Positions 1-64,000 of a DNA stretch of 64,000 nt are shown piece by piece (position 1 is the first letter of the stretch; every line of letters starts with the position of its first letter). Under the pieces are notes generated by a model, which saw only the letters and a list, made by a program, of their open reading frames with translations, was not told where the DNA came from and searched no databases. This DNA comes from Eremomyces bilateralis CBS 781.70. Its lineage: Eukaryota. Location: NCBI GenBank assembly GCA_010015585.1, contig ML975177.1; one strand, 5' to 3'. The position numbers and the translations under genes are program-made.

Positions 1-973
1 TTGACACCTTGTCGCCTTATAGGTTGTATTTATGCCTTGGCGCCTTGGCGCCTTGACGCCCTAAACGCCTGCTAGTACCAGCAGCAGTGGGAACGCGGTC
101 TAAACCTCCAATCCCCCCAGAATGATCTCCTCCTCCATGTCCATATCCATCCCCACACCCACTTTTGTCGCTCTCCCAATCCCATATCTCCTCTCCTGAT
201 GGCTACTTTATCCTTTTCATCCTGTTACTACCTGGTCCTGTCGGCATCTCCGGTCTCCTTTTGATCCATTCTGTATTCCACCCGTCCTTGTGCAGCATCT
301 GTCGTTGTTGGTGGTGACGTGCGTGGTCCTGCACCCACATGTCAGCTGTCTCTCGCCATTTCATTTCCCAAACCACGAAAGAAAAAAAACGCTGGGCGGC
401 CAATTCTCTCATCCTCTGCAGCCGACACGAGTTCTACGTTCCGGTCGACTTCTCTGCTCTTGACCGGATTCAATTCTAGAGCTTCGACCGCCCGACTCGG
501 ATATCCTCCGGAGAATATCGCGTTCGGTCGTTCTTCACCTCCCGCTCGCTCCTTCCTTCTCCAGGATTGGGAATCTCGTACGATGATTTAGCAGCGTGGT
601 CGGTCGTGGTCGGGTTTGTGTATACCGGTGTAAAGAACTAAATATCCGAGGTTCTCCGTCTTTCTTCGATCCAACTTCGACTCTCGTTTCCCTTCCTGCC
701 GGGCGTCGAGGGGTCGTCCCCCGCCGACATTCGATATCAAGCGCGACATCCACGCGTCGTCCTCAGCATCTGTACGGAAGATTCGCCATGAACTCCCTCG
801 CTGGATCTGTCTGATCGATTCGGAATCTGGCAGCCCATTGGCATGTCGGGAGGACAATTGCACGTTCGGGGATATTGTCAATATACTGGGAAACGGTCTG
901 CCGTTAGGTACATTTTACGTTTGGCACGCTTCATCTCGCGTCGTTCGTTTGTTCTGAACTTCGTTCCTTATAA

Positions 974-3900
974 ATGGCCGACGAGAAGAGCACCATGGCA
1001 TGCGATGCCGATAAGCCCGATAGTCAACAGGAAGGGCAACCCATCACGATGGTTAGGTCTGCCAGCGAGGACATGAGAGAAGAACGTCAAGATCTGAAGG
1101 AGGCGGCGGAGCACAATCTCAACGTCATCGTCGATCTTACCCTCGATGGCCGCATCCGTTGGGTGAGTCCGTCCTGGCTGGATGTCATCGGAACGGACCC
1201 GGACAGCGTCAAGGGGAAGCCAATCGCAGATTTCATTGTCGGAGAGGACAAGTCAATATTCGCCAATGCCGTGGAGCGCATACAGCAAGATGATTCGAGG
1301 AGCAAGATCATACGTTTTCAGACTGAAATGGGCCCACTATCGAAGATTGGGAAACGAAGGCAGCTTCCCCATGCTGCCGAGGAGAGCACAGCCCCTGTAT
1401 CGGACGAAGTCGGTGAAGCCGCTCCGGCGTCTGAGAAACCGGAGGCCGAGACTGGAGAACAGGATGTGCCAGAGGATGTCGATCTTACCCTGGAGCTTGA
1501 AGCTCAAGGGATCATCGTGTTCGATCGAGCCTCTGGCGGCGAGAGTCATGTAAGTCTTCTTTGTCTCAAGACATTATGGTTGGGTCTAACTTTTATAGAC
1601 AATGTGGATGATGCGTCCCACTGTGATCAGGGAGGTTACCATCGATCTTCCTAGCGTTCTCGTCGATGCCCTTGGTGTCGGCGCAGAGATGCTAGCCCAC
1701 TACCTTAATCAATTGACCGAATCCGGCGCAAGCCAAGATGAGACCGGCGAACTCCCTCCCCCGCCTCCCGTCCTTTGCCGGATTTGCGAGCGTCAGATAC
1801 CTCCCTGGTGGTTTGAAAGGCATACCGAACTCTGCCTCCAAGAACATAAAGCGGAAATGGAGGTTCAGATGGCCCATGAGAACCTCACCGATCACCGTAA
1901 CCTGATCGTTAAAGTCCTGGATGGTCTCGAGGCCCAAAGCCGGCAATCTCGCCAACCGCCAACTTCCGGGGAATTGAGTGTTACGCCTCCAGCGCTGCCT
2001 GAATACAAAGGTCATCGCATTGGACCGCTGTCGAATCCTTCCTCGACCCCTTCTTCAGGTCGAGCATCACCTGCAACACCGCCGTCCCGCTCCAGAGAAC
2101 GGCCTGTATCCGGGCTCGGACACCGGCGAGGAAGGTCATTTGCGGTTCGCCGCCCCATTGCTCGGATTGTAGAGCTGGTTTTGGACCTTTGCGATACGGC
2201 TCTCGAAATTAACACTCCTGTTCTGAAGGAGACACCTGGCCAACAACTGGGCGAGTTTCGCACGCAGTCCCCGCAATCGGAAAACCACCTGTCGCAGGTA
2301 ATGCAATGGCAATCACCAAGCACGAGTACATTGCAAGAAGATCAAGGCCTCTCTACTTTATGTGAAGACACCGCAAAGCTCGCGAAGATCAAGGTTGATG
2401 CCATCCTTCGCCACCGCCGCATCCTCGAATATTCCGAGCGGATACGCGTTGAATTCGAGCTCCTGGTGAGGGAGTGCATCGAAGCCGCTATACGTAAAGC
2501 GAACCGCATCGCAGCTGGCGAAGACTCCACTTCTAGTGAAGATGATGAACGCGAAAGTGTGGCGGATCGAATGTCGGAACATCAATCAGAACACCGAAGC
2601 GTAATGGGGACAAACGAGACTCCACCAGAAGAAGGCATTTTCCCCGCGTCGTTCGAACGCCCGTCGTCAATGTCCATGGCTATGGCGTTGCATAATCGCT
2701 CGGATCCGAACCTTCTCAACCAAGGCCGGCGCTCCTCGTCCGCTGCTAATTCCGCTCGCTCCAGCAGTCCACGGGGAGGACAGACACCCCGGTCCCACGG
2801 TGGCGCGATGAGCTTCGTGCCGCACAGCAAACGGGGCTCCATGATGTTTGAAAGCGATGCCGGTGCCGATAGTGATAGCAGTGTTCATTCCTCCATCCTT
2901 TCAAGTGTAAGACGAGCTGAATCACCGGGATCCGAGATCGGTCTCTCCCGTGTTGCCAGCCATCGAGACGGGAAGAGGAAAAGTCTTGTTCTATCCAGCG
3001 TCATGTCCAGCCGTCAACAGTCTCCAGCGAGGCCAATACCCATTCAACCCGGTTCTCCTCTTAAGCTGGCCAAGGGGAAACATTCAAGTTCTGTTGAAGC
3101 CCAATCGCCATTGGTATCTCCTATTCTGTCGACTGGCGACTTCTCAAGCCCAGCGATGCAACAAGTGCTTCATCACCGTCGTCAGTCATCTGCAGCGTCC
3201 TCCGAGGTTACGAGACCTCCCCTTTCTCCAAAGCTTGCTGCGGCGGCGACCCATCCGCAACCTCGAGCCGTCGCGCCGTCTATCAAAGATTTTGAGATCA
3301 TCAAACCAATCAGCAAGGGTGCCTTCGGCAGTGTCTATCTGTCGAAGAAGAAGTCCACTGGAGACTACTATGCGATCAAAGTTCTTAAAAAAGCGGACAT
3401 GGTTGCCAAAAATCAAGTCACCAATGTCAAGGCGGAGCGTGCGATCATGATGTGGCAAGGCGAAAGCGATTTCGTCGCTAAACTCTTCTGGACGTTCTCA
3501 AGCAAGGACTACCTGTACCTCGTTATGGAATACCTGAACGGTGGCGATGTTGCGTCGTTGATCAAAGTCCTTGGAGGCTTACCGGAGGATTGGGCAAAGA
3601 AATACCTGGCGGAGATTGTGCTTGGAGTGGATCACTTGCACAGCAGAAACATTATCCACCGGGATCTCAAACCAGACAATCTTCTCATCGACCAGAAGGG
3701 CCACCTGAAATTGACCGATTTTGGACTCTCGCGCATGGGCTTGATTGGGAGACAGAAACGCGCTCTCAATTCCAAGACCGAAGAGCCCGCGCCGGATCTG
3801 CTGAAGCAAGGTCCTTTTCATCGTGCAACATCCATTACGTCGTCTCGATCCACGTCTTTTGATTTTCATGGTAATAATTCCCCTTCCCAAACACCGAGTC

Positions 3901-6900
3901 TGACTCCCGCCTTGACTGGCGAGATTGGTACCCCATCGTACTTCAGCCTCAATCGGGAGAACTCCAAGAGTCGGGACAATTCACGACGGACGTCGGGCCA
4001 TCGAAGTGACAGTGAACATAGCGAGGCACTGCAGATGATGTTCCGAAAATTCTCCCTGGTCGATGAGCCCGGGTCGCAACATACTCGTACCATACCGATC
4101 GAGGAAGAAGCCGCATCCGATATGAGCTCGCCTGACCCAAGCCAGCCGGGTTCACTCTCTCACGCCAACACGAACCTGTCAGAGGGCAACAGTCATGGTG
4201 GTACCACTCAAAACAGCACCCCTCCGAACGCAAGCATGCTCCCGCCGCCAATGGCACTATTCGATCCAAAGGATACCTCCCGCCGGTTCGTCGGCACTCC
4301 AGATTACCTGGCACCGGAAACCATCCACGGTGTTGGACAGGACGAAACAAGTGATTGGTGGTCTTTGGGATGCATCCTGTTCGAAATGCTCTACGGATAT
4401 CCACCTTTTCACGCCGATACCCCCGACCAGGTTTTTCAAAACATCTTGGACCGTAAGATCGACTGGCCGACCGAGGAACAAGACCCGGTTTCGCCCGAAG
4501 CAAAAGATTTGATGAACAAGCTTATGTGTTTGGATCATAGGAGCCGGCTTGGAAGCAATGTCGATGACAACTATTCGAGTGGTGGCGAGGAGATCAAGGC
4601 TCACCCATGGTTTGCCGGTGTCAATTGGACTACCGTACAGCAAGATGAAGCATCATTTGTTCCCCAGCCAGAAAACCCAGAGGATACGGACTACTTCGAT
4701 TCACGGGGAGCGACGATCCAAACTTTTGCTGCCGAATTCGAAGATCAAGGCAGCCCTTCCGGGGGCACGTCCGGAGACTTCGAACGTCCGCATGACGCTC
4801 TTGCGAAGGTTCGCAATCAAGTCAACAACCTGAAACGTGGCGGCTTGATGCCCTTGCACATTCCTCCCCATGTACGAGACGGACGAAATCGGCGCTTGAG
4901 CGAACCGGTGGCTGCTGATGACTTTGGCAACTTTGCGTATAAGAACCTCCCGATGCTAGAAAAAGCCAACAAGGACGTTATCCAGAAGCTGCGCGCGGAA
5001 GCAATGCAGGCCCAAAACAAGAACAGCGCAGCGGTGTCTAGCCCGTCCGCTGCTGCATCGCCTGCTCCTAGCCTTGAAGCGAGTCCGGTGCTTCCCTCTA
5101 CTATCAAGCGCACGATGAGTTCCAATAAAGGTTCAACGCGGCCAGTATCGCCGCTCCTGATGAATCACTTGAATCAATCTCCCAACCGAGCATCGCAGCC
5201 GTCAAGTCCCTTGTTAGTGTCATTCAGCACTGGGCATCATGAACGGAGGAAGACATCTGGATCCTCCACTGGCTCGCAACAGCCACAGCCGCCATCATTA
5301 CAGCCTGGGGGGCTATTTGATCCGCCGAGACTTACTGCGAGTAGCTCGTCTGTGTCAGCTACGTCATCGCCTATCAAATTGGCCAAGTCACCCGGACATA
5401 TGACACAGGACAGAACGTTGTCGTTGCACAAGCACTCGAGCTCCCAATCACAGTCTGGACAAGTTACTTCTCCTCGCGCGCGATCACAAACGACAAGCTC
5501 ACAAGAGGGCCCAGTCAAGGATTTAATTCCTAACCACCACAAGCGACGAAGCCAGGTGCCCGACATTTCTCCGTCGTCTTCGGATACGGAAGAGTCCCGG
5601 CAAAAAGCGCTGCTTCGGGTTCAACGACGTCGGCAATCCTCCCGCCGGCTATCACAGATTACCCTTAATGACGGACCCATCTTCCGTCCGCTTGATGTGC
5701 TCATTTGCGAGGACCATCCCGTGTCTCGATACGTCATGGAGAAGCTCCTCGAGAAGCTCCGTTGCCGTACCATCTCCGTCCAGAGCGGACCCGAAGCGGT
5801 TCGATATGCGATGTCCGAAGTCAAATTCGATATCATCATGATGGAGTACCGGCTGCCGCAGATCAACGGCGCAGATGTCGCACGCATGGTTCGGGACACG
5901 AAGAATCCGAACAGCCCGACACCCATTGTGTGCGTGACCGGCTACTTGAAGGATCTCCAAGCACCGCATCATTTCGATGCGCTGATCGAAAAGCCGCCGA
6001 CAATCGCCAAATTTACCGAGGTTCTCACCCGCTTGTGTCAGTGGAAACCGGCACCCCCGGGCTGGACGCCGTCTCAGGCGTACCCATATCCCAGTCCGCA
6101 CTCCTCAACTCCCGGTTCTGCCATTCCGCCCTCGGCGTTGCGTATGGAGTCGTCGCGTGCTGAGGATAGTCCCGTGAGTCAGTCCAGCTCATTCGCAGCG
6201 ATGCCCTCCGCCAGTTATCGTGGCTCGAGCCGAGCCGATAGCATTAGTTCCTCGTTCTTCGGCGAGGTCGACGCACGGTCGACGTCCGATACGAATGAGT
6301 CGATCCCGGTTGTGGTCGCTCGCGGCCATGCGGCGGACGAGTGGAGGGATAAAGACCTGGCGAGCCGGCTTGGAGGATTGGGTATTAGCGAGGAGCCTTT
6401 GACGTCGGAAGTTGAAGACACCAAGCCTCTATCCCATCCTTTCGCGCCGTCTAGTCTTCTTCACCAGCAGATTTCCGCTCGTCCTGCACCTGAACAGCCG
6501 GTGCCTCGGACCCCTTCCCAACCGCAGGCTGCCCCTTTGCCGCAGAGTCCAAAGCAAACACCCGAGACAGCAAGGTCACGGTCGCCCGGTCTTCAAGCCC
6601 ATCCGAATACGACTGTACGAAAGAAATCCAACGAACGCTCGCGTGTTGCCTCGAGCTCCAGCGCCGGGCCTCCTGACGACGCCAGCTTTGCCGGCGACGA
6701 AGACGAGGAACTTGGCGACGTCAAGGTGCGCGCCAAGAGCCCCAAGCACCGGGCCCGAGGATCCAGCAAACTGGGCACGGAGATGCTCCGCACCAATTCA
6801 AGAGGTAGCGTGGTGAGCGTTGAAGACCTGCCAGGGATGCGCGGCCCGGTGGACGGAGGGAAGCATGACGATGATGAATCGAACAAGACGGAATTGGCTG

Positions 6901-7262
6901 TGGCGCACGCGCCTGCGGTTCCGACAGTGGAAGAGGACAAGGATGCGGAAGCCGATGGCGACGAGACGATTATCATCACCTCACCCGACGAACAGGAGTC
7001 CGAAGCCGGTCTCGAGGAAGATGTGCCGGCACACCTTCCATCGGACGCGGATAGTTCCAGGCCGGCTTCGCGGACCGAGAACAAAGCATCCCTCACACCC
7101 CCTGAGATCTTCCATCCTGTTCCTGGGGGCACATTCGGGGCCATGGAGATCCCCGACGATGTACGCGGCCAACCCCAGACGCCTGCGCGCGAGGATTGGC
7201 CCGCGGAGGCAGATGTGGACGCCACGCCTCGTCCGGCAGCTCCAGCGAAGGATGCGGCCTAG
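974..7262 (+). CDS. RIM15: Rim15/Cek1-type Ser/Thr kinase (PAS, C2HC finger, split AGC kinase domain, C-terminal receiver domain)
   Basis: Exon 1 974-1549 (PAS-like), intron 1550-1598 (GTAAGT...CTAAC...TAG), exon 2 1599-7262 in frame. Motifs: CRIC..H..C, ISKGAFGSVY, AIK, HRDLKPDN, DFG, long insert, then GTPDYLAPE, and a REC domain (LICEDHP...FDIIMME...KP). Confidence 0.95.
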
Positions 7263-8485
7263 ATCCTCAACCCCCTTTTCAAGGACCATTTCCTATGTAC
7301 GTTTATACAGATTGTGGTTTTGCAAAGCATGGTGTTGGTGGATCGCGCACGGATAGTTTGTATTGCTGGTTGGTCGTCGCCAACAAGACTCGATCGTCCT
7401 TCCTCTCATTTGTGTTCTGTTTTTTGGTCCCTGGCTGCTTTTCTTTTGGGCCCGGAAAATTGTCTCCCTTTACGATATCATGAGGTTTGGTTGGGGCCGT
7501 GTTTCGCCGCCAAACGAAATGGGTCATCCCTGCGTGGATTCCAAAGGCTCGCCAAATTGATCGCGTATCGTTTGCTTTCCTACCTCTCCTTTCTTTGCTG
7601 TGGGCCAAATCGGAGGGCTGTGGTGGAGATCTGTACGACTACGCAAGAACTCCTCTCCCTATTTCACGCCCTGCGAGTATGGCAAAGACGGGGTATGGCA
7701 CCCAAGTTGTGTGCCTGTTGTTAACGGCGGATGGCGAAGGGCTTCTGAAAGCAAGACTGGGAAGAATTTGGCTCCGTTGCAGTTGTGGATCGCGTGGGCT
7801 CGAGGCAGATGTTATAATCGTCCTGTTGAACTCTGGTTTCAATGGACTTGTGGATCGTGTCGTTTGCTTTGCATTGAGATGTATGCTAAGAATAGCTTCC
7901 GCTGATCGATTGAACAAGCGAGGAATTTCCCGAACACTCAAGACGCAATGTGATGAATCTTTAAGTTCAATTGTAGATGTATGTGAATATAGCATCCTAC
8001 TACCAAGCGATGGATACGAATCTATGAAGCGGTCCCGCCGCGTTCACTAGGTCTTATTTGCTGTATACCGGATTAGCTGCGTAGCCATCTTGGCCAGCTC
8101 TCGGCGCTTCCAGCTACACAAATCGATATATGTTATCTGTCCTTTTTAACGGACAAGCCTTGGACATAAATCCCGTAAACATAGAGCTCGATGAGACCCC
8201 GTTCGTTTGGCTGACCATTCTGCGCATTATCATATCATATTAAGTCATCAAAGAACTGATTGATTCTAGACACCATTTATTGACATGCAACTGACATTGC
8301 TGCCACTAAGGTAACAACGAAACCGCGATTGGTTCGGACCAACGATCTGGGCTCTACTGTAATCAATTTTCTGGAGTATATCCAGCCTACCTGAAGGATC
8401 GACGATGCAGTTTGTACGAATTGGTCCGTTTTGATTATGGCCTATAACTAACCCACGTCCATAGAAAGTATCTCCCGCAGCCAAC

Positions 8486-9738
8486 ATGCCCTCTGGATCC
8501 AGCGTCGAGATACCAAAACATATGCGGGCATGGACACACACTCGATCCGGCCCGCCGACCGCCGTCCTCTCCCTCTCCACCATCCCCGTCCCCGCCCTCC
8601 CAACCGAAACCTCGGTGCTCATCCGCGTCTCCCACGCGTCGCTGCACCCCGGAGCAGCCATCATGATCCACCTCGTGCCGGTCCTCTTCCGCAAATCCCC
8701 CGCCGTCGCGGAGACGGATTTTTCAGGGGTCGTGGTCGCTGTCGGGTCGAAAGTGCCCGTGTCGCTCCCTCTGAGTGTCGAGGAAGGGGGTTCAGAGAGC
8801 GGGCGGTGTTTCCCGGTCGGCACGCCGGTCTTTGGCACCGTGCCTGTTGGTTCGCATCTGGGGGCCGCACAGGGTGCGCTGGCCGAGTATGTGGCCGTAG
8901 ACGTCGGGATGATCGCTCGAAAACCGTCGGATATGCCGTTTGACCAAGCAGCAGCGCTCGCGGTATCGGGAGCCACTGCTATGGACGTATTCGACGCTGC
9001 GAAGTTACAATTCTCGTCGCGGTGTCTTATCAATGCATCCTGCGGTGGGATCGGGCATCTGGTGGTCCAGCTAACCCGTGACGCCGTGGGCACCAATGGT
9101 CACATTGTGGGGATTTGCTCGGAAGCAAATGCAGCGACGGCAAGAGAGTTAGGCTGCGATGAGACTGCGGATTACAAACCCTCGACAACCGGGGAAACAC
9201 TACAACAGCACCTGGCGAAGGACCATGCGGTCGATTCTGAGACGGCATTCGATGCCATCATAGATGCACATGGGAGCCAAGAGTTATGGCTTGCCGCGCC
9301 GACGTTCCTGAAGCCCGGAAACGAGCATCCGTACGCGACCGTCGGTCCCAAATTCATGGCCTATTCGATGGTCGGGATGCTAAATGCCGTCGCCAAGATG
9401 ATTGGGAACTCTGCCACCCCCGTTTGGCTCGGCGGCGTACCAAGAGCGTACAGCCAAGTTGCGTCATTTGTCGACACGGCTCGTTTAGAGAGACTTAGAG
9501 AATTGGTTGAGAAAGGGCAATTGCGAGTCATAATTGGCAGTAAATGGGACATGGACGGGGCCCCAAAGGTAAACCTGATCAGCCTTCTAGCGTGAATGGT
9601 GAGAATACCGACCAGAACAATTGACCAGCTGACTTTTAATGACAGGCGTACGAGAAGATGCAGAGTGGACATGGAACTGGGAAGATAGTAATCAAGGTCT
9701 GGGAACCTGAGATGAAGAGCACCGAGGATATGACCTGA
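8486..9738 (+). CDS. Medium-chain dehydrogenase/reductase (quinone-reductase/RTN4IP1-like oxidoreductase)
   Basis: ORF with ETDFSGVVVAVG, GALAEY and INASCGGIG. Intron 9569-9645, last exon AYEKMQSGHGTGKIVIKV...TGA at 9738. Confidence 0.85.
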
Positions 9739-10138
9739 AGGAATAACGCAGAGCATACCTGTACTCAGAGTTTCTTTCAGACCAGTATACACGTATAAAC
9801 CATAATGTGTGAGACGACCGATGAAATTTAGGAAGCCTATGATGCGGCTCAAGGGATGTGAGTTATGCGAAGGAAACTAAACTGTGATGCAGTTCATGCA
9901 CTGGAGTCGACGATGGATGATGATGGCAGGTGGTCCGTGCACCGAGTCGATCTGAGGAGTGAGGAATGAGGAATTGGGGATCTTCAACATCATCGCCAGC
10001 CCGACTCCGCGAGCAATCCAGCTACTAAATTTCTCCGCTCGCCCAAGTCAATCAAAACTCGAATGCTCCTCTGACTTTACGAATTATACCCGGCCCGGAC
10101 ACGCAGAAACACGCCGAAGCGCCTGTCGAGACCACACG

Positions 10139-10720
10139 ATGCTGTTCTTTAGGTAGGTGATCTTCTACCCTCCAGCTGTCCCGCTCAACGCCCCACACCC
10201 TATCCTATATCCGCCCTATATACTTCCATCGAGCAGACATTAACGTGAATCAGCTTCTTCAAGACCCTCGTGGACCACAAGGTCACCGTGGAGCTCAAGA
10301 ACGACATCCAGATCGAAGGGACGTTGAAGAGTGTGGACCAGTACCTGAACATCAAGCTGGACGACATCACGGTGGTGGAAGAGATTCGATGGCCACATCT
10401 GGTGAGTTCTTTTATCGACGCACATCATCGATCTTGCCTTGGATTGCCTACATGAATTCTTGGCATCGTCGATTACTGTGCTCATCCCTCAGTCGAATCT
10501 ACCCATGTGCTAACCTTGCCTATTAGAGTTCCGTCAAGAACATCTTCATCCGAGGGAGTGTCGTACGATACGTCCACCTTCCCGCAGCAGATGTCGACAC
10601 CGCATTACTTGAAGACGCAACGAGAAGAGGTATGTGCTTATAGGATGCGTTCGGATTGAGCAAGGACTGACGCCCGCCACAGAGGCTGCCCAAACATCGG
10701 CCCGCGCGAGACAGGGCTAG
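10139..10720 (+). CDS. LSM2: U6 snRNA-associated Sm-like protein Lsm2
   Basis: Four exons (10139-10152, 10254-10401, 10527-10629, 10683-10720) splice to MLFFSFFKTLVDHKVTVELKND...SVKNIFIRGSVVRYVHLP...DATRRE. Confidence 0.95.
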
Positions 10721-11299
10721 TCAAATTCTTGTATCGGGACATGAACATATATCCGGTACGGATCACGACGGTTCCCGTCTACGCCGGCGTGGGGTGGCTA
10801 TACCGTGAAGGTCCACGCTACCTGTAGACGGACGAATACCGAGACCGGAAGCGATGGTCACGAATAATATTCAGAACTCACACTGATGGGAGTGAGTGGG
10901 CCGAAAGCAGGGAGATGCTCCAGGTTTGGGTTCTTAGGAACTAAAAGGTTGGATAAAAGGGCTCGAGCTACCTTCAGTGGATGCTACCGGTTCCGACCAA
11001 CATCTGAAGGAGCAAAGAAGGGGGTAAGTAAAGTCATGATGCATCGTGGGTGAAGGCGGTGTTTTCCCACTGAAACATGCGGATGGCAGTCTTCTTAAGA
11101 CGCCACTACAAATATCCAATATATTAATGAAGCACATGTTCGATGCAACACGTAAGGGACAGTGATCCAATGCAGGAAGCACAGGCATGCACAATTTAAT
11201 ACAGCTTGATGGTCCATCATCCATGTCTGATTCATCGACCAATCATCTTTGTTTGGGATGCCTAGCCAAGTTGTTGGCCCCTGTGCCCCTCTGCTGGTT

Positions 11300-11353
11300 T
11301 GAATGGTTGAATGGTTGAATGGTTGAATGCCTGAATGCCTGAATGCCTCAATG
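11300..11353. repeat. 8-bp tandem repeat (TGAATGGT)x3 (TGAATGCC)x3
   Basis: Read directly, about 300 bp upstream of the tubulin ATG. Confidence 0.85.
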
Positions 11354-11646
11354 TCTTACTGCCTGAGCGCCTAAGGCTTGATTGAGACAGAGGGGTCCAA
11401 CTGCAAGCCCAATTGTTCGGCAAGAGGGTGGTTAGTGCGCCGCCAACGGTTCCTTCCCCCACCATAAACAACGCCTCGCCCATGTTCACCGCTTCATTCA
11501 TCAAAGCTCAACACCACCACCACTCCACCACCACTAACTTCTCCTCCACACCTATCCCTCTCTCATTCTTTTCCCAATACACTTGCATATTTTCCCGTCC
11601 TGGTTAACTTTCAATTACTCGCAATCTTTGGTGATAGCTTGACAAT

Positions 11647-13376
11647 ATGCGGGGTGAGGTATGTTTGGTCCCATCTATCCTATCTTTGGCGTCCAGGCTC
11701 CAACATTTACCCCTGAGGAATGTTTATGCTGATCAAGGTACCCCAATATTCAGATATGCCACATCCATATCGGCCAGGCTGGTACTCAGCTTGGCAACAG
11801 TGCTTGGGAACTGTACGTCCTCTCCTCGCGTTTCCGACAAGTCATCCGTGGTCGGAGGTTCGCCTGGACTGTTATCACTAACGCCGCGGGGTACACAGCT
11901 ATCTTCTCGAACATGGCCTGAAAGCGGACGGTCGCCCGGATCCTGAGGCTGGCGAGCAGACGGAAGGAGGGTCTTTTGAGACCTTCTTCACGGAGACTGG
12001 CAGCGGAAAATATGTCCCGCGGTCCATCTTTGTCGACCTCGACCCTTCGGTACGGATCGAACCTCAATCAGTTCGGGCATTTTCACTAACATGGGACCAG
12101 CCCATCGACGAAATCCGCACCGGCAAATACCGCCAGTTGTTCCATCCGGAGCTTCTTATCAGCGGCAAAGAGGACGCCGCCAACAACTGTATGCACAACA
12201 AACACGCCTTGGACCTATCGATATTGACCTGCTGCAGATGCGCGTGGACACTACACAATCGGAAAGGAGCTCGCGGACAGCGTTATCGATCGCATTCGAC
12301 GTGTTGCCGGTATGTGATGGATACAAAACAAGGTGGACGAGCAGTTCTAACCTGCGGTAGACAACTGCAGCTCCCTGCAAGGCTTCTTGATCTTCCACTC
12401 CTTCGGTGGTGGCACGGGATCCGGCTTCGGGGCTCTCCTCCTCGAGCGACTCTCCACCGACTACGGCAAGAAGTGCAAACTCGAATTCGCCGTGTACCCC
12501 TCCCCGCGCGTATCCACTTCCGTCGTCGAGCCGTACAACGCCGTCCTGAGCACCCACAGCACCATCGAGAACTCCGATTGCACGTTCCTCGTCGACAATG
12601 AAGCCGTCTACGACATCTGCCGTCGGAACTTGGATATCCCGCGCCCAGACTTCGAGCATTTGAACCGCCTGATCGCGCAGGTGGTCAGCTCCATCACCTC
12701 CAGTCTTCGCTTCGATGGCGCGCTCAACGTCGACTTGAACGAGTTCCAGACCAACTTGGTGCCCTATCCTCGCATCCACTACCCGCTCATCAGCTATGCG
12801 CCGGTCATCTCCGCCGAAAAGAGCTCCCACGAGAGCCACAAGGTCAACGATCTGACCTTCCAATGTACGTGCACCGATCAGCTATTACCCTTCAACGCTA
12901 ACTCCCCAGGCTTCGAGCCCAACAACCAGATGGTAGTCTGCGATCCCCGCAACGGCAAATACATGGCCGTCGCCCTCCTCTACCGTGGCGACGTCGTCCC
13001 CCGCGACTGCACCGCCGCCATTGCCGCCGTCAAAGCCAAAGCCTCCTTCAACCTCGTCGAGTGGTGCCCCACCGGCTTCAAGCTCGGCATCAACTACACC
13101 CGCCCCGCGCGCGTCCCCGGCTCCGAGCTCGCCCCCGTCGACCGCTCTGTCAGCATGCTGTCCAATACCACCGCTATCGCGGAGGCCTGGAGCCGGCTCG
13201 ACCATAAGTTCGACCTGATGTACTCGAAGCGCGCATTCGTGCATTGGTATGTTGGGGAAGGGATGGAGGAGGGGGAGTTCAGTGAGGCAAGGGAGGATTT
13301 GGCGGCGCTGGAGAAGGATTACGAGGAGGTGGCTGCCGACAGCCTTGAGGAGGAAGAGGACGTGGGAGAGTATTAG
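11647..13376 (+). CDS. tubB: Alpha-tubulin, MRGE-/tubB-type paralog
   Basis: Multi-exon gene: [24 protein letters not shown]..., [29 protein letters not shown], acidic C-terminus ending GEY. Confidence 0.93.
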
Positions 13377-15065
13377 ACATCGACTGCTTTGCTCCGACGA
13401 GACCCCCCCGTCAGAATGCGTTGGGCGCGACTAGGTGTAAGTAAGAGCGGATGATGCTACGTTACAGCCGATGATTCACCCCTGGGTCTCTATTTTTCTT
13501 TTTGCCGATTCCAATAGGATCCTCGATTCGATCCCAAATCAGTTATTACACGGAAGCCAATGAAACATGATTATGCAGTACAAACACCGCGCTTGGATGA
13601 TCCGGACATGAAGCGTCGGGCTGAGATTCGAGCGCTTGTTAACCGGCCGAAACGCGGCATTTGTACTTGACTCATTGCTTGTCCGAATGCTCATTTAGCC
13701 CACACCAGGCTCCCAGACCTCTCCATCTCCTTGACGGTATCTATCCCACCTCGGCGAGTTCCCCATCTGCCCGCGTTCACTCCATTCCACCTAGCCACCA
13801 TGTCTCGTCCCCTTATCACCAGTCTCCCCTATCAGTACTTCCACAATCGAGTGCGTAGCCATTGGCTTCTACACATTAACCACCTGCACAACGACGCACG
13901 TGCTCACCACCACAACATCCCGTCCCCCGTCAACTTCACCGAGCCGCGTTTCTCCCCTCCAGCTAGGAGTTCCAGCTACCGTGAGCGCCACCATTAGGGG
14001 ACGAATCTCTTTCCTAAAGGACGACTCCTTCCCAGTCCTCTTAACACTTTTCTGCGTTCGACGTCGACGCGGTTCGCCAACCGAGCCAGGACCGCCTAGC
14101 CAGCTCACCCTGCCACCCTATGTACCTATTTTCGATTAATTGGGTATAGAGGCTCCATGCTGTTTTATTGCCCTCTTGCGCTGCGGGGTGTCTTAGCTGG
14201 CGATTTGAATCGGAACTATACACTTTCCTTGCTTGATACTTGTCTTCGCCTTTCGACCGCTTGGGTTACATAAGCGTTGATTATCTTGATCGTCTGGTCC
14301 TGTAGGACAAACGTCGCTGTCCCATGGAGGGTGGGGACTATTTATATCTCGCTGGACATCCTGGATGCTACGCACTACGTCTTAGTCGTCAAAGGGGACC
14401 GAGACAGTGTTGAGATACAAAACAGTGAGTTCAGTGAACACGATCTATGGGGGAACAATTTTTATATGTCTTGAATGGAATTTTTCGGGAAGAAATGGCA
14501 AATAAATAATCCGCAATACCAGTCGTCGATCATCCTGATCCAAGATTACCTCAAAATCTATGACAATATATCAGACAATATGTCCAGTATTCGGCGACCA
14601 GACTATAGACCTGGATGTCAACGGAGTTCGTCCGAGTCTTTGCGACGCATTTCCACATTTCCACATGTCTAACGAGTGCTAGAAGAGTAGAGCAACAGAG
14701 TATATATGTATATCTCGTCCAAGTCTGTATTTACCAAAGCTTGCAGTTGGTCTTGATCATCCTCTAGCTATAAGAGCTTTAATGCGAACGGGGGAACTAT
14801 AGTGAAGGATCGAAGCCGAAATATAGTGAAATCATTCGCTATCCAAAAAGCCGAAGCGAAACACAGAAGAGGAGGGTCTCTCGAGATATATGCACCCGAA
14901 TGTACGAAGAGCACTGCTACACCTATATCCCAACCAAAAACTCCTTGCCGTAAGAAAGACAACCACCATAGAACACGCCTAAGATCACTCCTAGCGATGC
15001 CGATCGCCACAAGCCAACCGGTTCCTTCACCAAACGCTCCAATATAAACCATCTAACCCACCCCT

Positions 15066-18000
15066 CTAGTCATCGTCCTCAAAGAATTTCATAATCGCCT
15101 TCACCCCCATCGGCCCCAACCCATGCGGCGGATAACACACCCAGCTCGCCTCCTCCTTCGCCCCCAACTTCTCCCGAAACTCCGTCTTGTTCGTCAGCTT
15201 CAGCTCCGTCATAATGGCGTGGTACGCCTTCGACAGCACCTTGACCTTGGCGCCGCGCATGTTGTGCCCCGGCGTGAAGTGGCTCGATGCTCCCCCGCCG
15301 AACGTCACCGAGTTCACACCCTGCGCTGCCACGAACTTGAACACGTGCCCGATGAGCATCTCGATAGACCCGGACGGCGCGCTGGGGAAGTCGAGCGCGT
15401 ACTTGACCTGGTAGCCGTGCTCAGGGGACAGCTGGGCGAGTGCGACCATGGAGACGAGGTCGCCGTCCTTGGTGTAGCTGAAATGGTAGCTGCGGTGCTC
15501 AACATCCTGCCACGGGCGGATCTCGGTGAGGTGCACCTGCTTTCCCTTGCGGTTCGCGAGCCACACCTGCACTTTCTCGTCGACCTTGCGGCGCACCTCG
15601 TCGGGGATCTTGGCTCCGAGCGCGTAGTCAGTGATCTTGATGCCTTCCTTCTCAGCGCGGCGGATCTTGCGCGCCACTTCGTTGTCTTTCAGGCCGCGCA
15701 CGTCGCTCGGGTCGAGGCGCTGCTCGGCGACGACGGAGAACGTGCGCCAGTTGAAGCGGGTGGCGAGGATTTCCTCGGCCGCGGCACCGGCGAGGACCCA
15801 TAGGGGCTTAAGCTTGGTCTCGCGGTTGATGAACCGGAGGTACCCGGAGATGGTCTTGATGTACTGGCTTTCGTGGCACAGGGGGTCGCCGACCGTGATG
15901 GCGAAATTATCTACCGGGACGTATCCGACGGCGGCGCCGGTGTGCCCGCATCTCCAAATGTGCGTTCTCGGCTCGAGCCAGGACGTGTTGGTGGCATCGC
16001 CGTAGTTGGCGATGAGCTCTTCCAGCGGCTGGAATTCGATGCCAGCCAGCATCCTGTCCCTGCCTTCCCACGGCGGGTGCATGGTGGAGGCTTCCGGGTG
16101 CCTCAATTGTTTGATTGCCGGCCTCTCGGGGAAGCTCTTGGGGTCGCGAGGGAACAGCGATCCGTGGCGAATATCGCCGAGGTTGAGGAGGAGGAACAGC
16201 ATCCGTTCCAGCCCGATGCCACCTCCACCATGTGGAGGAGCGCCCCACGCAAAGGCATTCAAGTATTCAGTCATAGTGCCGGCATCGATGCCTTTCTTTT
16301 CGAGCTGTGCCATCAGCGTTTTGTGATCATGGATACGTTGGCCGCCCGAGAGGATTTCCTGGCCACGGAGGAAGATGTCGAAGGAGTTGGTGACTTTGGG
16401 ATTGTGCGGGTCCGGCATGGCGTAGAACGGTCGAGCGCCCACGGGGAATTTGTCGAGGATATAGAAATCCGTGCCGTACTTCTCCTTGACCAGCTTTCCC
16501 AACTGAATCTCGTCTCGGGTGCCCAGGTCTTCATCCTCAGGGAGCTCTTTGCCCTCGTCGTCCCTCCACCCTGACGAATTCAACAGTCGGATGCCTTCAG
16601 CAAAGGGGATACGCGGTGTCTCCTCGATCCAGATCAGGTCTTCGTGGGGGAAATGCTGTTTCACGAGATCGATTTCATTACGATACTCGCGGTAGACACC
16701 TTCAAAAATAGCCTTGAACGTGTTGTCTAGCATGCGCAGGACTTCGTGGTAGTGTTCATCAATAGCCATCTCCAAATCCAATCCGGTAAATTCGGTCATA
16801 TGTCGATGAGTATTACTGTTCTCGGCGCGGAAAACGGGACCGACCTCATATACCTTGCGGAAGTCGGAAGCAATGGCCATCTGTTTGGCCAATTGTGGTG
16901 ACTGCGCCAGGAACGCGGGCCGGCCGAAATAGTCGATCCGGAACACTGTGGCCCCCGATTCCGTCGCGCCGCCCTGCAGCTTGGGTGTGTGAATCTCGAC
17001 AAAGCCCTGCGAGTCCAGGTACGCGCGGAACAGCCGGCTGATTCCTGCCTGGATGCGGAAGATGCTTTGGGACGCAGTGGTTCGCAGATCGAGGATACGG
17101 CTCGCGATGCGAGCGCGATCGCTGACCACGATGCGGTCGTCGCCCTCCTGAAGCTTCGCGTTGCTGAGCTCGGCTTCGTGGACGGTGAAGGGCATGTGGT
17201 CGGCGATCCTGGCTTCCGCGTGTATGGAATGGATGGCAACTTCGATATCATGGATGGAAGTGCCAATGATCTCGCCTTGTTTAGCCTTGGGTTCTTGCAG
17301 GATGCCTCGGACGAGCACCACGGTCTCCATCTCGAGGTGATTGGCCCAGTACATCATATACTTGGAGATGTTTCCTTGCTCTTGAAGGACGCCTTGGATG
17401 GTGTGGGTTTGCTGGCGTAGTTCGAAGAAGGTGAGGTGGTTGCTGATGTGGCGAATGTTATGGATGCGAGCGCGGAAAACTACCTCCTTTCCCACGTCCT
17501 TGGAGGCGAAGGATTCGAAGTCCAGCCGGTCCTCGTGTTGCCATGCACCGGCGTAGTTATTGACGGGCAGGTGCCCATACAGCGCCCTCATGTCTTCCGT
17601 TTCTTCCACTTTCGCTTGCTCTTCCATTTCTTTGAGCCGGGTTTCGTGCTCCTCTTCTTTTGCCGCCGCCAATTGCTTTTTGAGTTCCTTTCGGGCCACC
17701 CGTTCCGCCTTCCGCTGTTGATTCCGACTCATCTCCTCGCCCTCCCGGTTGAGGGGTGGCTCGGTCTCATCGGACGAGGAGTCGTCGGCAAGGTGCAGCT
17801 TATCCTTGACATATCGCACTGGGGACCTCGTCGGGCTGCTATGCGTCTTTTCCCTCAAGCTTTCTCGGTGATTTGGCCGCTGGAAGGTACCGCTATTTCT
17901 AGGCGAGGAGGACCCGCTGAAGGTGCCGCTCTGACGAGGCGAATGTAACGCGCTCAAACCGAAGGTGCTGGATCGTTTCGGAGAGCTGGGCACGCTGCTG

Positions 18001-18080
18001 TGATTCTCTTTCTCGGTGTCACTACTTGGCTGGCTACCGCCGTTGCGGATTTTTTCGAGAGCCTTCTTAAGAGACGCCAT
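15066..18080 (-). CDS. erdS: Aspartyl-tRNA synthetase fused to a C-terminal DUF2156 (aminoacyl-tRNA transferase) domain: ergosteryl-aspartate synthase ErdS
   Basis: Intronless, ATG at 18080 (MASLKKAL). OB-fold, then AspRS motifs LAQSPQL, FRAENSNTHRH, GQEILSGGQR, PPHGGGGIGLER. About 330-aa extension with YGDATNTSW, AVGY..GDPLC, SGSIEMLI and KTEFREKL, typical of DUF2156. Confidence 0.9.
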   Translation of the reverse strand: MASLKKALEKIRNGGSQPSSDTEKENHSSVPSSPKRSSTFGLSALHSPRQSGTFSGSSSPRNSGTFQRPNHRESLREKTHSSPTRSPVRYVKDKLHLADDSSSDETEPPLNREGEEMSRNQQRKAERVARKELKKQLAAAKEEEHETRLKEMEEQAKVEETEDMRALYGHLPVNNYAGAWQHEDRLDFESFASKDVGKEVVFRARIHNIRHISNHLTFFELRQQTHTIQGVLQEQGNISKYMMYWANHLEMETVVLVRGILQEPKAKQGEIIGTSIHDIEVAIHSIHAEARIADHMPFTVHEAELSNAKLQEGDDRIVVSDRARIASRILDLRTTASQSIFRIQAGISRLFRAYLDSQGFVEIHTPKLQGGATESGATVFRIDYFGRPAFLAQSPQLAKQMAIASDFRKVYEVGPVFRAENSNTHRHMTEFTGLDLEMAIDEHYHEVLRMLDNTFKAIFEGVYREYRNEIDLVKQHFPHEDLIWIEETPRIPFAEGIRLLNSSGWRDDEGKELPEDEDLGTRDEIQLGKLVKEKYGTDFYILDKFPVGARPFYAMPDPHNPKVTNSFDIFLRGQEILSGGQRIHDHKTLMAQLEKKGIDAGTMTEYLNAFAWGAPPHGGGGIGLERMLFLLLNLGDIRHGSLFPRDPKSFPERPAIKQLRHPEASTMHPPWEGRDRMLAGIEFQPLEELIANYGDATNTSWLEPRTHIWRCGHTGAAVGYVPVDNFAITVGDPLCHESQYIKTISGYLRFINRETKLKPLWVLAGAAAEEILATRFNWRTFSVVAEQRLDPSDVRGLKDNEVARKIRRAEKEGIKITDYALGAKIPDEVRRKVDEKVQVWLANRKGKQVHLTEIRPWQDVEHRSYHFSYTKDGDLVSMVALAQLSPEHGYQVKYALDFPSAPSGSIEMLIGHVFKFVAAQGVNSVTFGGGASSHFTPGHNMRGAKVKVLSKAYHAIMTELKLTNKTEFREKLGAKEEASWVCYPPHGLGPMGVKAIMKFFEDDD

Positions 18081-19598
18081 GGTAGGACAGATGGTGGGGG
18101 GACAGTAGTGTCGATCCACTCCGCATGCGGGGGAGGACAAGAGTGTCAGATAGGGACACGGATAGCGATTTGCAATGCCTGGATATTATTATTGTGATGG
18201 AGGAGGAGGTTTTCAAAGAAGATGAGGAAAAGAGAAGGTCGACCGGGGCGAAGCAACCGAGTAGTATTGTTGGTGGCGGCGATAGAGCTAATGAAGGGCC
18301 AGGGAGGGCATGAGAGGATTTATGGAGGGGAATTTCGGCCATCGGGTGCGTCCGTGGCGGAGAGTTGGTTGGCCACCCAAGTCACGGCCTAGCTCATAGG
18401 TGTCCAAGTTTCCAAGGTTGAAGGTAGGGTTTGGTTGGGACAGGGTGATACTGCAAGCCCACAACCACATGCCCGATGATGAATCGGTCGGGATTGATTC
18501 GACAAGTGATGGCTGATTGATTAATTGGATTGGTGACCGGATGAAAGCTTGTGATTGGGGTTTCCGGATGCCACAGTCATCAAAGATTACCACGGGAATT
18601 CTTATAAGACAGGAGGGCAGTGGGAGGTAATTACTTGCACCGGTCCGCCATCCGGAATCAACGCATTTCCGATATACGGAATTATTATTAATACTCTACC
18701 CACCAATGGTCCAATCTCATGGTCGAAATCCTCGTATCAATTATCAATGCTTAACATGCGCTTCGTGTTGTTTTTGAGTTTCGACACTTGACTGCTGTTC
18801 CTGGTGACGTTATCCTTACCTCATTTGTTCATTAATATTCTGTGTTTATCTTAGTCTTCTTCGGTGTTGTCCAACTTCCAAAGCTTGTTTTCTTGTACCT
18901 GCAGCGCCCGTCAGGGCAATCACCCGTCACCAAGGACCCATGAACCCATTGTGAAATGCGAGAGATAGTCCCAATCCTGTACCTGTATAGTTAAATTATC
19001 CAGGCTTCCTTCTCACCACGTTCCAGTAATAACCACACCCTGATCTATCAAACCCAGGAAGTTCAGCACCGTTGTCCCTCCGTTTCCGCCCCCGATTTTC
19101 CGGTCATTTGGATATATGCCTTAGTGCTCAGTAATCATACCCGGCTGCTTATGTGCGCACGCTGCATGCACACCTGACAATGCGTTCCTGGATCTGGTTA
19201 GCAATTCGCGGATGGCTGTCATTTAAACCGAGGATTGGAGGGATCGAAAGTCTGGCCAACTCTAGTCTCTACTTACCGACATCGGGGGGTTGGACTTTGG
19301 AGGGATGTGGCATGAATCGGAAATCCATCGCTTTCTATCCCACCCTGCGCACGGTAAAGTGTATTTAGTCCAAGTCATGGTTAACACTGGATGTGTAGTT
19401 GCAGAGTGTACACACAAATGGACTGGAACGAGGTCGGTGTCGGTGACGTCATTACCTTTGCCACAGTTCGGGCCGACTTTTACAACATCGGAGGGTCGGA
19501 ACTTCATCACATCCACACGCCACACCAGTGCTACTGCACTTGTCAGAGCGAAGATTGATACGCACTACTAGTTTTGTTGAGTACGTAGTACATTCAAG

Positions 19599-21038
19599 CT
19601 ATATATCCGGAATCTCCTCCGCGTGCCGCGACCCCGTCGCTGTGAACCCACCCCACCCTGTAAACTCCGTGGCGAACAACACCGCCGCCTTCTCGAAATA
19701 TCGATCCTCGTCCCCCCACGTCGCCGCCGCTTCTTTCATCGCGCGGCAGCCTTTCACGAAATGAGGGTCGGTCCGGAACTCGCCCTGGAGCGCCCGAGGG
19801 ACGACGACATTCGTCCAGCTCTGGTTCCCTAGGTCGAACCGCTTGATCCGATTCGTGTCGATGGCGGGACGGAGCTGCGCGATGAACACGGCCAGGATAA
19901 ATAGCCACCATTCTTTCACCAGCGACAGTTGGAATTCCGGCGGGATCAGAGGTAGCAGGATGCGTACCGCGTGCGAGGTGGTAAGCGTATGTACCAAGAA
20001 GAAGTCATACCCGCGCCCTTTCTCCGCGTCCACGCTCCCGACGAGCAGCGCCGTGGCCAGTCGCTGCGACTCCTCGAACCGGGCGCTGACGTCTGGCGAC
20101 CCTTCCGGCGACAGATCCCACGCGTTCCACCATTCCATCAGCTCGGGCTCCTTCTCACGGAAGAGCCGGGTGACGTTGTCGGCTCCGGGTTGGTCGAACA
20201 AGTCATCGAATCGGCGGTCCGAGCGCACCCGATCGAGGATCTCGAATAGGCTCGTGCTCGTCCACGGGGGTCGCCGGTCGGGTCGCGTCCATTGCGGGTC
20301 GTCTAGATATTTATGGATGTCCGAGTAGAAGCATGCGATCAGTGACAGCGCCTCGATGGCAACCTCGCGATTGTCGAACTCCATGGCATAGCCCAAGTGA
20401 ATGAGCGGGTGGCCGAGGCCGGAGACGGCGGCGTGGATCAGCGGATTGGGCCCGGAGAACAGTATTTCCTGGACGAGGTGGCGCCAGTCGTAATGGTATT
20501 CGACCATGCGGTCTTCAAAGAAATCAATGAAAGCGCGTTGATATCTGGATGTCGTCAGTCGATCGGGCTTATTTACTAGACACGGATGGTGGAACGAACT
20601 CTCGTTTTCCCAGATACCTCCGCCAATCCTGCTTGGTGATCTCCCCTGGAGAATCTTCCCATGGCTCAAGATGCTCGGATTCGGACTCGTAGATCAGTTG
20701 TAATTGCTCGCGCGTGGCCCCAAATATATATGATGAGCACAGGAGCTATCAGACGATTAGTATTGGGCTGCAGTGCTGAACCACATGAGTGAATGCCGGC
20801 TGGGAGGACGTACGTGAGGGAGGTGATTGTGAAACCGAAGATTATTATATATGATCGAATAGTTCATATGATTAGCTCTCAGTAGATGTTTTAGTGTTCT
20901 TGGTGCCTTGTCCGTATTCGTCTCGATCTGATGGATCTCGACTGACGGCAGAACAATCGGGTGTGTGGTACTGGGGCGGAAGAAGTTGGATATGAAGGAA
21001 GGAAGGCCAAAATTGGTGTTGAACATGTTCCCCGTCAT
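19599..21038 (-). CDS. Questin oxidase-like / AflY-like (DUF4243) oxidoreductase
   Basis: Three exons (introns about 20746-20813 and 20545-20599). Motifs FHNHLPH, GLGHPLIHLGYA, DFFLVHTLTTSHA and DPHFVK. The start could instead be the ATG at 21026. Confidence 0.8.
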
Positions 21039-21540
21039 CTTGGATACTCGTCATGGAATGCCAAATGGTTGGTTTGGGACTCTTAGTTCTTGGGTTGATG
21101 TTGGAGTGGTTATGTATTGATGGTCCGGAGATGGAGTGATGATGTTATCCCGGTTGGGGCTGCTAGGATTTAATGTCGTTCCAGAACATCATCGCCAGTG
21201 AACCAAAAAATCATGGTCAAAGGTATCCGGCAACTGGCTGGCAGCGTTTTACTGTTAAGATATTGTTAAGGTCCTTGTATTGATTTTTCTTGAGTAAATC
21301 ATTGATAAGACACTATCGGATACCTTCTGCTATTCAAACTAGCCTGTGTTCGTGGCCGTCAATTGATGCCTGGTAAACAACAACATTATATTAATAGAAC
21401 ATGAGCAAGAATCGAAGCGAAACAATAGTAGTATTAGCTACTTACTTACTCCGGTACTTGGTATTATTAGTGACCAAGTTGCAAGACCAATCCCTTCATC
21501 AGATCAGCCCTGTGACATGCCTGGCGAACCAGTGGTGTCT

Positions 21541-21562
21541 GGTGAGTGGTGAGTGGTGAGTG
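21541..21562. repeat. 7-bp tandem repeat (GGTGAGT)x3 upstream of ARG1
   Basis: ggtgagtggtgagtggtgagtg read directly. Confidence 0.7.
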
Positions 21563-21721
21563 TTGTGTGTGAAGTCGGGAAAAGTTTGGATTCCCCACAA
21601 AAGTTTTGGAAGCAACTCAAAACATCTGACTCCCAACCATCCGTCAATTGCCATCTTCCCTCAATTCATCTTCTCTTCGTCTCAATTGATCCAAGTTCCG
21701 ATCTCATAGATTCCCGTAACC

Positions 21722-23484
21722 ATGCCGTCCAAAGGAAAAGTCTGCCTCGCCTACTCCGGTGGTTTGGATACCTCGACCATCTTGAAATGGCTGCTTCAGG
21801 AGGGCTACGAGGTGGTCTGCTTCCTCGCCAATGTCGGCCAGGTAAGGATCCATCGATAAGAATGTAGCGGCGATGCAATCGTTAACCGAAAATTCAGGAG
21901 GAAGACTGGGACCAGGTGCGTGAGAAGGCCAACAAGCTTGGTGCATCCAAGATGGTCATTACCGACCTGCGCCGCGAGTTCGTCGAGCAGTTGTGCTTCC
22001 GCGCCATCCAATGCAATGCCATCTACGAGAGCAGGTACTTGCTTGGCACCAGTCTTGCTCGTCCGGTCATTGCTCGCGCGCAGATGCAGGTTGCTAAGGA
22101 GGAAGGATGTGAGTAGCCCTTTTGTGAGATAAGGGAGCCTGGCTAATGTATAACTTAGGTCAATTTGTTAGCCATGGGTATGTGCTTGATTTTCTCGCCT
22201 CTCTGAGTTCTGGAGAGCTCAGTGCCCCTGAAGAATTCCATGGAGATGATTTTATTACTGCTTTATTGCTACCGGTGCGGAATATCTGCTGACCCTTAAC
22301 AGCTGCACTGGCAAAGGCAACGACCAAGTCCGCTTCGAACTGGCTTTCCTCACTATTGATCCTAAGATCAAGATCATTGCTCCATGGAGGATGCCCGAGT
22401 TCTTCGAGCGCTTCCAGGGCCGCAATGACCTGCTGGACTATGCTGCTGAACAGGGCATTCCGGTCACGTCGACCAAGGCGAAGCCGTACAGCATGGACGA
22501 CAACATCGCCCACTGCAGCTACGAGAGCGGACAGTTGGAAGATCCTTCCAAACCGCCCCCTACTGACATGTGGACCCGGTATGAGCCTTGACTTATTGAT
22601 TTAGTCCTAGAATTGGGTACTAATAGGACATAGTACCGATGATCCCATGAAGGCTCCTGCTACTCCCCAGGATGTTACCATCATCTTCGAGAAAGGTCTT
22701 CCAGTTAAGGTCATTTCGGAGGGTAAGGAGGTGACCGATAGCTTGGAGCTCTTCATCTTCCTCAATGCCATTGGCAAGAAGCACGGCATTGGCAGGATCG
22801 ACATCGTTGAGGTTTGTAATTCATGTTTACGGTGCAGGCAGCTGCTAACCTGATGAAGAACCGTTTCGTCGGAATCAAATCGAGAGGATGTTACGATTCG
22901 CCCGCCATGACCATTGTCAGTATTCCATACCATCGATCCTGTAGTGAAATCCGAAGTCTAACTCCTGGCTCTAGCTGCGAGATGCCCATCTTGATATCGA
23001 AGGTCTAGTCATGGACGGAAAGGTTCGGTCCCTGCGAGATCAGTTCGTGACCCACTCATGGTCTGAGATTCTGTATAACGGCATGTATTTCTCGCCCGAG
23101 CGCGAATTTGTCGAGAACTCTCTGCTCTTCGCCCAGAGGCGCGTGGTATGTACCTGATGAATTTACTGGTTTATAGGGAACGTTACTAATTGTCACCAGA
23201 ACGGCGAGGTCCGACTCCGCTGCTACCGTGGCAACTGCTACATCACTGGCCGGTCCTCGGAAACCGAGAAGCTGTACTCCGAGGAGGAGTCTTCCATGGA
23301 TAGCTTGGTGGACTTCAGCCCGGTTGATACGAGTATGTTGAGCCCTTCCCTTTGCCTTGATTCATTCGATTTGGTCGACATGCGCTGATATTCTATAGCC
23401 GGCTTCATCAACATCCAATCCATTCGTCTCAAGAAGTATGGAATGCAGAAGTTGGAGGAGGGAAGTGGCTTGGACAAAGCCTAG
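21722..23484 (+). CDS. ARG1: Argininosuccinate synthase
   Basis: [70 protein letters not shown]. About 9 introns, stop TAG at 23484. Confidence 0.96.
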
Positions 23485-24139
23485 GTCGAAGGCGGAAGCA
23501 CTAAGGCCAGTAGCTAGGGTTCGGAGCTTCTCAGGTTGAACTTGGCATTGATACATGCCATAATGAGGAGTTGCTATATGTCTGTGTTTGTGTCTCGATA
23601 CAACAATTCGTGAGGATCGCAGTCAATGGGATGCCTTCACTGAACGCAATGTCGCACGGTTCGGGGTGTTCGATGGTTCAACGAAAATACATGATCATCG
23701 GATTATTAGAGGAATTGAATAGCGATAGGGAATTTGGTAACGATAACGTCAGCGCAAAATGCCCTGAAAAGCTTAAATAGTAGCTGTACTGCTGTACACG
23801 GGACCAAATTCATCAAAGATGCCCAGTCAATCTCACTGCAGATGCCTCCGTGGTCGCTCCCAGTGCGAAGTGATATTTGCCTGAGGCAGAAATAATAATC
23901 ACGTGCTGGTGCCTGATGTTGACCTCACAGTAATAACAGAATGATGGAGCTTCAAGCTTGCCTCTCCTGTATACGAATCTCAGAGCGGCCTATTACGAAT
24001 AAAAGCTTAACACTGCAAATACCTCTCAAAGAAGTGATAGAAGCAGATCACATATCCCATCATATCCGAAACCCTCTTTCTCGTGCACACATCGTAGCCA
24101 GCCTTCCAGAACCTCATCTTCCGAACATAACACATCAAG

Positions 24140-25163
24140 ATGGGTCTCGAGGCGACGATGATAGTGGTGGATAATAGTGAACGGAGTAGAAACGGAGATT
24201 ACTTGTAAGATGATTCGATGCCCTGGGCCATCGCATCGCTGACTATCTAGACCCTCTCGATTCGGTGCCCAAGAGGATGCCGTCAATCTCATCTTCTCCG
24301 CAAAGACCGGCGCCAACCCGGAGTCGTCCGTCGGCCTCCTCAGCATGGGAGGCGATAGCCCAGAGGTCCTCACCACTCTGACGACCGACATGGGTAAAGT
24401 GCTGGAAGGGATGCATCGGACCAAGATCCAGGGTGTCCCACGCCTCATCACGGCGATCAACGTCGCAGCGGTAACGACCCCGACCCGTGCAATCATGAGT
24501 TACTCGAGCTAACACCCATCCCAGCTCGCCCTTAAGCACCGCCAGAACAAATCCCAACGACAACGGATAATCGTCTTCAACTGCTCCATCATCGAGGAGG
24601 ACGAGAAGAGCCTGGTTAAGCTGGCCAAGCGCATGAAGAAGTACGGCATCAGCGTCGACGTCATCGCGTTCGGCGAGATCTCCGAGGCGAACATGAAGAA
24701 GCTCGAGGCCTTCAACGAGAACGTCAAAGGCGGTGACGGCTCCCACCTCGCCATCATCCCGCCGGGCCCGAACCTACTCAGCGACTCCGTCGTCACGACG
24801 CCGATCCTGGCGGGCGACGGCGTGGTCACGGGCGCGGGCGGAGCGGGCGACGTAGGGGCGGAAGGGGAGCGTGAGAACTTTGAGTTCGGGGTGGACCCGT
24901 CGATGGATCCGGAGCTGGCGATGGCGCTACGGATGAGTTACGAGGAGGAGAAGGCGAGGCAGGAGCGGGAGAAGAAGGAGATGGAAGAGAAAGAGGGGAA
25001 GGAGAGTATGGAAGCGATACCGGAGGGGGACGAGAAGCAGCCGCTGCTGAATACCGAGGGGGAGCCGAGTGGGAGTAGCAGCGGGAAGGGGGAGGGGTCG
25101 AAGAAGCCGGAGGGGAAGGAGGAGAAGAAGGATGAGGATCCGGATAAGATGGATACCGCATAG
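24140..25163 (+). CDS. RPN10: 26S proteasome regulatory subunit Rpn10 (vWA + UIM)
   Basis: MGLEATMIVVDNSERSRNGDY, LALKHRQNK, FGVDPSMDPELAMALRMS (UIM). Two introns (about 24205-24250 and 24471-24523). Confidence 0.95.
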
Positions 25164-25519
25164 GAGCGGGGACGATGGATGTCTGCGGGATAATACAATA
25201 GCATGGGCGGCGTCGCGGATACCGAGGGTTCAGCAATTGGGAATATCAAATGCTTTAGCGTTTTGGCACTTCTAGATGCGCTCGGATGTCGCTTTATACC
25301 AAACTGACTCGTCTATGGTTTCCTCACCCAGCTATGGCTTCTGGGGTTTGTTGCTACTCCAGCGCCGAGAAGTGAATTGTTCTCAAGGAACATAAACACA
25401 AAGTGCAAGCGGGGGTGATATTTCCGAATACCCACGTATTTCTGATGTTGGTGTTATTCGAACACCCAACCCTTCAAAGACACCACCATAGCGCCATCCT
25501 ATATCTACCCCTATCCCCT

Positions 25520-26093
25520 TTATCTCGTAGCCTTTACAAACCCATCCAACCCCCGATCAAATTTCTCGCACCGAATCGGCATCTCCACTGTATAGAACGG
25601 GTTCTTCATGGCGAAATCGCAGTACAGCTCGTAGATCCGCCGCATGATGCCGTCGATGTTCGGCTGCTGCGGCTCCGTGAACAGCAGGAACTTGGTCCCT
25701 GTCACCGTCTGGAAGCACTGCAGCCGGAAGTTGGCGGACTCCATGACTTCGATGCCGCTGGGGCGGACGGGCATGGTGGGGATGTTGGAGGGGGGAGGCT
25801 GGGCCGGGGGAACGGGGCAGAGTTTTTGGGAGATGGCGTGGACACTGATAGCGGTGGTCAATTGGAGAACTCATTCTTGAGACGGGATATCAGATTGAGC
25901 GAGCTTACCCGTGGAAGGTGCCCGCGATTATGAGCAGCTCATTGGTATCTTGCTTGGACAGACCGGCGTGGAATTCGCGGTTATAGATCAGGCCGCCGGC
26001 TTTGCTGACGATGAGGAGCGTGAATACAACCCTTGGCTTGCGTCAATTACTTTTGGACAGTGCTGTAGGATAGGTACATTGGGAGACAAACAT
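25520..26093 (-). CDS. TRS23: TRAPP complex subunit Trs23 (sybindin family)
   Basis: Split ATG (AT|intron|G; donor at 26091 or 26077), then VVFTLLIVSKAGGLIYN, AGTFHGVHAI, FQTVTGTKF and KNPFYTVEMPIRCEKFD. Confidence 0.9.
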
Positions 26094-26990
26094 GATCAGG
26101 GCATCGGAATGCGAAGTTGCATTGCCGCCAACCGTGTAGCAGAAGATACGATTGTAATCTGCTCCAATGTTGGGGCTGTGCGCGGCTTCTTCTCTTCTTC
26201 CCTTGCTGGTTGTGTGCGTTTATCTATAGCAAGGTGGGTAGGTGCATGGCGTCTTTTTGAATTGAACGTCACGGTGTCATTCCAGAGCACGTATGCGTTT
26301 GTCCTGCGCTTTGGTCATTCAGATGGAGTGATAGGAGTGGATCAGTGAAGTGGCAGTTGATCAATGTGAAAGTTGTGGACGGGGCTACGCTTACAGGGGT
26401 CCCCGGCTAGGCGACACTACCCGCGACCAGGAGCATTGCCTGGTTTACTACGGTACCTACTACGTATTTGGTAATGATTAATGACTGGTTGTCTGCTGGC
26501 ACTAACGGTTAACAGCGATTTATAACACAATAGTATGGCATTTCAAACCCAACTCAGCTAAGCTCTCGTACTTTATCCGGGCATCGACCCCTGGAGCCCT
26601 GAACCAACAGCCACCGTTGGCGGTTGAACCCCTCATCCGCTACATGTGCCAGGCTGCCTGCCAGCTTGACCTTTCTGCTGCAGTGCTGCTTGGTGTGGAA
26701 TTGCGTATTTGGCACGACCGCTGGAAGTGAAGTGGGTGTACACAATACTACTGCAGAAACATCTCAGTGATCAGTTGGAGCCTAAAAGCCATCCTTCGTG
26801 TAAACGATCATAATATCAGAATCCCACTCACCAACTTCTCTCCCTCCCATTCTCGCCTCATGATCCGCAGTTTCCTCTCAATTGCTTCGACCGTTCTACG
26901 CTTCCCCGCTCCGACCTGCGCTTCCACTCCTACAGCTGGAATTCATTCGATTTCCCGCCAAACTGGAGGAGCTGTATAGCCTGAGCAGTC

Positions 26991-28767
26991 ATGGCTGACC
27001 AGTCGATCTTGCGGATCACGAGAGTAAGGCTGGATGTATTTCCCTGCTCCTGGCCATCGCTGACTAGTGTTGAAGGAGCTACGTGATATCCAGAGGGGAT
27101 CCGACTTGTGTACGCATCAGAATACGCTGGTTTCCATATCTCAACATTCGCTGAGTTCATGGTAGCAATCGCCGTTGCCTGCAAAGATAGCAACGTGCGA
27201 CATATACGGGCTCTGATAATCGGTCCACCCGATACTCCGTATGAGTTTGGATTCTTCGAGGTATGGGAGAACCTTCTCGGATTGACTTCAGCTTAACGAT
27301 TCTGACGCGACACTGTAGTTCTCAGTCAAATTTGGTAGAGGTATACTGGACTTCCATGAGACCCAAGTTTGCTGCGTCCAAGGCTCTGACGAAGTCTATC
27401 AGAGTATCCTACAAAGTCACCGGCCGTCAACTCGTTGACCACAAATGGTGGACGGACACGATTCAACCCGAACATCTATGCTGGAGGCAAAGTTTGCCTG
27501 TATGTTCACCATGGCTTGGCCGACTCGAATATGGAACAGGAGCGCTAACATATCTACAGGTCGATATTAGGGTATGGCTCTACTGTAACATGAGTCTTAT
27601 ATCAAACCTCACCGAAAATTCTAGGACATGGCGTGGCGAACGAGGGGAGGAATGGTCATCTGCGCAAGGCCTCGAATCGATCCTGATTTCCATTCAAAGC
27701 TTGATGTCTGGGAACCCTTATGAGAATGAGCCCGGCTTCGAAAACTCCAACACCGACTATGACAAGAAGAACCAGCAGGCGTATGTTGCGAAGGTCTGTA
27801 TCCAGGCGCCCTCCTGAGAAATTGTCGTTGCTGAACATGGTAGATTCGACATGAAACTCTTCGTGTCTCCGTCATCGAACGACTTGAGGGCTATTTGGGG
27901 ATCAACAAATACAATGGGTCATATGTCATGCCGTACACCCCGGATGTGGAGACGGACAACAGAGGGGATATGGGCTTTGAGGCGGCGTTCGAACCGTTCA
28001 AAGACAAAGTCAAGCGGCTATTCTTATGGTACTATGACTCGTATGTCAAGGCGATCGACGAGGAGTCCAAGAAGCACTCCGACGGGAGTCGGTTCGAGAA
28101 GATGCCGTTCGAAGGCACCGGCAATACCATGGAAGGCACTTTTCAGTACACCGACCTGATGACCCGGCTCACCGTGATCCGCATGCGACTCATGCAAGAA
28201 AGCGACGGCTGGGTGACGGAAGGGAAAATTGCGGCCTCGAAAGAGTCCAGCCTCGCCAACAACCTGCAGCGACAGTTTGAGCAGACCGTGGAGCTGTTCA
28301 AGAAGAACGACGCCATCGCCCTGGATCTCGAGCTGGTGGACAGCAACCCGTTCCTCTGGCAGCTGGTCCTCTTCGGCCGGCCCATGACCAACCTCGATGG
28401 CGGCATGTTCCGCGTCAAAATCTACATCTCCCCGCAATTCCCCAGCGAACTCCCGCGCGTGAAGGTCGAGACCCCCATCTTCCACCATCGCGTGTCGAAG
28501 GACGGCCAGCTGTGTTTCCTCGTGCAGAAGCCGGATGAGCTCTGCTCGTACGTCGAGGCTATCGTCGCCGCGATCGAAGACGAGAATCCCGCGTACGATC
28601 CCCGGACGCTCGTGAATCTGGAGGCATCCCGGCTATTCTGGGGGTCCGTGGAGGATAGAAAGGTGTACAGCCGCAAGCTTCGTCGGTCGGCGCAAGACAG
28701 CTCAGAGTGAGTGCGATATAATTGTCTATTTATATTCTGCAAACTAACTGCAACACCCAGATTCTGA
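26991..28767 (+). CDS. Ubiquitin-conjugating enzyme (UBE2Z-like N-terminal UBC) with a second C-terminal UBC domain
   Basis: [11 protein letters not shown]|..., [39 protein letters not shown]. Second domain [12 protein letters not shown]...FP..P.VK...[13 protein letters not shown]. Many short introns, last exon A-TTC-TGA at 28761-28767. Confidence 0.88.
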
Positions 28768-29491
28768 CCACTTTCAACCCACGTATTCCCTCATGTCCGT
28801 GATGAGCTCCCATCGCTCCACCATTTCCGGCGCACCCTGCTTCCTTCCAAGATTCCAAACATATCGCGCCACGCGACGATTAATTTCGCTTCCCATGTTG
28901 GTGTCAAATTACACTGTTTCTGTTTTAACGATGATGACGATGGCTTTCACGCATTCTCACGCTCAGCGAGGCGCTGGGGTTCACGGGATGATGGACCATG
29001 GACGAACATGAACGGTCGGTGGATCTCGGCATCTTTCATAGCCACGGACGGCGTTTTATGGATGGGTACTTAGCAAATCACATAGGATAAGTGGAATGCC
29101 TTATCGCATTTTCGAGGATTGCCAAGTGGCGAACATGGTGAACGTGTCTGTGTCTGTGTCCCTGTAAGAAGTTCTGATGGAGCCTTGTAGAGTGGGGGAT
29201 CTAACAATTATCTAACTATTATGGTCCTGTAGTTAACTAGTTAGTGAGAGAGAGGATACTGCTACTGTAGTAGTAATTAGGAACAAGGATGGATGTGTGT
29301 GCTGATGTCAGACACGAGACATGGAATTTTGTCAAAGGTATTTAATAGCCATTTTCCATAAGGAGTAATAAAACTTCCAACCCCTGCAACGCCTTTCCTG
29401 CAGCTTTCGGATTCTAGATATCTTCCACAAACTCCTGAAGAATCCACCAACTCGTAACATTTTCAACTTCCTTCCATCTAAAAACTCTACG

Positions 29492-30672
29492 ATGGCAGAG
29501 TCACAAGTAGCGGGCGGGTCAATTGGCCACGTCCTCGTTACCGGTGGCTGCGGCTTCCTAGGGCACCACATCGTCCGCCTCCTCCGCCTCCGCGACCCCG
29601 AGAGTCGCATCTCGGTGCTGGACCTGAACACGAACCGCAATATCCTCGCGGCCGAAGGGATCAAGTATTATAACGGTGACATCTCGTCGCGGGAGTCGAT
29701 TGAGGGCGTGTTTGCGAAGCTCGAATATGGGAAAGTCGACGTCGTCATCCATACCATTTCCCCGCCTTTCCATCTAGGGAAGGAGTTGCAATGGTCGGTC
29801 AACGTCGAGGGGACGAAGAACCTGCTCGAGGTCGCGAAAGGGGCGGGCGTGAAGGCGTTCGTTTATACCAGCTCGGCTAGTGTGATCATGGATAATAGCA
29901 TGGTCTTGGTGAATGCCGATGAGCGGTGGCCGATCATGGTTGACAACGATCAACCAGAGTATTACTCTACGACGAAGGTGATACAATTCCAGATGGAAAC
30001 GGTCAGCTACCAAAGCTAACAACAAACCTATAGGCATACGCCGAACATGCCGTTCTCGAAGCGAATCGCAACCCCGAAGGCTTCCTCACCGCCGCGATCC
30101 GCCCCGCCGCAATCTTTGGCGAAGGCGATGTCCAGCTGATCCCGCCGATGATGCACGCCTCGCGAGCCGGGCAATCGAAGGTACAAATCGGCGACAACAC
30201 GAACCTCTTCGACTACACCTACGTCGGCAACGTAGCCCACGCGCACCTCCTCGCCGCCTCGGCGCTGCTCCGCACGCGCGCGATGGCCACGGCGCCCCTG
30301 GACAACGAGAAAGTCGACGGGGAGGCCTTCTTCATCACGAACGACCAGCCGGTCTACTTCTGGGACTTCCCGCGCATGCTGTGGAAGGAGACCGGGGACG
30401 TGCGGACGGCGAAGGAGATCTGGGTGCTTTCTTATAGCATGGCGTGGTTCATCGGGCTACTGATGGAGACGGTCATGTGGATCCTCGGGAAGACGCCGAA
30501 GTTGACGCGGCAGCAGGTGTTGAAGAGCACGATGACGCGGTTCTTCAATATCGACAAGGCGAAGCGGAGGCTGAAGTACCGGCCGGTCGTGAGCCTGGAC
30601 GACGGCATTCGGCGGGCGGCGAAGTGGTGGTTGGAGCAGGAGGCTCTGGAGCAGCAGAAAAAGTCGCAATAG
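29492..30672 (+). CDS. ERG26: C-3 sterol dehydrogenase (decarboxylating), 3-beta-HSD family
   Basis: VLVTGGCGFLG, VYTSSASV, catalytic YSTTK across intron 29978-30033, FDYTYVGNVAHAHLLAA, GEAFFITNDQP. Confidence 0.9.
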
Positions 30673-31234
30673 GTGTATGTGGTATATTGTCGCGATTGGT
30701 TGCTCTTGAGCACGTTGGCATTCTCGAATCGCTGAGAAATTCTCTGCCGTCCGCTATGTAATCCTCATTTCCCACCTGATCTACTGTCAACAACCAGCAC
30801 CATGGACAAATCCTATTAGTTGGATCCTGTTCCTCCCATACCCCCATTGATCGTGACGTTTGCACACCACACTGGTATAGAACGCGATAGCCCCCCTGCG
30901 CCGCCTCCAAGCTTTTTACTACCATCCTAATAGGTATGGAATAGTTCTTCTTTGGCTTTGCAATAGATGAAAGTGGTTCTCGCCATCTTCGCGGTCAAAC
31001 CATCTCACATTGCCCACCATTCACCACCTAGTTCTGTGAATAACCAGTTAATTGCGGGAAACATGAAGCTGTAGTGAAGTGTTGCAATTAATCTGTTGTT
31101 CTATCACCTGGACTTGAGACAGCAACCAGCACGTTATCAGCACGTGACAGTGCCAAGACTACGAGACAGTCATGACAATGCAAACGTCTAAACTACTATG
31201 TAATTAAAGGGGATCTCCTACAAGGCTGTTGCTA

Positions 31235-32616
31235 TCATGCCTCTAGTGGTTTCCGTCCGGAAAGAAAAGCACTAAATTAGTGATTTGCAAGTTAGTAAGT
31301 AGTTAAATAATCGAATGGGTTAACATACGCTTTCGTATAGGCGTGAAACTTGTTACTCAACGATTCACTGCGCACTTGTGCTATAAGCACCTGAACTTCC
31401 TCCTGCTTCCAACCATTTCGGGTGAAGAGCGCCATGCTGTAGTTCTCTATGCCTGTGTAGGTCAGTGTCTGCAGTACAGCTTAATGCCAAAGACTTACCT
31501 GTCAAGTAATGGACTTGGTAATACATTCCAATCCCTTTCAACTTTTTGTCTTTCGGCCAAGTACCGATCGGTATTAGCTTCTCGGTTTCCTGGATCTCCT
31601 CATAGCCAGCTTCGTTGAGCCAGCCCCGCATGTTGAGCATCGGGTCAAAATCAATGCCAATCTTTTCAGCAATTTCGTGGAAGGTTCTCTACACGAAGGA
31701 ATTAGGATCATGGCATGGCACGTAGTCGATGGCAACATTACTGACCTCGAATTTAATGCTGCTGGTATCTTCCGAGAGGGAACCGTCGTCGCAGTGGAAG
31801 CGTGTTCGGATCTCTGATATTTCTATCCGCCCTCCTGGTTTTAGGTGTCTAAGTATTCTATTAGCTCTGCTTATGTGTAAGTGGTTCCTTTCCATACTTT
31901 TGTGCTTCTTTTAAGAATGTCACCCAATCCCTTATGCTCCCGCCCAGTGTGCGCACATGAATGAAGTCGAAGCTATTTTGTTCGAATGTCCAAGGTTGTG
32001 TTAGGTCATCGATCTCAAACTTCACATTCGGAGGTGCCCTGTGCCATTTATTAGCCCTGAATCTTCTTAGATGATGGTCCTTTTCGTACCATTGAGGCTG
32101 GATGGGACTCAAGTCGACCCCGATCACCTCAGCGGAGGGATAAATGTCTCCGGCTGGAAAGCAGTTAGTGCCCGTCTTTGTAGTCGAATATCAAACTCAA
32201 CAGACCATCAATCGCCCAGATTCCTGTCCCCGTCCCTACATCGAGGATCCTCTGTGGATCTTCCAGCTTTGTCGCAGTTATCTCTCCTGCTAGTGTTAAG
32301 CGGAATATGTGATGTTGAAGGTCGAGCCGGTCCTGTTCACTCTCATCATTTGGGAGAAGCTATCTCTCGCTCAGTGATCTGGAGTTGAATACACCATCGT
32401 GTTACGCACATATTGCCCCGCGCGATAGGAGTGATAAGAGTGGCCATTCTCGAAGACATAGTCGAAAATTGAGGATGACACTGAGGTCGTATCGGACACG
32501 ACGCTCTCATAATCTGAAGCCGAGCTTCTTGGATTTGACTGGAACTGTGTAAGCGTCGAAATCATACACTACGATGCTATCGCACTTACATCAACCTCGA
32601 TCGTATGATGCTCCAT
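31235..32616 (-). CDS. SAM-dependent methyltransferase (LaeA-like/TAM family)
   Basis: Multi-exon: FENGHSYHSY, LPNDESEQDRLDLQH, ILDVGTGTGIWA, GVDLSPIQP, FDFIHVR, LKPGGRIE, PIGTWPKD, ending GRKPLEA*. Confidence 0.88.
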
Positions 32617-33013
32617 CACGGTTATATAATCTTATGAAGCGCAAGAGCACCTTCACCTTCGAGTTGAGGAAGGAAAGTGGGGAAGGGAATGAAAACTGGA
32701 ATTGAAAAGCGTTCTGTCGCCCGGTACTTAGGCTTACAAGGGGGCAACAGCACTCCCCTAGTCCCCTTTGCCTACGGCACTAAATATTGGCCATGTATTA
32801 AAGTGGAATCTTATCGTGTTAAAACTTGAGAGGACTGAGGAGGAACGGGGGAGGGATCAGCCCGTTTGTGGGGACTGGGGAAATACTCGATCCACTACTA
32901 CTACTAGGTACTTAATTGGTTCAATCCACCCACGCACGGTAAGTCCGGAATCCTGCCCTCTACTCGTGCTAGGCAGCCTAGGCTTCCCCCCTCTCCAGGG
33001 TGGGTGCGCCACT

Positions 33014-33079
33014 GATCAACGCAAACCACCGATCAACGCAAACCACCGATCAACGCAAACCACAGATCAACGCAAAATT
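33014..33079. repeat. 17-bp tandem subterminal repeat GATCAACGCAAACCACC x4 (inverted counterpart x2 at about 34882-34913)
   Basis: Units start at 33014, 33031, 33048 and 33065. Confidence 0.9.
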
Positions 33080-33112
33080 GAGTACATCAAGCAACAAAAC
33101 AATCGATTTCTT

Positions 33113-34841
33113 CTACGACGGTTGAGTATCTATAAAATAAGGGAGATTTTCTTGATCTCTAGTAGCTGGAGCAGCTGTTTCACCATTTATTTCTCCCCCG
33201 CGAGCCTCCTCTGTGAGCTCACGTTGCCTTTTCTTCTTATCGCGTGCCCGGCGTCGCTCACGCTTCTCCCACTCCTCCCTCATTTCCGTAGCCTTCCGCT
33301 CTTCAATCCGGCGATTTGCATCCTTAACATAAAGAGGACCTCCTGCATTAACACGTCGACGAGTTGTTTTTCGTTTGCGATTGTGGCTGGCATCTAAATA
33401 GCGATCCAAATCGCTGCCTTGTTGCGCGCCGAGCTCCGCTTGCAGTAAACTGCTATTGAAAACCTTGTTTATCTTTTTATTGAGCGACGGCGAGACTTTG
33501 TCAAGGACATCCTCTATATCCGTAAGGTTTTTCTTCACCTTCTCAATACAGTGTCGGAGTTTTTGCACATTCTTTGGCGAGGAAAGTTGGGAGGAAGACA
33601 GAGGGGGTCTTTTCACGTTCGGGTTCGCCGTCCAAAAACTCAAGCACAGGGCCATCATCTGCACATAACTTTTCCAACTCTTTAATAACAAGCTCAGGCT
33701 TAATTGGCCATACTCCTCGTCTTGTCCAGCCGGCGCGGAGAACTCGTGGGGTGAAGGCTTTCTCCCTTATTGCAGGTAGAGCTGAAAGGAACTGCCGATG
33801 GTTGAAGCTCTCATCACCCAGGCGTGCAGCCTCATTGACAGCCTTTGCATGCCAGTGCTTGTACTACTGAAAAGGAATCCCATCCAGAGGTTGTAAATGG
33901 TGTGTCATGTGGGGTGGAAGGAAGTAAGGAATAATTCGGCGGTCCTCGCAGAATTTGAGGAAGTCGTATGTCAGGTGTGAACCATGGTTGTCAAGTAGGA
34001 GGAGCCGGTATTCAGAAGATATAGCTGGGCGTGTCTCTATATCAAAATGATGAATCCAATCATATCCTCCTTCATCAGTGATATACCCATTAGGTGTAAG
34101 GGTGATCATCCAGTTGTCTGGAAGCCCACAATCCTTATACCAATCCTCCAGATGGTATGAGCCTGCCAGAACAAGAAAGGGGTTGGTTGGTTTGCCTTCA
34201 GCAGAGATGCATTCAATGACAGTGACCAATTTCCGTGTCATAGCACTTCCGATGTTTGCATTTGCTTCAGGAAAAGCAGCTATAACCTTCTCAACCTTTC
34301 CCTGGCCAATCTGGAAGCCTGTCTCATCCATGTTGTAGATGTTGCATGGGCGGATGTGATGGCTTTTGATGACAATCTCTCAGCGATCATAAAAAGTCTG
34401 CACTATCCCAATATCTTCAGCCTGTATACGCTTAGGATCCATGGGACGCTGTTTAATGCGCTTATATTCAGGTGGAAGGCGCTTAAGGAAGCGGTACGTC
34501 CACATTTTTGAGACTGTTGGAGGTGGGGTTTCTGGATTTGCGTGGTTTCGATAGAGGATGGCATTGGCGCAATTTGTCACCATTTCAGCGGTCGGCGGGC
34601 GGCCAGCTTCGTCAAGCTGTTTGATCCAGTGTTTAACTGCATCCTCCTGTGCTTTATCAAGTATTCGGTTGGCAGGCTTTGGAGCTTTCTTCGATGGCTT
34701 CCCATTGATGCGTGATCGAAGGGCGTAGTAAGGAACGTGATACTCGTTGTGCAACGACGTGATATTTTTATTTTCACCGCGTCAGTACTTGGTGACAGCT
34801 GCAAGGATTCGACTCTCCTGATCATCGTCCTCAGGAGGCAT
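33113..34841 (-). pseudogene. Disrupted pogo-type transposase (HTH psq/CENP-B + DDE_1)
   Basis: ATG at 34841. Motifs YNMDETGF, LLLLDNHGSH and LPPHMTHHLQPLD. In-frame stops at 34782-84 (TGA), 34380-82 (TGA) and 33864-66 (TAG), plus an apparent 1-nt frameshift in a C-run near 33604. Confidence 0.9.
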
Positions 34842-35377
34842 GTTGGTCTTGAGATAATTAACTATTTGAGTTGAGTCTACAAATTTTGCGTTGTTGTGTG
34901 GTTTGCGTTGATCCGTGACGTACGCACCCACCCTGGAGGGGGGGAAGCACCCACCCTGGAGGGGGGAAGCCTGGCACGAGTAATTGTTCCATTTAATTAC
35001 CTAACCCAAATTCCCAATACATACCTATCCATCCCACGCCCCAGGCTCAACGAGGCCGAGAACTCAGCAGTAGGTGTGCTTCGAAGCTTAGCAGTCAGCG
35101 CTGACGACGTCTGCCGCTGTTGGGTTAGGGACCAAGCGGTCGCCTGGTTGGTCCAATTGCACCTCGGGACTCGCGACTAGTCGGGCTTTCGCCCTGTCGA
35201 TCGATGCGAATTCCCGAGCTGGGATCCTCCCAATACGAACGTATTCAGATACGGTGGAGTTGAGGTCAAATATAAATAATAAAGGTGAGTATCGAAGCGG
35301 GATCGCACCGTTCCCATTCAACACATTGTATTCTTTTGGGATCCAGATCAACCTTCTTATCCATTACTCTACCGGAG

Positions 35378-36715
35378 ATGAAAGGTATCACCCTTGAAAA
35401 GCCCGGAGCTCCGTGGGTGTTGGTGGACGACCTACCCGTGCCCGAGCCAGGAGATTCCCAGATCCTCGTCAAGTCGATCGTGACCGCGATCAATCCTATG
35501 TATGTTGCCATGAAACTTGAAATGAACCGTAGCTGATGGACATCCAGCGATGGAGTGCAAGCCGCCACCGGACTCCTAGTGGAGGGCTGGCCCTTTACCC
35601 CAGGATGCGATGCCGGTGGCATCGTGGTCAAGGCGGGGAAGAATGCCGTGTCGGCCTTGGGGTCGCCATTCAAGGAGGGCGACCGCATTTGCGGGGCGAC
35701 CAGGCTCGGCACGAAAGGCCATTCGCCTTTCCAGGAATATGTCAGTGCCGATATGATGATATATGGCTAGGCTGACGGAAACAGTTCCTGATGGACGCGC
35801 AAGTCACCATTCCGGTTCCAAGCAACCTCTCTTACGAGCATGCCGCGTGCGTTGGGGTGGCCGTTGAAGTATAGAGACTGGCCTGTACCAGGCTTCTCCC
35901 CAACGTTGACAGGGACTGACGATTGATCAGACGGCTGGCCTTGGAGTGTTCTCCGGACTTCATGTCCCCATTTTCGACCCCAAGAACCTCCCGGCTCCGA
36001 ACGGCGAGTGGGCGTTGGTGCTCGGTGGCGCCAGTAGCGTCGGCAAGATGGCCCTTCAGGTATGAGGTTCCTTCTCATCGTCGAGCAAACGCTTACATGA
36101 CCAAGCTCCTCAAAAAGGCCGGGTACAAGGTCATTGTAACCTGTTCGTCCGGATCTGCAGAGGTAATATCTCATCAACGAAAGAAGGATGCCGCTAATGC
36201 TGGTGAAGCTCTTGAAATCTCTCGGCGCCGAAGCCACAGTCGACTACAAGAAACCAAAGAGCGAGGTCATCTCCGAGATCCTCTCCATCACTGGAAATTC
36301 AGTCGCCCGGGTCTTCGATGCGGTCTCGCAACACGTCCAATTCGCCGCTGACCTCCTGAAGGGGGTGGAGAAATCGCCGAGATACTTCACCTCCACCAAC
36401 GGCCGGTAAGACCCCCCCTTCGCTTCATCTCACGCATGCTGATCATCGGGAAGGGACCCGATACCGGACGACGCCCCGTACGAGGGAGGCCCGATTCTCC
36501 TAGGTCCCGTTGGTCGCCCGGAAGGGACGGAAACCAACGGGAGGATCGAGGCGTTCATTCCGTTGGTCTATAAGCTGCTGGAGGCGGGCGAGCTGATTCC
36601 GAGCGAGTACATCGTGGGTGGAACGGGATTTGAAAGCATTGTAGATGCGTACCAACTGCAGTCATCGGGAAAGGGCGGGAACAAGAAAGTGATCGTGAAG
36701 CTGCAAGATCCGTAG
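35378..36715 (+). CDS. Zinc-independent MDR / trans-enoyl reductase-like (TOXD/LovC-like) oxidoreductase
   Basis: MKGITLEKPG...AINP|IDG, GCDAGGIV, VLGGASSVGK, LGAEATVDY, ending KKVIVKLQDP*. Six introns. Confidence 0.85.
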
Positions 36716-36804
36716 ATATGGGGATAGCAACGCCAGATATAATGGAACTGTCACTGTCAGAGCTCACGATTCAATTAACGGCCAATACTTAAATGAGACT
36801 ATCT

Positions 36805-36841
36805 AGTTATCAACAACGGAGTTATCACCAACGGAGTTATC
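36805..36841. repeat. 15-bp tandem repeat AGTTATCAMCAACGG x2.5 abutting the ALG12 stop codon
   Basis: agttatcaacaacgg agttatcaccaacgg agttatc read directly. Confidence 0.75.
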
Positions 36842-38977
36842 TTAGGCCGGTATGGAGTGCCTCACGCGTTCCAGGATTTGAAGCTTCGGCTCCATCTTGA
36901 CCTCAACCCAATATCCTCGAGTGAGATGGACTCGGCTCCATGCTTCAACGGCGCTGTAAAGTTCATCCCACTGCTTCTCGCTCATGGCGCCACTCCAGAC
37001 CTTGGGCGCGATCTCCGTCACATAGGTCTTCCATTGCCCCACAGTGTCCAACCTGGGGGCGTTTCCGCTGCCTTTGCTCACAATATCCTGCAGCACTTCT
37101 TCTGCTGCTTCGATTACCCCAGCGCCTTCTTGGCCTTCCTTGACCCGCTGTTGCGAGGTAAACGGCATCTTCCCGGAGCCGTTTTCACCGGGTCTAAGGA
37201 TGCTTAATCCCGCGTAAGAGTAAACGGTATCAAGGGTATTCCAAGCTCCGATCAATTGCTCCGGCCGTTCCACGATCGCAAAGTCGAACTGCGACCAGAA
37301 TTCCGGATCGAGCGTTTGCGTTGCATTATCCGTTTTGTCGATTTCGAGCGTGACGACGGCCGGGTTGGTGTCGGCGCCGCGACGGAGCACGATGGCCCCG
37401 GACGTCAGGAAGCGGGTTATGCCGGTTTGCAGCGCCAGATTGCTGGCCCAGATGTTGATGGGAACGGGACGAAGCGGCTTCGCTGGGTCGTGAGGTGGCA
37501 GAGTAGAGGCATAGGTCGGGTCGGTGAGAAGGTGATGGCGGAGGGTGACTAAGGCGGTACCTCCGGGATAGTTCATGGTTGAAAGGAAAAGGGTAGCTCC
37601 GGATACGATCGCTGTGAGAGAGACAGATAACAAAAGTATCCACCATTGGAGAGTAGCTGAGAAGGTGCGCCGAGGGACTTTGCTGGAAGTAGGTCTAGTG
37701 TTTGATGTCGACTTTTTCGGCTCGGTGAGTCGAGCTGCCCCAATCGCAGCAATCCCCGTGAGGATGGGAGAAACATATACGATGAACCGCCATTCTTTAT
37801 GGCCGACGAAGCTCATGCCTGCGATAAAGAGCAGGCATGGCCATGCCATCGATCTGGCGCGGGGAGACAGTAAAAGTGCAGTGGGAATGCAGATGATGTA
37901 AGTCAATGGGTTCAGGAGAAGCCCTGGGACAGCGGACGACAAATAGAAATGCCATGGAGCGATACCCCAGTCCGATGCATTTCCATTAATAACATTGAAC
38001 TTCAAAGCAGCCAATTCCGGCCACAGCGCAGCATCTTGGAGCTTACCAAAGTTTTCACGTGCGATCCGAGGGAATCCTTGGGAGATGTCATGGTATGCCG
38101 GGAACCACAACATTGTGTCTAGCGGAAGACAGTATACAAGGCCATAGCACAGCCCGACGAAGATGGGACTGATGGCCACATTGTACGCCGTGGATAAAAG
38201 CTGCGAGGTGGATCTGTTCGCAGCCGGCGTGCGCTTCCAGGTCCATAGCACACTCGACAGGCTCATCGGAATCAGAAGTAGCGCAATCTCCGAGCGAACG
38301 ACCGTGGCCACCAATGCCAAGTAGTAGAGGCAGCTTTGGTATTTCTTCTGCGCCGTCGTTGGCTCCGCTGCCGATATCGCCTGAACGAAGAGGCTCGACG
38401 CATATGTCGTGAGCCCAAAAGCGAACATATTCGGCACCGTCCGCGAGGCGTAGTAGTTCACGCGGAACTGGGACGCCTGGAATAACGCGAACCAGGTGCC
38501 GGCCGCCGTTCCGAACGCCGTGTCCATGGTTTCCAACAAATGAAGCAGAGAGAGCGAATTGACCAGGCCCAAGATCCCTCGGACTAGGGGGCATCAGCAT
38601 CGCGATCCGTAGGCGGACACTCAGCAGACGTACCTGCGACTTGCTTTAACAGTGGCGTTCTTACAAAACCGAGAGGAAGAAAGGATGCGACTGAGAGGAT
38701 AATCGGGCCAATGAATGAACGAGGCACGGCGCCCGGGAACGAAACATGATCAAAGGACTCGGCAATGGCGGTCACGTTCCCCAGCGGCATGCCATAGCTG
38801 GTGATATCATGGACGGCTTGGATACCGAACGACTCTTCCACCTTCGTAAATGAAGAAAAGTACAAGTGAACGAAGATAGAAGTAGGTATCAAAAGGCTGA
38901 CCAGAACATCTTGAGTGTCTGTTAGCATCGAATGGCGAACTCGATGGCAGGAGTAACATACCAAGAGGGAGAGCCAT
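36842..38977 (-). CDS. ALG12: Dol-P-Man alpha-1,6-mannosyltransferase (GT22)
   Basis: ATG at 38977, two introns. TKVEESFGIQAVHD, FDHVSFPGAVPRSF, SQF...YASRTVPNMFA, HKEWRFIVY, NYPGG, QTGITRF. Confidence 0.92.
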
Positions 38978-39430
38978 GGTTGCCAAGAAGCACGCGTATT
39001 GACGAAGGTAAGGCGGTGAATAATTACAATATTGTTCTTTTCATGCTGGTCCTCATCAGGGGAGCAAGTTCAACCGCGCTCGAAGTGACGGGTTGAAATT
39101 AGCTTGTCATGTTTTGTACGCGTCGCTCAGATTGTAAGCTTGGTTGAGTTGAGAGGGTTCTCAGGAGTTATCACTGAACAGGAAGCTCATATCGCTAACT
39201 AGGGCCTGGGCAAGGTCACAAGGCAACGAGGCATCCAATATCGAACGTGTCCATGCCCATCCGTCCCAAGGCCGCCAATGTTCACACTTCATCAATGGTC
39301 AAACGCTCAAAGCTGATGGTGAGCGAGCTTCAGATCCAGTTGGTCTTCCAGAGAACAGTTTTCCTGTCCAGATCTCTCTTCTGTTGACTCTAATCCCTCG
39401 AAAACCTTGCTCCCTTCCACGCCGAACACC

Positions 39431-39879
39431 ATGTTTTTCGGATTCGGAAACATCATATACAGTATGACAACCCGAGTGTCTATGTTGCCCTCAATTCTAA
39501 CATCTTTCAGTCTGTGTGCTCGTCACAAATGCAGTCACGATACTAAGCGAAGACCGGTTCCTCGCCAGAGGTAGCCTCGATCCATCTGCCACCTGATACC
39601 TCTGAGCTAACGTGTGCCTCTGCAGTGGGATGGAGCGGCGCACCGATCGACGCGGGATTTGGAGGGCAGGCGGACACCTCGAGCGTCACGGCGAAGATGC
39701 TGAGCCTGATGACGAGCATTAGGATGGTGGTCCGAGGTACGTGGGAGCGTGTTGGGCCGTCCGCGATTCTATCAATTTGCTTTTGGAGTGTGGATGTGAC
39801 ATGGCTAACCGGACTCCGCGCAGTTCCCCTCATCGCGCTTAACATCTTCATAATCATATACGAGCTCATCCTCGGGTGA
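39431..39879 (+). CDS. YOS1: Yos1/IER3IP1 ER-Golgi trafficking membrane protein
   Basis: Four exons splice to MFFGFGNIIY|ICVLVTNAVTILSEDRFLAR|VGWS...|PLIALNIFIIIYELILG*. Confidence 0.9.
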
Positions 39880-40214
39880 GGGGGGGTTATTTATATCAAG
39901 TTCGAGGGTACATTATTCGAAGCGTCCGACGTGTTATGAGCCAGCAGTCGACCGCGCCGGTCGTGCTTTCAGGGACGCCTGTTCCGAGCTCCGACTAAGG
40001 GACGCCGAGCCTCGACATAGCGCCAGAAGTACGGCCTCTATGAGAAACGCACAACGGCAGGGAGGGGGCAAGCTTCGTTCACGGTGTTCAAGTGCCTGGG
40101 ATATGTCCGAGAATGGGATGAGAGTACTGGAGGAGTATGGCCGGATCGGGGTGGGAGTGACGAGACACATAGGAGCAAACGAGGCGTCGGACGACGATGC
40201 AGGAGATCAATCGA

Positions 40215-41136
40215 TTACTTCACCTGCTGTTTATGTTCATCTTTGCGTATCTGCCCCGCGGCTGGGCTCGTCCTCTTCTTAAATTCCATCGGCGTTTCCC
40301 GCTTCTCCGCCCGTCCAACCATCTTCTTCCAAACTGACGGCTCCTTCCACAAGCCGATGCCTCGCGCCTTTGCGGTGGCCTCCGCCCCCCGATACTTCCC
40401 CTCCTCCCCCCCAAACTCCGCCCCATACTTCCCCTCATACACCGTCGCCAGCCCGCGCCGCAGCATCTCTAGCCCCACGTCTTTCCGCCGAAACCACCGC
40501 CGCACATACACCGTGCCGACGAGCCGCTCGTACTGATCGCGGCGGTAGACGTGCGCCCGCACGCGGCGGTGGAGGAGGTAGGACGCGAGCCAGCGGCGCG
40601 CTTCGTCGCCGAAGGGCTGGGCGGTGCGGCCGAAGTGGGCGCATTCAGGGGCGTCGACGCCGGCGAGACGGATGTGGATCTGGGGGGCGGTTAGCTACCG
40701 AGATGTAATGTCGGCTGTCGCTGCTTGGTAGAGTTTAACGTACCGTCTTCGAACTGAGTTCCCGGCTCTTGGTCGGGACTATCCTCCCCGGAAGCCATCC
40801 CCAGCCCGCCAGCCGCCCGCCCGGCGTGTGAAAGATGCGCACGTTGTCGCCATCGCCGACGCTGGTGACCTTGCCGAATACGCTCCGCTTGCGGAATTGG
40901 TCAGGCGGGAAGTAGCCCGCGTTCGGGATGCGGCGGAGATAGCGTCGGTAGAGGCCTATGAGGGAGAGGGTGGTGGTCGTAAAGAGGACGCCGAAGAGGA
41001 GGGTCTTAGGGTCGGTGTAATGGGTCCAATCGGTGGGATGGAGGGGAGGAGGGGAGGAGTCAGTGTTTGGGGGGTTCACTGCAGTAGAGAGATTGTTTTT
41101 CTTTTCTTCATCATTCTCGGAGCGGAACCATCGCAT
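40215..41136 (-). CDS. LCL3: Staphylococcal-nuclease-like endonuclease Lcl3
   Basis: N-terminal TM segment, [16 protein letters not shown], intron 40680-40743, [27 protein letters not shown]. Confidence 0.9.
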
Positions 41137-41557
41137 GGCTGTATGGCCGTTCTACAATCTACAGGTAGATTGTGGGGGAGTTGAGATGATGTGCAGCCCT
41201 TGGAAACTGTTAGGGATTCGGGGTGGAGCTGGAGCTCTGACCAGGCACAAGCCAACAACGACCATTGGTATATGAATTATGATGCTCAGGTTACTGTCTC
41301 GGATTACAGATTCAGACTGAGAATAGGACGACATGCGTTATATCACAGGCTTCGACATGATAAAACCGTTAGTGATGGAGAAACCTGGGGAAACCCAGCT
41401 CCTGCTACCCCCATGAACGACCAGTCGGGCATCTGAATGTCGTCACCTCCAAAATGCGAGGTAGAGAAAATGATCCTGACACGAAGTCGATTCTCTATCA
41501 ATGAGGATCGGACAGACCAATCCAAGGTGTCTAGCTCTTATACATCATTCATACATG

Positions 41558-42784
41558 CTACTTCGACCCCAAAGGCTTATCTTCATCGCCCTCACTCGCA
41601 TCCCCTAGATCAAACACGTCCCCGATTTCCGTCGCATCTTCCACACCGTCTCGAGGGATTGGATCATCCGCATCAAGGAAACCCTCCTCATTATAATCAT
41701 CCCGATATTGCTCATGCAATGAGATATCATCGATATCCTCCCTGATCACCTCCGCCGCGTACCCCGCCTCCGGATCATCTTCGTACTCCCTCGCCAGCTC
41801 CTCCTCCGACTCCCGCGCGATCCTCGTCCGCTCCTCGCCCTCCAACTGCTGCGCGCGCTTCTTCGTCTGCCGGTAGATAAACCACCCGGTGAAGGCCCCC
41901 GCGAGGATCCCGATCAAGATACTTAGATAGCTCACCGCGCGGGTCTTCGCGTCCATCTTCTCCCCATTATCACCAATCTCGCGCAGCTTCGCGCCCACAA
42001 AGACGGCGAGCATCAGCCGCGGCGAGGCGATGGCGGTGGCGCCCATCATGCCGGCCCAGTGGACGGTGGGGATGGTGGCGATGGCGCCGTTGGCGAGGGA
42101 GTAGGGGAGGGGGCAGAGGCGGATCATGACGAGGAGCTTGAGGCCGTCGTGCTTGAGGGTGAGGGCGAGGGCGGCGAAGCGGGGGTCGGCGGCGAGCTTT
42201 TTGGAGAGGTTGCGGAGGAAGGCGCGGGAGACGATGAAGGACATGGTGGAGCCGAGGATGGTGGACGTGGCGGCGATGAACCAGCTGTTGGTAAAGACGT
42301 TAGAACCCGGGGATGTTGGGCGGCAGAGAGGATTGTCGACATACCCGTTAGGAAACCCAAAAACAAATCCCGCAATGGCTAAGAACGTGGAATACCCGAT
42401 CAACGGAGGGACAGAGACGATAAACATCAGCACCCATAATATCAGCCAGCCGGCTGGCAGATCTCCCCATTTCTTCGCCCACGGCGCCAACCAGACGAAG
42501 ATTCTCTCATTGTATATCAACAACAGTACGGTCAACACCACGGTGACGATCCCCAATATTATCACCAGTATCTTCTGTATGAACGACAACCGGTCAAACG
42601 TCCGCAACGCTCGGAGCTGGAGCTGGTTGTACTGTCGCAGGAATCGCTTCTGGAAGGATTCCGGCGGGCGGGAGTAGGAGCGCGAGTCCCGCCGTTCGAG
42701 GAAGGGTGAGGTCACGCCGCTGATGCGCTCCCAGACCGGCGATGTCGAGCGTTCCCGACTATACAATCTGACCGGACCGGGCAT
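41558..42784 (-). CDS. TVP38: Golgi SNARE-associated membrane protein Tvp38 (DedA/VTT domain)
   Basis: PPLIGYS, GFVFGFPNG|WF, MIRLCPLPYS. In-frame intron at about 42285-42343, acidic tail. Confidence 0.88.
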   Translation of the reverse strand: MPGPVRLYSRERSTSPVWERISGVTSPFLERRDSRSYSRPPESFQKRFLRQYNQLQLRALRTFDRLSFIQKILVIILGIVTVVLTVLLLIYNERIFVWLAPWAKKWGDLPAGWLILWVLMFIVSVPPLIGYSTFLAIAGFVFGFPNGYVDNPLCRPTSPGSNVFTNSWFIAATSTILGSTMSFIVSRAFLRNLSKKLAADPRFAALALTLKHDGLKLLVMIRLCPLPYSLANGAIATIPTVHWAGMMGATAIASPRLMLAVFVGAKLREIGDNGEKMDAKTRAVSYLSILIGILAGAFTGWFIYRQTKKRAQQLEGEERTRIARESEEELAREYEDDPEAGYAAEVIREDIDDISLHEQYRDDYNEEGFLDADDPIPRDGVEDATEIGDVFDLGDASEGDEDKPLGSK

Positions 42785-43747
42785 GGCGAGGCGCGGGCGA
42801 GGGAGACGGTATGTCGCGGATGTGGAGGGGTTGGTTACGCGACCATGGATTCTGGATCATATGGAAAGATAAAGGAAGGGGATGGCAAGATCTCGGTGTG
42901 TAAATGCGGAATGAAACCCAAAACTATAGGAGGCGGTTGGGACGAGAAGGAGAAGATGTCATGATACAATCGGTTGGGCGTTGAAAGTTGAAAGTCCGTA
43001 TCGTCAGCGTCAGCAATTGCGGCGGAGGATATGGGGGCCAGGAAACGGCTGAGAGCCTGAGACGCCGTGTTTTAGCGGTTTTAGCGTCCAGATGAATCCA
43101 GAGTATTATCATTTATCAAATATCAAATATCTACTTTTCAAGTCGGATGGACTGATGGAGACTTCATATTCCGACACAAATCCTCAGACTTTGTTCTTCG
43201 TTCATCGGCCATTCTCGTCATTACCTGGAATTAGCCCGTACACCTTGTCCCGATTCCCAACGCCACGAGCACCGGAGCCAGGGAAAAGTCAAGCTAAAAA
43301 TACGATACCCTGTAATAAACGCTTTAATTACAGTACCGTATTAATTCAGAATTACCCCACGTTCCTCAGGTGTCGAAGCCCGAGTTTCCTTACCAGAAGC
43401 TGGTGAATGGTGATACTGTGGTACTCCGCTACTGAGCCGTACCTCGCCCTTCTCCCTCCTCCCTCCTGCGTCCCCAACCTTCGTTGCAGGTTGGAAAAGG
43501 TGTTCGCGGTTGCGATCGGTTGCGTAACGACTGCTGCACATCCGGTTCGCAGCTCGCTACCGTCCGTCGCTACTCCATTCACCACGTCGTAGTACACCAT
43601 CCGGCATTCTGCACGCTCCGTATAACCCCCCATCTTCCATCCGCCCTTCACACTTCACCCACAACCAATCCTATCTCACTTCACTTTCTGTTGCGTCTCA
43701 CGGAACCATGCTATGACAAAGACGCTGAAGTCCCTTGAAGCAGCACC

Positions 43748-46140
43748 ATGATAACCGACGAGCACTACGAGCTCTGCCTCCCCATTCTCCTCGACAAGAA
43801 GCTCGCCGATGATGAGAAATCCGACAAGCTCGAAGAGCTCCTCCGTTCGCAATTCCAGATCTCCGGCAAAGCCCTCGAAGATGCCGTTCTCGACGCGTTG
43901 TGGCGCTTCACCAGCGCCAGCAACGGTGCCTCGTCGCCGCCTCCATCCCGACATACGGTGATCCGACGACCCTCCCCAGCACCATGGCAAGCTGCCCGAG
44001 CTCCCACTCCCCTCTCCTCATCCCCACGATTGATCGGGCCCCCACCGGGCTTTGCGCGCGCGAAGTCCTCCACCGCCTCACCCTTCACCTCCCCACGACC
44101 GTCGCCGCGAATGGGACTTGCGACGCCCCACATCCCGCACAGCCCGAGTCTGAACGCGTATGAGTTCTCGGACTCGAGCCCGGCGCCGGACATCTATGGC
44201 GACTACGGGAGCGATACCGTAGACTGGCTGGTCAATGAGGACGGGACGAGCCCACCGTCGTCGTACGCCGGGGAGGCGGGCGGCAGTCCGTTCGTGTCGG
44301 ACTGGATGGGGGGGCAGATGATGGAGATGAGCCCGTACGATATGATACGGTCAATCTTGCGCGACGAGCGGACCGACGAAGATATCGAAAGAGCTTTGGA
44401 GGGGAACAACTACGACTTGAGTGCCACTATCATGGCGTTGATGGGACCGCAGGTGTTTGAGCAGCCCGCGATACTGGCAGATGATAAGACGTTTCTTGTG
44501 GGCAAGTCCATGAGTCCTTCAGTCCGCCCTTCGACCCCTGCCGGGCAACAAAAGTCCAGTATCATTTGCAAGTACTGGCTCCAAACCGGCCATTGTGCAC
44601 GAGCCGACTGCCGGTTCTCCCATGACCCTTCGAAGACCGTTTGCAAGTAAGTCTAGCATTACGACCTTCGTCCAGCTCGGTACTGATACAAGCAGGTACT
44701 GGATGTCCGGTAATTGTTTAGCTGCCGACTCGTGCTTGTTCAGCCATGACCCAAGTACGCTGGTGGCTCGGATGACGCTCGAGGGAATCGACGGCACGCC
44801 TCCGACGCACGTCATTCCGCCCAACTTCCACGTCCAAGACTACGAAACCTTCCCAACCCTTCAAACCGGCACCCCCGAAGCGTTTCCTATCTTCCAACCG
44901 TCCATGCAAACCTTCGAGCACATCTACCAATCCGCCCACTCCAGCTCCTCCCCGATCCCCACATTCAACCCGTTCGCCAACTTCGTCCCGTCGTCGAGCC
45001 GTCCGCAGTCACGCCCGGGGAGCCGCCACGCGTCTCGCGTGCCCACCCCATCCATCCCCGCCGTGGACGACAACGAAGCGTTCCCGACTCTGGGCTCCAT
45101 CGGCGCCAAAGCGGGGAAGAAACATCACGGCAAACGCGGCCACGGTCACCATGGCCACAAGGAGAACGGCGGACCGAGCTCGCTCGCCGACCTGGTCAAG
45201 ATGTCGCCCAGCCCGGGTCCCGCGCAGCTGCGCAAGGGTGCGCGCAATTTGAGTGCGCGGAACCTGAGCGGCATGAGCAATGCGGGTAAGGAGAGTAGCG
45301 CGGCGGCGATGGCCATTCCCCCGCCGGAGCATATTCCATGGTTGGAGACGGGCGATGCGGTCAACAAGGCGTATATGAAAGCCCGAACCGAGGCGTTCAA
45401 GCATGGAGGTCTGCGCAACAAGTTTCTGCAAAGGTGAGTACTCGTCAAACACCCAACGGGCGTTTGATTTGTCGAGCCCACTACTTTCAACACCGGATTC
45501 TGACTTGATACAGTGCTTCACAGGCATGGGCTCGCTCCGATTCCCGCGCCGCCAAAGCCCTCAGCCTCCGCGGCCAAAACGAGAACAACCTCATGCGCGA
45601 GGCCCATAAACACGCCGCCCGCATCCTCTACGAGGAGCGCAACAAGAACTCCCGCTCCTCCACCCGGGAGATCTACGTCGACCTGCACGGTAAGTGATCT
45701 CCGCCATTCCAATCGTCGGCGACCACGACGAACGGCGCACTAACAGGGAACCAGGCCTCCATCCCGATGAAGCGATTTCTTATCTTTCCCGCTGCCTCCG
45801 CGACCACGACAATCCCCTCGCCAACTCCGGCACCCCCCGCCCCCTCTACGCCATCACCGGCACCGGCCACCACTCGAAAGGCGGCAAGGACAAGGTCGGC
45901 AAGGCGGTCCGCGCGTTCCTCACCGAGTGGCGGTTCGCGTGGCGCGATTTCGACGTCCCCGGGGACCACCGCGGCATGGGCGGCGTATTGGGCGTCGATC
46001 CTACGAGTTGGGATCGCGGGTTGGGGGAGTGGGATGGGGGAGTGTTGAAGCGGAAGGATGGAGGGGGAGAAGGGAGGAGGCCAGAGAGTAGTGGGGGGAA
46101 GGTGAGGATACTGAAGGCCGAGGATGCGGAGAAGCGGTAG
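43748..46140 (+). CDS. CUE/UBA-like + tandem CCCH zinc finger + Smr domain protein
   Basis: CKYWLQTGHCARADCRFSH and CK|YWMSGNCLAADSCLFSH. DUF1771-like helix, then VDLHG|LHPDEA and ITGTGHHS (Smr). Three introns. Confidence 0.88.
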
Positions 46141-46416
46141 ACTCGCGACCAAGCCCGTCCGTGAAATGGAACTTGATCAGATGCGTTGATTGAGATAGGA
46201 ACCTGTTCTTCTCTAGGAGGACAGTCGACGGCATATCCGTCAGGAATGAAACCAGAATTTCAAAACTCGAGGATTTCTCCGCTTGAGAAATACGATTGAT
46301 CTAAAATCTTTGAGCAGCATCGCTCCCCGTCCTATAAGGACTCCTATTACCTAAACCCGAGCACCCAACCATACCCCAAGAACTCCTCCCAAACAAGCAA
46401 GCCGCCAAGTTCAAGA

Positions 46417-46677
46417 TCACTTCGAGACAGGCTTCGTTTCAGTGCCACATTGCTCTACCCGTGGTCGCTTTGGACAAGGTGGAATAACCGGCGGCTTGAT
46501 CAGAGATCAGTACAAATTCCCCTTTAATCATGATTGATTTGTAGTAATGGAACGGATCGAACTCACTTTAATAGGTCGTCTCGGCACCTGTGCATTTAAC
46601 TGGCCCTCGGGCTGTCGCCATCGCTCGCTGGAAGGGAAGTAGTATGGACTCTGAGTGCGGAGATTGAAATATTCCAT
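46417..46677 (-). CDS. Candidate small spliced protein (62 aa), unknown function
   Basis: TATATAAA at 46761-68 (minus), AAAATGG start, GTGAGT donor at 46566, CTGAT branch and AAG acceptor at 46495, in-frame exon 2 to TGA at 46417. Confidence 0.35.
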
Positions 46678-47211
46678 TTTGTAGGTTATAATGGTTGTCG
46701 TGAGGTCAATTTGGCTTGGGTTGGTCGTTTCAAAATATATCAATGTACATTTCTAGGGGATTTATATACCGTCTTTCAGCTTACGTAGAAGGGGAACTAA
46801 GTGATGCGCCGTTCAGCCCTGCTGACGTATGTCTGCAAGACTAAGAGGCCGCGCTGGCCGCTGGGCTGCTTATCTACTCTATTTTCGGTTGGGATGCGAG
46901 GGTGCCATTGGATGGCCTCCGGAGCGAGTCTGGAGCCTTACCGCGCCCGAGGAGGTGTAAAGGACATGTTCTGAAGGACGGGAATTTCACGTTGGCAGAA
47001 ATGGTCGGTGAGACATAGGTTCGGTAGGGAGACGAGTTCAACATACATGTGGTTGATGGTGGTTATTTCAGCTGAACCAGCGTGTATATAAGGAGAAAGC
47101 AATGCGATAGGCGGTCATGCAAGGGACGTATATGCATGCATCAGGTCATCCTCGATCATGCCGTCGTCACTCGTGCGTTCATATCGTTAGGTCATAACAA
47201 TTTCACCGTCG

Positions 47212-49179
47212 CTACAACCCTCCCGGCCACCGAAAGAGGGTATAATCCCCCAACGCACTCGGAACCCGCCCCCCCTGACCTCCGCTCCCATCCCCTACCG
47301 CCCCCGCCCGCTCCATCCCCGCGGCCCAAACCGTCCGATATCGATCAATTACCTCCCCTCCATACTCACTCCCACTCTCGCTCCCCGCATCGCCATCCAT
47401 CCCCGCAGGATCCCGCGCTGATGGTATCCCCGACACCGCGTCCGTCGATCCACGCCCGCTGTGAAACGGCGGAACCCGCCGCAGCTCCGGCGTCCGCTTG
47501 AGGATCCGGTGGTTGTTCGTCGCCGGTCCCGCGGGCACGCCCCGCAGCGCGAGAGGCTGGATGGAGGGCATTGGGAGGGAGTGGATGGGGCTGCGGGGGT
47601 GGATACGCTGGGCGATGGAGGTGCTGGGGCGGGGGGGAGGCCGGATGGTGGAGGGGAGATGGGGGACGGAGGAGGAGGCGCGGTGGGTGGCGAGGTGGAC
47701 AAATTCGGGAAGAGGGGGGATGGGGGGGTGAGGATCGCTGCGGGAGGAGTTGCGGGCGGATGGGGGATTTCGGTGCGTATCCAATGCCGGCGGCACGGTC
47801 CGTTTTCGCAGCTCGAGGTCTGTCGTGGATGCGCTTGGCCTCATCGGCACCTCGGACGGCAGGGGCAAAGGCCGAAGAGCTGATGCAATTCGTGGCGGCG
47901 CTTCAGGGGATGCAGGTTCGCTGTCTCCGCCGGGCAACCGCGCCTTTTCCATCGTGGCCGGTGAGATCGGCGGAGTGGGCGGTGGTGGAGACCTCGACTT
48001 TCGCGGCGGAGGAGGGGATCTCGAGCGGCGCGTCTGAGAGTTTGACCGGTTCATCGGTCGCGATCGGGTTCGAGGCGGGATGGTAATCATCGGTCGCGAT
48101 CGAGACTGTCGTGGTGGACGAGGAGTCGTTAATGGAGGAGGGGGAGTCGGGACGCGGGCGGGTTTGAGTTTCGCAGCGCAAGACTTGGCGCGCATAGGAT
48201 CTTTTTCAAACGGTCCTCGTGAAAAGGGCTGGTAACCATCTTCTAAGCTTTGATCGGCTTTACCATGATTCCTTGCTGTTCCACGGTCCATTTGTGTCGG
48301 CAGCTTCTGCTCGGCGAGTCTCGGGGGTGAGTGTGGGTCTACCGCCGTGATAGCTGAAACGGCCGAAATGCTGGAGTTTAGAGAAGGTGAAAAAGATAGT
48401 GGAGGGAGAGACGGGGCAAATGGTGACGGTGAGGTGTGGAGAACATCTTGTGATGCTGCAAGGGGGCTCGGTTCTGGTGTAACCCTTGACATGCTTGACG
48501 GTGAGGATCCTAAGGAAACCAGCTGTCGCCGCGAATGCGGCCGTGACATATCCAGGGAAGTCTCGCATGAAGCTCCAGCCGAATCTGCGTGCGATGACTC
48601 CTGAACATTGCGGATCGTAGTACTTCTAGGTGCCGTCGTATCGAACTTTGGCATCGCCGTATCCCCTTCCAACTCTTGAGGGCCGTCCGTCTGGATTTCC
48701 CTGACGGGGATCGCAAGTGCGTCACCGAGTTCGACCCGTATGCCATCCGTTCTCAGTTCCGACACGCTGTATTGACTGTCTTTGCGGCGCTTCTCTATCC
48801 CTTCTGAGTCGTGCGATCTAAACTCCTCATTATGATCCTCGCTCTTGCGCCTCTTATTCTTCCTTGCTCGCCATATATAATATGCGATACCCATCACGAG
48901 TGCGACTACCACGAGTCCACCAATGGAAATCCCAGTAATTGCGCGAGTGCTCAAAGGCGTGCCTTGTTCGGGATCGTAACAGCAAGACGAACAGATATCC
49001 TTTATACAGATCCAGTCGTGATCACAGTCGTTCTCATGCGAGCAGGTGTCCCCCAAACAATGACCTGGCCATGTACACACAGGAACTCCATTTTCAACGG
49101 AACTCGGTTCACCAGAGGAAGTCGGAGATAGAAAAGGATCCGTACTCGACCCTGCCTGTCGCGGTAGCATGTTTACCAT
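47212..49179 (-). CDS. Hypothetical single-pass membrane protein: Cys-rich N-terminal module, TM helix, long Pro/Ser/Arg-rich tail
   Basis: 655-aa intronless ORF. CTWPGHCLGDTCSHENDCDHDWICIKDICSSCC, TM AITGISIGGLVVVALVMGIAYYIW followed by RARKNKRRK. Confidence 0.72.
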   Translation of the reverse strand: MVNMLPRQAGSSTDPFLSPTSSGEPSSVENGVPVCTWPGHCLGDTCSHENDCDHDWICIKDICSSCCYDPEQGTPLSTRAITGISIGGLVVVALVMGIAYYIWRARKNKRRKSEDHNEEFRSHDSEGIEKRRKDSQYSVSELRTDGIRVELGDALAIPVREIQTDGPQELEGDTAMPKFDTTAPRSTTIRNVQESSHADSAGASCETSLDMSRPHSRRQLVSLGSSPSSMSRVTPEPSPLAASQDVLHTSPSPFAPSLPPLSFSPSLNSSISAVSAITAVDPHSPPRLAEQKLPTQMDRGTARNHGKADQSLEDGYQPFSRGPFEKDPMRAKSCAAKLKPARVPTPPPPLTTPRPPRQSRSRPMITIPPRTRSRPMNRSNSQTRRSRSPPPPRKSRSPPPPTPPISPATMEKARLPGGDSEPASPEAPPRIASALRPLPLPSEVPMRPSASTTDLELRKRTVPPALDTHRNPPSARNSSRSDPHPPIPPLPEFVHLATHRASSSVPHLPSTIRPPPRPSTSIAQRIHPRSPIHSLPMPSIQPLALRGVPAGPATNNHRILKRTPELRRVPPFHSGRGSTDAVSGIPSARDPAGMDGDAGSESGSEYGGEVIDRYRTVWAAGMERAGAVGDGSGGQGGRVPSALGDYTLFRWPGGL

Positions 49180-50463
49180 CGGCGCGTCCGGTAGGCGTCT
49201 GACGGTCCCGATGTCCCGACATATCCACCGCGGCTAGAGCAGTTAGTTTGATCAACGGCGGTTCATTGCTCGTTATTTGGTTCAGCAAAGTGCATTTTAA
49301 CTCCCATCCATCATCTTGGGTCACCTAAACCCAGGGTTCACGTCTCGACCAGCGAGTGAGAGACCGAATCTGCGACCGTGACGACCCGCCACAGGACACA
49401 GAGCCCGGTTTGCATGCCGGTTGGCAGCAGGTGTCTCGGGAAAGACATGCTCAAAAACCTGACGAGTGGGTGTGAATAATTCTTGAACATGAAGGGTGCT
49501 AAGTCGAAGGGAGAACGAATGTGGGTGACAATGGTGACGGCCGGACCAATCAATAGCCAAAGCAGACCTACAGGAGAGACACGCTAGATGCAGCTGAACC
49601 CTAAGTGACCTTCAGTCGCAGCCTTTCTTCACCGATACTATTGGACTTGAAAGAAATTGTTCTCTAGACGATTATGCGTTAAAGCAGGTGGCGAACCCCT
49701 AACAGATACAATAACTGAAGACAGAATGCGCTGACGAGAGGGCTGCAGTATGCCCTTTGACGAGGACGGGCTTTGGGCCTGTGGCGGTCAGCAAGACGGT
49801 TTTCCAGAGGCTTCCGTTCAACTTTATTCAACTTTGTCGGTCAAGCCGAGACTCATAGCTAGATGCTTTCGAGAGCCGATGGGGAATTCTAGCGGGGAGG
49901 CAGTACCTCCTGTCTGACAGCTTATATACGACCTGCGGCCTGAAAAGTTCTCCCAAATCATCTCCATGCGGAGCCATTTCCGTTCAGATGAATAGAATAG
50001 TCCAGGCCATCAAAGACTGGCTTTGTGGAGTCTTGGGGAATTCTTTCGACAAGCGGGTCGAGATTCGGAATCCAGAATCAGTCCTTCTCACATGAAAGTC
50101 TTGTTTCGTCAGGAAAGGGGATTTTCAAGACAATTGGAGAAATATGAACTTTGCCTGACCATATGTTCCTTCTCATTCATGCTATCATTGAGTACATTGT
50201 GCACAGTACGGGTAGGAATTATAGAACGAACACGCTGTTGTGAATAGGTACTAACTTTACTACTGAAAACCCAACGAACGGTGTTCCCTAGAAATGCTTT
50301 ACGTCATACGGTAATACAGTATAAAGACGCCAACTCTACGTTAATGAACCCCTGGACAACCAAACTGCATAGTACAATATCTATACTTAGTCCACTAGAG
50401 TCAGTTGATCACATTATCAATTCAATAGTAACCACGAAGCATACCCCATAAATCATAAATGCA

Positions 50464-51201
50464 ATGGGAAAAATTGTCAAGATGCCGAGCTTGAACGGTA
50501 AGAGCTCACCATTACCACACCGACACCTCTCCAACGGAGATCCCCCATCGAATGCTAACACACTCCAGTCCTCCGTCAACCTCTCCGCATCCATTCCACC
50601 CAACCCACAACAGGCTTCCTCCGCAGCGGCTACTGCGAAGTCCCCTACTCCGACGTCGGGAACCACTCCATCGCAGGTACGTCCACGTCCTACCCCGTCT
50701 CACGGGCTCCTCCCTACCCCTTCCATCACCTACCTTTGACTATCAGAATGTCAGTCCGCGGCTGACGTCTCCCAGCGATCGTCACCGACTCCTTTCTCGA
50801 CTTCTCCGCTGTCCGCGGCAACGACCTCCGCCGCGCCGGGCTGACGCAGGGCTGTAAATGGTGTCTCTGCGCCGCGCGGTGGAAGGAGGCGTTGTGGGCG
50901 TATCGGGAGGGGAGGGGGAGAGGGGAGGATGTGCCGGAGGATATGGTGCCGAAGTAAGTAATGCTAATATCTGTGGCGATGCGATGTGCAGGGGATTCCG
51001 CTCAGCGGGTCGCTCGTCTGGGGTACATGCTGATGGGTTGACAGGGTGGATTTGGATGCCACGAATGTGAGGGCTCTGGATGTGGTAGATGTGGAGGATC
51101 TGAGGAGCCATGGGTTGCCAAGGCCAGAGCAGAATGGACTAAATGGGGTAAACGGTGCGACCGGGGTGAACGGGATCAATGGTGTCAATGGAGTACACTG
51201 A
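50464..51201 (+). CDS. DUF2237-family protein with C-terminal NGx repeats
   Basis: Four exons splice to ...LNVLRQPL...TTGFLRSGYC...GNHSIA|AIVTDSFLDFS...GNDL...GCKWCLCAARW...VP|.VDLDATN. Start at 50464 or 50482. Confidence 0.82.
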
Positions 51202-51550
51202 TGGCTTCTTTAATGAATTATGACTGTAATTGGTGACTACATGATATCATATGACGAATACTAGATACAAGCTTAAAATGAGGGTATCTCGGGTCAATCT
51301 TAGCGGTCATCAATCCCCATCAGGCGTCCTGACGTGGCCGGGCTCTTTCGAGCGGAGGGGTCGTAGATGCCTTTCCTCGCGGTAAAAGGCGTCTGGTTTG
51401 ATCGTGGATCCCTCAAAACGCCAAACGCCATCCTGGTATGCCTGTGTTGTACAAACGGGCGAAAACAAAAACCCTCTCCTATCAAGAATACACAAATATC
51501 AACATCGTACTATCTGACAGAATGGTAGGCGCGATCTGGTGGTAGATGAC

Positions 51551-52805
51551 TTAGATAAAGAGGACCAGGTAGACGCCGGCCAAGCCCATCAGGTAAACGA
51601 GACCAAGCTTGTTCATGTATTGCGGAACGGCCGCGCTGCTAGAACCGCTGCTAGAACCGCTGCTAGAACCGCTGCCAGAACCGCTGCCACCGGATGCAGT
51701 GGTGCCGTTCGGCAAGGTACCATTGATGATAATCGTGCTCGTGCCGTTGACATCCGCCACATTGACCAGCGTCTTGTTGAGCGCCGCGTACGATCCGTTG
51801 CCAATGACCGAGACAATATAGTTCGGATCGTCGTTCTCTTCGCACCCGCAGACGGAATACTCCTGGCACAAGCAGATGACCGGCTTCGTCTGGTTGGATG
51901 TCGCTGGCTGCGCCGATTCGTTGCGGAATCGCCAGGGGCGGTCGTAGTGGTACGGATAGACGGACCAGAGCCACAGGCCGGGCAGCAGAGCGAGCGCCGC
52001 GACAGGGAGGAGGAGAAGCCCCGGGGAGAGGCCGCGGCCGGTTCGCCCACCAGACGCATAAGGGGCGGCGGCGCCACCGCCATAGTATCCTCCGCCATAC
52101 GCGGGTCGCACACCGGAGCCCGCGGCGCTCCGGCCGCCAGCGTTTGAGCTGCTGGAAGTTCCGCCACGGGAGGACGAGGAACCGCTAGATCCACTACTGC
52201 TGGACCCACCTGGAGATAGCATTGTTAGATGGAACAGCAAACGCCAATCGTGAAAGGAGGAGGGGCTTCTAGGGGGATGTGTAGATGTCATGTCGTATGG
52301 GAAGGAACGAAGCAGGTGCATCGTATGCCATCCCTAACACCAGGACACGCATCACCCTGGGAAAATATGCCGATGAAAGGACTGTGATTCTTGACTTACC
52401 GCTTGATGAACCCGATCCACTTCTGCCGCCCGAGGAGCCGCTGCTACTACTACCCGAGGAGCTGCTGCCTAAATGCGTATTTGATGAGCCATGTCCCGAC
52501 CAAGGATAATAATATGAAGGATAATAATACGGATAAGAATATGAATAATAAGGGAGGTATGAAGATAATGAAAACTTGGAGGAAGGAGATGAAAAAGAAT
52601 ACATACTTCCGCCGCCGCCGCCGCGTCCGCCGCCACCGCGTCGCTTCTCCAGCGCATTCGTCTCGGCATCCCGCTCGTCGAACGATGCGACCGCTACTAT
52701 GGCGCCATGCTCCGGTGACCGGTGCTCCAACTCGCTCGGGATGATGAGCGCATTGCTGACGGCCGTGGCAACCAGAGCCGTCGTGAGAGTGTGGAAGACT
52801 TTCAT
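51551..52805 (-). CDS. Secreted Gly/Ser-rich protein, probably GPI-anchored or membrane-bound
   Basis: Signal peptide MKVFHTLTTALVATAVSNA, LEKR Kex2-like site, introns 52469-52606 and 52210-52399, CLCQEYSVCGC, hydrophobic C-terminus after Ser/Gly repeats (12-bp DNA repeat about 51635-51690). Confidence 0.8.
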
Positions 52806-54396
52806 GGCGAAAGCGCGGGAGAGAGAGCGGGGTGTGTATGGGATAGATGCGACTGGAGTCGAATAGTCTTGTGCGCAGTGCGACTGGAGGTCGAGGTGTT
52901 GGTAAACGAAGTCTTGGAAGGTGCCGAACACGGCGCATTTAAAGGGAACGAAGCATACCTAATGTGATTCTCGCGATGGGTTTGTTTGGTTCTTTGGGGG
53001 TTTGCAACCGAATTTGAGGAGTCACGAGCCGGAATGTGGTGGATGAAGTAGGAACTCAACCGTGAATCGAGAATTTGGCGGAGATAGAAAACAGGACACC
53101 GCTGGAACCAATGGTATAATATATAGAAAAGTGAACCGGAGATGTAATTGGGGGGGCGAGGACGGGCCGTATCATTTATTATCAAATCCTGCTGGATGAG
53201 GCTGTGACGTTCATATCACGCAGGGATGGCATCCTTGTCGTGGAGCCGTGCCGTCCATCCCATACGAAATGAACAGCGATCCTCTCCCACCGAGGCCCCC
53301 AAGCAGCCCAATTATGCATCGCACATCATGCCAGGCTAGGAACGAATGGGCAGCAATACGAGCGCGGTGCCGGAGATCACGCATCGCCGCCCGTGTACTG
53401 GAGCACAGCCCCCAGCTCGCCAACAGGACAAAGGGTCTTCCACCACAAGTGACAAGGCTGAGTCCCCTGTAACTCTTTGATCATTATTACTTCGCAATGC
53501 CATCACAATTTCTAGGTTCGAGGGTGTCTTTGGAAATGGGCCAATGGGCAAATGGAGGATCGTCACATCGCCATCGTCGTGGGCCATCGTTGGCGGGGGT
53601 ATGCCTCGCTGCTGCGGCGTCAGGGTGGCCCGTTGCAGAATGAAACACCGCCCAATAACTCTACCCGGACCGTGGTCTCTCGATGGTCACCTTGGCGGCC
53701 CCAGTCGCGGTTCAAAGTGAGGAATGGTTTGCCACGTTAATACGGTCATCCTGCATCAGGAGGGGAACAAAAAATGCGCGGAAAATCAGTCTGCCTTGCA
53801 TCTCCCCGAATTCCAAATTGGGCTGACTTCCCCCCAACTTAATTAATGGTACCTTAGTCACCTTCCCCGGTTGATTCATCATCCCTCGTGAGTCGTGACG
53901 AGCATTCCAGGCAATCTTCGAGGAATTTGGGTTGCCGTCAAAGAGCTCCCGCTGGTCGGGTTCTCGGTCCTCACTCGCTCCCCCAGGGACTCCTTTACCT
54001 TGGTAGCAGTGGTACGTACAGTGGGATTCGGGAGCTAGACAGATCATGTGGGGGCTAGTTAGCGTAGATGTAGAACTACAGTATCAACTTTTCAACATCA
54101 CACTGCATTCGCACACTAATTCCAACAATTCCAAGACCGAATGGTCGGAGCCAAACCATGGGCGTATGGATCTCGCCACTCAGGGGGTACGTACCGACAT
54201 TTACCATCCAGTCAGACCTCAGATAAGAGGTTGGGAATCCGCCACCTGGCGTTCTTGACTCGGCGGGACTCATTTAGAAACTTAAAGAGGCGATACCGCC
54301 CTGTGCACGGCAGATTGCTTGGTTTTAGATTTGCTTGATGTCCCTATACCGTGGTGGATGCGTTCAAGTACCCAGGCACGCCAGGTCCGCCTTGAC

Positions 54397-54498
54397 ACAC
54401 TCGACCGAAGTTGAAGGTGTGAAGTTGCCTACCGTGATGTATGCGTTTGAGTGCCAAGGTACTCCTCGACACTCAACCGAAGTTAAAGCTGTGAAGTT
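54397..54498. repeat. Two 30-bp direct repeats (27/30 identical) with 72-bp period
   Basis: acactcgaccgaagttgaaggtgtgaagtt (54397-426) vs acactcaaccgaagttaaagctgtgaagtt (54469-498). Confidence 0.8.
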
Positions 54499-54948
54499 AT
54501 GGCCATCCCTGAAGTCTGTCTACTGCGTTGGATACGATCCACAATATCGATCCGACTCATCAACAATCCCATCGCACCATGATGCACGTGCAAGTATTAT
54601 TCGCCATGTGACCCGATAGTACGCCGATGATAGATATGTCCATGGCACGATACACGCATTTGGAGCACGTAGGCATACGATTCACCAGCAATAAATCAGA
54701 TCAACCACTCCGAACGAGACAACCAATTCAAGTGATGATTTACGCTAAAGAAGAGGGCAGACATCCGGGACGACTACCGCATGACTATCCATCTAAACCG
54801 GAACCCCCTGCCACCCGAACAATCAATGACATCCTAAGCGTCGCGTCGTCGCAAAGGAGACGGGAGATAACTTTTGGCCCACAATGGTCCCATTCATCAC
54901 TGCGTCCAGGAGCATCCTCGGATGCTATCGCAGTGTCCACAGCCCAAC

Positions 54949-57371
54949 CTACTGGTCTAATTCCACATAGTTCGCGGGGAAGAGGCCCTTGTGGCCTCCG
55001 AACTCTCCGATCCACCAGTCGTCATCCGGGAATTCCTGGAGTCATTAGTAAATACCGTTGAACATAGGGCGTCGATACTTACCACATTAGTGATCTTCGC
55101 ACCGTCGGGGAAGCTCAGCTCGTTTTCTTCGGCGGCTTCGTAGTCATACATTGCCGTAGCAGTAGGCCCGGATTCCGTCGCAGGAGGCGCCGCAGCCGGT
55201 GGAGCCGGTGGAGCCGATGGAGCGGCGCCGGGTGCATCGTCTTCGACCAGTTCAACGTAGTTGCTCGGGAACAACCCCGTCTCCCCTTGCTCATTCTGCC
55301 CGATCCACCAATCTTCATCGACCATGTCGATGTTGCTGATCGTCGCGCCTTCGCGAAGCTCAATCTCGTTGTCTTCCGCCTTCTCGTAATCGTACTGCGC
55401 AATGGCCGTTTTGCCGCCTTGGGCCTGCGACTGCGTCGTGGGCGCATCCTGGCCAAAGGTTGACGCTGCGATGGCGTGGCTCGCGCCTCGCGCTGGATCG
55501 TCATCCTGAGCGGTGGGTTCGGCGGGAACTTCACGGGCAGCCACCGCAGCTTGAGCGACGGGCTGCACGGGAATACGCGGAGGCTCTTCTTCCTCCTCTT
55601 CCGGCTCCGGCACCGCCCCACGTCCGACGGGCATGGCGACGCGGATCGGAGAGCTAGGTCGACGGGCCATGGGCTCTTCCTCTTCCTCGGGCGACGGGGA
55701 TCGTGGTTGCGGCGGGGGAATTGGCACGTTGACCCTTTGAGTGGCCGGGATCTCTTCTGCCGCCGGCTTGGTCGATAGTTCCATCGGCGGGGGGACGGGG
55801 CGAGAAGTGGCAGGAACTCCCATGGGGGGTGCCTCTTTGAAGCGGTCACGGATCGATCCGATACCACCACTGGGCTGTTCATCCTCCGGCGCTTCCGCTC
55901 GGGAATCGGGCTGGCTAGTGTTGCTGACGGCCGACTGCCCGGTGCGGGTAGTCTGGACCGCTCCCCATTTTTTCCCCGCGTATCCGCTCTCCCATCCACC
56001 GTCGCCGCTTTTCTGGTTGGCAATGGACGGAGCCGCGCCGGGGAAGCCGGCAGAAGGAGTAGGGACAGCATCACCCCGTCCAAGAGCCTTCTTCTCGGCC
56101 CATAGCTGGGCGGGGGTCTTGCCACCCTGGTCGGCAAAGGTTCGACTGGCGATTCCCACTGGCGCCGCAGTAGGGGCTGTCTTCGGCTGGAAGCCTCCGG
56201 GCGCGGGCGCTTTGGTTCCGGCGAAGTTAGGAGCTGCTCCGAATTTGTTTGCAACTTTCGGCTTCGGCAGGCTGGTCAGCCTTTCCGATTGACTGAAGGC
56301 TGATGACCGCTCGGACAAGGATTTCGGTTGCTGATCGGCGTCACCTCCTGTTGCAGCAGGGCTCATAGCTGGAGAGGTCGACGCAGAGCCAGGACCTTGT
56401 GCTCGTGCTCGGATGGCGGCGATGTCGACTTTGCCGACCGGTTCGTACGAGCCTTTGACAACAGTAGGTCTATCGTCCCGCACGTTCCCAGATTCCTTAG
56501 CTTGTCGACGTAGCTCGGCAATATCGACTTTGCCGACTGGTTGGTATGCACCTTTGACAACGTCGCTCCGAGCTCCACTCGTATCTTCCTGTTGTCGGAA
56601 GGGCAGTTTCGTCGACTCATCTCGGCCGGAGGAGAGCGAGGCCATGTCCACCTTTGTAGGCTTGTATGCCGGCGCCACTTTCTCAAGTTGAGACCTCGTA
56701 ACCGGAGGGGCATCTTCCCCCCATCCGTCACCATCAGTCGGCCCAGAGGGTTGGGCTACCCTCGTCCGCGATCCAAGGGGGTTGAATCCACTTGAGCTTC
56801 CACCGATCTGGGTAGGAGTGAAAACTGGCTTAGAGGCAGCAGGTGGAGGAGGGGCATTCGAGGATTTGGTGGCAGGGCCACCGGAGTACTTCGAGCCCGA
56901 CGCATCCGAAACCTTTTGGATGATTGCCTCGGGGCTCAAATCCCGATCCGATCGAGCGGTGACCTGGACATGGTAGCCGTGCAATAGCTTCGATACCGCA
57001 GCCAAATGACTCGTGAAATATCCCTTCGTCCGTTCCGGGACGCCCTCGCCGCACCAGGCGATGAGGACACTCTTTGGCAAGGTGGTATTCGGGTCCTTGA
57101 CCTTAACGAATGCAAATTGGATCCGGCCATCGGAAAACTCCTCCAAAAGGTCCACCAACTCTCCTTCTCCAGTAGTTTGCACCTTCAGGACGCTCTCTTT
57201 ACCGGCGTCCTGCTGGAAGGCGCTAACAAGCGGTGCAGCAACCGAGAAAAGAGCCCACTGGCCGTAGGTGGGGGAGGCCGCGGGGCCGGCGGATGTGAGG
57301 GTTGCGTTGACGACGTTCTGGTAGCTTTTTGTGATGGATGGCCCGTTAGCCGAGAGGTTGAGAGTTGCCAT
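54949..57371 (-). CDS. ABP1: Actin-binding protein Abp1/drebrin-like (ADF-H + two SH3)
   Basis: ATG at 57371 (MATLNLSANG). ADF-H (LIAWCGEGVP), YQPVGKVDI repeats, SH3 AQYDY...DWW...GLFPSNYV, and a second SH3 completed after an intron at about 55037-55082 (EFPDDDWW...GLFPANYV..*). Confidence 0.92.
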
Positions 57372-58233
57372 GATGCTAAAATGTCTGACTTGGAGAGACG
57401 GATCAGCTTCGGTAATCGATATCAGTAGTTGCTTCAAGCCGGATTCAGGGAAAGCCAAACATGAGCGGTCTGACGTACCTGTACCACAGCAAGCAGCAGC
57501 GATCCGGAAGAGATTGGCAGACTTGGGTATGTAAGAACTTCTCGAAGGTGATGGAGAGAGTATGAATTGTAGTCACACAATGGGAAGGGAGAAAAGAGTG
57601 AGGTGGCTTCGATACGTACGTACAAGGTAAAATTGAGGAGAGCAGCAATGCATGGTGACGCTGGAGACATCCGCATTCACAATCCGCTCCGAGAGGCGGA
57701 AAGCTTCGAAGTTGGGGGGGCGACAGGGGGAGAGGAGGGGGCGCAGTGTATGGTAATGTTTACTGTAAATTTATGTAATCGGTATTTCTGGTGTACTAAC
57801 ATAAGTTACACGCTGACATCAACAATAGCGTCACCCCCCCGATTTCCAGGGCCCGCGATGTGCTCTTGACCTGATTGGCTGCCCTACTTTATCCATTCGT
57901 GATATCCTCTCTCCACCTGCGACATGGACACTTATCATGGACACTTCTCATGAACAACGAGGCGATGAATGCTTTTATAGCCTGGGTTCCTGACCTGTTC
58001 AGCGTCATCTCCGTTCAAAGCGGGTTCTACCATATATGGATGACTTCTCCGTGTTTGCGTAGCCACGTATTCCTAGTGAGAGGCAGCAGCCATTTTGCCC
58101 CTTGACCATCAAACCCGTCCACATGAGCATGCAGCATTTATCCCTGGGTTAACTCCACCTCATCATGATGCCATATATATTCTCGACTCCCCTTAGAAGC
58201 CCTGGGTCAATATTTGACCCTTAGGCTAGGGCC

Positions 58234-61200
58234 ATGGAACAACTCGTGGATGGTCAGGAAACGAATCCAAATACGTTCTACGCTGCCCATCCATCCTCTG
58301 GTACTCACCGCGAATCTATGACCCCGGCCTTCGATGGCTCGAATAAACGAAAGGCTATACCGGCTAGCGAAGCTTCTAACAAGAGACTGAGAAAGTCTCC
58401 CGGTCTACATGGTGGCCTACAATGGTGCGGTGGATTGCCAGGGGAGATATGGCAGCGTGTCTTCCTACAGCTTCTGCCATTCGATCTCGGTCGCTTGTTA
58501 CGCGTTAATGGAGCATTCAATTATTGGCTCACCAATGTTGAAGCGGAATCAAAACACACCGATTCTCCTCAGCTTCCGCGCCTTGCGTCGAGCACAATAT
58601 GGGCACAATCCAGGGCAAAGCAGTCTTCAAGGATGCCCAAGCCCATTCAGCCAGCGTCGGAACAGCGAATGTGGCAGTTAATATGCGGTACAGCCTGCCA
58701 ATTCTGTGGACGACGGGATTCACGAGCCCGTTCGTCGGGGAGTCATGCTGGAGATGGAAAGGCGACAAGTGGGACACATATCGTCTGGCCATTCTTGTTG
58801 CGGTCCTGCTTAGATTGCTTGGAGGCGAGATGTGAAACTGTACGATACAAACGTCGAAGTTGTACCGTCTGCTAATTGCAATTAGGAGGACGATTTGTTC
58901 TTTTCAGAACAGTCCCATCTCCGAGCCGCTCTACCATATCTTCCCGTGGACGACGACCGCAACATATTACTATTCCGCAATATCCATGCGCAGTTGAACG
59001 CCAGCCGACCAGGAACTGTCACAAAGTGGTTCTACAAACGCGACGTCAAGAATTTGGAGGGTGAACTCGCCGAGAAGCTCAATAGCGTGGGCAAGGCTGC
59101 TACGCGGGATTGGTTTGAAGGGCTGAAACAAACTGCCCGGGAACGAATTCGCGAGTACATCGCATGGGAGACCTGGTTTCATTTCGAAGGCAATAATCTT
59201 GCAAAACAGAAGAAGCCATCGTCTCATACCTTGGAAGACGAGTTTGTCCCTCTCTCCGGCCGCTCCGTTTCCAATCCGCCAACAGATGATGCAAATCGGC
59301 CGTCGACCTTTGCGTACCCCCCTGCACATGCAACACATCCATTAGCAGACAAACCCTCCAATGGAAGAAACGATATGACCGCCAAAGAAATGCAAGAGTT
59401 GGAATGGAAACGACTGCAGGAGCCAGTGAGAGCCGAACTAGGGACCATCGCGGACAACTTTATAAGAATGAATTGGTCCAACGGCTCCCTGGTGAGCAAA
59501 GAAAACTGCTCAAAATTTGCTGCTGAAGTTCTTCTGGGCGTGCGCCGCAACTACTACCAAAATTCATCCAGCGGTGGTGGACGAGTAGGGGCAGAAATGC
59601 TGCCCGGCAAGCAAAAGTTAGTGTTGGAGAACATGAAGTGGGTGTTCGACAACAAGATCCGCCAGCATACGGATCCGCTCCGGAAGGAACTGTTCTTCTG
59701 CAGCAGTGAAGGGTGTCGGGGGACGTTCAAACAGTATGCTTTCGAAGGTGTTATCCAGCACTTTGGGGCGAGGCATACTCCCAACTTCCGTGTCGGTGGG
59801 ACGACGTTGAACTGGCAAGCCGCAGAATGGCCCGAGGACCCTCCCTTCCATCCAGACCCCAACTCCTTGAAGTCAAATCCTGCGTTTTCCGGATTCTTCC
59901 CTCAGCCGCCCGGTTCGGCGTTTGGCTACGGTGGGTATTCTCGGGCCGCTTCCATCACGCCTCATCGAGGCCAGGTTCCATTCCTTCCCCCGCAGATGAG
60001 TCCGGCCGCAGTTCCACCGGCGCAACTTTCTGGATCTCCTCAGACTGGTTATAGACTCCCAGGTGCTCCCGCCGGACAATATGGTGGATTTTCTCCGGCT
60101 CCTCCGCTCGGACAGGTGCCCCTTGGATATCCCGGACATGTATCCGGATTGCCTGGATCCGATGGCGTAGATGCGTTTACCGCAAACAATAACTCTCAGT
60201 TTCCTCTTGTTAGCGGTCCGCCAAATACTAACCCGATGCCAGGTGCAGTGCCATGGAATTCCGGGCCCAGTACATCTCAATCCATTCCTGTGTCTATTCT
60301 CGGTCCAGAACACGCCCATGACCAAATGGAGCGCGACGCAGAACATCCCTTTGTCCACCCAGAACCAGTGAGATCAGCCCAGGATTCAAGCGCAGCATAT
60401 CCTCTTCTAAGGACCGAGAATCCACCGAGTACTACTCGAGATGTTTCTGGTCATATATCCGAAAAGGCGCGCTACGCATGGGATATCATGGACAGCCCCG
60501 CTATCCCTTTGTCTGTCCGGATGTTTGTCGCTATTTATCATGCATTGTCAAGTTTGCTTACTGATGCGGCCGTTTTGGAAGTCTTGTATGATGTTGTGAA
60601 CAAGCATGGGCTGATGCATCCCTTAAAGCTGGCTGGACCTCTTTCCTGCCGAAGCTGCGTGACTGTCGGGGACCGTTCTGGTCGGCCCGCAAGTGGCCCT
60701 CATGCCGAACGTCAATTTTCCACCTTTTCTGCTCTGTTGTCGCACTTTAGGGACGAACATACCCGCCCCGGATCATATGCGAACTTCCCGGCGTGGCTGA
60801 TTGATATGATTGCATTGCCGGAAGCCGCCGTGCTGGTCTATATTCACGACCATCCAAGCATGACGGTGAGGGCTCGCAAACTCCTCCGCGAGGCTTTCCC
60901 GACGGTCTTCAAGCAACATGCTCCGGAGACACGATCACCTAGCACTACCAGTGGACTCTCCACCCTGGAACGTAAGGCACCGGTTCCTGGGCAGCGTGAT
61001 AGGACCCTGCAGCATCTTCGGGCGGAGAGTCCTCATTCGGACTCCATGCCGAAGATTAAGAGCGAAGGCTCGGCCAGTTATGCTGCGACACCATATGACA
61101 CTCCGGCATCGATCCCCGCTCGAGTTCTTCCTAGAAGGAGATCGCCCATGGACATTGAACATGGATTGCACCACGGAACGACACCTAGATCGTACCAAAT

Positions 61201-62290
61201 TCTTCCTGAGGGACAGGGCGAATGGATCCAGGACGATGGGCGCCCAGCAGACCGTTACGAGGAACCGTTATCTTCCACAGTCGATCATTATCGTGCGCGA
61301 CCGGATGCATATGAAAGGGTGCATTATGAACAAGCAGGAGCAAGGGTATTTTACCGTGATGGCGTAAGGTATGAACGAGTTCCACGGTACGAAGGAGCCA
61401 GAGTGGAAGACGACTACGACATCTTCCTTGATGATTACCCTTCCGGTCGTCCTATTGGCGCGAGATCATCCTATCGTGACAGTTATCCAGCCTCTGCCCA
61501 AGAAGGATATTTTGAACCAGGGCTGCGCGAGGTTAATGCACCAGGACACTCGGAACCAGTCTACATTACCGATCCATATGGACCAGAATTTCGTCCCAGA
61601 CAACGACTCAGCACCGGCGTGGAACCAGTGGAACCAGTGGACGACCCTTATGATCGAGATACCAGATATGCTCGTTACCGCTCTAGCCGCGAGGCCGGAC
61701 GAGCGCGCCATGCCTATCATACAGGCCAAGGACGGCGCCCACCACACATCACCGGTGGCCGACCGATACCTGCGAGACAGAAATACGTGCGATACGCTGC
61801 GCAGAGGGAGCTTTTGACCAAGGAGCCATCTCTTCCCCCTCCTGGATACCGAGCCGAGCCCCCGAGGCCGGGGGATTACCGAGAGTCGAGTACCGGCCCA
61901 CCGCGACATGCACCGGGACCTAGATATCTGCCCCACGAAGACCGACGGTCGATCGAGCCCGACCACGAGCAAGATGCGCACCCCGCCCGGCAACACATGT
62001 ATCGAGACGAGCTTCATCCCGACGAAGTGGATGCCGAGTTCGTCCGATATCGAGAACTACCCCGAGGGCCGGATACGGAGTATTACGATGACCCGCCGAG
62101 CGCTAACCGTGCGGGAGAACGCGCCCTACCGCGATATTACGATGTCGTGGAAGCGCCATACGAAGGCCCTCGGCGGAGTTCGCAGCTGGGCTCGGAACGG
62201 GAAGCCCGGCAGCAGGACGCCGTGGCGGGGCCTCAGGAGGAGCTTTTGCCGCCAGCAAGAGCTCCGGGATACGTTGAGCCGCCGAGTTGA
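58234..62290 (+). CDS. F-box-like domain protein with Zn-finger-like motifs and disordered C-terminus
   Basis: LPGEIWQRVF.....DLGRLLRVN (F-box-like), CQFC...CLDC, intron 58840-58885, CSSEGC...IQHFGARH, CRSC...LLSHFRDEH. Confidence 0.75.
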
Positions 62291-62451
62291 AGCTGTGGAG
62301 ATCACTGGTAGTGGAGGATGTGGAATAGACTCTATTGTATCTCCTAGATCAGACGCTGGTGATATCTAAGCTCTGTTGAACGCTATATAAAATGCCAGTT
62401 CTTCCATAACAGTCGAAAGTATGATGCTGATGATAGCCCTGTCGCTCTCCC

Positions 62452-63267
62452 TCACTCGATAACCCCTTCTTTACGCGCAACGTCGAAAATGGCCCTGGTC
62501 ACCACCTCCACGTCCAGAGTCTTGATCGGGATTCTGTGATCGCCGTTCCACTCAATCAACGTCGTCGTCCCCGGTGCGCAGTACTTCTGCAGCAGTCTCC
62601 TATGGAGCGCGATCCCCGCGTCAGCCACCCCATGCACATGGATCGTCGGCATCTTCAACACATGCGCATCACCCTTGAGCTCCACGTCCTTCCCATCGTC
62701 GTGCTTCCCGGCCGATTGCAGTCCCTCGATCCCCCTCGTGGCCTTCGTGAGCCGCACGATCGGCCCCCGCCCTGCCATGATCACGGCGAACTTCCAATCT
62801 CCGCCGTACGGGTCTGGGATCCCCTTCGCCTTGCCCACCTGCCGGTCGAACAGCAGGCTCGCCGCGATCTTCGCGCCTTGGCTGAATCCGAGGATGCCCA
62901 CCCACGGCCCCGTGCCGCCGAGGCGGTCATCCTCCTCAATCGCCGTCTTGAGGGTGTACTCTATTTCATCCTCGGCGCTCTCGTCGTCGACGGTGGGGTG
63001 CGAGTCGAGCCAGCCGAGCCACCGGCGGAATTGGGGGCCGAAGGAGGTGTACACGGGGTGGATCCCCGGGCCCGCGCCGCAGATGAAGGGTCCGTCTGCG
63101 AAGACGAGTCGGAAATGCTGGTTGAGCGGAGGGATTAAGCAGCGGCATTGGGCGCGGAATATCTCGGCCGTGGTGCCGCCGCCGTGCAAGCAGAGAATCC
63201 GGGGGAACGACTTGGTGGATTCTGGGTTGACCCGCGGGTCTATATACGTGGTTCCGTTTTGCGCCAT
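62452..63267 (-). CDS. FSH1-family serine hydrolase (CtnB/LovG-like esterase)
   Basis: RILCLHGGGT, nucleophile GFSQG, TIHVHGVAD and WNGDH give a Ser-Asp-His triad. ATG at 63267. Confidence 0.88.
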   Translation of the reverse strand: MAQNGTTYIDPRVNPESTKSFPRILCLHGGGTTAEIFRAQCRCLIPPLNQHFRLVFADGPFICGAGPGIHPVYTSFGPQFRRWLGWLDSHPTVDDESAEDEIEYTLKTAIEEDDRLGGTGPWVGILGFSQGAKIAASLLFDRQVGKAKGIPDPYGGDWKFAVIMAGRGPIVRLTKATRGIEGLQSAGKHDDGKDVELKGDAHVLKMPTIHVHGVADAGIALHRRLLQKYCAPGTTTLIEWNGDHRIPIKTLDVEVVTRAIFDVARKEGVIE

Positions 63268-64000
63268 GGCCAGGGGAAGTGAAGAGTACACTTGTAGATT
63301 TGAAAAATCTAATCGGAAACTTTTCTTGAGATCGAAAAACTGATTCTATGAAGCTCAGCTTTGGTGTCCTTGAACAGCAGTCAGCGGTGCTGAAGGCTAA
63401 AAATAGTGGTGATGGTCTATCCCGATATTCTGATAGAGTCCGAGAAGTGATAGACTCAGCTTACCGACTGATGAACACAGAGACTAGGTCGCAAGAATTC
63501 TAGACACAAGGAGATGGGTTTTAAAGTGAGGAATGAGTATAAGATGGGGTGATTTCCTAGGCCAAAGATTGGAGATATTGATAAATCCGAGCCCGTCCTT
63601 CAAAGGTTGAGTGATTGAGTGGTGCAGCGGTAGTAAGCTTTCGGACTGCGACTCTTATTCTCAAAGCCCCATCCCTGAGGCTGCTAGCGACAATATATTT
63701 CTCAGGCAAGTAATGGTTGGAAACTTAGGTACTTACATTTCTCAAATATGTTAAGGCAAAACGGAATATATGGGTTCATATCTGATTGCATTCACGAGCA
63801 CCATCTAATAACACCACAAATGAAGCCTTCGCTATGGAGCACTGCACACTTCCGCCGGTCCCATCATTGCTCACCAGAAGGGAGGCTTGCCGGTATCTTT
63901 CGTCAAATTTCGGCAGGCAACTCAACGTCAACCAGATTACTTCACATTACATAGTTCATGATCTGCCGGGTCCAGAAAGCCAGGGGGTCAAAGAATCACA

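Follow-up and report, generated by a model that had tools for sequence, protein, structure and literature searches.

Does the aspartyl-tRNA synthetase-like gene at this locus supply Asp-tRNA for translation, or does it encode ErdS, the fungal enzyme that moves aspartate from tRNA onto ergosterol? Our analysis supports the second answer, with a probability of roughly 0.93: the gene is an intact fungal erdS, a routine orthologue of a known enzyme. An earlier note, made from the letters of the sequence, had placed an AspRS-DUF2156 fusion here, and the open reading frame (ORF) has exactly the coordinates it gave:

15066..18080, minus strand: intronless erdS coding sequence (1004 codons and a stop)

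The uninterrupted ORF runs on the minus strand from the ATG at 18080 to the stop at 15066-15068 and encodes a product of 1004 aa. The stop-to-stop frame reaches only 18185, and the ATG at 18080 is taken as the start because an M-x-SLKKAL N-terminus is common to the homologues (alignment of 120 sequences). That the gene lacks introns, as also proposed, is supported by a frame open throughout, by the compact genes of relatives, several of which encode the full-length protein in approximately 3.0-3.1 kb of DNA, and by sequence contigs that have no joint inside the ORF:

13879..19188, no strand: three run X1 contigs, which overlap or abut, extend over the full ORF and into both flanks with no joint

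In the neighbouring genes (tubulin, questin-oxidase-like, and argininosuccinate synthase), contigs of the same run skip 14 short GT..AG or CT..AC stretches; the continuous cover of erdS, without such a skip, fits an unspliced transcript, in a run whose kind is a guess and which may include DNA, since all 30 bins are covered, intergenic ones among them. The contigs give no strand, level, or transcript ends. One contig of RNA type links the 3′ region of the questin-oxidase-like gene to the 5′ region of erdS across an 89-nt CT..AC intron (19187-19275).

The single open frame joins an AspRS and a DUF2156 transferase in one polypeptide, which can be divided, from the N-terminus, as follows:

17733..18080, minus strand: Ser-rich low-complexity N-terminal region, residues 1-116 (25 S, 10 R, 10 P, and 10 E of 116)
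17571..17732, minus strand: charged N-terminal region, a putative helix, residues 117-170, including S118-R-N-Q-Q-R-K (alignment to A. fumigatus ErdS)
17247..17483, minus strand: OB-fold anticodon-binding domain, residues 200-278 (PF01336, 32.9 bits, cut-off 27)
16143..17117, minus strand: class II AspRS catalytic core, residues 322-646 (PF00152, 247.6 bits)
15075..16106, minus strand: aminoacyl-tRNA transferase (ATT; double-GNAT, DUF2156) domain, residues 659-1002 (405 bits to 9w9f_A residues 600-947)

The synthetase half is a complete eukaryotic AspRS, as the earlier note had it; PF01336, PF00152, and the NCBIfam AspRS model TIGR00458 (426.8 bits on the synthetase part, cut-off 368.4) all score above their cut-offs, and the NCBIfam models for AsnRS and LysRS both fall below theirs on the erdS product. 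The PF00152 match spans profile positions 3-307 of 308, and the class II core motifs are present (QSPQ at 393, FRAE at 417, and GLER at 623). The check proposed for the C-terminal third, a search with DUF2156 (PF09924, now LPG_synthase_C), gave a match at residues 700-958 above the Pfam gathering score of 27.5, both in the whole protein (36.0 bits) and in the C-terminal 349 aa scanned alone (39.0 bits). The domain is thus present, but the size of roughly 330 aa first suggested for it becomes 344 aa by alignment to the solved ErdS transferase domain.

The N-terminal extension amounts to 195 aa ahead of the OB fold (median 206 among 120 aligned homologues), and its first 189 aa have no Pfam match under E 0.02. 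Its earlier description as Ser/Arg-rich holds roughly, and for the first 116 residues only; residues 117-170 are rich in Lys, Arg, and Glu. This second part contains a segment, S118-RNQQRK, that aligns with S60-RNQQKR in the N-terminal basic helix of A. fumigatus ErdS. That helix has a motif of the xSKxxLKKxx type and clamps the tRNA elbow, a role reported for the segment S60-R61-N62...K65...R69 (PMC13219428). When the alignment is read by hand, R61, N62, and R69 are kept and R takes the place of K65; of the ten residues named as tRNA contacts in the helix, six differ (E70, S77, E81, Q84, D87, and H92).

The identification rests chiefly on the match to the solved enzyme, A. fumigatus ErdS (AFUA_1g02570), described by Yakobov et al. 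2020 (PMC7334510) and, with cryo-EM structures (PDB 9w9e, 9w9f, and 9w9g), by Murayama et al. 2026 (PMC13219428). The alignment to 9w9f_A is near full-length (1105 bits; query 80-1002 against chain 26-947), and the residues required for ergosteryl-aspartate (Erg-Asp) synthesis are kept; the ErdS identity proposed from the sequence is therefore upheld. Both proteins run from an N-terminal extension through an OB fold and a class II AspRS core to a double-GNAT transferase; A. fumigatus ErdS has 947 aa as against 1004 here, and most of the 57-aa excess precedes the start of the alignment. All nine AspRS tRNA-site residues that the authors of the structure paper mutated to weaken tRNA binding (PMC13219428) are identical, as are 24 of the 29 transferase-domain residues discussed there. 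Two features of the transferase domain stand out:

15657..15671, minus strand: basic α(+) helix, R804, K805, R807, and R808 (A. fumigatus R749, K750, R752, and R753; 4/4 identical)
15531..15533, minus strand: H850, equivalent to A. fumigatus H795 (H in 119 of 120 aligned sequences)

The α(+) helix stands between the two GNAT folds, and mutation of its basic residues is reported to abolish Erg-Asp synthesis in A. fumigatus ErdS; H795 is proposed to act as the general base and take the proton from the sterol 3β-OH (PMC13219428). The CCA-pocket and catalytic residues (A. fumigatus W785, R789, K790, G791, Q793, H795, F913, R914, and K916) are identical without exception (9/9), and each occurs in at least 118 of the 120 aligned sequences; among CCA-pocket residues with mutant R < 0.5 in A. 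fumigatus, 8/8 are identical here. In the sterol pocket, four of the five residues with a measured effect (S644, W645, D647, Q836, and K838) are identical; the fifth, D647, is replaced by E703, a position at which every one of the 120 aligned sequences has E. The predicted pocket lining departs from that of A. fumigatus at five of 16 positions (S642N, D647E, N677D, E712A, and C728V). Across the alignment, the variant residues are found as N698 in 120/120, D732 in 113/120, V783 in 117/120, and A767 in 17/120 sequences.

These five changes speak in favor of an ErdS-family enzyme that prefers another acceptor in this lineage, either a different 3β-OH sterol or a lipid, a reading that we consider highly improbable. 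Ergosterol is the main sterol of Ascomycota, and the strong-effect residues Q836 and S644, together with the catalytic histidine and arginine, are identical here. The sterols assayed in vitro include cholesterol, pregnenolone, and DHA (PMC13219428, Fig. 3 legend), which leaves some room for other acceptors, but mutation of four of the five changed positions (S642, N677, E712, and C728) has a slight or non-significant effect in the A. fumigatus enzyme, and at the fifth, D647R has a milder effect and the change here, D to E, is conservative (PMC13219428). That the gene is instead the housekeeping cytosolic AspRS (DPS1) with an accessory C-terminal domain, its main job being to make Asp-tRNA for translation, is scarcely credible: the protein does have a complete AspRS half that passes the equivalog cut-off for AspRS, no second AspRS was found in the window (the whole 64-kb stretch analysed), and ErdS partly complements a yeast dps1 deletion (PMC13219428), but all the transferase residues required for Erg-Asp synthesis are kept, the ErdS match of 1105 bits over the full length stands against 465 bits for the stand-alone yeast AspRS 1asy, confined to the synthetase part (residues 168-649), and every ErdS-bearing fungus examined in the published accounts has a separate AspRS, with ErdS sequestering its own tRNA (PMC7334510, PMC13219428).

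The erdS reading also sets the gene apart from related systems. Yeast cytosolic AspRS, Dps1 (PDB 1asy and 1eov), is likewise a class IIb AspRS with an OB fold and catalytic core; unlike ErdS, it has no transferase domain and frees its Asp-tRNA for translation. S. cerevisiae itself lacks an ErdS. Ergosteryl-glycine synthase (ErgS) is a paralogous DUF2156 transferase that also uses an aminoacyl-tRNA donor and the ergosterol 3β-OH as acceptor, and its transferase domain is only approximately 20% identical to that of ErdS; as described in PMC8913301, it is free-standing, without a fused aaRS, and its Gly-tRNA is supplied in trans. In the present protein, an AspRS precedes the DUF2156 domain in the same frame. 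The bacterial MprF/aaPGS enzymes (LysPGS and AlaPGS) and the LysRS-MprF fusion LysX resemble ErdS in diverting an aminoacyl-tRNA to a membrane lipid and in a transferase domain covered by PF09924, and a double-GNAT fold with a basic α(+) helix is reported for MprF-type enzymes as well (PMC13219428). In contrast to ErdS, their acceptor is a glycerolipid rather than a sterol, and, according to PMC8913301, bacterial MprFs begin with an integral-membrane flippase domain, which ErdS lacks. The LysX model NF002821 gives 65.8 bits on the erdS product against a cut-off of 742. A phmmer search of the C-terminal domain against PDB (E <= 10) returned nothing beyond the three ErdS entries and four dehydrogenase rows at chance level, with no bacterial MprF chain, so the link to MprF is drawn from the Pfam profile and the structural comparison in the published work.

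The literature on orthologues suggests how the encoded enzyme may work, with respect to chemistry, dimer, swinging-arm mechanism, and product. Two subunits would form a dimer through their AspRS domains, and the N-terminal AspRS half would bind tRNA-Asp by its anticodon (OB fold) and charge it with aspartate. The transferase domains, together with the basic N-terminal helix, probably hold the tRNA elbow, which would keep the charged tRNA from the ribosome, and the CCA end is predicted to swing by approximately 23 Å to reach the double-GNAT transferase domain in the other subunit. There, H850 may deprotonate the ergosterol 3β-OH and R969 stabilize the transition state, the aspartate being moved onto ergosterol to yield the putative product, ergosteryl-aspartate. 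The ErdS system is already known and thoroughly described (the biochemistry appeared in 2020 and the glycine paralogue in 2022, and the structure with its swinging-arm mechanism followed in 2026); its physiological role, which the earlier note called poorly understood, is less obscure than that. The erdS gene itself adds little to this picture.

The surroundings of the gene differ from those described in other fungi. A divergent erdS-erdH pair has been described in Aspergillus and Neurospora, and erdH is reported "almost always" to adjoin erdS in divergent orientation (PMC7334510), which makes it a frequent companion of erdS rather than a defining feature. ErdH, for example AFUA_1g02580, is an α/β-hydrolase of family PF07859 with a Ser-Asp-His triad (KEGG K24279). 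Here, unlike in A. fumigatus, erdH is not the divergent neighbor: a questin-oxidase-like gene on the same strand lies upstream of erdS, followed by argininosuccinate synthase, and a tubulin gene lies downstream. Pfam PF07859, used as the sole erdH probe because none of the loci examined supplied an ErdH sequence, had no match in the 162 ORFs of the 64-kb window (taken from stop to stop, 110 aa or longer), in 50 smaller ORFs around erdS, or in 116 flanking ORFs at the erdS loci of 27 relatives; such a search would miss an erdH whose exons are too short to pass the ORF thresholds. The supplement of the 2020 paper (PMC7334510) contains no text on the placement of erdH in Dothideomycetes. A multi-intron plus-strand gene at 21.7-23.4 kb, considered as an "interspaced" erdH, is argininosuccinate synthase. 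The tRNA scan found no tRNA genes in the window, and hence no linked tRNA-Asp gene.

Among 19 loci of relatives in which the upstream flank spans 2.5 kb or more, seven have a questin-oxidase-like gene upstream on the same strand, and in all seven of those loci a tubulin homolog follows approximately 2 kb further on. This constant company of tubulin rules out a two-gene partnership of questin-oxidase and erdS; it indicates an inherited block with local rearrangement rather than a two-gene unit. It seems unlikely that erdS, in this lineage with Dothideomycete nearest relatives, has become uncoupled from erdH within a conserved tubulin/questin-oxidase-like/erdS block. If erdH were truly lost or replaced, or if erdS were expressed by read-through from the upstream gene, Erg-Asp turnover would be controlled otherwise than in the Aspergillus/Neurospora pair. 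The arrangement is mildly informative in that neither this locus nor the scanned flanks in the 27 relatives showed a linkage that has been called almost universal.

The practical worth of the locus lies in annotation. Among the matches listed, the closest relatives are Dothideomycete proteins of the same architecture, at most 69% identical; PF00152 and PF09924 occur together in all 119 homologs listed (59-69% identical). Only five of these 119 carry the name ergosteryl-3beta-O-L-aspartate synthase, and for most of the other named homologs the label is aspartyl-tRNA synthetase, aspartate--tRNA ligase, "dps1," hypothetical protein, or unnamed protein. Even the PDB entries of ErdS bear the title "Aspartate--tRNA ligase, cytoplasmic," which agrees with the warning in the earlier note that ErdS is easily mis-annotated; an ErdS label for this gene keeps annotators from reading it as a translational AspRS.

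Our analysis supports the proposal of the earlier note that the aspartyl-tRNA synthetase (AspRS)-DUF2156 fusion encoded in the window is ErdS, the enzyme that makes ergosteryl-aspartate; its domains, its match to an ErdS of solved structure and its functional residues all point to this identity. The gene (erdS) and the other genes that bear on its context are as follows.

15066-18080, minus strand: erdS, an uninterrupted ORF of 1004 aa from the ATG at 18080 to the stop at 15066-15068
~11.6-13.4 kb, plus strand: multi-exon tubulin gene, convergent, on the 3' side of erdS
19602-20693, minus strand: questin-oxidase-like ORF (PF14027, 234.5 bits), ~1.5 kb upstream of erdS
21.7-23.4 kb, plus strand: argininosuccinate synthase gene, divergent, beyond the questin-oxidase-like gene
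62455-63345, minus strand: FSH1-type serine hydrolase gene (PF03959, 99 bits), 44 kb away from erdS

The strand of erdS, absent from the earlier note, is minus. Its stop-to-stop frame extends just 35 codons upstream of the ATG, to 18185, and the N-terminus (M-A-SLKKAL) aligns with the M-x-SLKKAL start common to homologs; the start codon and coordinates first proposed are therefore correct. Three domains were recognized in the protein.

Residues 200-278: OB-fold anticodon-binding domain (PF01336, 32.9 bits)
Residues 322-646: complete class II D/K/N synthetase core (PF00152, 247.6 bits, profile positions 3-307 of 308)
Residues 700-958: LPG_synthase_C, formerly DUF2156 (PF09924, 36.0 bits; gathering score 27.5)

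Searched alone, the C-terminal 349 residues scored 39.0 bits against PF09924; the DUF2156 match, which had been made a test of the ErdS reading, is thus present by either score. The window has 162 stop-to-stop ORFs of 110 aa or more, and among them PF00152 and PF09924 matched erdS only. The synthetase half is of the archaeal/eukaryotic AspRS type by NCBIfam (TIGR00458, 426.8 bits against a cut-off of 368.4), and the NCBIfam models for AsnRS, LysRS and LysX all scored far under their cut-offs on this protein.

A PDB search returned 1080-1105 bits for three 2026 entries (9w9f, 9w9e, and 9w9g), with residues 80-1002 aligned to 26-947 of the 947-aa chain. These are cryo-EM structures of Aspergillus fumigatus ErdS (Murayama et al. 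2026, PMC13219428), comprising the full-length chain, an 862-aa chain and a variant; the 862-aa chain fits the removal of 86 N-terminal residues reported in the available text. The transferase part alone matched ErdS residues 600-947 with 405 bits. In contrast, the best match to a stand-alone AspRS, that of yeast (1asy), covers residues 168-649 only (465 bits).

Residues described in the available text of PMC13219428 were carried over by pairwise alignment to A. fumigatus ErdS; the chain numbering in the PDB equals that of the paper, as confirmed by R61, N62, K65, R69, and the α(+) residues. All nine AspRS tRNA-site residues chosen in that study for mutations intended to reduce tRNA binding are identical, as are the four of the α(+) helix (R749, K750, R752, and R753, here R804, K805, R807, and R808) and the eight of the CCA pocket (W785, R789, K790, G791, Q793, H795, F913, and K916). 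The proposed general base, H795, corresponds to H850, and the transition-state residue R914 to R969. The sterol pocket is identical at 11 of 16 positions, the differences being S642N, D647E, N677D, E712A, and C728V; mutation at four of these five had slight or non-significant effects in A. fumigatus, and D647R had a milder effect (PMC13219428). D647E is a conservative change. The tRNA-elbow clamp of the A. fumigatus enzyme, S60-RNQQKR (PMC13219428), is aligned with S118-RNQQRK of the N-terminal helix; read by hand, this alignment shows differences at six of the ten named contacts.

When the protein and 119 listed homologs (120 sequences) were aligned with MAFFT, the essential residues proved invariant or almost so. 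Of the residues at the five differing sterol-pocket positions, N698 and E703 occur in all 120, V783 in 117, and D732 in 113; A767 occurs in 17. Two residues shared with A. fumigatus are rare in this set: R808 (15657-15659; R753 in A. fumigatus) is His in 108 of the 120 sequences, and E853 (15522-15524; E798) is Asn or Asp in 114.

The protein most likely works like the A. fumigatus enzyme as described in PMC13219428. It would form a dimer through its AspRS domains and charge tRNA-Asp with its AspRS half; the N-terminal helix and transferase domains would keep the tRNA while its CCA end swings to the GNAT II pocket of the partner subunit, where the His would deprotonate the sterol 3β-OH for a transesterification yielding ergosteryl-aspartate. 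Beyond architecture and residue conservation, we infer all of this by orthology.

A word-indexed protein search scored 8000 candidates, of which 3255 reached E ≤ 0.001. Leaving out the protein itself, the top 119 matches share 59-69% identity with it, and all carry both PF00152 and PF09924; the named ones are Dothideomycetes, among them Trichodelitschia, Saccharata, Venturia, Tothia, Verruconis, Zymoseptoria, and Cercospora. ErdS was found in 780 sequences across Dikarya in a 2020 survey (PMC7334510), whose alignments took in the Dothideomycete Alternaria alternata. On sequence grounds, erdS is a routine orthologue of this well-described family and adds little new to it. The practical value of the call is correct annotation, and the warning that such genes are easily mis-annotated was justified: only five of the best 119 matches are named ergosteryl-3beta-O-L-aspartate synthase, the remaining named ones being mostly aspartyl-tRNA synthetase, dps1, hypothetical or unnamed protein. 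A separate canonical AspRS is reported for every ErdS-bearing fungus in the available text of PMC13219428 and PMC7334510.

One public sequencing run containing this stretch (X1), its kind not on record, is present as contigs, which were aligned to 11000-24000. Of the 15 joints that they show, 11 have GT..AG ends and fall in two plus-strand genes (tubulin, six; argininosuccinate synthase, five), three have CT..AC ends (one at 19186/19276 and two within the questin-oxidase-like gene, which is on the minus strand), and one is odd. Short skips with splice-site ends are expected from spliced RNA. Three contigs (records 2, 3, and 4) span 13879-19188 with no joint and thus contain the erdS ORF in unspliced form, consistent with an intronless transcript. 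X1 covers all 30 bins, intergenic ones included; the run may contain DNA, and its contigs give neither strand nor level. The 89-nt skip at 19186-19276, seen in one contig, corresponds to a minus-strand GT..AG intron lying downstream of the questin-oxidase-like stop (~19600) and ahead of the erdS start (18080); three origins are conceivable, namely the 5'-UTR of erdS, the 3'-UTR of the questin-oxidase-like gene or a read-through transcript. In the argininosuccinate synthase gene, a contig has 16 different letters instead of 191 nt (22110-22302, plus strand); the ends of this skip, GA..CA, are non-canonical. A differently placed intron, an allele or an artefact of assembly may account for it.

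The available text of PMC7334510 describes erdH, a PF07859 α/β-hydrolase gene, as "almost always" the divergent neighbor of erdS; here erdH does not hold that place. PF07859 had no match in the 162 ORFs of at least 110 aa, nor in the 50 scanned of 75 ORFs of at least 45 aa from intergenic stretches and 20.9-24.6 kb. The only α/β-hydrolase-like gene found in the window is the FSH1-type gene, outside the erdH family. Eighty metagenome loci of relatives were fetched, and 240 ORFs of 130 aa or longer were listed from the flanks of 27 of them; PF07859 had no match in the 116 scanned, the rest being mostly alternative-frame overlaps or furthest from erdS. All these searches used the one Pfam model, which an erdH in short exons could escape. 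The missing erdH neighbor is not peculiar to the window.

Synteny was examined by tblastn with the window's neighbors as queries; 19 loci have 2.5 kb or more of sequence ahead of the erdS start. A questin-oxidase-like gene lies directly upstream on the same strand in seven of these (L004, L006, L018, L025, L029, L051, and L055, the first two apparently one sequence), with a tubulin homolog ~2 kb further upstream in all seven; in the window, tubulin lies on the opposite side of erdS. The three genes form an inherited syntenic block with local rearrangement. A functional pairing of erdS with the questin-oxidase-like gene was rejected, given the co-occurring tubulin homolog.

Elsewhere in the window, two adjacent ORFs (29372-30669, plus strand), ~11 kb from erdS, jointly match 3β-hydroxysteroid dehydrogenase/isomerase (PF01073, 85 and 110 bits), a sterol C-3 enzyme family; the pair may be ERG26-like. 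Two abutting ORFs (33867-34781, minus strand) with a Tc5 transposase DNA-binding domain (PF03221) and a DDE_1 endonuclease domain (PF03184) look like a pogo/Tc5-type transposase broken by a stop or frame change. An 1887-aa ORF (974-7259, plus strand) combines protein kinase and response-regulator receiver domains; the ORF ahead of it has a PAS domain.
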